Shown one piece after another: positions 1 through 64,000 of a stretch of 64,000 nt of DNA; position 1 is the stretch's first letter, and the number at the start of each line of letters is the position of its first letter. The translations under genes were made by a program, and so were the position numbers. The stretch comes from Squalus acanthias (lineage: Eukaryota): assembly GCA_030390025.1 (NCBI GenBank), contig CM059432.1, forward strand, positions 60,948,001 through 61,012,000. The letters are read 5' to 3'. The notes beneath the pieces are model-generated. The model saw nothing but the letters and a program-made list of their open reading frames with translations, had not been told where the DNA came from and did no database searches.

Positions 1-190
1 AAGGAGAAGTTGTTCAATGTAAGAACAAGTTCAACCAGGCAGAGGATGGTGTTGGTGAATAGTGATTGGTTGGGTCTCCATTCAAGGAAGAAGCAGAGGG
101 CCCGCAGGCTGTCCTAACGGGGGATTGATGTGTAGAGGGACTGGACGTCTATGGTGAAAAGGAGATGGTTAGGGCCAGGAAACTGGAAAG
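1..190 (-). mobile_element. Penelope-like element reverse-transcriptase fragment
   Basis: Minus strand reads FQFPGPNHLLFTIDVQSLYTSIPR*DSLRALCFFLEWRPNQS...LVELVLTLNNFS, containing the Penelope RT motif DVxSLYTSIP. Confidence 0.8.
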
Positions 191-241
191 GATTTTCTAA
201 CCTTTTCCAGTTCTGAAGAAAAGTCATCGATCTGAAACATT

Positions 242-1006
242 GGGCTGGATTTTCTCAGCCCCGAGGAGGCAGACATGGAGGCAGAACTGCCGGTAAAGTA
301 GCAGAAAGTGGGGGCGGATGGCAAAACTGCCCCCATCCTGCCTCCGTGCCCTTTTGCCAGGAGGTGGGAAGATGTGCTGCTTCGGGTCCCATCTCCTGGA
401 GTCGGGAAAGGGATTAAATCCTTTTAACTGCCTGTTAACAGGGAGTTAACAGGCAGAAAAAAGGATTAGTGCCATTTTACCTTCTCAGGTGAAGGCTTCC
501 CGACCTCGGAGAACCCCGCCAGGTTGGAGGAGACGTGAAGGAGGTCTGCGGGGGTCGGAGGCACCTGAAAGTAAGATGTAGAGGTAAGTGATGGGTGCAA
601 GTGTGGAGTGGTAAGTATGGAAGATGAGTGCTAAGTGTTAAAAAATGTTCACTTACCTTGTCCTCCGACCCAACAGCCATCTGAAATCTACAAAGTTGAA
701 AGGTTTGATGAGTCCTGAACACAAGGACTCATCAAACTACAGAGAATGTCAGTGTTTGACAGCTTCACAGAGCTGTCAAACACTGACATTTCTTCTTTCA
801 AGAAGTCTTGACAGATAGCACGTCAGACGTTGACATGCTCTGTCAGTGACTTCCTCCTAATTGGCCTGCTGAGCCCGCAGGGTGGGCTTAACAAGGTCAA
901 TCAGGGGAAAATCCCTCTGGTTGGCCAGAAGATGATGGAGGTGGGACATTGACCCGACAACCAGCAGTCCCGCCTCCAACTCGTCTCCATTGAGAAAATT
1001 CAGCCC
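242..1006. mobile_element. PIF/Harbinger-type MITE
   Basis: TIRs GGGCTGGATTTTCTCA / TGAGAAAATTCAGCCC and 3-bp TSD ATT (239-241, 1007-1009). Confidence 0.85.
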
Positions 1007-1050
1007 ATTAACTCTGTTCTCTCTCCACAGATGCTGCCTGATCTGCTGAG

Positions 1051-1179
1051 CAATGTTCCCTTTAATTTTCTTTGGGGTGCATGGCCCTTTTAGTGGGCTT
1101 GCACGGTTTTTCCAATGTGAAGCCGGCAAGTGGCCTGCGCGGAACCTCCAGAGTGCTGTGTGGCTTAACAGGAACATTG
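1051..1179. mobile_element. 129-bp hAT-type MITE
   Basis: TIRs CAATGTTCC / GGAACATTG and 8-bp TSD CTGCTGAG (1043-1050, 1180-1187). Confidence 0.85.
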
Positions 1180-1682
1180 CTGCTGAGTATTTCCAGTATT
1201 TTCTGTTTTTATTTCAGATTTCCAGCATCCGCAGTCCGAATCCCACCATTTCTGCTGAAGGCCTGCTGCAGCCAATCTCAGCCTCCCCCTCCAGGCCTAA
1301 AAATGACCAATTACCCTGACCCAGAAAAATCGTCCAAGGTTATAGCACATCTGTGTGGCAGGTAGAACCCACATCCTGCTGAAGATCTGCTGGGATTCTA
1401 CAAAACTGGAAAATCACGACACTTAGTTCTTCATGGATTTTGGAACTATTTTTGTGTTTTTTCTCCTGCCAAATACCTTGCTGCAATTTGCTGTGGGACT
1501 ATCATTCCTCTCCTCCCCTTCAGACAGAGCACAATGGTTTTCCCATTGGGAATTCCTGTTAAGTTTGCTTCCTGGAAGAGGAGGAGGAGCAATGGAGGGA
1601 GGCCGGAATGGTGAGGCTGCACTGGAGTCACATGTACCTACCCCCACATCTGAGGATACAGGCGGAGGTGCTGTTAACTGCA

Positions 1683-1759
1683 TTTGCCTGAGGAGCAGGA
1701 GCACCCTTTGCCTGAGGAGCAGGAGCACCCTTTGCCTGAGGAGCAGGAGCACCCTTTGC
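1683..1759 (+). repeat. 24-bp tandem repeat, about 3.2 copies (TTTGCCTGAGGAGCAGGAGCACCC)
   Basis: Three perfect copies are visible. They explain the repetitive ORFs in the track. Confidence 0.95.
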
Positions 1760-2127
1760 TGACTGCAAGACACATTCAGGAAACCATCTATGGCATAAAT
1801 AATCCTGTATATCTTGCTCCCTTAAACCATTAACATGCCATCGCCTATTAACATTTCCAATGTACTCCAAATCACACAGCTCCTATTCATCTCAACAGAT
1901 ATGAGTAACTTCCAAACCTTGCAAAGAACAACAATTTCAGTGAAACCAAAAGTTTAATGTAATTTTTTTTCACCCCCTTAGTTTGGTGTCCATTATTTTT
2001 GATTACGCGTCTTTGAAGCACCTTGGGATGTTTTTCTACGTTAAAGGCACAATATACAAAATGTTGCTGTTGTTTTACTGTGTTTCACCTTGTTTCACCT
2101 TGGTGCCAGTGTATAATATCTGACTTA

Positions 2128-2455
2128 AGAACATAAGAATTAGGAGCAGGAGTAGGCCATATGGCCCCTCGAGCCTGCTCCGCCATTCAATAAGATCATG
2201 GCTGATCTTCGACCTCAACTTTACTTTCCCACCCGATCGTCATATCCCTTGATTCCCCTAGAGTCCAAAAATCTATCTATCTCAGCCCTGAATATACTCA
2301 ACGACTCAGCATCCACAGCCCTTTCAGGTAGAGAATTCCAAAGATTCAGAACCCTCTGAATGAAGAAATTCCTCCTCATCTCAGTCTTAAATGGCTGCCC
2401 CCTTATCCTGAGACTATGCCCCCTAGTTCTAGACTCTCCAGCCAAGGGAAACAAC
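2128..2455 (-). mobile_element. CR1 LINE 3' fragment
   Basis: ORF2 C-terminus (RRNFFIQRVLNLWNSLP) followed by the CR1 3' UTR and microsatellite tail. Confidence 0.9.
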
Positions 2456-2699
2456 CTTACACCTTCTTACACCTAACCTTGTGCTTCCCTGAGGAACTAC
2501 CTAAAGTATACGTGAGGTGGTTGATTGCTATGGTAGTTGAGGAGCCTTTTGGGACTGAGGTAGCCCTCATCTTATGGTAACTAAATTCTGAGTTGGAACT
2601 ATTTCAGGCTACATTTCTTCTGTAAAAGCTTGAGCAGCCTGACCAATTACACAGCTATGTCAAAGTTCATTAAATAGTCAGCAATTCACCAATCTCTTC

Positions 2700-3720
2700 A
2701 TCATTGTCGGAAGAAAAGGGGCATAGATAAGGGAGTGGCTGGCAACTGGAAGGGGCATACCCATCAGAAGTCAGCCTGGAGGAGCTGGTACTCTATACTG
2801 TGAGCTGCAACTCTGACGAGCCTCTTGGAGTTGGGCACGGAGGTGTCCAACCTATATCTGCACTCTAGAACCGATTCTTGCATTTTTCTCTTCCCTCAAG
2901 GATTCTATCATTCATTCAGACATTCTACAAACAGCGATCTTATCTGGCACCAGCATATTATATTGTGGCATGTTAGCTACTGAAATGTGTTACAGGGACT
3001 GTCTTACATATTGCAATGTATGCTTTTCCTCATTGTATTTGCATAGGAATGGCTGAGGATAAGATGCTCATAGGCCCTGAGGCTGAGGGCCCATCCACTT
3101 CACATGGCACAGCGTCACTTACTCTACCTGCAGCAAGCATCAGCAAAGGAATATCCACTATAGTGAAAGATGTAGAATTAGAGTTAGAGCAGGGAGCACT
3201 CAGTGAGCACTCACAGCGCGAGTGAGGAAAAACAAGTGTAGGTGGCAGCAGAAGAACAGGAAGAGTTAGCCAGAAGGTCAGCTCCAGGTCACCCTTAGAT
3301 GCTGAGTTTGGGGAACTAGTACCACCCAGGAGCCTGCCTACCAAGGAAGCCTGCTTTCTGAGCGTGATCAATTCTTACATTCCTTTCAGAGTGTGCAAAG
3401 AACCCTGCAAAGTACTATGGCTAGTATGGAAGAGTCCACCACTCGTACCTGTGCAATGATGTTTGAGCACTTCATGGAACTGCAGTTCACCCAGTACGTG
3501 GTACTTCTGGGGATATCTCCAGGGGAGAGGAGGTCCTAAGTACAGCTGTGAGCTCTCTCAAGAGTGGCATAACTGATGCTATAGAGATCTTGAGCTCTAA
3601 TATCCACAACTCAATTTGCTAGATTCCCCATACTGGGGGATTGTCTGGATAGGACCCTGATACGGGGCTTCAGTGGCTTCATAGCAATCCTGTGGTCTTC
3701 CCCCACATACAGAGCCAGAG
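2700..3720 (+). pseudogene. Decayed Harbinger Myb/SANT-like gene (exon 2/3 remnants)
   Basis: ORF 3016-3225 (GPSTSHGTASLTL...SEHSQRE) resembles exon 3 of the Harbinger accessory genes at 17.2 kb and 26.6 kb. Confidence 0.4.
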
Positions 3721-3769
3721 TAAGATTATAGTCTTTTTGCTTATTAATACTTTATATATGTAGACAATC

Positions 3770-4563
3770 ATAATTACATAGGATATACAGCACAAAAACA
3801 GGCCATTCGGCCCAACCAGTCCATGCCAGCGTTTATGCTCCACTCGAGCCTCCTTCTGTCTTTCCTCATCTAAATCTATCAGCGTAACCCTCTAGTCCCT
3901 TCTCCCACATTAGCTTATCTAACCGATCCTTAAATGCATCAACACTATTTGCTTCAACTACTCCCTGTGGTAGTGAGTTCCACATTCTCACCACTCTCTG
4001 GGTAAAGAAGTTTCTTCTGAATTCCCTATTGGATTTCTTGGTGACTATCTTATATTGATGGCCTCTAGTTTTGCTCTTCCCCATAAGTGGAAACACTCTC
4101 TGTATCCACTCTATCAAAATTTTTCATAATTTTAAAGACCTCTATTAGGTCACCCCTCAGCCTTCTCTTTTCAAGAGAAAAGAGACCCAGCCTATTTATC
4201 CTTTCCTGATAGGTATACCCTCACATTTCTGGTATCAGCCTTGTAAATCTTCTTTGCACCCTCTCCAGTGCCTCTATATCCTTTTTATAATATGGCGACC
4301 AGAATTGTACGCAGTACTCCAAGTGTGGTCTAACCAAGGTTCGATACAGGTTTAGCATAACTTCCCTACTTCTCAATTCTATCCCTCTAGAAATATACCC
4401 TAGTGCTTGGTTTGCTTTGTTTATGGCCTTGTTAACCTGTGTCGATTCTTTTGTTGATTTGTGTATTTGTACTCTGAGATCCCTTTGCTCCTCCACCCCA
4501 TTTAGATTCGTATTTTTCAAGTACTATGTGACCTCCCTATTTTTCTTACCAAATTGTAATACC
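3770..4563 (-). mobile_element. CR1 LINE 3' fragment
   Basis: LVRPHLEYCVQFWSPY and RNFFTQRVVRMWNSLP motifs, plus the 3' tail. Confidence 0.92.
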
Positions 4564-4834
4564 TTAATTATTAGCTTAAAGGGTAGATGGAAAAATAATG
4601 GCTAACTTGACTAAATAAAGAGCAAACATTTATCACAATATACATATAACTGAACAATGGTGAATTGAAATATTGCAGCAGGACCTTGGAAAATGGCTGG
4701 GAACTGTTCAAGTGTAGCAACTAGATTGATAAGGTAGCAAAGCAGACAGATAGGAAAGGGGCCTGCGTGTCAACCAAGGTTCTTGGAATAGCTTAACTGC
4801 TGTGAAAAAAGTACAAGAAAAGGAAGTACTGCAG

Positions 4835-7133
4835 AAACATAGAAACATAGAAGATAGGAGCAGGAGTAGGCTATTCGGCCCCTCGAGCCTGCTCTGCCAC
4901 TTAATGAGATCATGGCTGATCATCCAAATTCAGTACCCTGTCCCTGCTTTCTCCCCATATCCCTTGATCCCTTTAGCCTTAAGAAATATATCTAACTCCT
5001 TCTTGAATATATTTAATGAATTGGTCTCAACTGCCTTCTGTGGTAGAGAATTCCACAGGTTCACCACTCTCTGGGTGAAGAAATTCCTCCTAATTTCTGT
5101 CCTAAATGGCTTACCCCTTATCCTTAGACTGTGACCCCTGGTTCTGGACTCCCCCGCCATCGGGAACATCCTTCCTGCATCTAGTCTGTCTAGTCCTGTT
5201 AGAATTTTATAAGTTTCAATGAGATCCCCTCTCATTCTTCTAAACTCCAGCGAATATAAGCCCAATCGACCCAATCTCTCCTCATACGTCATTCCTGCCA
5301 TCCCAGGTATCAGTCTGGTGAATCTTCGCTGCACTCCCTCCATGGCAAGAACATCCTTCCTCAGATAAGGCGACCAAAACTGCACACAATACTCAAGGTG
5401 TGGTCTCACCAAGGCCCTGTACAACTGCAGCAAGACATCCTTGCTCCTGTACTCGAATCCTCTCGCTATGAAAGCCAACATACCATTTGCCTTCTTAACC
5501 GCCTGCTGCACCTGCATGCTTACCTTCAGCGACTGGTGCACAAGGACACCCAGGTCTCATTGCACTTCCCCTTCTCCCAATCTATTGCCGTTCAGATAAT
5601 AATCTGCCTTCCTGTTTTTGCCACCAAAGTGGATAACCTCGCATTTATCCACATTATACTGCATCTGCCATGCATCTGTCAAATCACCCAACCTGTCCAA
5701 ATCATACTGGAGTTTCTCTGCATCCTCCTCACAGCACACACTCCCACCCAGCTTTGTGTCATCTGCAAACTTGGAGATATTACATCTAGTCCCCTCATCT
5801 AGATCATTAATATATATGGTGAATAGCTGGGGTCCTAGCACCGATCCCTGCGCGACCCCACTAGTCACTGCCTGCCACTCGGAAAAAGACCCGTTTATTC
5901 CAACTCTTTGCTTCCTGTCTGCCAACCAGTTCTCTATCCAAGTCAGTACCTTACCCCCAATCCCATGTGCTTTAACTTTGCACGCTAATCTCTTATGCGG
6001 GACCTTATCGAAAGCCTTCTGAAAGTCCAAATTCACCACATCCACTGGTTCTCCCTTATCTATTCTACCAGTTACATCCTCAAAAAATTCCAGTAGATTA
6101 GTCAAGCACGATTTACCTTTTGTAAATCCATGTTGACTTTGTCTGATCCTGTCACTATTTTCCAAGTGCTCTGCTATTACATCTTTTATAATGGACTCTA
6201 GCATTTTCCCCACTACCGATGTCAGGCTTACCCTATAATTCCCCGTTTTCTCTCTACCACCTTTTTTAAATAGTGGGGTTACATTAGCTACCCTCCAATC
6301 CATGGGAACTGTGCCAGAGTCTATAGAATTTTGGAAGATGACCAGCAATGCATCTACTATTTCTCGGGCCACTTCCTTAAGTACCCTAGGATGTAGATTA
6401 TCAGGCCCTGGGGATTTATCGGCCTTCAATCCCGTCAATTTCCCTAACACCATTTCCCTACAAATACTGATTTCATTCGGTTCCTCCCTCTCATTAGACC
6501 CTATGTTACCCGACATCTCTGGGAGGTTATTTGTGTCCTCCTTTGTGAAGACAGAACCAAAGTATGTATTTAATTGGTCAGCCATTTCTTTGTTCCCCAT
6601 TATAAATTCCCCTGATTCTGACTGCAAGGGACCTACACTTGACTTCACCAATCTTTTTCTCTTCACATATCTATAGAAGCTTTTACAGTCAGTTTTATGT
6701 TCCCTGCAAGCTTACTCTCATACTCTATTTTCCCCCTCTTAATTAATCCTTTTGTCCTCCTTTGCTGAATCCTAAACTGCTCCCAATCCTCAGGTTTGCT
6801 GCTTTTTCTGGCCAATTTATATGTCCTCTCCTTGGATCTTATGCTATCCCTAATTTCCCTTGTTAGCCACCTTTTTTGTTTTATTTTTATGCCAGACAGG
6901 GATGAACAAATCCATGCGATCTTTAAATGTTTGCCATTGCCTATCCACCATCAACCCTTTAAGTAACGTTCCCCAATCCATCCTAGCCAACTCGCACCTC
7001 ATACCATCGTAGTTTCCTTTATTTAAATTCAGGACCCTAGTCTCTGAGTCAACTACTTCACTCTCCATCTTAATGAAGAATTCTATCATATTATGATCGC
7101 TCCTCCCCAAGGGGCCTCGCACAACAAGATTTC
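4835..7133 (-). mobile_element. CR1 LINE, 5'-truncated (RT domain)
   Basis: ORFs 4930-5541 and 5557-6666 contain KSPGPD, QHGF, LDFQKAFDKV, QGSVLGP and FADDTK. Confidence 0.95.
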
Positions 7134-7525
7134 TAAAAGAAGGTCAGAAGACATGAGAGACCCTATAGAGAAAGAAAGGAAGGTTAAGTGTCAACCGGTG
7201 ATAGGTCCAGGGAAGCTCCATAGGTTTTGATTTGAAAGTAACGGTATAAGAAGGGGACCCCAGCAGTGCTTCAGGGTAGAAGATTGGAGCCGAGTTCGGT
7301 AAATTCAGAAACTCAGAGGTGGAGACAGACCAGAGAGGGCACGAGCCAGAGGGTGCAGACAATTCTTTCTTTTACCCAAAGCATAACGGAGTAGTATAAC
7401 TATTCATTATACCTTGTAAACTGCTGCTTAAGATATAGTAATTCTATTGATCCTTACTTGTGCTGAATAAAGTTTAAATCACTGCTACCAAAAGTCGAAT
7501 CATTTGGAATAATAGAAGTACCTTA

Positions 7526-9975
7526 AAGGTAAATCATTGTCAGAGCAGTGGGAGGCATTCAAGGAGGAGATAGTGAGGGTTCAGAGCAAATATGTTCCCA
7601 CAAAGAAAAAGGGTGGGACTCCCAAATCTAGAGCCCCCTGGATAGCAAGGGGTATACAGGGTAGGATAAGGCAAAAAAGGGAAGCTTCCATCAGATGCCG
7701 AGGGCCAAATATTGCAGAAAGCCTAGAGGAGTAATAGAAAGTGCAGGGGTGAAATTAAAAAGGAAATTAGGAAAGCAAAGAGAGGGCATGAAAAATATTG
7801 GCAAGTAAAATCAAGGAAAACCCAAATATGTTTTAGAAATACATAAAGAGCAAGAGGATAACTAAAGAAAGAGTAGGGCCTATTAGAGACCAAAAAGGTA
7901 ACCCGTGTGTTGAGGCGAAAGATGTGGGTATGGTTCTTAATGAATACTTTGCGTCTGTCTTCACAAAATAGAGGGACGATGCAGACATTGTAGTTAAGGA
8001 GGAGGAGTGTGAAATATTAGATGAGATAAACATTGTGAGAGAGGAATTACAGGTAACTCTCGTTTGAACAGCACCTAAATATCCGGAATTCTCTAATAAC
8101 CGGCAAAATTCATACTCCGAAAACAACACCTCAATAACCGGAAATGTTGCCGAGTCCGAGTCCGAGTCTCCCGCGGTGGCTGAGTTAGTCAGTGGAGGTA
8201 GTTCTCCAAACCGCCACTACTTGGCATCTTGGCGCTGTCGGAAGTCTCTATAGGTGAGTACCCAATTATACTGCACATTTCTTGATTTTTTAAATTTTGT
8301 TTGTTTAAAAATAGCCTCGGTCGATATACCTCTCCATTATCCGGAGTTTTTAATCAACCGGCACCATCCCGGTCCCATCGGTGCCGGATACGAAAAAGTT
8401 TCCTGTATTAAGGGTTTAGCATCTTTAAAAGTCAATAAATTGCCAGGCCGGATGAAATGTATCCCAGGCTGTTAAGAGAAGGAAGGGAGGAAATAATGGA
8501 GGCTCTGACCATCATTTTCCAATCCTCTCTGGCTACAGGTGTGGTGCCGGAGGACTGCTAACATTGTACCATATTTTAAAAAGGAAGAAAGGGATAGACC
8601 AGACAGCCTAACCTCAGTGGTGGGCAATTATTGGAAAAAATTCTGAGGGACAACATTAATCGGCATTTAGAAAGGCATGGATTAATCAAGGATGGACTTG
8701 TCAAGGGAAGGCCATGTCTGACTAACTTGATTGAATTTTTTGAGGAGGTAACAAGGAGGGTTGATGAGGGTAGAACGTTTGATGTAGTCTTTTGACAAGG
8801 TCCCACAGGGCAGACTGGTCAGAAAAATAAAAGCCCATGGGATTCAAGGCAAAGTGGCAAGTTGGATCCAAAATTGGTTCAGTGGCAGGAAGCAAAGGGT
8901 AAACGAGTGTTTGTTTCCAGTGGGGTTCTGCAGGGCTCAGTACTATGTCCCTTGCTTTTTGTGGTATATATCAATGATTTAGACATCAATGTAGGCGGCA
9001 TGATTAAGAAGTTTGCAGATGATACAAAAATTGGCCGTGTGGTTGACAGTGAGGAAGAAAGTTGTAGACTGCAGGAAGATATTAAAGGACTGGTCAAGCA
9101 GGCTGAAAAGTGGCAAATGGAATTCAATCCGGAGAAATGTGAGGTAATGCATTGGGGAGGGCTAACAAGGCAAGGGAATACACAATAAATGGTAGGATAT
9201 TGAGAAGTGTAGAGGAACAGAGGGACCTTGGAGTGCATGTCCACAGATCCCTGAAGGTAGCAGGGCAGGTAGATAAGGTAGTTAAGAAGGCATACGGGAT
9301 ACTTTCCTTTATTAGCCGAGGCATGGAATAAAAGAGCAGGGAGATTATGTTTGAACTGTATAAAACACTAGTTTGGCCACAGCTAGAGTACTGCGTACAG
9401 TTTTGGTCACCATATTACAGGAAAGATGTGATTGCACTAGAGAGGGTACAGAGGATGTTGTTAGGACTGGAGAATTTTAGCTATGAGGAACGGCACGAAC
9501 TTGATGGGCCGAATGGCCTCCTTCTGTGCCGTTATGACTCTATGAAAGATTGGATAGACTGGGGTTGTTTTCTTTGGAACAGAGGAGGCTGAGGGGAGAC
9601 TTAATTGAGGTGTATAAAATTATGAGGGGCCTAGATAGAGTGGATAGGCACCTATTTCCCCTAGCAGAAAGGTCAATAACCAGGGGACATAGATTTAAAG
9701 TAATTGGTAGAAGGATTAGAGGGGAGTTGAGGAGAACTTTTTTCACCCAGAGGGTGGTGGGGGTCCTGAACTCACTGCCTGAAAGGGTGGTAGAGGCATA
9801 AACCCTCACTGCATTTAAAAAGTACTTGGATATGCACTTGAAGTGCTGTAACCTACAAGGCTACAGACCAAGAGCTGGAAAGTGGGATTAGGCTGGATAG
9901 CTGTTGTTCGGCCGGCATGAAGACACGAAGGGCAGAATGACATCCTGCTGTGCCAAAAATTTCTATGATTCTATG
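7526..9975 (+). mobile_element. CR1 LINE, degenerate, interrupted by a MITE
   Basis: QGSVLCP, KFADDTK, LEYCVQFWSPY and FFTQRVV motifs, ending in a TTCTATGA tail. Confidence 0.92.
8050..8405. mobile_element. Tc1/mariner (pogo/Tigger-like) MITE inserted in CR1
   Basis: TA target duplication, imperfect TIRs CAGGTAACTCTCGT / ACGAAAAAGTTTCCTG, and CR1 sequence continuing across the insertion. Confidence 0.75.
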
Positions 9976-11424
9976 AAGTCCCAAAAATGGGGATTCTCAC
10001 AATGGTGAGGGAGTGTCCAGCAGTAGGAGCATGGCAGGAGGAGGCACAGATTAATTAGTGGAGCTATTTCTCAAGGTCACTCACCATTCATGCCACCCAG
10101 CTGCTCTCGATGACCCATGCAGTACCAGAAAGCAAGTAAGCCCAGAGAGCAACGACAGTAGTAGAGGTGGTTGTAGGGATCTCCTTTTACCCTGCAGAAG
10201 GAGATATCAAGCTATTTCATCCTCGGAAGCCTTTGGCAGCATGCAGTCACCAGTCACCTTACTTCCTTCTCCCACTAAGATAGCACCAGATGGAGCACTA
10301 GAATAATTTGTAAGTGACCCTCATTATACATTGTCACAAAGGGGAAGCACCAGGCAGAGTAACAAGTGTAATCAAATCTCACCTCGATTTAAACAATTAC
10401 AGAACCCTCTTGCAGAACGTGAAAAATAACACACTATTCCTATTAGTGGGTCACTTCACTTTCCTGGTCAGCTTTTTGATTCTGACTGGCTCTGGGATTG
10501 AGAAGAGCCAGTCTCCACTTGCTAGGCCAGGCTTCCTCCCCAGACCTAGCTAGCTAAGTGACTACTCATGTGTCACTTTGTTCTTTTCTCACTGTATTCC
10601 CAGCTAGTGGGAAGGCTGTCCCTCTGACTACTTTCCCATTCAGTGATTAACCAGCAGGTCTGTGAATAAAACCAATTACCTCTCCTCCCCAGAGAAATTG
10701 TGTGGACTGAAGAAAAGTGCCAAGGCAAGGTTGTCTATCGTCTTTTAACTTAATTAAATTTATACCTGTAGTTTGCATTGCCACAAGCACTGTACCCCCA
10801 ACATAGTGAAGCATCAGCAATGGAGCTTGGAATACATTGTCGCAACCCCTCACATCTTGCACGTTCAAATTGTATCTTATACTTTGAAGCTGCCACTCAG
10901 ATAAGCTTTAGCATGTTGTACCACTATGTCAAAATGCCACCTACAACTACTTCTACACTGTATAGTCCATCCGTTCACACAAAGGGAATAAAGGCTGGTT
11001 ACTGGGGGCACCTTATTTTCAAAGGAGAAGTTTGCCCAGAACCATAGAGAAAGGACCCGGAATGGTGGCGGCAGCCAACCTGCACCATTGCACCCACGAT
11101 GAAGAGGCAGCTCTGAAGATATTGGGGATGGAGGCCACAGAGGGTGTGTGTGAGGGAGAGCTTGGTGGCTTTGTAGTAACACAATAAGTCAGGTGTTCTC
11201 TTCAGTTTCTTCTTGCTAGCACTTCAAACCCATTGAGTAACATGCAGGCGCATCGGCCCATCAGCAGCATAGCACTGTATTGGCCTTAGTGCTGTGTGCA
11301 AAGCCTTTTTTCGAATGCCCCATGCTAACGTACATTTCTTTTCTCTTTCTGTAGGGGCCTCCCAAATGGTGTAACTGACCAGAGATGAACAGGAAACTGG
11401 CTCATCATAACAGCATCCATTAAC

Positions 11425-12210
11425 AACAACAACAACTTGCATTTATATAGCACCTTTAACATAGTAAAATGGGCCAAGACGCTTCATAGGAGCGTTATCA
11501 AACAATATTTGACACCGAGCCACATAAGGAGATATTAGAGCAGAGGTAGGTTTTAAAGGAGCATCTTAAAGGAGGAAAGAGAGGTAGAGAGGCAGAGAGG
11601 TTTAAGGAGGGAATTCAAGAGCTTAGGGCCTAGGCAACTTAAGGCCTCCAATGGTGACACGATTAAAAATTGGGGATACGCAAGAGGCCAGAATTGGAGA
11701 AGTGCAGATATCTCCGAGGGTTGCAGGGCTCAAGGAGATTACAGAGTTAAGGAGGGGTGAGGCCATGGTGGGATTTGAAAACAAGAATGAGAATTTTAAA
11801 ATTGAGGCGTTGCTCAACCGGGAACCAATGTAGGTCAGCGAGCACAGGGGTGATGGGTGAACGGGACTTGGTGCGAGTTAAGACACAGGCAGCAGAGTTT
11901 TGGATGAGCTTAGGTTTATGGAGGGTGGAAGATGGGAGTCCAGCCAGGTGTGCATTGGACAGTCAAGTCTAGAGGTAACAAAGGCATGGATTAGGATTTC
12001 AGCAGCAGATGAGCTGAGGCAGGGGTGGAGGCAGACGATGTTACGGAGGTGGAAGTAGGTGGTCTTAGTGATAGCGTGGATATGTGGTCGGATGCTCATC
12101 TCAGGGTCAAATATGACACCAAGTTTGCGAACAGTCTGGTTCAGCCTCAGGCAGTTGCCAGGGAGAGAGATGGAGTCAGTGGCTAGGGAACAGAGTTTGT
12201 GGCGGTTCAG
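11425..12210 (-). mobile_element. L2 LINE 3' fragment
   Basis: ITKTTYFHLRNI...AEILIHAFVTSRLD motif and the L2 tail (ATATAAATGCAAGTTGTTG). Confidence 0.9.
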
Positions 12211-13593
12211 TACACAGGCACCAGTTTAGAAACATCCATCTTGAGGATAGAGGGGGTAAGTTTTCCAGTTCTTGTGCCTGGGTTTATTGGATCACCTGAG
12301 TGCCATCCATAGAGGAAAATTGGACTGAGAGGATCACACACCCATAAGGGATCCCAACTGATTTTCCGTCCATTTGTTTAGATGGGCAGATGATCAAGCA
12401 GGCATCCTTCTGCTTGCCCGATTTTCCTCTATGTGCTGCGCCAGGCTGATTCAATGTGCCTAGGTGCAGGTACAGGAAAATCTGCCCCATAGAGTTAGGA
12501 GGATGCACCTGGTCAGCACCCAGCACTAGTGAGAAGGTGCAGTGGAGGTGGCAGCAGAGGAGCAACCACAACCTGGAGTGAGAGCTAGGCCAGACATTCC
12601 TCTTCTGCAAATGAACATTGAAGCATATATACAGGATGCTGGAGTAGAGAAATAAACTGGTTGCACCTTCTTTCAAAATTTATTCTTGGAAGGTAAATAG
12701 CGATATTGCATCTGGTGGGATATAGGCAAGGATAGTAGCAGAAGCACTGCTGACAAGTCAGAGCATATTGCTTATAGGTTCAGTATGCAATGTTTAATTT
12801 TTTGTAAAAACTAACACACTTGTGAACTGACCTGGGAGAACTTAATGCTGATGCCTGGTGCTTGAAATGGGAAGCGTTCCCCAGCACTAATGTCCCTCAC
12901 CATGATGAGCAATTTAAAAAAAAAATCTAATACATAGAGTAAATATGGCCCACAGGAAATAATTATTCCAATGTCTGTTTATCTATTATTTGGGTTTACA
13001 TGATTTCAATAACCATTTAAGCATTGTTCTTGAGGTACACAATCTCATCAGGAAACCTCAATTGGTTCACAGCCTGGATCAAAATCTGCACCTACATTTC
13101 CTGGAGGGGAGTGTATTACTGTGGGAAGACATTCCATATCAGAGAAATAGAAAGTCTACCTCTCTAGATTTCTCGGTACCTTTGTTTAGATACTCTTAAG
13201 CATGATGATAGGGTTCTGTGCTTGTGAGACATCTGAGGAACAAAAAAGCATTGCAATCACTACCACTTACTGTATCCATTATTCTGTAAAAATCACGAGC
13301 CTTATTTCCCAATATCACTCGACGAATTTGGACTGATTACTTTACGATTGTTAATTTTTCACTGGGAAAGTCAACTATTACTTGGAGAATTCTCATGATA
13401 TTGAACAGCAGCGTAAAAAACAATGAAATAATTCTGTTCCCAGATACCATACAGCATATATATGTTTATCTGTCTCTAATATAGTGCACACTTCTGTGAG
13501 CATCACACTTACTTAATTTCACACTTTAGCCATAACAATTCAGATATCATACGTCAGATGTCACATTTTAATGCAGCTTCTGACTTACTGTGA

Positions 13594-14233
13594 AGCCCAT
13601 AGAGCCCATAGAGAGCCCATAGAGCCTATAGAGCCCATAGAGAGCCCATAGAGCCCATAGAGCCCATAGAGCCCATAGAGCCCATAGAGCCCATAGAGAG
13701 CCCATAGAGCCCATAGAGCCTATAGAGCCCATAGAGCCCATAGAGCCTATAGAGCCCATAGAGCCTATAGAGCCCATAGAGCCCATAGAGCCTATAGAGC
13801 CCATAGAGCCCATAGAGCCCATAGAGCCCATAGAGAGCCCATAGAGCCCATCGAGCCCATAGAGAGCCCATAGAGCCCATAGAACCCATAGAGCCCATAG
13901 AGCGCCCATCGAGCCCATAGAGAGCCCATAGAGCCCATAGAGCCCATAGAGAGTCCATAGAGCCCATAGAGCGCCCATAGAGCCCATAGAGAGCCCATAG
14001 AGCCCATAGAGCCCATAGAGAGCCCATAGAGCCTATAGAGCCCATAGAGCCTATAGAGCCCATAGAGCCCATAGAGAGCCCATAGAGCCTATAGAGCCCA
14101 TAGAGCCTATAGAGCCCATAGAGCCCATAGAGCCTATAGAGCCCATAGAGCCCATAGAGAGCCCATCGAGCCCATAGAGAGCCCATCGAGCCTATAGAGC
14201 CCATAGAGCCCATAGAGCCCATAGAGCCCATAG
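13594..14233 (+). repeat. Minisatellite, 9-bp unit GAGCCCATA with GAGCCTATA and 11-bp variants
   Basis: Directly visible tandem array of about 640 bp. Confidence 0.97.
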
Positions 14234-15144
14234 CTATGTACGTATACATAAAAACAAAAAATAGGTGATAGTGATTATAAACTGTTAATCTCATTTCAGA
14301 GTTCAGATGACTATTATAAGTCACTTGAACCTTGTTCTCATGGGTTATAATATTACCTAGACCCTGAGAGAAGATTATTACCCAGTAATAACTTCCAGAT
14401 ATCTATTATTCTCTATTTACATTGCAACTTGTCTTTTGTGGTCATTGTGAGATGGGCCTGATTTGCTGTAATACACAGGTGGTTCTTGTATAGTACTGTA
14501 TACTGTACTGAAAAGGTTCGGGAGAGTGATATTCTTCATATCTGCCAGCAGGAATATTGAAGTCAATATATTTAGGTATAATTTTGAACACACTAAATGG
14601 TTTTCTAACAGTTGATATATACTTGTAATGCTTCTGTAGCATTGAAATTGATCTCCCTTTATTTAATGAGATTTAGGAAGAATAAGACTTTTCAGCATGA
14701 ATTTTCAATTAGGCACAGCCTGACTGACAGTTTGGTGGAGCACAATTTGCATCCACTTATTGGAATGAGTACTGACCCTGTCTTAATTTCTGGAGTTAGC
14801 CTAAGTTGAATTTTTTGGATGAGACCCAGGCAACAGATCACCTCTCATTGGCAGTATTACCATTTAGGGACTGGAAATAGTGTGCTGGTGCAGGATTTAA
14901 AGGCCTGCAAGGACAGAGAACATCACTACCATTTTTGCCCAAGGAAGGAAGTTTTGTGAATCCAAACTCTACTGCCAAGTAGGAGGCCATGTGGCAGCTA
15001 CAGATTCAGGACAAATATCTGCACCTCTTCCTACATTACAACAGTGACTACACATCAAAAATAATTAATTGGCTGTAAATTGCTTTGGGACGTCCGATGG
15101 TCGTGAAAGGCGCTACATAAATGCAAGTCTTTCTTTCTTCTTAA

Positions 15145-15415
15145 TCAAATAGGGAATTCAGAAGGAACTTCTTTACCCAAAGAGTGGTGAGAATCTGGAA
15201 CTCGCTACCACAGGCAGTGGTTGAAGCGAATAGTATAGATGCATTTAAGGGGTGGCTAGACAAGCATATGAGGGAGAAGGGAATAGAGGGTTATGGTGAT
15301 AGATTTAGATGAGGAAAGACGGGAGGAGGCTCAAGTGGAGCATAAACGCCAGCATGGACTGGTTGGGCTGAATGGCCTGTTTCTGTGCTGTATATTCTAT
15401 GTAATCCTATGTAAT
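15145..15415 (+). mobile_element. CR1 LINE 3' end, preceded by an L2/SINE tail at about 15030-15140
   Basis: Near-identical to 45775-46020 and ends in ATGTAATCCT repeats. Confidence 0.85.
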
Positions 15416-15849
15416 CTTCCTTCTCATCCTATCGTACCCACATTTAGGAGTAGATTTTGAGGCCTCCCATGTGGTGGAAATGGGGCGGTACTGCCCTGAA
15501 AATGGTAGGGAATGATTTACCGCCACGTTCCCACCCTCACTGAGGGTGGCACAATCTCCCCCCAGGCCTATCTTGGGTGGTCTGGCAGGCCGCCTGAGTC
15601 AGGCAGCAGGTCACTTTCAAATGTGAGTCAAATGTGATGTACATACGACCCCGTTTGCCATTTTAGGACAGTACTGGACACAGCGTGCTCTGCGCACGCT
15701 CTGCCCAGTATCAAATGCAGACCACCGGAGAGGAGTCAACAGGTAAGTTTATGTTTATTTTTGTGGGGCCGAGAGGAGGAAGAATGCTCCTCCGGGCTCC
15801 ACATAAACAGCTCCCTGTTCTCTCCATCCTAAAATCGGACTTACATAAT

Positions 15850-16000
15850 GCATCTGTACATAGCCAATTGGCAGATGTTAAACTTGTTCCCAGTGGCAGC
15901 CTGGAATGATCCAACAACATAAAAGTTAAGGGCAGTTGTTACCTTCACAGTCACTGGCAGCACTGGAAGATAGGTTGTAAGCCAGTGATGGCTTATTTGG
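15850..16000 (-). pseudogene. Harbinger (HARBI1-like) transposase remnant
   Basis: [20 protein letters not shown] resembles [19 protein letters not shown] in the transposase at 28.8 kb. Confidence 0.75.
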
Positions 16001-16141
16001 TAAGGTGAAGCCTCCACAGGAATTGCTCCTCTAACAAATGAAAGCATGCTCACTTTTGCGCTTCTGGTACTTCCTGACCAGCCTACTAACCTTTCATTGC
16101 TTCTCATCTTATTATAAAACATATAAAAAAATAAAGATACT

Positions 16142-18040
16142 GGGGCCTAGAAATTGGATAAGGCCCGAAAACGGGCACGGGCAACGCAAACTGCCCGTGC
16201 CTGTTCAAAGTGGTACACGCAGCACGCTGCTGATTGGTTTAGCGCTGAACGGGGGGTTAATAAAGATTGGCCTATGCTCTCTGCACTACTTTAAGGGTGG
16301 GTGCTTTGTCAATGTCAGTGTGCATAAAACCATGCATCAACAGCCAAGAGAGAGGGCGAGGAGATTTTCGGATGCAACACTGGAGGCCTTGGTTCTGGGG
16401 GTTCAAAGATGCTGTCAGGTCCTCTACTCGCAGGGGGGCAGGAAGCCATCCAGGCAGAACAGCAGAAGGATTTGGGAGAGATCGCTGAAGCTGTCAGTGC
16501 GATGAGTGTTGTCTCTATAACCTGGATCTAGTGCCACAAGTAGTTTAATAACCTCACACGAGTGGTCAAGGTGAGTGAATGCATCTTCAAATGCCATATC
16601 TCACCATCTGCACCACAAGCCTCACACACTGCTCAATGCACCACACCCCCAGCACTCACCTACCAACAATCTCTAGCAATCACCACACATACCTCACATT
16701 CATAGTGTCACCTCACCCTCACACAGTTACCACTGCTGCAAGATTCACACCCACATCTCACACACCAGCTATTCAACCATGGCAGGCACATCACCCAAAC
16801 ATATTGGACCACACTCACTGACACACTTCCCTTTCTTTTGCAGGCAAAGATGGCTCATAAATGCCGGGAGCAGCAGCAGACGGGTGGAGGGGAAGCCCGA
16901 CTGCAGAACCTCACAGATCTGGAGGAAGCAGTGCTGGAGATAATTGGAGGGGCCGTTACTGAGTCCGTGGTGAGCGGCGAAGTTGAAATCATTGATGATG
17001 ATGACGGAATGCTCATACCTAATCCTTCTCACATCCCACTTGCCCCTCATCCCACAATCTCTTCTCACTTACAAGCTGCTGATGGTGTATGCATGGATAT
17101 CTTGCTTTCCCCCGCTCCCCTCACCACAATCCGACCCTTGTGCCTTTCTCCTTTCAGATACCCAATAAGTCCCACCAGCACAGCCAGTACCCAAAGTCAT
17201 GGAGGAGGAGAGTGAAGGAGAAGAAGAGGGACCATCACTGCATCTGACACTCGTAGGCACCTGCTCAGAAAATGGGTTGCAGCCAGGCCAGGGGGAAAGG
17301 GTAGCTCAGGTGCCAGCTCCCCAGAGGGCTAGTTCGCGCATGTGTTCTGCTGCACACAACTCAGATGTTAAACTCGATGGGGCGACCTTCAGAAGAAGGA
17401 TGATGTGCATGCACCATGGCAAGCCTGTCAGAGAGTCTCTTGTCAGTGTCAAGGAGCATGGAGTTGTCCGGCTCCAACATTGCATGGGGCTTTGCATGGA
17501 GCTTGGAGCCCGTGATTCCCAGGATGGAAATGATGGCAATTCCATTGGAGACCTTGTGGACCCAACCATGATGCTGGATGTGATGGGCGATGCCGCAGCT
17601 TCAACTGCAGCACAGTCGGAAGTGACCCAACATCTCGGTGCTGCAGTGGAAGCTCAGACTGGGTTCTGTGATGATGGAGACCTCAGGAGGAGGCCGATAT
17701 GGATCATCCACTCAGCACTTCTGGCTGAAGAAGGTTGCAAACGCTTCAGCCTTGTCTTTGCATGCACTAGCCCAAACATGGGCAGAACTCACTGTAGCCA
17801 GTGGAAATGATGGTGAAAATAGGATGGAGGAGAATTGGGCTCCACCCAATTTTCTGATATGTTCCCTCCAATTTACCTGATCAGAAAATCCAGGCTTTTT
17901 AGCTACAGCATGTGGCATTAGAATAAGGCAGCAATTTAAACGTCTATGCTTGCAGGGAGTTGCCTCAGGACTCCAGTTAGTGTATTCAAAATTATGCCTA
18001 AATAAATTTAGTGGGTGTTTGAATCAATTTCTGGGCTCCC
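16142..18040 (+). mobile_element. Non-autonomous Harbinger element carrying a decayed three-exon Myb/SANT-like gene
   Basis: Imperfect TIRs GGGGCCTAGAAATTG / CAATTTCTGGGCTCCC. Exon 1 RARRFSDATLEALV, exon 2 after TTTTGCAG (AKMAHK...TGGG), exon 3 after CTTTCAG. Confidence 0.7.
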
Positions 18041-18516
18041 GCACTCACACTTTAGTTGGCTCTATGCATCCTAATGTAAAAGTTGAATGTAGCGGAGTGC
18101 CAACATATAGTCTATGCAGGTGACGGGTTTGCAGAGCAAGTTTTCCATCGCCTTCAATGGTAGGTAATTCAGAAGTTGTAAAAATAGAGGGTAATTGCAT
18201 AGAGGTGACCATAAGTATAGGCTGAACTGTAATTCCAAAAATCGTGACAACGTAAGAATGTGAAGAAATAAAGTTGTGTAATCATATAGCACCTTATCAT
18301 GTTTCTCAGAAATGTCTAAAAGCAGCACATAAATGAATAATTTTGGAGTGCAGTGATTGATATTATTTAGGTAAATGCATGTAAGAAAAGCATCTTTAGC
18401 AACCTACTGTATAATTGTTAAACTTGTTAAGAAAAACATCAGAAGCTTTGTCTGAAGACTGCTTAACTTTGTTTAGATAGTACGTCCTTCATGAAACCAC
18501 ATAATGAGACACTTTG

Positions 18517-19170
18517 GCTGCGATTTCCCCTACCTCGGCGGATCCATGGTGTGCCCCGACCTCGCTGCCAGCTCCAGCCCGCTGTCCAAAATGATTTCCC
18601 CTGATTGGGCTTGTTAAGCCCGCCCAGCGCGTTTGCCGGCCAATTGAAGGAAGCGGGTCTGATGACTTCATTTGATGACGCGTCATCAGCCAGTTTCCTT
18701 AAAGGGACCATGCGCAAATTGATTATGACAGTTGTGCTGTCAGTGTTCTACAGCATTGAGGTGCTGCAAATAATGACAAGCACGGCACAGAGATGCACGG
18801 CTGCACCCAGGCTCTCCCATGACTCACTCCATATGCTTATGGAGGGAGTCACAGCACGCAGGGAGGTTCTCTTTCCTTCCAATGGGTGGAAGAGACCCCA
18901 GGACACCAACGCAGCCTGGTTGCACATTGCACAGGAGGACATAAGCAGGGATGTCATCAGGAGGACCAGGCTGCAGTGGCGCAAACCTTTCAATGATCTC
19001 AGTAGATCACGAAACGTTACTGCAAAGCCACACTCAACCTCATCCTGCTGTGCCACTCATCACATCCCCATCACTCTGCCCTCCCCTCTCCTACTCCTGC
19101 ACATCCTTACTCACACCAACTTACCTTGCACCTCCACCCATCCCTCTCTATCTACATTATCACTTCCCCA
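18517..19170 (+). mobile_element. Harbinger left end plus Myb/SANT-like exon 1 (truncated)
   Basis: APRLSHDSLHMLMEGVTARREVLFPSNG...WLHIA...RKPFNDL is homologous to 25127-25366. Confidence 0.8.
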
Positions 19171-19569
19171 TCTCAAGGTTGCCATTAGTTATCTCATGTT
19201 TATGGGATCATGGCATGAGAAACCATTAGTTTTCTGTTTCTGCCTTATTGGGGAAAGTGCAGAAGTCAGTATGTGGCTGCTTGGCTTGGGAGACATTGAA
19301 ATTAATTGACGTACGGGCACAAAGTTCTGTAAGCACTAATGGGTGATTGACGTATATAAGGCTGGACTTAAAGCATAGATGTTAGAATATTCTGGGAGCG
19401 AAACTAGACACGCTCAAGTGGTAGCAAGGCCATGCGAGCTTAATCACCTCGGAACCTTGTCGGTGTTAAGTAACTTCTTAAAAAAACCTTTATACGTTGG
19501 AACAAAACTCCCTCTAGTCTCTTGATACTACAGACTAAATCTAATATATTTTACTCACAATGCAATAGC

Positions 19570-19830
19570 CATTTTACACACAGCAAGATCCCACAATCAG
19601 CAATAAGATCAATGCTCTTAATTTTTTTGGTGGTGTTGGGTGAGGTAAGAATACTAGTCAGAGCACCAGAAGAACTTCCTGCTGTCCTTCAAATAGTGTC
19701 ACAGAATCTTTAGTATCTACAGGCATACGGGGCCTCAGTTTAACATCTCATCCAAAGGATGGCACCTCCACAATGCAGCATTCCCTCAGTACTGCAGTGG
19801 AATGTCAATCTAGGTTATGTGCTCAAGTCA
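19570..19830 (-). mobile_element. Deu-domain SINE (SacSINE1/AmnSINE-like) fragment
   Basis: Reverse complement contains GGAGGTGCCATCCTTTGGATGAGATGTTAAACTGAGGCCCC, which I recognise from memory as the Deu domain. Confidence 0.6.
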
Positions 19831-19929
19831 CAATGAGCAGATTACCCATTGGAGGAAAGTGTCATAATGTACTCTTTGTGCTTGTAAAACTGTTACCGTG
19901 GGACACTCATTTAATTATGATACTAATAC

Positions 19930-20052
19930 CTGTTGCTGTTGACGCACATCCAGACGCATTCTCTTAGCTGCATTCCGGCTCTCGCTCTCACAAGCTGTGG
20001 CCAAGATATTCTCTGCTACTGCAGATGTGAGGTGTGAAGGGATGGGACGAGA
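19930..20052 (-). CDS. NOL4: NOL4 internal coding exon (123 bp, phase 0-0); absent from the ORF track
   Basis: TTTCTTCAG acceptor and CAG|GTATT donor. Encodes [55 protein letters not shown] and [13 protein letters not shown] favour NOL4 over NOL4L. Confidence 0.92.
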
Positions 20053-23000
20053 CTGAAGAAAGAAATACAAAAGAAATATTACACCAGGCTTTAAAAAAGA
20101 GATAGTTTAAAAACTAACACAAAATATTTAATGATGGTATTTCTAAAATAGCAACACCATCACAAATCCATAGCACACTTGTCTGCTCCAATATTCTGCA
20201 AGGCAAAGAAAGAAAATTACAAGTCCTAATAATAAAAAAATGATGAGCACTCAAGAGGCCAAATCTGGCAATGCCACAGAAATCCATCAAAAAATCATTT
20301 TTGTTGCTTTTCTGTAGACTGAATTCAGTCCGGTTCATTAGCCTACCATTTCAACAGCCAGTGGCATCTTCTGGGTACAGGTGCTGCAAATCAAGTGCTG
20401 TGTTACTACCTTGCCTATTAAACTCAAATGCCTTGTACTCTCTAAAATGCATGGAAGCATCTTGCACCATAATAAAATATTTAGGCACTCCGCAATTTAT
20501 CATGGTACTTAATGCTGTATTGAACTTTATCATTTTGCAGACAATTGTTTCAGACATATTACAGGAAGAAAAAAAAACATTCATTCTGTATTACTGGAAG
20601 AAATGGCAAAGAATCTACGACAGGCATTGCAATTATCTTTACAGTCAAATAAAATTGCAAGAAAATGAAAGTTGGGAGGAAATGTGATTGGATTTATTTG
20701 AAGAAAAGCATGAGGATTAAAACATTTTCAAGATGAAATTACAATTAATATTAATAGGATTGAGTCTGAGGTTACTTGGTGAATTATTTCTTATAAACAA
20801 CCACTCTCTATGAGGTCTTCACTATTTTCATTGAATTTCCAGTATTTGTTTTATCTGAAGATTGACAGTGTTAAAGATACATTGTCATATTGAAACTAGA
20901 AACAATTGTAACTCTTTTATAATGAGACATCATTAATTTTTACTTTCAAAATACTTTAAAGCACAGATGACACAATATTTTAACAACTAAGGGTTAAATC
21001 ATTCTGCGTGGGGTCACTAAAGCACTCTTGGTAGTAAATAGTTTACAAATAATTGACAGTTGTCATTGTGCCATCGATGTGACATTGTCCATTGGTGCAT
21101 GGTAAGTTACTGCCAATGGTAAATTAGGATGGCAAATGTGAAAATGCTTTCAACAATTGTCTTAACTACTTAATCTTGAACCAATGTCCTTGATTCCTAA
21201 AAATCCTATATAGGAACATAGGAATTGCTAGATGAAAAAAGACTAAGATCCATCTTGTTTGCCTTCTACCATCCTGGCAGTTGCATGATACAATGATAAA
21301 TATCATATAATACCAAAAGCCCAAAATGCAGAATATGACTGACTTGAAAATAATAACAAAGCTCAGATTCACAAAACAGGAGGTGTGTCTAATTGTGGAG
21401 GAGGTGCTGAGCAGAGAGCCTGAGTAAATCCCCAAACTCCTGGAGATACTCCAAAGGTTACTGAGTAGCTGCATACAAACTCCCATAAAACAGATCTGGA
21501 TAGAAGTTAGGAAATATTTCAATCACATGAAACAAAATGCAAAAGTTTAACTAGCACAAATGCATTGGTGCAGGGGTAAAACAAGCTGAAATGGAAGAAG
21601 TTAATATCTGTACAGAAGGGGGGGCTTTGAGCCTATGATGTAAGAGGGATTACTAATGAATAAGATAAATGTCTCCAAGTACCACTGAATCTAAATTTTT
21701 CTAAAAACATTTATATTGCAATATTCAAAGTGAAATGACACTGTCAAACATATATTAACATACACATATATTAAATTATGAACACTGTGCACACATAATT
21801 ACTTGTGTGTCACACGTTAAGGGACAGTAGTACTGCAGACTTAATATCGATTCAACATTATTTATGCATTGCACCAATGTAGAATCTGTAGCATAACAAC
21901 AGTTTAAAACAATTGTTCAAACTGATTTATTTGAAGCAGTATTAAAATACCTGAGAAGGTCATCTCGCACCATTTTTGGCTTCACACAAGTTGCTGCAAC
22001 CACTGAAAAGCTCTCAGGTAATCTGCTGGACTACCTTTTGAATTTTTAATGATAGCAAAGTGCTGAAAGTATAGTCCAATCTTTTCTAACATTAAAAATA
22101 TCACTAGCATTGTTAAGCCAGTAAGTGGAGCTCTGTACATACATTTAAGTAAGCATGCATGGAGTCGTGTTTTGCCTGAGCAGCGAGCATGTTCATGCTG
22201 TCTATTCGGATTGCTCTCTAAAAGAGTACTGGTATAAATCATATAGAATATCCAGCACTGGAATCCACTACTAATACCAGAACAGAGGAAGCTGATCCAG
22301 CAGAAGAATAATCTACTTCATCATTGCCACAATATGAGTGAGCACTAGTGCTGAAGGAATTAGCAGTACTAGAGGAGGAAGCATCAGCTGATTGCCTCTT
22401 CAGAATTTCAAAGCAATGGAGGCCACATATATAGGATGAGGAAGAAAGAATTGCGTAGCTCCTTACACCTATCTTCAAGGAAAGAATTCTTCTAGATCAA
22501 CTGGATGCACAACAGGCATTACACATCTATGAGCTTCAGTGGAGCAAAGCATAGAGGAACTCTAGGTTATACAATTTTGTCAATGTCCAAGAAGTGGTGC
22601 GGACAGAATTGCAATGTTCCTTAAATGACTTCCATGGTGCATTAGATTCTCACATAGCTGGAATTCAGTCCACTACGCCTATTAGCAACATGGTGGAGCA
22701 GTGCAGTCAACTATACAGGTTAATGAGGAGATTGTCTTACCATCTGCTTTCATTGCTGCTTTTAGTGGCCCAGGGGGTACATCTGGGTTTTGCCGACATG
22801 AGTCATCTCATCAATTTGAAGTATGCCCAATGCCACAATAATCTCTTCCTCATGACTGCAAGAAGCCAGTGGGATTAAAATTGTTTGCATCATCACTTTG
22901 ACGACTACTGTTCTGGTTGTTGCAATTAGGGACACAGATTCAATGTATTTGCTGTGTATGTGGCAAGATTTTTTTTTAACTTATCTTAGGAAGCAGTGCA

Positions 23001-25126
23001 TCCTATTAATTGTCTTACTTAGTGTTTTAATCAACGTGAGATTAATTTTATGCTAGTCAGAGTAGTATAATAGTACTGAGATACCACCCATGCAGTTGCC
23101 TCCAAATACTAAGAGTAATGAAATGGCATCTGAGGTTTCTGATGTCATCTAGTTGTCAAGTATGTACAAACTGCAACCTTTCATTAGAGCTACCCTAACT
23201 GTGAGGTTATAAACAGAGGAATTCCTCTCTTTATGAATCCAGCTGCACTACCTGGAGTCAGTATAGGCACATATGCAAACAGATCTTTAGAAAACTATAG
23301 TGAACCCTATTTAGAATTCTCTCTCAAGATATCTGCAGTTTTGCACCAGCTTCTTCAGTTGTCTCTAATCAATAGCTTACAAATGCCTCTAAAGAAATGA
23401 AGGTCTTGAGAATAAGGTTCATACTTGAGGAAAATGAAACTGTGCAAAGACAATTCCTGGCCCCTTTTGCATCAGCTCCCAGTTTTCTGCTTTGGCTACT
23501 GCCCCCATAAGCAGCATTGCATCTTGCGGAGGAAAAATAGAGAGTTAAACAAGCATGTTATTGAAAACAAAGGTACTATCATATAGCTGCATATTGTGAG
23601 TTCGGAGATCTTTTCAATAATTCCAAAGTTCAAACACTGGGATTTTCATACAGAATGTTCTGATGTAAACAAGGATTGTACCTTTCAAAGACAATGCTGC
23701 TGAAAATATCACAGTGGAATTACATTCTGCTATCATATTGTATGTTATTGAGCAGGTCATTTGTTGGCAAAAATAGCCATTTAATATTTAATTCTCTACA
23801 GATGGACCGAATAATACATCAGAATTCAACTGTATCAAACTCAGTTTTTGAATGAACTGTTCTGAGTTCAGCATCATACTGTTTCAATAGCCCCCGCTCC
23901 ATCAAAGTGTGGTATACAATAAATTAAACATTACACTTGAATTATTCTATTGACATTCCTTCTGGATGCTGAAATACTTTTTCAGGCCCATTTAGTTTTT
24001 TCAGGCAGATGAAAAATGTTCTTTATAAATGTTAATCTGTTGCTGACAATGAAGTTTTCTTTCTTTTTGTAAATTTTCATTCTAACTTATCTTCTATCTT
24101 TTGGTATGCCTATTCTTCAATTGCTGTAACTGAGAGATAAGATGCAGAACCTGGTACCAGTGCCATCAATGGCTCCCAAGAGCACTCTCCTATCAGGAGG
24201 TGCTATGCTTTACCCAGATATGACTCTCTCTTCTGATATTCTCTCCCTCCTTGCAAGGAGAAGCTGCAGTCCTTGCTCAGTACTTCCGTACTTGGTGTGG
24301 CTGAGAGAGAGGAGTGTAGGTTCAAACCTACATTTGTTTCACTTGGTGACAAGGAGTGTTAGTGCTCTAATGCTCAGGACCGTGGAAATACTGCAACAAT
24401 TCAGATTTCCAAAATAGTTAGAAATATAGGTGGTATGAAAAATGTCTGCCCTCTATCCTCACCAAAAGGGCCCACATTTTACTGACAAAACTGAGTCAAG
24501 CAACAATCTAACTTTCTTTGATTTGCCTTGAAGAGACACAGAATAATAAGAGTTCCCCCTGTTCCAGCAATGAATATAACTGAAATTTGTTACTGCAGTG
24601 CTAAATTAGTGATTTTTAAATCTAAAAGCATCTTGGAGCCAAATATCCTGTGGTCCTGCTTGGCCAGCGATAGCACAGCAAGGTGGGACTTACGACCATC
24701 TGTTGTTTTTACCCGAGTCTGGCCCACTGCCTGGTGTCATAGGCATTTAAATATTTTGACGGGCGCTGCCGCTATTTATGGCCCGAGTAGATGCCCGCCT
24801 CAGGTGGGGAAGAGAGTGCATGAAAATTGCTGTGGTGCCCAGCTGCAGCTTGGGCCGTGATTTTACCACAGGCGGAGGGTTGGAGTCGGGTTGGCTGGTC
24901 AGCTGCTGCTGCCGGTCCCGCTGCTGGTTTCAGCCGTGTTGAAATAACTATTTTGCCTTAACTGGGCTTATTAAGCCTGCCGTGCGTATTACCCGGCCCA
25001 ATCAGTGGGTTCGGGTCTGCTGCTCGCCTCTGCTGACATCTTCCATTCAGCTGCATTTAAGGGGCCCATGCAGCCTTGTGCTGTTTCATTCACATTCTGC
25101 TGCTTCTCATTGTTACTGATAGCGAG

Positions 25127-27647
25127 ATGACTGCTTCGAGAGCCAAGACTTCTCCAAGATTCGATGATGACTCCCTCCATGCTTTTGTGGAGGGAGTGAG
25201 AGGGCGCCAAGCGGTACTGTTCCCCTCAAATGGACGGAGGAAGCCTCCTCAGCAAACCAAAGCAGCCTGGCTGCAAATTGCTGAGGAGGTGCGCGCCAGG
25301 TCTTTGTGTTCACGCACCTGGGTTCAGTGCCGGAAAAGGTTCAATGACCTGCTACGCACAGCAAAAGTTAGTATAACATCACACTTACCTTCAATCTGCT
25401 CCCCATCTCTTCTCATCACCAGCACTCTGCATTGTCAACCTACTCCTGCACATCCCAACTTACCCTTACATCCCTTGCACCCTTAACCATCCCTCTCTCT
25501 CTATGTACAGAATCACTTCACCATCCTACTATGCACCCCTCACACTCGCTATCACTGTTATGTAATGGCAACAACTAACAACGCACAGGGAGGGCCCTTG
25601 GTATTGGCACCTCATCTTTGTTTTCCTCTAAGCATCTATGCTATGGATTCTCTACACTCACTCCAACATTCTTGCTCAAACTCCACTTGTGTCGCTCATT
25701 GCAGGAAAAGAGAGCCCACAATAAGAGGGAGAGGGGGAGGACAGGAGGAGGCCCATATTCCATGGCGCATTTAACTAACGCTGAGGAGGCTGCTATCGAC
25801 ATCATCGGAAGTACTGAGGAGCTGGAAGTGGGGGATGGAGTGACGGGTGCAGTAGAGCAAGCTGGTGACAGAATAGATTTGCAACCCTCTCATTTAGATT
25901 TCATGAGTGACTGATATGGCATCTGATATTCATACAGATTGCCATGTACAGCAGGCACTTCAAAGCAATGGAGAGGTACCACCAACGCTGCCTCCACGAG
26001 ATCCTGCAAATCCATTGGCAGGATAGGCGCACCAATGTCAGTCTTCTCACTCAGGCCAACATCCCCAGCATCGAAGCTTTGACCATGCTCGATCAGCTCC
26101 GATGGATGGGCCACATCGTCCGCATGCGCGATACGAGATTCCCAAAACAAGCGCTTTACTCGGAGCTCCGACACGGCAAGAGAGCCCCAGGTGGGCAGAG
26201 GAAACGCTTCAAGGACACCCTCAAAGCTTCCTTGAAAAAGTGCAACATCCCCACCGACACCTGGGAATCCCTGGCCCAAGACCGCACAAAGTGGAGGAGA
26301 AGCATCCGGGAAGGCGCCAAACACCTTGAGTCTCTTCGCCAGGAGCAAGTGGAAGCCAAGTGCAAACAGCGGAAGGAGCGCACTTCAACTCAAGCACCCC
26401 ACCCACCCATCCCTTCAACCACCGTCTGCCCCACCTGTGACAGAGACTGTAGGTCCCGCATTGGACTCATCAGTCACCTGAGAACTAATTTTCAGTGTGG
26501 AAGCAAGTCATCCTCGGTTCCGAGGGACTGCCTAAGAGAAGATATTCATACAGATTGAGTTCTGATCATCTGCACAATGGTATGTGTCTGCTACATTAAT
26601 ATCACATGTCTAACTCATGCATTTACTCCCCCACAGGACCATCGAGAGCCCCCCTCCCCACTGTCCAGGAGGAAGAGCTGGAAGACTCCTCAGAGGAAGC
26701 TGCAGCCTCTGAGAATGCAGTGTCAGCAGAATTGAGTACACCCAGCACCAGCGCAGAGACGCACACCTCGGCGGATCCTTCGCGAGATAGATTAGTGTTG
26801 CCACCTGGTGTATCACAGCTCACAAGTGAGCATCAGCAGATGGTGGAGACAGGTACAGCAGAGGAGAGTCCTCATCGAAGGGCGCTGGATGCTCCTAGCT
26901 CTGTTCAGCTGCATGTGGATGCTGTGCCTCTGGGGCCATCCAGAAAGAGAGCTGGAACTTCAGGAACAAGTGCAGGAGTCTCTGACAGGGTTTGCAACTA
27001 CTGTAACTGCATATGTGCAGAGAATGGAGGAGTCCATCTCAAACACGAGCAATGCCGTGATGCACGCAATGGCGAATGTAGGTACCGCCATGGAACGGAT
27101 GGCAACCTCCATGGAGGACATAAATCGCCAGACTCAAATGAACATGGTGACTCTTCTAAATAGATGGTCTGCTATGGAGGATAGATGGGCATCTATTGAG
27201 GAGAGGAACCAAAGGTACATGGACATCCCTGTTATGAGGACTGTCAGTACAGAGACAGGTCCTCATGGCCCCACTGATGTGCAGCAAGGAGCTTTCCAGC
27301 TACTTGCTAGCAGTGAAGTGCAGGTGACTCATGAGAGTGATGTTGGTGGTCAACAACAAGGAAGTGTGGGCTCCTCTCCAAGCACTCATACTTCCATGCC
27401 ACCGCGGAGACCTCGGTCAGAGCCCCAGATTCCTCACCCAACTGAGATGGCCATCTCAGCCCCTGCACAGCTGCAGGAGGAGCAGACTGTTGCCGAACCC
27501 TCCCAGGCTCCAAAACCCAGAGGACGCCCACCAAAGGCGTCGAAGCAGGCGCAGCATGGACGTGAGCTAGGTGCCTCAAAATCTGCTGAAGCCACAGGGG
27601 AAGCACCACGTAGAAGCACACGTAAGAGAAAGTTAACACACAAATAG
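25127..27647 (+). pseudogene. Harbinger Myb/SANT-like DNA-binding protein gene; exons 25127-25366, 25705-25864, 26637-27647; frameshift near 26950
   Basis: PRFDDDSL...W..IA....RTWVQCRKRFNDL trihelix motif. GT-AG introns have compatible phases (0 and 1). Basic C-terminus PRGRPPK...RRSTRKRK. Confidence 0.82.
25942..26540 (+). mobile_element. RTE-clade LINE 3' fragment inserted in intron 2 of the Harbinger Myb gene
   Basis: QLRWMGHIVRM...PKQALYSEL...KRFKDTLK and a C-terminal CxxC...H finger. 17-bp TSD GATATTCATACAGATTG (25925-25941, 26541-26557). Confidence 0.92.
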
Positions 27648-27933
27648 TCACAAGGGTAGTCACTTGGGTGTTTTGATCTAATACAAAGTGAAGTTTTTCA
27701 TCGTTATTTCAATTGTAATAAAGAAATGCGATGGCAAAGTTTCAAAGAGTTGGCCTATGTGTGCTCAGAAATGGAAGTTGCACAGTGAGGGGTCAGGGCA
27801 CCTTTCATCTGTAATGATGGTGGTGAGAGTGATAGGAACCCACAGTTTATTGTACAGATGTTGTATGGTATGTTAAGAAGGTTGGCCAGACGCTCATTTC
27901 CATGTGCCAGCCACATGTGTTTGCTGCGTAAAC

Positions 27934-29168
27934 TTACGCAAATCTGGCATGGATTAGTGCATCCCTTGCCTCACGGCCAGCAATGTGCTCACGTGCTGGT
28001 GGAACTGGCACATCCACCTCCGCTAGGTCTTCCTCATCTGCCGCCTCCTCCTCTGGGGAGGAGGAGGAGGAGAAGGCTGTGCGCTGAGCCACTTGTTCCT
28101 CAGGCAGCAGTAAGCCACGCTGCTGTGTGATGTTGTGCAGGGCACAGCAGACCACAATGATTCTGGAGACCCTGGTTGGTGTGTACTTTCGGGCACCACC
28201 AGATCTGTCGAGGCATCTGAATCGCATTTTGAGCAAGCCGATGGTTTGCTCTATGATGCTTCTGGTGGAAATTTAGCTCAAATTGTAGCGCTCCTAAGCT
28301 TTGTTGGATGGCCTCCTCATCGGTGTCATAGCCATGACTTCAGGGGATAGCCCTTGTCTTCAAGTAGCCATCCGGAAAGTTGGGTTGGTGGATTGAAGAG
28401 CTGAGGCACAGTAGAATGCCGCAGGATGAAAGAGTCATGGCAACTGCCAGGGAACTTTGTGCAAAAATGCATAATGTTCTTCCTGAGGTTACACACCAGC
28501 TGGACGTTAAGGGAGTGGAAGCCCTTGCGGTTGACAAATACAGCTGGGTTGTGATGGGGTGCCCTAATGGCCACATGTGTGCAGTCTATGATGCCCTGCA
28601 CCCTTGGGAAGCCTGCCATATTTGCAAAGCCAACCGCACGCACGGTTACACTTGCTTCATCCGTGGAGAAGTGGATGTAATTGTGCGACTTTGCAAAGAG
28701 GGCATCGGTAACCTGCATGAAGCAAGTGTGTGCGGCCGACTGGGAGATGCTGCTGATGTCTGCTGCTGATCTCCGGAAGGACCCTGAAGCAAAGAAGTTG
28801 AGGGCGGTGGTGACTTTGACAGCCACTGGTAAGGAGTGTCCACCTGCTCCTCTGAGCTCCAGGTGTTGGTGCAGCGTTGTGCAGATGTCAGTAGCTACCT
28901 CTCGCGGAAGTCTCAGCCTCCACTGGCACTGCTGCTCAGTCATGTTGAGGAAGCTGATCCTCTGCCTGTAAACCCTGTGTTGGGGGTATCTCCTGCGGCG
29001 AGGTGCAGCCCTGCGCTGACGCCCTCTGCCCTGTGCAGCATCAGGTGGCTGAGGAGAAGGTTGGTGCTCCTGTTGTTGCTGCTGCTGTTGTGCCTGGTTC
29101 CGCTGCAGCCGTGGCTGCTCCTCCTCCGATTCTGAGGACCAGGGTGAGAGGGTATAAATGGTACCCAT
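27934..29168 (-). pseudogene. Harbinger DDE transposase (HARBI1-like), with a frameshift near 28328 and two premature stops
   Basis: [57 protein letters not shown] and CCALHN motifs. Confidence 0.93.
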
Positions 29169-30719
29169 TCGCTGGAATATATCTCAGTTGAGGAACAGAT
29201 GTTATAAGCGCTCAGTCAATGTGGGGAGAGGGTTTTCCAAGGAGGTCACAGTACATATAGATCTCAGCTTAAACACTTACAAGCTCAATAGACCAGCAAA
29301 ATGTGTTCCAAAATCTCAAAACACAAAGTTCTGGCATCTGAAAGTGAGCCATGTTACAGGTCTGCTTTTATGCTGCAGGAGCAGCTGTCAAGTATTCAGC
29401 GAGTTGCTGAACCCGGCACAATCAGCTGCCGTGTTTGTCGCACGACATGCAACAGGCTGAAAATGTAGTAAAATGGGAACAGCCTCTTAAAATCGGATTA
29501 TCTAGGCAGTTAACAAGCTGTTAACAAGCTGTTAACTGCCTTAAGCGGCTTTCCCGCCGTTTGGTGTCGGGTCTGATCGGGCCTCGCAGACCCGACACTT
29601 TGTAAAGTTGTGTGGAGGCGGGATGGCAGGCGGGTTCGCAACCCGCCGTCAGTCATTTTGATTTTAACTCTTGACCCGCCTCCAAACCCGCCCTCTGAGC
29701 GCTGGCAAAATCGCTGCCCTAAGGTTCGCGATTGACTGCAGTGCCAAAACTGTTTTTTTAAATTTTAATCCCCCTTTCCCCCACCTGAGGCCTGTAACAA
29801 TGCTGGACACACAGACTTCCCTTGCACCCAGTGCTGCTAGGGCTTAAATGATGGGAAATACGCTGTTACGTGTTACCTTCATTTGGATGGTGTCATAATA
29901 CACCTGCCCATATCTTGGTAGGTGCATTATGCACCCGACCCCACTTCTGGCAGAATTTTTAATGTGCATGAAAGAGGGAAGGAAATCAGCAAAACTAAAT
30001 TTCACCCCCACCCATCCAGATAATGTCTTTTTTTCCACCCTCAGACATTGGAATTTTGGGACCCTTATGTCATATATTCGTATGCATCAGTGCAATTTGC
30101 ATAATATTAAAAACAATCTGTTCAAGATTCGAAAATTGATGTACCATAACTGGAAATAAACACATACAAAGAAATCATTTTGGGATGTAGAACTAATATC
30201 AGAAGAATCTAGTTTTTCTCATGTAAACAGCAACAGTATTGGTGCCATCCACAACAGCATCCCAGAAATAATTTTTTTTTACATTCAGAACAAACTTGGA
30301 TGCACAAAAAATGAACTATCATGTGGATATGCTGTTGAACTGGTTCATGTTCCTGGATGTTACTGTTTACAAGCTCTTATGGGCTAATTATTTTTAATAT
30401 TACAGTATTCAAATGATTATTTCTGAAGAACATTTAATTTATCAAAAATATTTTTGTCTCTCAGGTGTCTTAATAGAGCTTTTGAATTGTTATTCCAGTC
30501 ATTTGGATAATACTGTGGTACAATTCCCTAAGAACCAATCATATTACTATCTACTTTTTTGGTCTCTACATGATAATGATATGGTCATGAAAAAAATTAT
30601 TTCATTTTTAGCAATTCAGTTACTAAACTGTTCAGGAAAATAAAATTTGAATATATTGTAAGCCGAATGAGATAGTGTAATTATAAGATGTCATGGAAGA
30701 TGATGAATCACAATTTGTC

Positions 30720-31400
30720 ATATAAGCACTTGTGGGGTAGAATTTTCATATTCACACTCAGTGGTCCAAAGTTTGACCCCCTGCTTCAACATCCCAAAGG
30801 TGTTCTCCATGTTTACTTCTGTGGGTGCATAAGCCTCATTATAATGTTGTTCTGCAAAACTGGAAGATGTCCACAGTGGTGTCATTATCCACGGGAAAGA
30901 CAGGTAGCCAAGGTCCTTTGGCAGCCAGCCCTTGAATACTTGCCCTTCTTCAAACAGTGCTGGAATGGTAGATTGATTAACAATAAAGGTAATGTGCAAA
31001 CTGCCAGCCGACATGACATTCACCTGCATTATTTTATATTAGTGATCACACACAAGCTACATGTTTATGGTGTATCACACCTTTCTATTCATGTATGGGC
31101 ACTCCTCTCTGTGAGAACATGAAGGCCCATATAGGTTCCATTTATTACTTCCTGAACCCTGGACAACCCTACAAGTCTGTAAAAGCCAAAGGGCACAGGC
31201 TTGCTGTACCCTGGCATCCATAGAGAATTCTATATATTGGTCTGTCCTGACAAACAATGGATCAGTTACCTGCTGGATGTACTGATGAGCAGCAGACTGG
31301 CCTCCTGAAAACCTTCAAAGGCAGCACTAGATAGGAGTTGCGCTCAAAGGGAGCTTGGATTAGAGCTCCGTAATTCTTCATCCTGCCTTTACTTTGAGCA
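30720..31400 (-). pseudogene. Old Harbinger transposase remnant
   Basis: GWLPKDLGY...WIMTP...YNEA...ENTFGMLKQ and QSAAHQYIQQVTDPLF motifs. Confidence 0.75.
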
Positions 31401-31796
31401 TGCCTCCCTGCTGCAAGAACGGGATTGGTTTCATCCTATAGTTCCTAAACTATTAGAATGGGTTGATCATGTTAATGAAGGGGATAAGAAGAGTTTTGTC
31501 CTGGCCATTCCAACTGTATGCGTGCCACTAATTTAGGTCCATTCCCAGAGTGATGACACAAAGATAGAGCAATTGATGTGTCCTGTGGTGGGCACTGAGA
31601 CAGATAGGAGAACACTAGAGGGCCTGAGCATGTGGAAAATGGCCTTGAGGTTGTGGCACATGAATGCACTCCCAGGCTGGAAAAGTGGGGAGCTAACCAT
31701 ATCTTCATAAATTTGCTTAGGTATTTACTGTGATCTTCTTAACCACCTGCTTTTTCAAATTAATTTTCCTTTTACCTTATTTATTCTTCCTCTTTT

Positions 31797-31952
31797 TCTT
31801 AGGCAGTCCCTTGGAACCGAGGATGTCTTGCTTCCACACTAAAAATGAGTTCTCAGGTGACTGATGAGTCCAATGCGAGACCTACAGTCTCTGTCACAGG
31901 TGGGGCAGACAGTGGTTGAAGGGGTGGGCGGGTGGGTGGGGTGCTTGGGTTG
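31797..31952 (-). mobile_element. Short RTE 3' end copy
   Basis: Reverse complement matches 26385-26540 and 43792-43943. Confidence 0.85.
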
Positions 31953-33818
31953 ACGTCAACCTCATTTATTGCTATTGTGTTGTCTATCTGTTACCTAATT
32001 TCCACCACACCTATCCAATTCAAACCTTTTAAGCCTATCATTGGTCAATTAGCATCATATTTTTCTTGTTTCTTTCATTTTGTATACTTTTGAGTCTGCG
32101 ACAGTGCTGTATAACTAAGTTATGGATACAGAGCACTGCAGTGTTGTCCTTTGATTCATATGGATGGCAGTGAAAAATGTTGCATCCTCTAATTAGTGGA
32201 TAAAATGTATCAATGTGAGGTCAGTGAGCCCTTTATTCTTGTGGACTCTTCTCCCAGTCATTCGTATGATTTCCTTTAACATTTACAATGTTGCAGGGCC
32301 TTACTTTTTTTTTTACCAAATATGACTTCAAATGAGCTCTGCAAAATCCAGAGAATCCAAGCAGGACACTTAATCCACAAAAATAAAAACTGGTAGCAAG
32401 TAACCAAGCTTATGATAACATTGAAGAAAAGCAGTTGTTACCAACAATTTCAGATGAATAACTCCTGTAGTGATACCGTTCTATGATGTCATACTTATTC
32501 ACAAGGCATGTTAGTTAGATATTAAATGAAAGAAGTTGAAAATTAGGTTTTCCAAAAATGCCACCATCTATTATAATAAATCAAAGGAACTCATAACGTA
32601 CTCACAGGACAATAAAACAAGAGTTTTTCACCAGCTGATAAAGTTAGTGAGGTTGAGACGTTTTTTTGAATTCTTACCTCCTTAATTTTTTCCCCTTTCA
32701 CTCCCAAACCAACTACGGCATACAGACTCAACTGAAATTTAAAAGTATCTTTCTAAAGTGGAATAGCAGCCTTTTCTGCTTTGCTTTTCAGAATAAATTA
32801 ATTCTGTGCTGAAACTTTTTTAAAAACACAACTTTTATTTTTTTTTGAAGAAAGCAGGAACCTGGTAAAGAGAAAATTCTCCTGGATCGACCGATCTGAA
32901 TTGCACCAATAAAATGGATCCCATTTCTTTAACCATATAGTTGTTTAAGTAATATAATTTGATTTCCATAATTTTTAAGAACATAGTGGAAAGGAAAGCT
33001 CTGTGAACTAATCATTCTGACTTGTATGACAAAAGTTACGCTGAAAATTATAATATATACAGAGTGACATGATATTTAACATATAGAAAATGAGATTGCT
33101 CACCTTGGTAAAAATATTCAAAGAAATTCTTTCAACTTTTTTTGTGAAAAGTGGAATTAAAGCACTTTTGACCAGTTCAAATCCTTAATTCCTGATACCA
33201 ATATCAATTCAGTTATGGACACTGAAACTGCCATAAAGTACATTACCCAGTTGATATCATACATCCACAGGAACTCCTGTGAGATGCTAACATACGTCAT
33301 GCCTTAGGACTAGTTGGGCCGAATGGCCTGTTTCTGTGCTGTATATTCTATGCAAGTATCTCCCAAACTCCATCAGGGACTTTTGTTTGTACTTCTGCTA
33401 AATTATGTATAAGCAACTAGTTATCTGCAGTGTATTAATCAGAATGAGGAAAAAGAATAATTGCATATATTAGAAATAACTCAGTGTTCAGCATGTCAAA
33501 GAATAGATTTGGAGAAAAGTTTGTAGACAGGTACAGTACATAAGACACAGAATATTGTTTATCATATTTTATGCGGCACTTCAATCATCAACCTTTGAAA
33601 CTACAATCATTCACATAAAATATTCTCCTAGACACCAGTGACGCAAAGTAAACATGGTTTAGATGAAAGGGAAAGGTCTTTGAACTGATGTTACCAAAAA
33701 TAACATTAAAAAAAATCATCAGAATGGTGGGGGGTGGGGAAAAAAATCTTGTGATGAGTTTATGCATGGGAACTGGATGCAGACTGGGAATGGGTTGTAT
33801 TTGGACAGTCCAACTCAC

Positions 33819-34010
33819 CGTCTCAAAACCATTCTTTTTCATCCGCCTGCAGGACTTGAGGTAAGTACGTATGCGCTTCCGGGCACGCTCCTGATATTCA
33901 GGGAATTGCCGGCTGCATGACTCAATTATTGCCTGGATCTTTTCTTTGGGCTGCTTAGAAATGGGGACCATTCGGTCCAAGTTTTCATCTACAAACAGCC
34001 TCACAAACAT
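33819..34010 (-). CDS. NOL4: NOL4 internal coding exon (192 bp, phase 0-0)
   Basis: CAG|ATG acceptor and ACG|GTGAGT donor. Encodes [64 protein letters not shown], the highly conserved NOL4/NOL4L block, and joins in frame to the neighbouring exons. Confidence 0.95.
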
Positions 34011-35929
34011 CTGTTGGCAAGAGGAAGACAGAGGAAAAGAAGGCATTGGACGGCTGCTCTGTTTTGAATTCCTTTACTGCCTCGTTGAGTGGACACCATA
34101 GGATAAATTCAGTGACCCTGCACTTCCAACGGGCAGGCCCACTTGATGGGAGAGTGTGCTACAATACTATAACACTGATTTTCCAATTCATGTTTCTGTC
34201 TTGCGAGGTTTCTCGTTGGGGTGCAGGTTCAGTGAATAAATGTTTATATCTGAAACCTTTCCAAGCAAAATCATTTTAATATATATAAAATTTAAAAAGC
34301 AGCAAATACATGCCAGTTAACTGAATGCAACAGATTATTTTTGAGCAAACCATTGTTCTGTGTGCTATAAAATAAGTATCAGACTATCCAACACCACTAT
34401 GAAGTCTGATCTTGACAAATATGTGACGCCACATCTTTAAAAAGTGTTTGACGTTGTCATTAATGGCTCCTTTCATTCACTGAGCATGTTGCTGGCATAA
34501 TGCATTATAGGAATATATTCCCCCACATGACCCACTATGAGGTGTTCGGGGACTTTCCTGTAAAAATTCTATAATATGAAAAAGAACAGTTTCATTTCAT
34601 TTGCAACTAACAATGAAAAGATATATCTTATAAATGTGTCTCTTACACAGCATGCAAAGTTTCTAGATTATACTTTTTGTTCTCTGAGGAAGATGTTAAA
34701 ACCTTATTATCAAAGACATTACTATTTGCTGCCACATTTTTAATAATAAATTTTAAGCAACTAAAATGTGTTTTACAATCTTAACTTTCACCAGTTAGAA
34801 ACCATTAATCAAAATCTCAAACAAATTTTTAATTTAATCAATATAGACAACAATTAAAAGGAAAGCAAATACCTGTCAATATACATGACACTGGGAACAA
34901 AGCTGGTTTGTTCCTTACATAAAATGTATTGTGCTTTAAAACCAAAATAAATGTAACTGTAGATCTTTTTTATCCTCATATGTTTTCCAAATGTCAGCTA
35001 CAACGTTTGTAATGGATTGTTTTAAGGATTTGTAACAATTCTCAAAGTAGGCAATGGGATCTAGATACTTTAGAATGTCTATGTGATGCTATTGGCATTA
35101 GAGACTATTTGAAAATATATCAGAATTACTTCAAGATTTTGCAGCAAAAAGTCTGCATTTTCCAGACTGACATTCTCACAGCATCCTCACATTGCTGCTC
35201 CAAATGGGATCTGAAGATTTTCATCTTTAAATTTTAAGGTCAAAGGTAAGAATAATTATTAACCAAACATCTTAGGACATTAACTCTAATTGTGATAAGA
35301 TTAAATTATCTTAATTGTAATAAAGCAGTAAGTAATATTTATTGCATCAAACTTGTCCTTGCACCAAATACAAAGGATGAAAACTGATTTTAGTAACTTC
35401 AACCATCTGTTGCAGAAGACACATTGGTAAGAAAAAGTATTTGTACAATATTAGCAAGATAAGTTTTTAGTGTAATACATCAGCTGAGGAAGAAATCAGC
35501 AAGTTGCCATTACTGCAGTCTCTGTTTATACCACATTAAAGTTTTTATTTTAGGGAGAAAAATGTCAGATACAAAACAAAAATCACAAAGTGTGAGGAAA
35601 CATTTAAGAAAAGCAGAGACAATGAAAAATTTTATATGTGCCTTTGAAAAATGATCAAATTCAACAGGTAGCCGGGTGACTTGATAGTTCTGATAGAAAA
35701 GTCTTGGATTCTCATTTACAGGGCATAAAGTCAAATGTCCAGTCTCAACTAACACTCATGCCCTTTTCATACTTAACATAGTGATGAATGTGAGCCACAT
35801 TGAAATAGGCTATCAACAGGAAATTGAATGTGTCAGCTTCCTCTGAAACACAGAGTATCACTCAAACCCTGCTGACATGCAATGGTACGCTAACGTTGCA
35901 AGAGTAGGAGCTTCAGTACACATGGCCAT

Positions 35930-36555
35930 CAACAACAACTTGCATTTATATAGCGCCTTTAAAGTAGTAAAACGTCCCAAGGCGCTTCACAGAAGTGTTA
36001 TCAAACAAAATTTGACACCGAGCCACATAAGGAGATATTAAGACAGCTGAGGTAGGCTTTAAGGAGCGTCTTAAATAAGAGAGAGGTGGAGAGTTTTCGG
36101 AGGGAACTCCAGAGCTTAGGGCCTTGACAGCTGCAACACGGCCACCAATGGTAATGCGATCAAAATCAGGATGCACAAGAGGCCAGAATTGGAGGAGCGC
36201 AGGGATCTCGGAGGATTGTAGGGCTAGAGGGGGTTACGGAGATGGGGAGGGGAGAGGCCATGGAGGGATTTGAAAACAAGGATGAGAATTTTAAAATTGA
36301 GGTGTTGCAAGACCAGGAGCCAATGTAGGTCAGTGAGCACAAGAGTGATGGGTGAACGGGACTCGGTGTGAGATAGGATAGAGGCAGGAGAGTTTTGGAT
36401 GAGCTCAAGTTTATGGAGGGTGGAAGATGGAAGGCCAGCCAGGAGAGCATTGGAAAAGTCAAGTCTAGAGGTAACAAAGGCATGGATGAGGGTTTCAGCA
36501 GCAGATGAGCTGAGGCAGGGGCATAAGTTGGGCAATGTTATGGAGGTGGAATGTA
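35930..36555 (-). mobile_element. L2 LINE 3' fragment
   Basis: AETLIHAFVTSRLDFSNALLAGLP...LHWL motifs plus the L2 tail. Confidence 0.9.
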
Positions 36556-36877
36556 GGCTCATAAGTTAGCTGCGTGTTTTCTACCAAACCAATGGCCTAA
36601 ATTTTAATAGTTTGGCGGATTGGCAGTGAGGGAGCTCGGAAGCGGTCGGGAAACCCGGATAACGAATTTAATGGCAGGGCCTGATTTGCATTGGTAACCT
36701 CTTCAGAGGCTGGCTGGCTGAGGGTGGGTAGGCCTGCGGTACTAGGCTGCAGAGAGGAGGGAGGGATTATGTGGGGGCAGGGGGGTGGTCAGAATGGGCC
36801 GGAAAAGCACGGGTAGGGCCAGAGGAGCGGGGAGGGAGGGTTTGGGACCAATCAGAGGGCTGGAGGAACGGGGAGGG

Positions 36878-39800
36878 TGTAAGAAATCGTGGATTCGAAT
36901 AAATAATAGTTTGTTACAGGCTCCTTAGCTCAGCAGTTTGCCGAAGTTGATGACACAAAAGGATTCCAGTCATGTCAGAAAAAAGAGGTGTACGCAGAGC
37001 TGAATTACGAGGTCAGAACACAAAAATAGGTCTTCGAGTGGACATAGCTAGCCCTGATAAGGGATGCAGCAAGGAGCCGTAGCATAAACAAGCTGTCTAC
37101 GAGAGGGCAACAAGACCTTTAGAACAGAGATAGGGAAATAACTGACCTCAGCAAGATGGGAGGGGAGGCTGTCAGAGGTACCTTGTCCCTTGTAATTGGA
37201 CAATGGGATGGGTAAAAATGATTGACACCAGGTATCCACCAAACCATCGAAATAAGGTGTAAAAATGGGTGACCGAGAGAGGAAAACAGGCAGTTAGGGG
37301 TGAAGGCTACTCCGAGGTGGATGCATGCTGGCTACGTCCTAACACCTTGGTCAAGTTTAGCCTCTGGGGTGGATCGCTGCTGGCCAACGGCCTAACACCT
37401 CCAACAGCTCGAGGGACGACCCAATGGAAGTGACTGCTGCCGCAGGCTGCAGGGATCCACCCAATCCAAGACCACCTGTTCTGCCTCATTCTCCGTCTGT
37501 CTGGTCGTTCCATTCCACTCCAGGGCCGTAGATCACCCTCATCTGTCATGGGTTGTATGTCTACTGTATCTATTTCAATCGCATGTATTATCTGATTACA
37601 CTTAAACTGTAGCTCTTTAATAAAATGCCTTCCAACTCCTAAGACCCTTTGGGTAATCTGTGTGTGACCTGTGATCCTAAATCTTACAGTGGTGTCAGAA
37701 GTGGGATCACAGTGTTGGGAGTTGTAAGGTTCCGGTTCGAGGACCGGAGAGACTTGGTCGACCGCGCATGATCGTCGCTTAAGACTGGGTAGGGAATTCC
37801 CTGAAAGAGGGGAGAGAGAGTGAGTTAAAGGTTAAACCAGAAATACAATGGGGTTGGCATATCACCGGGAAAAGTTGATAGATAGCCTGAAGGAGGTGAA
37901 GCATAAAGAGTAGGAGAGAGAATGGGAGATAGAGAAGGAAAAAAATCTAAACTGCATGATAACCCATCTGAAAACTCAGCAAAGGAAGGAAAAAAACAAG
38001 GAATTAGGGAATAAGTTGCTGAGACAATTTAAAAGAAGGAAAAAAAAGAAACTTAAAGTTTTACCAACAATGAAGCTAGGTTCTGTGCCGAGAAAAATAA
38101 AACACAAGATTGCTAAGTGAAAGCAACGTTAAGGAATGCTGGAATTTCAGTTTGTGTGAAAGTCTGTCTGATTATGAATGTTTAAGAAGTTACAGTATTC
38201 CTTTTGTCTGAAAGTCTGTCTTTAAAAGAAAGTGTCTGTTATGTTTGTTTTAGCTCCACCCACATCTCTGTGCATAGAGCTAAAAACCCTTTAACCCTTC
38301 GTAATCTTGTCTTGGATGTTGGAAGTTTTATGTTCATTTCAATTTAAGATTGTGCACCTAGAAGTGGGAGAAACTTTGTGATTTGCATTTTAAGTTAAAG
38401 ACACTGCTTGTACAGCAAACTGTAGAGGCAGTTTGTTTTACAAAAGATAAGCTTCAGCCTTGAAGTTACGGTTGCCATGGTTTCTGATCGTGTCTGGTAG
38501 AAAATTAATCTGGGCTTTTGAAAGTACTTTGTTTTTATTGGATTACAAAAAAAATTGCTATTGTTTTTTATAGTTTAAATTTAAAATGTGTGATTTTATT
38601 TTAAATGAATTCAAACGTTTACAAAGCACTGTCTTCTTAATTTGGTTGCTGCAAGTCCGAGACGCCCACTCTCTAAGTTTTTGACAAGTAAGAAGTAATC
38701 AGTAATTATAAATTGGGCTGAAAGGAAAAAATAAATTTGTCTATGTTGAAATAAAGAAAGGAGAAAAGGAAAGATTCTGTCTCTTTTCTACTTTCAGTGT
38801 AGTGTCCCTTAAAAAAACTTGTATGAATGTTTTGAAGCTACAAGCTGAGGGAAGCTCCTCCCTCTTTTTCCTTTTGTGTAAAAAGTTCATGGTTTGTTTA
38901 AATGTAAAAAACTAATTGTTCTCCAGTTATATTCAATGTTTTTACACTCATTTGGAAAGGCTTCTGAAAAAAGGACAATAAGAAATATGACGTAATTTAC
39001 TGTTTTCTGCAAGCATGTGCCATTTTGTTGTTTTATCTGTTCTGTATCGTGTTTAGTTAAAAAATATTGGTCTGAATTAAATTGTAATTATTAAAGTTAA
39101 CCAACCTATTAAATTGTGAAAACCCAACTGTCTTTTTCGATCGGGAAAGTTTTTTAAATTTACGTGAAGTGACGCAATTGCGTACGTGTGACAATATTTG
39201 CTCCGCCTTCTTATAAACTTGCAAATGAGTTAACCCTTTCTGCTGGCAGCTGTTTTTTTTTAATTGGTTCACCAAACAACTTTGATCTATGCTTTCTATC
39301 TTTAATATTGTATTGGACAGTAAAGTTCCCCCAGGACTCATGAATGAGATGAATAATAATTAATGGGATGCCCCACTTAAAATGTAAGATTGAAACAGGA
39401 AAATTACACTACCAAATGAGAATTTTCCTAACTTTCTAGTGAAAGTCAGGAAAGTGCAGTTACGAATAGTAAATTGATAGCTCTCTCTTGGAGACATTTG
39501 TGTCCCTGCCTATAATGAACATTTTAAGAAAACTGAATTTGATAGTCTGACCACTACCCGAGACATCAGAACCATACGGTGGAAGATGAGCAAAGATCTC
39601 CAGACAATCTTTTGATAAGATCACCTGAAAGCCCGAGAATGGCTTGTATTGGATGGCACATGTAGCATGATATTGAGATACCAGTATGAGTGTGCAAATG
39701 TGATTTGTTACGTATGAAGCAATTACCATCTGGAAATGCGTGGTGAATTTGCACTGAAGAACGGGTCTCAGACATGCTCAGTTACTTGACAACAGCAGGA

Positions 39801-41849
39801 CATGAAATGGTTACTGTGGTTCAGGAGAGTGAGACAACTTTTAAAGCATTGACACATACTCCATCGAGAAACTATCTAATTAATGAAACAATCAGAATAG
39901 AGTTAAACACACTGTTAGAGGGAATGAAATCATAGTTGAAGTGGAGAGTTACATGGAATTTGGATTGGGACAATTGAGGGCTAAGGAGAAATCATGCTTA
40001 GCAAGAATTAACTACAAGATGGATACGAGTAAAAGAGATCTGGAGAATCTTTTAAGTCCATGATTTGTTGATTTAAATGTTAAACTGTAGTGTCGCTTGA
40101 AGTAATTGTAAGACTGAATTATAACTGTGACTGTATTAATTGTGTTTTGTAGGTAACAGAGTGTGGGAAAAAACAGTACGAATCTAGTATGAGGTGCCTC
40201 CTGTGTCACTACTACCGCAACTACCATGCTTTAAGGGTCTAACAGGACCTGTCCCATTAATAGTCCCAGATTCTGCTTCACACCACATCTACCCACAACC
40301 ATCAGCCAACACGTTTTACTCAATATCAAAACCTATGCTCAAGTGAAACTGACAGTAAATGAGACACTTAAGTATGAGCTGCACAATTATGTGGCACAAT
40401 TCGGGTACGACATTCCCCTGTTGTCTGAGGGCTTCAGTGAGCTCGTGATGTGACTGAACTCCTCCCTAAAGCATTTTTATGTTTTGGAGCAAGACTACTC
40501 AAGAATAGATATTGAAATTGACAGCATAGGGGACGATTCACACTGGTGGGATATTGGGCTTAACCAGCACTAACAAATTAATTAAGCACACTGAAAGAGA
40601 AGATCCAAAGCAAAATAGGGGAGACCCCAGGCGAGGTAAGATCAGGATAGATAGAAGAAGCAGAGGAATTGGAACACCGGAACAGTGAATTGAATTTGAG
40701 TAAGGGGTCAGAGGTTGCTCCTCCCCATCAAAGAAATGGACTGTAAGGAAGGGGGAAATCTTCATTTCTAAGTCTCCCTACTAACTAACGGCCAAGTTGA
40801 GAAAGCAATAAGCAAATTAGGGGACTGCAAGTGGTGGGAAGTAGCTTATAATGCCAGCCAGTATCCCTGGGCACGAATAGTATCAGTGGGCCGATAACTT
40901 ACAACTAGTTAGATTAGTCAAGAGCCGATTGTGAGAAGTCATTAAGGATATTACCTTCTCAAGGTGGGGAGATGTAAGAAATCGTGGATTGGAAAATTAA
41001 TAGTCTGTTACAGGTTCCCTAGTTCAGCAGTTTGCCTAAGTTGATGACACAGAAGGATTCCAGTCATGTCAGAAAAAGAGTTGTTGAGAAAGCTGAATTA
41101 CGAGGTCAGAACACAAAAACAGGCCTTCAAGTGGGCATAGCTAGCCCTGATAAGGGATGCAGCAAGGAGCCGTAGGATAAACAAGCTGTCTACGAGAGGG
41201 CAACAAGGCCTTTAGAACAGAGATAGGGAAATAACTGACCTCAGCAAGATGGGAGGGGAGGCTGTCAGAGGTACCTTGTCCCTTGTAATTGGACAATGGG
41301 ATGGGTAAAAATGATTGACACCAGGTATCCACCAACCCATCGAAATAAGGTGTAAAAAACGGGCGACCGAGAGAGGAAAACAGGCAGTTAGGGGCGAAGG
41401 CTACTCCGAGGTGGATGCATGCTGGCTACGTCCTAACACCTTGGTCAAGTTTAGCTTCTGGGGTGGATCGCTGCTGGCCAACGGCCTAACACCTCCAACA
41501 GCTCGAGGGACGACCCAACAGAAGTGACCTCTGCCGCAGGCTGCAGGGATCCACCCAATCCGAGACCACCATTCTGCTTCACCGTCCATCCGTCCGGACG
41601 TTCCGTTCCGCTCCGGGGCCATAGATCACCCTCATCTGTCATGGGTTGTATGTCTACTGTATCTATTTCAATCGCATGTAGTATCTGATTACACTTAAAC
41701 TGTAGCTCTTTAATAAAAAGCTTGTAAAATTAAATAAATCTGTTGGACTATAACCTGGTGTTGTGCGACTTCTCATTTTAATAAAAAGCCTTACAACTCC
41801 GAAGACCCTTCGTGTAATCTGTGTGTGACCTGCGATCCTAAATCTTACA
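36878..41849 (+). mobile_element. Two-LTR retroelement (non-autonomous ERV/LTR-type): 5' LTR 36878-37688, 3' LTR 40973-41849
   Basis: Two highly similar LTRs of about 0.8 kb with TGTAAGA...TCTTACA termini and AATAAA. PBS follows the 5' LTR and a purine-rich tract (40961-40972) precedes the 3' LTR. Flanks AGGG/GGGG form an imperfect TSD. Confidence 0.93.
37690..37707 (+). promoter_or_regulatory. Primer-binding site complementary to the 3' end of tRNA-Leu(CAA)
   Basis: TGGTGTCAGAAGTGGGAT begins after one spacer nucleotide following the LTR end. Confidence 0.85.
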
Positions 41850-42874
41850 GGGGGGAGTCAGGACCGATCAAAGCGACGGAGGAGCAGCGGGGGGGGGGGG
41901 GAGGGGAGGGTCTGGAGCAGACCAGGGGCCAGAGGAGCAGGGGAGATGGGGTTCAGAGCATTATCTGATGACCAGGAGGAGCACGGGGGGCCAGGAGGAG
42001 CAGGTGGGCAGAGGAGGAGGAGTGGCGAGGAGGCAGACAATTTCGGAGGGCCGGAGGAGCATGAGGAGGGGAGGCCTCATGGTGGGAATTGGAGGCTTCG
42101 TCGGGGGGGTCTCTGATCATCGGGGGTAGGTTGGGCAGGGACGCTGGATCCAGGAGGTAAGTGTAAAGGTACTTACCACCTGGATCCAGCAGTCCTTGCC
42201 TTCCATTAGCTGGTGGGTTTCATGAGGCCTGCAAAACCCGACCAGCGACAGTTAACTTTGAAATGGAGGTTAAATCTGAGGCACGGCAGCCTCATTATAA
42301 TATTTAAATAGGCGACCCAATTCCTGTGAGCGGGTTGGCTGTCTGCCCCCATCTCACCTCCGTTCAAACCGGAAGTGGGCGAGTTGGAGGCGGGTTGTGG
42401 TCGGGATTCAGATTTTTAACACTTTAATTTCCCACACACCAACCCACCTGTTTGTTTTGGTTTAAAATTCCCCCCAATGAGTCAGATTTGCATTGGTAGA
42501 TATAAATAGCACCTTTAATATGCATTGTAATCTTCTCGTACAATAATGCACATTATGGGCCATTCTGTTTCCCTGCAGCCAACACATCGCTCCACTGCCT
42601 GATTACCATTTTAGCAGAGCATTTCCAATCCAGGAGGGAAGGTAAAGAAAGGTCAGAAAAACTAACAGAACCGGTTCCACCCACCAGAAGCATATTTCAT
42701 CGTCCAGATTGTGACACCCTCCTGGAAGAGTATGAGGGTATATAGGCCAGTGGATAGCAGCAGTATGGATCTAACAGGGCAAATAAGAGTTAAAAGAGCA
42801 ATTACACTGACATTCATATGTGCCTAGCAATGAACCAGTAACAATGGCATTGTGTTAAACCTGGACTACATAGT

Positions 42875-43564
42875 GGCCTCAATATTACCCCCCACCCCCA
42901 AAATGGACAGGAGGAGGTCAGGGGAAGGGGGGGGTTAAACCATAAAAAAGGTGAAACGCGACCCCAACCCGAAGCGTACGAGCTTGCCACCATTTTTACG
43001 ATGGCGGGTAGCGAGGCATACGAGTGTCCCGTTTTGGAGAAGCGGGAAAGTTCATTAACATATTTAAATTAGGCTCCTACAGTGCAATTGGGAGCCTGAT
43101 TTAAATTTAACTGCTGCTGCGCGGGTTTCCCAGGGGTCCTGGCATTGAAATGGTGGCGGGAGCTGCCAGCTCCAAAAGGCAAGTGTTTCTTATAGCACTC
43201 CTTATGGGCCAGGAGGAGCAGAGTGCGTCGCCAGCCCCTCAAGGAAACCTTCGGCCTCCCTTCTGCCAACTGCAGCCTCTGTCTAGCCTGCCCCACGATT
43301 TCAGCCAGCCTACCCCGCCCCACCCCCAATCTGCAGTTTCCTCCCCTCCTGATTGCGGGAGACTGATCCCAAGGGTCTCCTGCCACTAGTTTTCCCATCC
43401 AGTAGCCAGCCGGCCTGTCAATTTGGCCGGCTGCCGGGCGGGAATCGTAAGAAAAAAATTATAACGAGGTCCTGCCGTTAAATTCGGCTAGCCCTCCATA
43501 CCCCTGGCCTTGCCAGGTTTCCCCCACACCACTACACTCCCCCTTCCCTGTAAATATCAGGGCC
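42875..43564. mobile_element. Harbinger-type MITE
   Basis: Termini GGCCTCAATATT / AATATCAGGGCC. Shares internal motifs with the other GC-rich MITEs. Confidence 0.6.
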
Positions 43565-43667
43565 AATATGTCAGTTATCTCTTTGCTCTTGAAGCTCTGA
43601 GTTAAATGAGTGGAGATTTGCAGTTTGTTTTTATTTCAACTTGTATCATTGTATTGAAAAAGACATA

Positions 43668-44885
43668 GGGTATATTATTTTCTTCACTGCCTGGGCGGGT
43701 AATCTGCCAGAATGGACCACCTGCCCATTATAGAACCTGCCCGATTTTAATTTCAGGAGGTGGGTCGTCTATTTAAATATTATAATGAGGCAACCCAAGC
43801 ACCCCACCCACCCGCCCCTTCAACCACCGTCTGCCCCACCTGTGACAGAGACTGTAGGTCCCGCATCAGACTCATCAGTCACCTGAGAACCTATTTTTAA
43901 TGTGGAAGCAAGTCATCCTCGGTTCCGAGGGACTGCCTAAGAGATAATGAGGCTGGAAGCCTCTGTTTTAATCTCCATTTTGTATTTAACTTTAGTTGGT
44001 CTGGTTTTGCACACCTTGTGATACCCGCCAGCTAAAGCAAGGCGAGGACTGTTGTATCCAGGAGGTAAGTGCTTTTACACTTACCTCCTGGATCCAGGGT
44101 CCCTGCCTAACCCACCCCCCGCAATCGGAGACCCCCCCACGAGGCCTCCGATCCCCCCCCGTCCAGCCCTACGATCCCCCCCAGGCCTACGATCCCCTCC
44201 CCCACACCCAGGCATCTGATACTCCCACCATGCTCCTCTGGCCCCCGATCCTCGGGACCCGCCTCACCCCCTGCTATGTCCGCTCCACGGCCCCTGATCG
44301 ATCTTCAGACCCACCCACCCCCGACCCCCGCTCCTCCATGACTCCAATTGATCTTCTGACCCTCCCCCACCCCCCTCCAGGCCGCCGATCGATCTTCAGA
44401 CACTCCTCCACTCTCCGCTCCACCACGCTGCCAATCTTCACACCCAACCGCCCCCCACCTCGCTCCTCCAGGCCGCTGATCGATCTTTAGACCACCCCCT
44501 GCTGCTATGGTTGCTCCCCGGCCCCTGATCGATTTTCAGACCCATCCACCCTCGCTCCTCCACGCCACCAATCTTCAGACCCAACTCTCCTCCCCTGCTC
44601 CTCCGATCGATCTTCAGACCCTCCCCTGCTCCTCCAGGCCGACCATGGTCCCCATACGATCCCTACCTCCCTCCTCTGTGCAGCCTCGTGCCACAGGCCT
44701 ATCCGCCCGGAGCTAGCCAGCCTCTCAATCTGGCTGGCTGCGGGTGGGAAACAAAAGCTTCACATTCACATCAGGCCCTGCCGTTAAATTTGGCAGGGCC
44801 TACAGCAAACCTGCTCTTCCGGGTTTCCCAACCACCTCAGAGCCACCCTGGCCCCCAACCCGCCTTCATGATTAAAATTCAGCCC
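43668..44885. mobile_element. Harbinger-type MITE (reverse relative of 36594-42475) containing an RTE insert
   Basis: Right terminus TTAAAATTCAGCCC, a shared central hairpin, and a C-rich degenerate tandem array. Confidence 0.65.
43792..43943 (+). mobile_element. Short RTE 3' end copy
   Basis: 10-bp TSD ATAATGAGGC (43782-43791, 43944-43953). Confidence 0.88.
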
Positions 44886-45097
44886 ATTATATTCAAAAGC
44901 TTTTAAAACGTGTCTATTAGTGTACTTGCGCCTAAAAAAGCTTAATTTAAAGAGCCTCCTTGAAGGCCCGCAAATGGACCCAATTAGCGGAAACTCGCAA
45001 TGGTGATTAATTCGATCGGGGGCATAGCCAGTTTTGTGGGCAGAGCCAATTTCTAGCCTGATGTTTTTTAAACAGTGCACAAAATCGCGGAAACTCG

Positions 45098-46020
45098 ATG
45101 CGGATGATACCAAATTGGGGGGGGATTGTCAATACTGAGGAGGACTGCAACAAGTTACAGGAGGACATTAATAAACTTGCAGAATGGGCATATAATTGGC
45201 AAATGAAGTTCAACACAAATAAATGTGAGGTATTACATTTTGGTAGGAAGACTCGGGTGTGACTCGGGAGGTCACTTATTACTTGGAGGGTGCGAGTCTA
45301 GGTGGGGAAGAGGAACAAAGGGATCTTGGAGTACAAATACACAAATCACTGAAAGTTGCGACACAGGTTAGCAAGGCCATAAAAAAAGCAAACCAAGCAC
45401 TAGGGTTTATTTCTAGAGGGATAGAATTGAAAAGTAGGGAAGTTATGCTAAACCTGTATCGAACCTTGGTTAGACCACACTTAGAGTACTGTGTACAGTT
45501 CTGGTCGCCATATTATAAAAAGGATATAGAGGCACTGGAGAGGGTGCAGAGAAGATTTACAAGGATGATACCAGAAATGCGAGGGTATACATATCAGGAA
45601 AGGATGAACAGGCTGGGTCTCTTTTCTCTTGAAAAAAGAAGGCTGAGGGGTGACCTAATAGAGGTGTTTAAAATTGTGAGAGGTTTTGATAGAGTGGATA
45701 GAGAGAAAATGTTTCCACATGTGGGGAAGAGCATAACTAGAGGCCATCAATATAAGATAGTCACCAAGAAATCCAATAGGGAATTCAGAAGAGTGGTGAG
45801 AATGTGGAACTCGCTACCACAGGGAGTGGTTGAAGCGAATAGTATAGATGCATTTAAGGGGAGCCTAGACAAGCATATGAGGGAGAAGGGAATAGAGGGT
45901 TATGCTGATAGACTTAGATGAGGAAAGACGGGAGGAGGCTCGAGTGGTGCATAAATGCCGGCATGGACTGGTTGGGCCGAATGGCCTGTTTCTGTGCCAT
46001 ATATCCTATGTAATCCTATG
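45098..46020 (+). mobile_element. CR1 LINE 3' fragment
   Basis: ORF 45259-45921 encodes the CR1 ORF2 C-terminus. Begins at ADDTKLGG and ends in the CR1 tail. Confidence 0.93.
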
Positions 46021-46123
46021 ATGTGCGCTGGAAATTCCGCGATCTTTTGTGCTGGTTAAGCCGATTTTGGCCGAATTGCACCGGAAAAAACAGCGCAAAC
46101 TAGTGGAAACTCCAGGCCAATAT

Positions 46124-46217
46124 GGCCCGTATTTTCCGATCCCTCCAGGTGTGTACGAGCTGTGTACCTCGCGTAGGGACCTTGCAAGTGCCAGCCTCCA
46201 ATTGGAAAATACGGGCC
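46124..46217. mobile_element. 94-bp MITE with perfect 14-bp TIRs
   Basis: GGCCCGTATTTTCC / GGAAAATACGGGCC, flanked by AT on both sides. Confidence 0.8.
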
Positions 46218-46723
46218 ATTATTTGAAAAGTAAAATATATCTAAAATGTTGTCTTATGCATACAAAATTCAAGCTTCTAGTACTTCACGCGAATGTACAG
46301 CTTCATTTGGTCCTTATTGTTGTAGTTTCAAAGAATGTTATACACAGATTTATTCATTGAACCGCCTCTACGGCAAATATATCCTCCCTCAGATAAGGAG
46401 ACCAAAACTGTGTACAGTACTTCAGGTGTGGCCTCACCAAAGCCCTGTATAATTGTAGCAAGACTTCCTTACTCTTGTACTCCAAACCCTTGCAATAAAG
46501 GCCAACATGCCATTTGCCTTCCTAATTGCTTGCTGTAACTGCATGCTAACTCTCTGTGTTTCCTGTACGAGACACCTAAATCTCACTGAACGCCAACATT
46601 TAGTCGTTTCTCACCATTTAAAAAATATTCTGTTTTTCTATTCTTCCTACCAAAGTGAATAACTTCACATTTCCCCACATTATACTCCATCTGCCACTTT
46701 ATTGCCCACTCACTTAACCTATA

Positions 46724-49700
46724 ACATAAGAACATAAGAAATAGGAGCAGGGGTAGGCCATTTGGCCCTTCGAGCCTGCTCCGCCATTCAATAAGATCAT
46801 GGCTGATCTTCTACCTCATCTCCATTTCCTGCACTATCCCCATATCCCTTGATTTCCTTAATATTCAAAAATCTATCGCTCTCTGTCTTGAATATACTCA
46901 ACGATTGAGCCTCCACAGCCCTCTAGGGTAGAGAATTCCAAGGATTCACCACCCTCTGAGTGAAGAAATTTCTCCTCATCTCAATCCTAAATGGCCAACC
47001 CCTTATTCTGAGACTGTGACCCCTGGTTCTAGACTCCCCGGTCAGGGGAAACATTCTCCCTGCATCAACCCTGTCAAGCCCTGTAAGAATTTTGTATGTC
47101 TCAATGAGATCACCTCTCATTCTTCTAAACTCTAGAGAGTGTAGGCCTAGTCTACTCAATCTCTCCTCACAGGACAATACCGCTATCCCAGGAACCAGTC
47201 TGGTGAACCTTTGTTGCACTCCCTCTATGGCAAGTATATCCTTCCTTAGGTAAGGAGACCAAAACTGAACACAATACTCCAGGTGTGGTCTCACCAGGGC
47301 CCTATATAATTGCAGTAAGACGTCTTTACTCTTATATTCAAATCCTCTTGTAATAAAGGGCAACATACCATTTGCTTTCCTAATTGCTTACTGTACCTGC
47401 ATGTTAACTTTCAGTGATTCGTGTACAAGGACACCCAGGTCCCTCTGAACACCAACATTTCCCAATCTCTCACCATTTACAAAATACTCTGCTTTTCTAT
47501 TTTTCCTACCAAAGTGGATAACTTCACATTTCTCCACATTATATTCCATTTGCCATGTTCTTGCCCATTCACTTAACCTGTCTATATCCCCTTGAAGCCT
47601 TTTTGCATCCTCCTCACAACTTACATTCCCACCCAGCTTTGTATCATCAGCAAATCATTGATGTAGATTGTGAATCATTGGTGTAGATTGTGAATAGCTG
47701 AGGCTCAAGCACTGATCCTTGTGGTACCCCACTAGTTACAGCCTGCCAACCCCAAAATGATCGATTTATTCCTACTCTCTGTTTTCTGTCCATTAGCCAA
47801 TCCTCAGTCCATACTAGTATATTACCCCCAATCCCATGAGCCCTAATTTTGTTTAATAACCTCTTGTGTGGCACCTTATCGAATGCCTTCTGAAAATCCA
47901 AATACACCACATCCACTGGTTCCCCCTTATCTATTCTGTTAGTTACAACCTCAAAAAATTCGAACAGATTTGTCAAACATGATTTCCCTTTCGTAAATCC
48001 GTGTTGACTCTGCCCAATCCTATCATTATTTTCTAAGTGCCCTGTTACCACATCCTTAATAATAGATTCTAGCATTTTCCCTGCTACTGATGTCAGGCTA
48101 ACTGGTGTGTAGTTTCCCGTTTTCTCTCTCCCTCCTTTCTTAAATAGTGGGGCTACATTTGCTACCTTCCAATCCGCGGGAACTGTTCTAGAATCTATGG
48201 AATTTGGGAAGATGACAACCAATGCATCCACTATCGTTTTCAAAACCCTAGGATGTAGGCCATCAGGTCCAGGGGATTTATTGGCTTTCAGTCCTATTAA
48301 TTTCTCCAGTACTATTTTTTTCCTAATACTAATTTCTTTCAGTTCCTCATTTTCGCTAGATCCTTGGTTCTCCACTATTTCCGGGAAGTTTTTTGCATCT
48401 TCTTCCGTGAAGACAGACACAAAGGCCGCGATTTTGTCATTGGATGCGGCTTGGGAGCGAGTCAGCTGATTTCCGGGTTCCAGTCCCGCCCCCAACTGCA
48501 TCCGGCCCACGGACGTGATTTTACGTCGATTGACATTGTTAAGCCCGCCCTGCGGGCTTGCCGGCCAATTAAGAGGAAGCTGGTCAGATGACGTCATTTG
48601 ATGACGGGTCATCTGCTGGTTTTCTTAAAGGGACCACGCACAATTTTTTTTGACAGCTCATTTCTCAGTGTTTGACAGCATTGAGGTGCTGCAAACACTG
48701 ACAATCACTGTACAAAGGTGAGCTCTTGCACCCAGGCTCTCCAGTGACTCCCTCCTTAGGCTAGAACAGATGGCAACTGCAGGTGAGGTTACAGAAGCGA
48801 TCTGTCACTGGTGAGAGAGGTTCTCCCAATGAGGTGGTACTAGACATCCAATTCAAAACTTGTTACCTACAGAAAAGTGTAAATGCATTAAAAATGATTT
48901 CCCCAACATTTTCTTACCTCTGAAACTCACCAGTGCACCATTTGATCCTTCACACCACTTCTGCAGCTGTCATCAATGCAGAAACATTACAGCAGACTCA
49001 CAACACGCCACACTTACCTGGCGTCGGGAAACCCGAGGCAGAAGCGGCAAAATTGAAAAAGAGCCTGTTAACAACTATCAAGTACCTGTTAACAGGCAGT
49101 TAAGTGGTTATAATCCTCTTCCCGCCGCTAGGTGTCGGGTCCATGCGCAAATCGGGGACCCGACACTTGGGAAGATTAATTGGAGGCAGGTTGACAGCGG
49201 GTTTCCTACCCGCTGTCAATCTTTGCGATTTTGACAGCGGTCCCACCTTCAAACCCGCACTCTAAGTGCCGGCAAAATTCCGGCCAAAGTATTTGTTTAA
49301 TTTCCTTGCCATTTCCTTATTCCCCATTATAATTTCTCCTGTCTCAGTCTGTAAGGGAGCCACATTTACTTTCATTAATTTTTTCCTTTTTACATACCAA
49401 TGGAAGCTTTTACAGTCTGTTTTTATGTCTCTCGCTAGTTTACTCTCATATTCTATTTTCCCTTTCTTTATCAATTTCTTGGTCCTCCTTTGCTGAATTC
49501 TAAAATCCTCCTAATCCTCAGGCTTACTACTCTTTTTGGCAACATTATAAGCCTCTTCCTTTGATCTAATACTTTCTTTAACTTCTCTTGTTAGCCACGG
49601 TTGGACCACTTTTCCTGTGGGGTTTTTGTGCCTTAAAGGAATGCATATTTGTTGTAAATTATGTATTAATTCTTTAAATGCTAGTCATTGCTTGTCTACC

Positions 49701-51878
49701 ATCATACCTTTTAATGTCGTTTCCCAATCTACCTTAGCCAACTCACCCCTCGCAGTTTGCTTTGTTTAGATTAAGACCCTAGTTTCGGATTTAACTAAAT
49801 CACTTTCAAACTCAATATAATATTCTATCATATTATGGTCACTCCTCCCTGAAGGTCCCTTTACTACAAGGTTATTAATTAACCCTTTCTCATTGCACAA
49901 TACTAGATCTAAAATAGCCTGTTCCCTAGTTAGTTCCTCAACATACTGATCTAGAAAACTATCTTGCATACATTCCATGAATTCATCCTCCACACTATTA
50001 CTGCAAATTTGGTTTGCCCAGTCTGTATATAGATTAAGGTCCCCCATGATTACTGTATTACCCTTGTTACATGCACCTCTAATTTCCTGATTTATACTCT
50101 GCCCTACATTACAACTACTGTTTGGGGGCCTATAAACAACTCCCACCAATGTTTTCTGCCCCTTGCTATTTCTTAGCTCCACCCAAACTGATTCTACTTC
50201 TCGATTTTCGGAGCTAAGATCCTTTCTCTCTACTGTCTTTATCCCATCCTTTATTATCAGGGCTACCCCTCCTCCTTTTCCATTTTGCCTATCTCTTCTA
50301 AAAGTTAAGTATCCTAGAATATTTAGTTCCCAACCTTGGCCACTTTGCAACCAGGTCTCCGTTATGCCTATAATATCAAACCTGTTCATTTCTATCTGCG
50401 CTATTAATTCATCTATTTTGTTGCGAATGCTTCGCGTATTCAGATATAGTGCCTTTAGCTTTGACTTTTTTCTATTTTTCCCTGATGTCACCTTAGTCAC
50501 TGATGCCTTATTACCTTTGTTACTCTCTCTGTCCCTTCCTGACGCACTCTGCTTATTTTTACCCAAAACTCTACTCTGCTCTAGAGCCTTGACATTTCTC
50601 TCACTGCTTTTAAATTTACTCTTTCCTGAATCCACCCACCCACCAACCCCCCTTCATTAGTTTAAAGCCCTGTCTACTGCCCTAGTTATTCAGTTCACCA
50701 GGACACAGGTCCAAGCCCAGTTTAAGTGGAGCCCGTCCCAACGGAACAGCTCCCTCTTTCCCCAGTACTGGTGTCAGTGCCCCATGAACTGAAACCCCTT
50801 CCTCCCACATCATTCTTTGAGCCACACATTTAAACCTCTAATCTGTTTGTCCCTATGCCAATTTGCACATAGCTCAGGTAACAATCCAGAGATTATTACC
50901 TTTGAGGTTCGGCTTTTTAATTTGGATCCTAGCTCCTCAAACTCCCTCAGCAGAACCTCATTCCTAGTTCTACCTACGTTGTTGGTTCCTACGTGGACCA
51001 CGACAACTGGATCCTCCCCCTCCCACTCCAAGTTCTTCTCCAGCCGTGAGGAGATGTCTTTAACCCTGGCACCGGGCAGGCAACACAACCTTCGGAACTC
51101 TCGGTCGCAGCTGCAGAGAGCAGTATCTATCCCCCTGACTATACTGTCTCCTACCACAACTACATTCCCTTTCACTCCCCACACTTGAATGGCCTCCTGC
51201 ACCAGGGTGCCATGATCAGGTTGCTCATCCATCCTGCAGGCTTTTCCCTCATCCACACAGGCAGCAAGAACTTCATGCCTGTTGGACAAGGGCAAAGGCT
51301 GAGGCTCCTCCAGTACTGCACCTGGGGGTCCCTTTACCTGCCTGAGTTGTAGTCACACCCTCCTGTCCCTGGCCACTAACCAGACCTGTACCATTACCTA
51401 ACCTAAGGGATGTGACTGCCTCCTGGATCAAAGTGTCCAGGTAACTCTCCCCATCCCTGATGTCCCGCAATGTCTGCACCTCAGACTCCAGCTCAAAAAC
51501 TCTGAGCTGAAGTTCTTCAAGATTGAGGCACTTGGTTGTCCGGGATCACAATGTTCTCCATAAACTCCCGCATGCTGCAGTTGTGGTACACCACCTGCAC
51601 TGCCATCCCTATATGACCTTGTTTTATTTAATTTAATTTAATTTAATTTAATTTGTAATTAGGTAACTTAGTTTACAGTGCAGTTTCTTGACTACTTACT
51701 TGATCTAGTTAAGGGTACTGAAATTAAATATCTACCTATAACACAAAGCACTACAAGTAGTGTAGGCAAAAAGCAGGAACTCCTTCCACCTCTTCTCCGA
51801 TTTCCCACTCTTTCCAAATTCCCAAATAAAACACTCTGTTCAAGTCCACTGCGCTTAATCCCGCTCTGTGCAGACCTG
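46724..51878 (-). mobile_element. Near full-length CR1 LINE (ORF1 with SGNH-esterase domain, ORF2 with APE and RT), degenerate, nested in an older CR1
   Basis: ORF1 motifs VVVGDSIVRG, CLPGARV and VHVGTNN. APE motifs YLNTRSIRNK, GITETWL and SDH. RT motifs YLDFQKAFDKV and VPQGSVL. Possible TSD CCTATA. The host CR1 continues at 46360-46723 and 51879-52425. Confidence 0.9.
48424..49285. mobile_element. Harbinger internal-deletion derivative inserted in CR1 ORF2
   Basis: TIRs GGCCGCGATTTTG / CAAAATTCCGGCC and TSD AAA. The left part resembles 18517-18830 and the right part resembles 29500-29719. Confidence 0.88.
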
Positions 51879-52578
51879 CCTATATCCCTTTGCAGGCTCT
51901 TTGGGTCCTCCTTTTTCCCACCTAACTTGGATATATTACACTCCCTCCCTTCATCGAAGTCATTGATATAAATTGTAAATAGCTGAGGCCCAAGCCTGAT
52001 CCTTGTGGCACCCCACTAGTTACAGCCTGCCAACCTGAAAATGACCCATTTATCCCTACTCTCTGTTTTCTGTCCGTTAACCAATCCTCTATACATGCTA
52101 ATTGATTACCACCAACCCCACGAGCCCTTATCTTGTGTAACAACCTTTTATGTGGCACCTTATCGAATGCCTTTTGCAAATCCAAATACACCACATCCAC
52201 TGGTTCCTCTTTATCTACCCTGCGAGTTACATCCTCAAAAACTCTAATAAATTTATTAAACACGATTTCGCTTTCATAAAACCATGTTGATGCTGCCTAA
52301 TCATGTTATGATTTTCTAAATGTCCTGTCACCAATTTCTTAATAATGGATTCCAGCATTTTCCCGACAATTGATGTCAGGCTAACTAGCCTGTAGTTCCC
52401 TGTTTTCTCTCTCCCTCCTTTCTTGAGAGGAAAGGGCTTCTTGTCAGTCTTTCCAAAACAACACAACCTAATGGGACCTTATTAAAACAGATTAAAAATA
52501 CAACTGTCTTTCAGACTCCAGTATTGAAAATGTACCAAGTTTTAATTACCTTGCAAATTGCTACAGTTAATATATATA

Positions 52579-54424
52579 GGCCCGGATTTTGCGGTCAGTG
52601 GCGCAGGAACAGCGTTCGCCGTTCATTTTGCTTACAGCTGCCCACAGACTTTGCACGGGCTTTGGAGTGGCAACTTACAGTATTTAGAGATCCTTTTCAG
52701 GTGATCTGTGGCATGTGTGAGCAGGACAAGCAACAGCATATCTCCTCAACCAATCACTGAGACATGCAGGGGTGAATTTTAACAGCCAAAAACGAGTGGG
52801 TTGGGGTCAGGTGAGATGTTAAAAATTTTAAATTCTCAAATCCGATCTCAACCTGCCCACTTCCGGGTTTAACGGAGGTGGGACAGGGGGCGGGCAGCCA
52901 ACTAGCTCCCAGGAGGGCTCACTGTTCTTATGCAGTAAATCGGACAGCAACTTCTGGTGCTGCACATGTGCAGTTAAACATGGAAATCCGGAAGTTGCGG
53001 TTCGAGTTACCCTGCTCCTCCACAAGCTTTGCTACATCACCAATAGATTCGGCACTGAAACACATGAAGGACGTGAAGTTGTGGTACCTACCCACTGGTT
53101 AACCACTAAACACGCCAGCAAAAGTTAGAGAAGTGGGCGGATTGAGGTCGGATTTGAGAATTTAAAATTTTTAACATCTCACCCAACCCTTACCCACCCA
53201 TTTTTTGCTGTTAAAATTCACCCCTGCGTGTCTCACTGATTGGTTTAGAAGACATGCTGTTGATTACTCTGCTCACACATGCCACAGATCACCTGAAAAG
53301 GATCTCTGAATACTGTAAGTTGCCACTCCAAAGCCCGTGCAGATGAGACTGGCAGCCTCAGATTTAACATGCTTTGCGGGCTTAACCCTGGCCTGGCTGA
53401 CCAGGTTTCCTAGGCCCTGGGAAACCTGGCAGCTCAAGGGAGGTGAGGAAAGCTTTGGGGAGGAGGTAAGTGCCTTTAGAGCACTACTTGTGGGCCAAAA
53501 GGAACAGAGGTGTTTCCCCCCCCGGCCCCCCAAGCTTACCTTCTTTCCTTGGATCAGACCGCCACCCCCCTCAAACAAAGACCTCCCCAGGGTCGGAGAT
53601 TGGATCCCCCCTACGCTCCCACTTGCAGCTGCAGGCTTCCTACCTGCTCCTGCAGCCTGCTCCAGATTTCTCCCCACCTGATTGGAAGCCAAGCATGTCA
53701 ATCAGGCTGACTTCCGGGTGGAGATCCTGTCAAAGAAAAAAGTTGCACGCTGTGGAGTTAAAACTCCACAGCATGCGGAGAAACCTGACCTTCCGGGTTT
53801 CCAGTCCAAAACTCTGCCCGCCCGCCCGCCCGCCCGTCTACACAACCTGCCCGTGTCAATATCGGATCTGCTGAGTCTAAACCAGGAAATGTAAGTTACA
53901 ATATTTAGCGCAATATAAAATCATGTACAGAAAATGAAATAGAGAAGGAAAGAAAGATGGCATTAAGAGAGAGAGAAAAGAGACAGAAAGAAAATGTAAA
54001 AAAAAAATTATTTTAATTTTTATTTTAATAAAATCTCCAACAGTAATTAAATTCTGAAGGAATGAGACTCCACACTTGCAAAATTTAATTTTCAGGGCCA
54101 GAGAGGTGGCTCGGCAGTAATTATAACTTACCACGCTGTTAAAAATTCACTTACACCTGAATGCACCAGCCCGAATTTTTGCTGACGTGTTTAGTGGGTA
54201 ACTAGTGGGTAAGAACCATAACTTCATGCCCTTCATGTGTTTCAATGCTGAAACTATTGGCGATGTAGCAAAATCTGTGGAAGTGTAGGATAACTCGGAC
54301 CCCAACTTCTGGATTTCTGCGTTTAACTGCACATGTGCAGCGCCAGAAGTTGCTGTCCGATTTACTGCATAATAACAGTGAGTGCTGATAGCCTCACCAT
54401 TATTCCTATCACAAAATCCGGGCC
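52579..54424. mobile_element. Harbinger-type MITE with a nested second MITE and internal inverted duplications
   Basis: Perfect 13-bp TIR GGCCCGGATTTTG / CAAAATCCGGGCC. A second MITE terminus, GGGGTGAATTTTAAC, lies at about 52769. Confidence 0.8.
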
Positions 54425-54451
54425 AATCATTGTCGAAATTTAATGTAAGCA

Positions 54452-54955
54452 CATAAAAACAGAAAATGCTGGAAATATTCAGCAGGTCAGGCAGCATCTG
54501 TGAAGAGAGAAACAGAGTTAACGTTCCAGGTCGGTGACCTTTTGTCAGAACTGGAAAAAGTTAGAGAAATAATAGGATTTAAGCAAGTGCAGAAGCAGGG
54601 GAAGAGGGAAGGGAGGAAAGAACAAAAGGGAAGGTCTGTGATAGGGTGGAGTAGAGGAGAGATTAAATGATAAAAGGTATGATTGTACAAGGCAAAAGGA
54701 GATGGTAATGGGGCAAGTATAGAAACAAAAGATGGGTCTCGAAGAGGTGTAAATGGGAATATCAGAATCATCAGCAACAGCTGCCATCTGAAAAAATGGG
54801 GGCAGAGGTTACGATCTGAAATTGTTGAACTCAATGTTGAGTCCAGAAGGCTGAAAGTGCCTAATCAAAAGATGAGCTGCTGTTCCTCGAGCTTACGTTG
54901 AGCTTCATTGGAACAGTGTAGGAGGCCAAGGACCGAGAGGTCAGAGTGGGAGTGA
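54452..54955 (-). mobile_element. Penelope-like element 3' end (ORF C-terminus plus pseudo-LTR)
   Basis: Minus strand reads LSVLGLLHCSNEAQRKLEEQQLIF*LGT, followed by the pseudo-LTR shared with 195-1236. Confidence 0.75.
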
Positions 54956-55494
54956 AACATAAAAACAGGGTTAGTAGTAAATAATTGAGTCTGCATCCCA
55001 ATGACATGCGAATATCACTCTTAAGCTATTGTGACACCAGGGAAATCTAAAAATATTATCTCGCAGTAATGGTAGATTACTTCCAGTGTATATTTGTCAC
55101 TTTTATTAATCTTATAAAATCTGATTTATATCTATACATAAAATGTACAGAAAGTTAACATGTAGCCAGTTCTTATCACAGCAAAAGTTTACTGCTCTGT
55201 AGATGAGGTAGTTAACATTCTTTGAGTGAAGCTTCCCTCAACATTTAATGAGCATGCAACCAGAAAATCACACCTGCCCCTCTAAAGGTACTTTGCCCAG
55301 AGCCCGAGTGATTTCACTTTCCTCCACATACACAGTACACAGTTTTTATTTTTTGTTCTTTAGTCCTCAGCAGAGCAATCTAAAATAGAAAACAAATGAG
55401 AGAAACCAACTAGGCACCTCTTAGTCCTTACATGATTTAATTTGTTTTAAACAAGTAGAATTCAATTTAACAATAGTTAACAACAGCAAAAAGT

Positions 55495-56705
55495 AAAAGA
55501 AAAATAGAAAATGTTGGCAGCACACAGCAAGTCAGTCAGCATCTGTGGACAAAAGAGACAAGTCAATGTTTTGGGTTGAAAAATGATAGATGTAGAAGCA
55601 TTTTAAAAGTATCAGAAAAAGTTGAGGGGAGAAAAACAAACAGATGGCAGGGAGGAAGTATTGATGGAATGATGGTTGGATGATCTAACAGATCATCTCA
55701 TCAGTCAGGCAATGGAAAGGAGCATCAAAGAAAGGAAAGACATTAAAGAAACTACGGAAACTCAGAGTTACACTTGAGGTCACAAGAAAGGTGTGAATAT
55801 CTAGTGCGGTGAGGGGCACATCCATAGAAAAAGCAAGAAAATGAGAGACTTAAAAAGAGAGCCTGCAAAGCAGGACTAATATTAGTAATATTATCACACT
55901 TGTAGACAAAATGGAGGTGTTTGTCAAAACACAGTGAAACAATGTAAGAGTGCAAAGACGGAGAGGTCAGCGTTGGATTGGGAAGGGGAGTTAAAGTGTC
56001 AAGACAGGGAAGCACAGCGTCACAATTGTAGACAAAATGGAGGTGTTTGGCAAAGTTCACCCAATATGTATTTGGTCTCCCCATTGTAGAGGAGACTACA
56101 CCATCAGCAGTAAGTAGAGAATATTTGAGGAGTACACATAAATTGCTATCTCCCCTGGAAGGAATGTCTGTGGCCCTGAACAGTGGTGTGGGAGCAAATG
56201 AATAGACAGATGCTGCATCTCCTGCAGTTGCACTGGGAAGTGTCAGGGGAAGGGGAACTGGAAGGTGGAGTGCTGGAAGTGTGAACCAGGGTGTCTAGAG
56301 GGGATAGTCCCTCTGGAAACTGGAAAAGATGGGGGTGGAGATGTTTGGTGGCAGAAATGTTGATGATGACCTGGTGAATATGGAGGCTTGTGGGGTGGAA
56401 GGTGAGAAGGGGTCCTTGTCACAGTTGTGAGAGGAAGGAGGGGATAAGAGCAGAAGCACAGGAAATGGGACAGACTTAGACAAGGGTCCCGTCAACTACT
56501 GCAGGGGGGAATCCTTGGCTGAGGAAAGCTCTCAGAAGCTCTGACGTGGAAGGTGAAGGCATTAGAACTGATACAGTTGGCTACTGAAATGACCAGCCTG
56601 AAACATTGACCTGCCTGTTTTCTCCACAGATGCTGACTGACCTGCTGTGTGTTTCCAGCATTTTCTGTTTTTGTTTCAGATTTCCAGTTTAGTTTCTTGC
56701 TTTTT
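55495..56705 (-). mobile_element. Degenerate Penelope-like element with GIY-YIG remnant and inverted pseudo-LTR
   Basis: YNGETK...FAKHL (YIGET...RFAEHL-like) near 56040-56090. Pseudo-LTR copies lie in opposite orientations at about 55500-55580 and 56595-56705. Confidence 0.6.
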
Positions 56706-57539
56706 AACAGCAAGATATAGATGTTTTGAAAGTAAATGGCCCAAGATTTAATGCCACAAAATGTTACCTGTCAACCTGTTTCATATATATTGTTTGCTTT
56801 ACCAAGCTTTCAGACAACCTTACAGCTCTTTTATTGCATCTCACATATGCCCATACTTCAACAGGACACCCATTCTAGTTGCAACTTACAATTGAAAGCC
56901 TGCCACACTCACCATCAAAGCACTTCAAAAACTTTTCTCACAAAAATATTATGAAAATTCCAGAAATATAGAAACACATAGCCCATGGAACTACTTTTCC
57001 TGCAATTCCAAATAAGGACTGGAAAAAAAAAGAAAACCTGTGATGAAAGGTGTTCAGTTAAATATGTTTGAATGAAATCTGGAGCCATAATTTGGTTAAG
57101 GCATGAAATAGGCCCAAGTACTTTAGCACAAAAAATGCAGCAGACCACAGAATTGTAGGAAATGAGCACAAAGCCTGCTCACCCAATTCCCACAACTTCC
57201 CTGCGGCCATGGTGCAACTGTTCTCCCACAGCATACCACCGCAGAATTGGGCGCCCATTTTCAGATGGAAAACACAAGCATAGGTTTTGATATTAAAAAT
57301 CTTACATCTGCATACACTTCCTGTTTGTACCACTTGATTGTCTACTCCCATTCCTGTCACCCAATCATGCAACATTTTATTTCTCCCCTCTTACTTTACC
57401 GCTCTTAATCCCTATCCCAATCCATCATTATTTCTCTTGCTTCCTACACTATTGCTGCCATCTCAGTCTTGAATCCCTGTTCAATAAGCCCACAGCTACC
57501 CTCTGTGCCTTTCGACATTCTCTGGAAGGTCTCTGCTAA

Positions 57540-60030
57540 CAGTAACCACCCACTCTGCATTCCCTTCAGAACGTCTATTTATTTGTGAACAAGGTCCTTG
57601 CCATCCAAGACCTTATTGTGGACCATTGCATTGACATGCTGGCTTTGACGGAAACTTGGTTCATGGACAGCTCATTCTCTATCGTCCCCTCAAGCCCTAT
57701 CCCAAGTCTCTCCATGAGATATTGTCCCTCCTTTCTTTCCTCAACACTCCTCATTCTCAGTGATTTCAATCTCCATCTCAACTCACCCTACCCTCTCTCC
57801 TCTGATTTCACTACCTTCCAGTCCTCACTAAACCTCTCCCTCCACATAAACTCTCCTTCCCATATTCACGGCCACCCCCTCAGCCTTGCCATCTCATGTG
57901 GCCTCTCTATTCCCATGATCTTGACCATAGATAAGGCCATCTCTGAACAATTCATTGTAACCTTCACCACCCATATTCCCCCTTCCCCCTTGCAACCCCC
58001 ACTTCCTTCTGCATCTGCCCCTGGAAAAAACTTCCTCATTTCTCTTACAATTGCACTTTCAAGCTGCCAACTACCTAGCCTTTGGTCTTGGATTTGCCAC
58101 GATACTTCTGCAGCTGCCAGAACTCCCTCACATCCACTGTTGATCCACTAATGCCCAATAAAGCTTTACTCTCTCCCATCCTGGTCAGTATCCCTGGTAT
58201 GGCCCCCATATTTGCCCACACAAGTTCAAAGGATGCCTGCTTGAGCCTATCTTGATGCACAACTGCTTTAGACATCCATCACCCGATCTGGACCACATCA
58301 AGCTTCATTCTCCTCTGCCAAAACTGCCCACTACTCCGGAGAGCAAACATAACCACTGGATTCTTTTCTCCACTACCAACAATTTCCTTAAACTCCTCTT
58401 CCCTGTCCCATCACCAGTGTGAGGAGCTCACCGACTTCTTTGTCACTAATTCAGCCAGCTTTGCTGCTTTCCCCCTTGCCCTTGCCCACCAAACCAAACC
58501 TTTCCTCAGGTTCCCCCTGCTTTAGCCCTCAGTCTGCGTCTTTCTTTAGTTTCTCTCCAAATTTCCCTCATGCCTTCTCCAAACTCAATGTCCCTGAAAC
58601 TCACCGCCTGCTCCCTTGACCCCATTCCAATTTGACTGCTGAATACCCAACTTCTCTTCCTGGCTCCCATGCTAGCTGGCATTGTAAATGGTTCCCCTCT
58701 CTTTCAAAGCCATCTTCATCACCTCCCCCCGCCGCAAAAAAGTCCCTGAACTTGTCGCCTCTCAAGTCGGTACCTATCTTTCCCACAACTCCATGTTTGA
58801 ATCTCTCCAATCAAGTTTCCACCCCTGCTACAGCACTGAAATTACCCTAGTCAAAGTCACAAATGACATCCTCAATAACTGTGATCGTGGTGTATTTTTT
58901 CCCTCTCATCTTATTTGATCTCTCTGCAGCCTTTGACACGGTCGACCACACCATTCTCCTCCAATGTGTCTGCTCCATTGTCCGGCACAGTAGGATCACT
59001 CGTACTTGGTTCCACTCTTACCTATTGAATCGTAACCAGCGAATCTCCAGCACTGGCTTCTCTTCCCACTCCATTAGCTCGGGAGCCCCTAAGGATCTAT
59101 CCTTGGTCCCCTCCTCTTTCTCATCTACATGCTGCCCATTGGCAACATTATTCAAAGACATGTATATTGATGACACCTAGCTCTACCTCTCCACTACATG
59201 ATTTTTCAGATTGCTTGTCTGACATCCGTCCTGAATTTCCTCTATTTGGAAGACCAAAGCCATCGACATTGGCCCCTACCACAAACTCTGTACCCTTGCC
59301 TTAAATTTCATATTCCTCCCCAGCCAGTGTCTTAGGCTGAACCAAATTGTTCATAACTACAGAATCCTATTTGACCCTGAATTAAACTTCCGATCACATA
59401 TCCTCTCCATCACATGACCGCCCACTTCTGTCCGAACTCTCATCCATGTCTTTGTCACCTCTAGGCTTGACTATTTCAATGCTTTCCTATGTAGCCTCCC
59501 ATCTTCCATGCTCTATAAACTGCAGCTCATCCAAAAACCTGATGCCCATATCCTATCCCGAGCAAAGCTCCGCTAACCCATCACTCCTGTCCTCACTGAC
59601 CTACATTGGCTTCCGGGCCTCCAACGCTTCCAATTTAAAATTCTCGTCTTCGTGTTTAAATCTCTTCATGGCCTTGACTCTCACTTTATCTGCACCTCCT
59701 TCAGCCCTATAACCCTCCCAGAACTCTCTTCTGCTCCGACTCTTGTCTTTTATTCTTCCCCTCATTTTGCCCCACCACTGGCAGCCGCACCTTGAACTAT
59801 CTAGGCCCCATGCTCTGGAATTCCCTCCATAAACTCGTCTGCCTCTCCACCTTCCTCTCCTTCTTTAATACCCTCTTAGAATCCACCTCTTTGACCTAGC
59901 TTTTGGCTTTCCCTCCTAATATCTTCTTCTTTGATTGAGCTTCCATTTTTGTATCTAATTATGTCACTCTGAAGAAGCTTGGAATGTTTTTCTACATTAG
60001 AGTTGATATATAAATGTAAGTTGTAGTTGT
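57540..60030 (+). mobile_element. Old L2 LINE with endonuclease and RT remnants
   Basis: IDMLALTETW, SDFNLH, QSSFHPCYSTEITLVKVTND and DLSAAFDTVDH motifs, plus the L2 tail. Confidence 0.88.
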
Positions 60031-60444
60031 CTGTTGAAGCATAGCAGTTAACATTGTATTAGTTCCAGGTCTGATCCTTCATCTGCTCCATAAAAAGAAA
60101 ATAGTAGTGGTCCCCCAGCAGCATAGATCAGAAGAACTTTCATTCCAGTGGCTGAACTTTTTCCCCTCACTTCCTCACCTGTCGAGTTAGTTGCTTTCAA
60201 TTCAAACAACCTCCTCCCGCTCTCCCCCCCCCCCCCACCGCTAAGCAAATTATTTTGAATCTCCATCGCCCCATGAAGTAAATTTCTTTTGAGTGCCCGT
60301 TCACCCCCTGAGCAAGGGTCCCTGCATTTATGGCTTTCCCTGCTGGCCAAGTTATTTTGTGAGTGTCCACCAACCCCATAACTAAATTGTCCTGCCCCCT
60401 ACTCCCCAAGCTGAGCAAGTTATGCACCAAGTTTTTTTCTGTGA

Positions 60445-60790
60445 AGGGGAGGGGGGTTTGGAGGAGAGAGAATGGATGATGGAAAAGAAGAGAAGGGAGA
60501 TGGGAAGGAAGAGGGTGGAGGGTGAAGGCATGAGATAAGGGATGAGTGAGGGGGTAGGGTGTGGAAGAGGGATAGAGAGAGGGAAAAAAAAAGATGGGAT
60601 AGACAGAGGGGGAAGGGAAAGGGAGAGACAGTAGTGGGAGAGGGAAGAGCGGAGGGAGAGATAGAGGGAGGGGAGGGGAAGAAGAAGGTAGCAGTAGGGA
60701 AGAGGAAGGAGGTAGGTGGATGGGGGTAGAGTAAGAAGGAGTTAGTGGGGGGGGGGTGGAGGAGAGTTGAGGGAGTGAAAGGAGAAGAGG
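60445..60790 (+). repeat. Purine-rich low-complexity tract
   Basis: About 350 bp consisting mostly of G and A. Confidence 0.85.
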
Positions 60791-61749
60791 TGGCCCTGAG
60801 ACTCTGCCATTAGCAGAGCCTTGCATTCAGCAGGAAGTTTATTGGAAAATTATAGGTGCACTGCCTGGGATTCTCCGTCCATTGAAATTAAGGGATGGAA
60901 ATTGTGGACAGCGCAGCCATGATTTTCTGACAAGCCGTCTAGTACATGCAAGGTACAGGGTCTCTGGAAATTTTGCCCATTATATCTGTAAAACAAACTA
61001 TTATTTCTCAATTAAGCATACTGGGAATAATTTCCCAAGCACACACTGATAGCGCTTAATTTCTTCCACTGCAACCGCACATCAGAAAATCGTGGTGCTT
61101 TACCCGTCGCTTTTCCATCCACTGTAATCAATGAATAGAAAATTATGGGCATAAAGTGAAGTTCCCTGACTTCAGCATGTACCACTGTCTCTATCATCTG
61201 AAATATAATTCTAATGTGTTGAAATAATTCACCCTCTTGTCATGTGACATACAGCTGTAGTAAAAATTCAGGCATGATGTCTACTGTTGATAACAAGATA
61301 ACTGCCAAAAAATTACAATGGAAGAAGTCCAATATTGTAAACCATTATAAAATAAACTGTTTGAGAGTGTGTTCCAAGCTATCACAGGTTCACTGGGTTT
61401 GGAATCTACTTCAACCATTTGAGTTTCACATCACAGTTTATATTGTGATCAATCTGGTTACACAACCATATCCATTGTAAATTCTTTATAATCACCCATC
61501 CTCTTCTTGTCTAGCAATGGAAAAGCAAAAAAAACCAGGAAAAATGCCTTTTGTCCTGGGCTGGATAATGTTTTGACATGCACTCCTGTGTTTTGCTACC
61601 ATTAAAGACAGATGCAAAGACAGTTCACCACACAAGAGCACAATGAAATCATTTCTGCCAGTCTAAAAGCTAAATGTGAAGGTACATTTTATGAATTTGC
61701 TCTATATACCCTTATAATGTCTCTGACCACAACTATATATCAGAATCTT

Positions 61750-62425
61750 TAAAGGTGGGAGTACAGGTAGAAAAAGCAATAAAGGAGGCAAATGGTGTTC
61801 TGGGTTATATATACTGGCTCACTGAATGCTACAGCAAGAATATTATGTTCAATTTGTAAGGACATCAGTTAGTCCATAGTTGGGAATATTGTGTGAAGTT
61901 CTGTTCATCCCTTTAATGGAAGGATATTAGAGCCATAGAAAGCAATGAAGGTTCACTAAAATTATACCAGGAATTAGATGCGATAGTTATGAAGAAAGGC
62001 TTGAAAATTGTTTTGCTTTTTCATTGAACAGAGAAAGTTAATCAGGGGCCTAACAGAGGTTTCCACAATTATGAAAGCTTTTGAGAGGGTAAATAGTGAA
62101 AGGTTGTTTCCACTGGTTAGTTAATCAGTAATAAGGAAGCATGTACTGAGGATTATCACTAGAAGAACAAAGGAAGAGTTGAAAGAAATATTTTCACACA
62201 GAAGATTATTAGAATATGGATTGTTGTACCACAAGTAACTATTAAGGCAGAGACTTGTCTTTAAAATAAAACTGGATAAGTCTTTGAAAAGGAAGAATAT
62301 ATAAGAAGATATGGAAAAGGGCAGGGAAATGGAAATAAAGTAGATAGCTCCAAGTTGAAGAGCTAGCACTCCGCCACAGTGAGTGAAATGGTCTCCTTTC
62401 GTGCTGCAATTCCTATGGTTCTACT
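61750..62425 (+). mobile_element. Very old CR1 3' fragment
   Basis: Degenerate GAATATTGTGTGAAGTTCTG (EYCVxFW-like) and a CR1-like tail. Confidence 0.7.
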
Positions 62426-62558
62426 AAAAGTGTGGAAAAATTACTTAGGTATTACAAATGATCTGTCGCTTAGAAAAAAATGACATGCTTACATACACTA
62501 TTGTGCAGAAGTACATAGTTTCAGGAGTATACACATTGAAAACCCAGTTGTAACTTAC

Positions 62559-62738
62559 ATTAAAAGCTTTAAGGCGCTCAGATTCTGCTCCATCTGAGTC
62601 AATTATCTTCTCAACATCATCATGGTCATCCTGGTCATCATCATCTTCAATAGCTCTACTCACAGTCAGATCTTCGGGGCAACCTCCTACACTTTCATTT
62701 CTGAGAGACTCATAGCTAGAATAGCTGTGAGCAGGTGA
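62559..62738 (-). CDS. NOL4: NOL4 internal coding exon (180 bp, phase 0-0)
   Basis: Flanked by pyrimidine tract/CAG and GTAAGT on the minus strand. Encodes [60 protein letters not shown], matching the NOL4 SPAHSYSSY...ERLKAFN segment. Confidence 0.93.
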
Positions 62739-62999
62739 CTGAATCGGGAAAAAACAGACATGAAACACAATTAGCCTACTGTATTAAATATGCTTGATAA
62801 AAACAGAACTTCAAATAATTTAGTCTACATAGACAAAAATGATTGCCCTGTTCATTTTCATTTAACAGAATCAGGATGTAACTCATCTTTGAACCAACTA
62901 AATAAATCAACTTAACTTCAAAAATGTCAAAATAGGGATAAAAAATAACCTTTATTATAATATATACTTCATAAAAAAAGTTTTATGTTGGGGAATGTA

Positions 63000-63313
63000 A
63001 ATTCAGTTAATTAAATAAATCTGGAATTTAAAAAAAACCCTAGTACCAGTAACGGTGACCATGTAACAACCGTGTTGTTGTAAAAACCCATTTGGTTCAC
63101 TAATGTCCTTTATAGAAAGGAAATCTGCCGTCTTTACCCGGTCTGGCCTATATGTGACTCCAGACTCACAGCACTGTGGCTGACTCTTAACTGCCCTCTG
63201 AAATGGCCTAGCAAGCCACTCAGTTGTCAAGTAGGCGGCTCACCACCACCTTCTCAAGGCAATAAATACTGGCTTTCCCAGCGATGCCCACATCCCGTGA
63301 ATGAATAAAAAAA
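63000..63313 (+). mobile_element. SINE, 5'-truncated
   Basis: GGTTCACTAATGTCCTTT...GGAAATCTGCCG...GTGACTCCAGAC body and GAATGAATAAAAAAA tail, recognised from memory as a common shark SINE. Confidence 0.55.
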
Positions 63314-63564
63314 GTTTCACTTTATATTCACATTAGAGCAGGGGTGTTCTAACTATAGCGCCAAGACCTGGAAATCAGGCCAATAAAGCCCAGGCAGCTG
63401 AGTCTTATATGTCCTTATATTTCTTTTTCATTAATTTGTTCTGTTTGAATTTTGTGGGCCTAGAATTTTATACATGACTTCTCAGTTGCCTGATTAATGA
63501 AAATATCCTGAATCAGAACACCAACATTTGTTAGCATTGGCAACTTCAGATGTTTGCAACTTAA

Positions 63565-64000
63565 ATGCCATCAGCCTACTCTCAATCATTAGCAAAGTGA
63601 TGGAAGGAGTCATCAACAGTGTTATCAAGCGGCACTTACCAATAACCTGCTCACTGATGCTCAGTTTGGGTTCTGGCAGGACCACTCGGCTCCATACCTC
63701 ATTACAGCCTTGATCCAAATATGGACAAAAGAGCTCTATTCTAGAGGTTAGGTGAGAGTGACTGCCCTTGACATCAGTGTTGCACCAAGGAGCCCTAGTA
63801 AAACTGAAGTCAATGGGGATCAGGGGAAAAACTCTCCAGTGGCTGGAATCATACCTAGCACAAAGGAAAATTGTTGTGGTTGTTGGTGGCCAATCATTTC
63901 AGCCTTAGAACATAACTGCAGGAGTTCCTCAGGGCAGCGTCCAAGGCCCAACTATCTTCAGCTGCTTCATCAATGACCTTCCCTCCATCATAAAATCTGA
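63565..64000 (+). mobile_element. LINE RT fragment (CR1 group)
   Basis: ISLLSIISKVMEGVIN, DAQFGF and VRVTALDI motifs. Confidence 0.8.

Follow-up and report, generated by a model that had tools for sequence, protein, structure and literature searches.

What virus leaves behind an LTR element that lacks every enzyme gene but still carries vestiges of an envelope (env) gene? The question is raised by a locus in the 64-kb stretch of Squalus acanthias DNA analysed here (the window). A first-pass annotation had suggested a lokiretrovirus-type origin. The analysis below leads to a different answer: the locus is likely a dead copy of a mosaic LTR element that is non-autonomous, is repeated many times and descends from a fish-type retrovirus with an F-fold Env. 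Within this reading, the chance that the parent was SnRV-like approaches even, and an epsilon-like parent is a weaker candidate. The parental clade is only inferred, because neither pol nor gag of the parent was reached.

Structure of the element

The features are collected in Table 1. The paired LTRs, primer-binding site (PBS) and polypurine tract of the first-pass annotation are all confirmed. Aligned over 808 positions, the LTRs show 50 differences, of which 33 are transitions and 17 transversions (K2P 0.065). The 68-nt block of the 3' LTR lies between short direct repeats, and AATAAA is found in this LTR at 41712, 41733 and 41780. The PBS, which we take to be that of tRNA-Leu(CAA), is unique in the window even with two mismatches allowed (0.02 expected).

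Table 1. Features of the LTR element and its immediate borders, in window positions
Feature	Position	Strand	Remarks
Left candidate target-site duplication	36873..36877	+	4-6 bp; weak
5' LTR	36878..37688	+	811 bp, TG...CA; without the 68-nt block found in the 3' LTR
Primer-binding site	37690..37707	+	18 nt; starts 1 nt past the 5' LTR
Possible gag-like frame start	37848..38117	+	Has an ATG; rich in Lys and Glu; a single stop, at codon 22; judged from sequence only
AT-rich interior, no recognisable coding remnant	38118..39369	+	GC 0.30-0.34
Unrecognised, heavily repeated segment 5' of env stub 1	39370..40192	+	High summed contig depth
Env stub 1	40193..40564	+	124 codons, interrupted by stops at 40232 and 40451
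Spacer between env stubs	40565..40786	+	No env match; all forward frames lack a hydrophobic anchor
Env stub 2	40787..40885	+	33 codons; end of second heptad and membrane-proximal region
Polypurine tract containing a single T	40961..40972	+	Abuts the 3' LTR
3' LTR	40973..41849	+	877 bp, TG...CA; extra block at 41709-41776
Right candidate target-site duplication	41850..41854	+	Weak

The interior is 3,284 bp long, and Pfam and motif scans bear out the earlier description of some 3.3 kb without protease, reverse transcriptase (RT) or integrase. None of the eight translations of its six frames, read through with X, matched a Pfam family, and motifs of protease, RT, zinc knuckle, HHCC, CX6CC and the immunosuppressive domain (ISD) are absent from all six frames. 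The longest forward stop-free run is 72 aa, a length equalled in 131 of 200 shuffles. Rfam returned five matches, every one under its gathering score. The possible gag-like start has no database support; it matches no Pfam family and its best PDB match has E 0.51. Thus the element keeps the signals of a non-autonomous element, i.e. paired LTRs, PBS and polypurine tract, with no enzyme-coding capacity.

The candidate target-site duplication has one mismatch at each length tried (3/4, 4/5 and 5/6), and as 5% of random 5-mer pairs reach a 4/5 match in these G-rich flanks, the match is weak. The flanks are colinear parts of a single older repeat that recurs at 43754-44888 on the minus strand, and this is consistent with a true insertion into that repeat. 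The site probably falls within an intron of a gene of the NOL4 family, encoded on the other strand.

All parts of the element are highly repeated. In three DNA runs, summed contig depth was 756-27,128 over the 5' LTR and 1,181-70,171 over the interior, against 13-25 for four single-copy intron bins; these sums are not copy numbers and cannot rank the parts of the element. The lack of a recognisable enzyme gene supports the earlier view of a deletion derivative without pol, and the high depth points to many copies. The contig pieces were short and none spanned the whole element. Among the pieces and loose ends listed, which were dominated by a flanking LINE, none ran into pol.

How old is the insertion? 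The LTR divergence gives 15 My at a rate of 2.2e-9 and 148 My at 2.2e-10 (both rates from PMC4422223), or roughly 15-150 My depending on the rate assumed; the clock is unreliable because the LTR differences are unevenly spread (chi-square p 0.008).

Two Env remnants

The reading frame at 40178-40573 had been described as an env remnant with a Cys-rich region, a heptad-like stretch and an aromatic WW motif. The frame was quoted with correct coordinates, stops and both sequons, with one residue mis-transcribed just past the second stop. The env homology is real but is confined to 40193-40564 (stub 1), and "Cys-rich" does not hold, as there are three cysteines only. These three are invariant in 15 of 15 aligned family rows. 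The family alignment upholds the heptad stretch and WW motif: stub 1 consists of the final beta-domain strands, a linker, the second heptad repeat and the Trp-Trp membrane-proximal region. It aligns to residues 570-691 of P0016, an intact relative whose hydrophobic anchor peaks at 703, and thus stops short of the transmembrane helix. A phmmer search matched 10 proteins (seven shark, one Xenopus and two unnamed; best E 5e-14), and stub 1 matches the family HMM with iE 6e-34. Judged by these alignments and by the fold of its intact relative (see below), stub 1 is a remnant of a class I F-type Env. The reported absence of a gamma-type ISD/CX6CC motif also stands, both in the six interior frames and in the four relatives checked.

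The predicted model of stub 1 shows strands followed by a long helix. Its structural matches are not significant: the top one in BFVD is the WEHV-1 Env at E 0.72, with none at E<=0.001, and the best of 48,161 chains in a structure search reached Z 3.9. When longer relatives of stub 1 were sought with a word index, none of 275 candidates proved to be one.

A second stub, overlooked in the first-pass annotation, lies 3' of the first. Its nearest relatives are three intact shark proteins, P0006, P0016 and P0017 (the P0016 group), at 55-58% identity.

Do the two stubs come from one env gene? Stub 2 is just 33 codons long, it matches the family HMM with an iE of only 0.004, and a loose alignment between the stubs can be made at the DNA level; one might thus suspect a fortuitous match, or a tandem duplication involving the end of stub 1, in an element with a single env ancestry. 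This is highly improbable in view of the degree of identity to the P0016 group, tblastn values of E 1e-7 to 4e-7 in a search against the whole window, and a shuffle test in which none of 300 shuffles matched it (z 18-21). Stub 2 is also far nearer to the P0016 group, with scores of 105-109, than is the end of stub 1, which scores 42; with the other 20 proteins stub 2 scores 18-58. Stub 1, on the other hand, scores 202-217 with P0020, P0021 and P0004 vs 166-175 with the P0016 group, and in a tree of the stub region it falls inside no supported clade. By these comparisons, stubs 1 and 2 represent one and the same C-terminal region of Env, but each comes from an Env lineage of its own. A frog ERV is said to carry two env genes.

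The case for a mosaic is based chiefly on the two stubs, because summed contig depth cannot rank the parts. A frameshift-tolerant profile search of the three regions upstream of and between the stubs gave no score above those of shuffles. With a score of 27, segment 39370-40192 did not rise above its shuffles (mean 30, maximum 36) and was not alignable to the shark env family; the positive control scored 169.

An F-type fold in a shark Env family

The fold is best approached through the intact relatives, among them P0013, P0018, P0005 and P0016. These have a furin site near residue 287, a membrane anchor and no large insertion between the subunits. A model of P0016, although of low confidence (mean pLDDT 49.7, pTM 0.35), gave 265 Foldseek matches in the PDB at E<=0.001, with a best E of 4.4e-11; among the matches listed, all are paramyxovirus or pneumovirus F proteins (RSV and parainfluenza F). 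VIA gave Z 11.7 over 343 residues, with a high rmsd of 19.6. The top Atlas clusters are Fusion_gly and Baculo_F (0.92-0.94). In BFVD, the best named matches are a fish filovirus, lispiviruses and baculovirus F, all ahead of any retroviral Env; retroviral Envs follow with WEHV-1 at E 1.6e-7, WDSV at 3.1e-6 and feline foamy virus at 4.5e-6. The Env of SnRV is not among the best 50 named matches.

According to the model, the shark Env family has an F core with beta-rich domains and two heptad regions. The earlier proposal of a paramyxovirus/pneumovirus-F-like class I Env is thus borne out on the intact relative, and the stub joins it by sequence homology. None of 16 family relatives matched Pfam PF00523 at E<=0.5, stub 1 did not match it either, and a PDB search by sequence found nothing significant for P0006 or for family alignment A2.

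Which virus was the parent?

The lokiretrovirus-type assignment fares less well than the fold. If the element were a deletion derivative of a lokiretrovirus (lokiortervirus), it would be the first in cartilaginous fishes, and the 2020 screen covered only six chondrichthyan assemblies. The F-type fold agrees with such an origin, but it is not diagnostic, because the Envs of walleye epsilonretrovirus and feline foamy virus match the same P0016 model. Lokiretroviruses and the shark family both have class I F-type Envs with furin site, heptads and anchor, and without ISD/CX6CC (PMC7947760; PMC9040795). Other lokiretrovirus traits, namely a tether plus second RNase H, a CGIN1-like integrase and an optional smc gene, belong to a region that this copy lacks. 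In the portion of the lokiretrovirus set viewed by eye (eight of 23 Envs, seven covering the stub region), upstream motifs and F-core cysteine spacing are common to both groups, suggesting that they are distant homologues. In that same portion, however, the three invariant cysteines and the Trp-Trp end of the stub are absent from all seven, and the C-terminal ectodomain is unlike theirs. The Env of lokiretroviruses is defined by its link to PF00523, at E 2.2e-7 (PMC7947760, with a different search tool and Pfam version), the link that all 16 relatives lack. The shark family also has about 200 extra N-terminal residues, whereas lokiretrovirus Envs are about 500-560 aa long with the cleavage site near the start. 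The Xenopus match is unlike those Loki-Xla Env ends that were viewed, and no ray-finned-fish protein occurs among the eight named of the 10 matches, although lokiretroviruses are commonest in that group. All six chondrichthyan genomes of the published screen were negative, and in one of them, Scyliorhinus torazame, the Env family is represented by an intact protein. A lokiretrovirus parent is therefore quite unlikely.

Could the parent have been an errantivirus-like element, a Ty3/Gypsy element equipped with an Env of the Baculo-F type? One relative matches Baculo_F weakly (E 0.0011, below the cut-off), and arthropod and rotifer Baculo_F/Gypsy clusters appear in the Atlas at 0.91-0.92. The LTR-end and PBS pattern recurs at two metagenome loci, L001 and L002, whose flanks are unlike this element by eye; the same PBS in two unrelated-looking LTR loci would fit this origin, but for the same reason the PBS is not diagnostic of a clade. 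Every named sequence match is vertebrate, and long LTRs, here about 850 bp, suit ERVs better than errantivirus-like elements. A survey of errantiviruses (10.1101/2023.10.26.564294) reports no intact vertebrate elements homologous to the invertebrate ones. An errantivirus-like parent is unlikely. A fish foamy-like (spuma-like) ERV is very unlikely as the source. Foamy Env has been published as F-like (10.1101/2024.02.09.579661) and has the paramyxovirus/pneumovirus F core in common with the shark family, but it is longer (about 980 aa, vs 740-754 aa for the relatives), carries a receptor-binding module inserted between the subunits where the relatives have no large insertion, and is the weaker match to the shark model, ranking 42nd in BFVD.

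A fish-type retrovirus with an F-fold Env remains the preferred parent. The elephant-shark ERVs fall in the SnRV-like and epsilon lineages (PMC4422223), and an SnRV-like one (CmiERV lineage I), from the same host group, has by eye a similar purine tract, similar LTR start and termini and similar LTR length. Differences are also seen: CmiERV has kept gag-pol, and both complete elephant-shark ERVs, including the SnRV-like one, have by eye a gamma-type Env with ISD and other PBSs. On the epsilon side, walleye Env (WDSV, WEHV-1) is non-gamma (PMC3758190, PMC9967133), as is the shark family, and matches the P0016 model in structure. The walleye proteins are, however, 1,159-1,317 aa long, against 740-754 aa, are 14% identical to the shark family and are missed by sequence search, and WEHV-1 Env ranks 29th in BFVD for the P0016 model, behind non-retroviral F-type proteins. 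A scan of sequence collections for a linked pol confirmed none of five pattern matches in viral contigs, which had no PBS match, and none of 185 in metagenomes.

How might such an element have formed? The family would have been transcribed from its own LTR, co-packaged, and copied by the Gag and Pol of an autonomous helper; coding DNA may have been lost because the RNA signals alone mattered. If the RNAs of two related viruses were packaged together, a switch of template could have joined an interior ending in one Env (stub 1) to the 3' end of a virus with another, i.e. Env tail (stub 2), purine tract and LTR. The stubs have no signal peptide, furin site, fusion peptide or membrane anchor, so no working protein would be made. 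They may be passengers beside the purine tract, a place in which the tails of env genes often outlast deletions.

The MER4-group and VL30-type elements are likewise non-autonomous ERV derivatives. Such elements and this one have kept cis signals, lost enzymes and have a long AT-rich interior and presumed spread in trans; here, however, the residue is two F-type, not gamma-type, Env stubs. In zebrafish, gene-less LTR-LTR elements are 36.5% of ERV-like elements (PMC8672886).

An intact shark env gene

The locus itself represents the ordinary decay of a non-autonomous ERV derivative, and its value is as a pointer. The closest relative of stub 2 is an intact Env of 739-754 aa, 85-88% identical among Heterodontus, Scyliorhinus and Chiloscyllium, which represent three shark orders (GCC29952.1, XP_072333160.1 and XP_067889054.1). 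This Env has possibly been domesticated. The stubs may perhaps stem from shark retroviruses that form a clade not yet described, with its own F-type Env, of which one member was anciently domesticated, stub 2 being a fossil of its viral lineage; this is a tentative proposal. If true, the gene would be a candidate syncytin-like protein or restriction factor with a paramyxovirus-F fold in place of the gamma-type fold, invisible to ISD-based screens. A search of the openly accessible literature, Repbase/Dfam and the supplements of preprints not included, found no description of the Env family or the intact gene.

Finding an F-like Env in an LTR element of a vertebrate is thus no hallmark of lokiretroviruses: walleye and foamy Envs have this fold too, and sharks possess a separate family that goes unrecognised by Pfam. 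Canonical retroviruses and lokiretroviruses have been claimed to have gained env independently (PMC9040795); the shark F-type family, together with the walleye and foamy fold, bears on that claim. Syncytin-like gamma-type Envs are known in chondrichthyans, some proposed as captured (10.64898/2026.05.06.723177; 10.1101/2021.11.23.469661), and like the F-type family they are retroviral Envs in shark genomes. The F-type family falls outside these screens because they required ISD and CX6-7C motifs, and published shark Env surveys based on gamma-type motifs would have missed it. The intact gene, conserved in three shark orders, is a candidate captured fusogen of the F type that can be put to the test.

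Structure and insertion site of the element

The element is a non-autonomous ERV derivative with paired LTRs, a primer-binding site and a purine tract, and it lies where the first-pass annotation had placed it. The 18-nt primer-binding site, which presumably pairs with tRNA-Leu(CAA), begins one base past the 5' LTR and occurs only once in the window; the purine tract adjoins the 3' LTR. Two metagenome contigs (L001:1434-1458 and L002:1333-1357) carry exact copies of the 25-mer formed by the LTR end plus primer-binding site, in an LTR element that appears unrelated, and the 25-mer is thus not clade-specific.

When and where did the element insert? Of 808 aligned LTR positions, 50 differ (K2P 0.065), CpG-type changes account for 19 of the 33 transitions, and the 3' LTR has an extra 68-nt block flanked by short direct repeats. 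The two rates, both taken from PMC4422223, give 15-148 My, a soft date in view of the uneven distribution of LTR differences (p 0.008). The flanks are colinear pieces of one older repeat with a second copy nearby, as expected of an insertion. A candidate target-site duplication is uncertain (3/4, 4/5 or 5/6 matches; 4/5 is reached by 5% of random flank 5-mer pairs). The left flank-LTR junction is crossed by a contig, with 1-2 differences, in two runs from organism A (a coded source of sequencing runs) that belong to different studies, one of which may be the assembly's source. As the NOL4-family exon is on the minus strand, the element probably lies antisense within an intron of that gene. The interrupted repeat contains a near-perfect hairpin, with miRNA-family matches that are sub-threshold only.

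Features of the window (window coordinates)
Feature	Position	Strand	Remarks
LINE fragment	4933-6711	-	RT and endonuclease domains (LINE fragments)
Simple tandem repeat	13571-14402		long; source of spurious low-complexity frames
Further Myb-like frames	about 16035-19306		similar to that at 25061-25483
Myb/SANT-like frame	25061-25483	+	Harbinger-like pair; faces transposase
DDE_Tnp_4 transposase	28329-29183	-	Harbinger-like pair
NOL4-family exon	~33816-33980	-	PF23079, E 6e-32
5' LTR	36878-37688		811 bp; TG start, CA end
Repeated segment	39370-40192		
Env stub 1	40193-40564		internal stops
Env stub 2	40787-40885		33 codons
3' LTR	40973-41849		877 bp; TG start, CA end
Hairpin	42134-42202		68 nt
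Older repeat, second copy	43754-44888		
LINE fragment	45247-46020		
LINE fragment	46926-50653	-	

Open frames in the 3,284-bp interior are no longer than chance (131 of 200 shuffles are as long). Its eight translations hold no Pfam family, and searches for protease, RT, integrase, zinc-knuckle, ISD and CX6CC motifs found none, which bears out the enzyme-less, ISD- and CX6CC-free interior first described. All parts of the element, the non-coding interior included, are highly repeated: summed contig depth over three DNA runs is 13-25 in four intron bins vs 756-27,128 in the 5' LTR and 1,181-70,171 in the interior, with a peak at 39400-40599, a measure that is not a copy number and is unfit for ranking the parts. 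The stretch is partly present in 21 sequencing runs from nine studies and eight coded organisms, each with less than half of its words. The very heavily repeated segment before stub 1 has protein-like stretches in several frames that match nothing tested.

An Env family in sharks

The frame quoted in the first-pass annotation, read through with X at stops, matched 10 of 1.84 billion representative proteins (E<=0.001): seven from sharks (Pristiophorus 3, Heterodontus 2, Heptranchias 1, Chiloscyllium 1), one from Xenopus laevis and two unnamed. Within this frame, Env homology is limited to stub 1 (family HMM iE 6e-34), which corresponds to residues 570-691 of an intact 754-aa relative, P0016, directly before the membrane anchor. 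Three cysteines are invariant across all 15 aligned rows. In P0016 the furin site lies at 287 and the anchor near 703; ISD and CX6CC were sought and are absent. The Xenopus member (P0008/P0015; OCT70400.1, OCT70401.1), dissimilar to published Loki-Xla Env ends, extends the family beyond sharks. Three gene models (P0004, P0010, P0025) fuse an Env-family piece with host genes (CDHR5-like, FBXO15, Niban1-like), and are probably annotation chimeras via intronic insertions, or exonisation.

Is this an F-type (paramyxo/pneumovirus-F-like) Env? The model of stub 1 itself, made up of strands and then a long helix, has no significant fold match, and the assignment accordingly runs from stub to family to intact relative. 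The AlphaFold model of P0016, a modest one (mean pLDDT 49.7), gave 265 PDB chains at E<=0.001 (best 4.4e-11), with F of RSV, parainfluenza, metapneumovirus and henipavirus as the matches; a structural alignment spanning 343 residues had Z 11.7 and rmsd 19.6. Independently, Fusion_gly and Baculo_F clusters rank first for P0016 in the Atlas (0.92-0.94). On this chain of evidence, stub 1 is an F-type Env remnant, and the class I F-like Env first proposed is borne out. The top BFVD match of P0016 is A0A384ZVF2 (E 6.7e-14, 928 aa), the identity of which may point to the closest viral Env of the shark family.

Affiliation of the parent virus

The first-pass annotation had also suggested a lokiretrovirus, and upstream core motifs common to lokiretroviral and shark Envs, noted by eye, do indicate distant homology. 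The fold, however, is not diagnostic, as the P0016 model also matches Envs of WEHV-1 (E 1.6e-7), WDSV (3.1e-6) and feline foamy virus (4.5e-6) in BFVD, all outranked by fish filovirus, lispiviruses and baculovirus F. Foamy Env has been published as F-like (10.1101/2024.02.09.579661, in part available), and walleye Env is described as non-gamma in the available parts of PMC3758190 and PMC9967133. Similarity to PF00523, by which lokiretroviral Env is defined in the available part of PMC7947760, is seen in 0 of 16 relatives of the stub. Eight of the 23 Env proteins in that paper's supplement were compared by eye; seven cover the stub region, and none of these has the three cysteines or the Trp-Trp end. 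The screen reported there, as available, has no lokiretrovirus in six chondrichthyan genomes. A lokiretroviral derivation is thus improbable.

A fish-type retrovirus is the more likely parent, a placement made for an element that itself lacks pol. The elephant shark harbours snakehead retrovirus (SnRV)-like and epsilon ERV lineages (PMC4422223, available part). Purine tract and LTR ends of the SnRV-like ERV resemble those of the element by eye, but its Env is gamma-type and its primer-binding site different.

Two Env ends and a possible route of mobilization

Stub 2 lies directly before the purine tract and represents the same membrane-proximal region as the end of stub 1. It shares 55-58% identity with P0006, P0016 and P0017 (E about 1e-7), and none of 300 shuffles matched as well; it scores 105-109 with this group and <=58 with the other 20 proteins, whereas stub 1 scores 202-217 with its preferred relatives and 166-175 with the P0016 group. 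Since the stubs favour different relatives, the element must carry the tail ends of two distinct Envs. No hydrophobic anchor was found downstream of either stub, and the rest of the interior does not align to the shark Env family, frameshifts allowed. Neither stub can yield a working fusogen.

How did such an element spread? It retains cis signals, lacks enzymes, and has a repeated interior and two env ends. Probably the proteins of a helper packaged its RNA, reverse-transcribed it and integrated the product, and coding DNA would be shed from a helper-dependent element. The interior of one virus was probably joined to the 3' end of a related one by template switching after their genomes had been packaged together.

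A conserved shark Env gene

P0006 (GCC29952.1, Chiloscyllium), P0016 (XP_072333160.1, Scyliorhinus) and P0017 (XP_067889054.1, Heterodontus) are intact F-type Envs of 739-754 aa, 85-88% identical, each recorded on a single large contig. The UniRef label of P0006, 'Ig-like domain-containing', fits its extra N-terminal part. When 8,000 candidates close to P0006 in length were scored against it, only two clusters, of this same set, came up. The three shark orders separated ~200 My ago. That a 750-codon frame is open in all three suggests, at the sequence level, a gene that was captured and is kept by selection, as opposed to a virus that was mobile until recently. The gene is a candidate for domestication, a possibility we rate at somewhat under even. 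The available parts of a 2026 shark syncytin survey (10.64898/2026.05.06.723177) and an anamniote Env survey (10.1101/2021.11.23.469661) treat gamma-type Env only. No description of this Env family was found in the literature searched; Repbase/Dfam and subscription papers, outside its scope, may cover it. The element points to a poorly described F-type Env family in sharks.

Other mobile elements in the window

The DDE_Tnp_4 transposase and Myb/SANT-like frame are taken to be a Harbinger/PIF-type DNA transposon, and the LINE fragments are presumably CR1-type.
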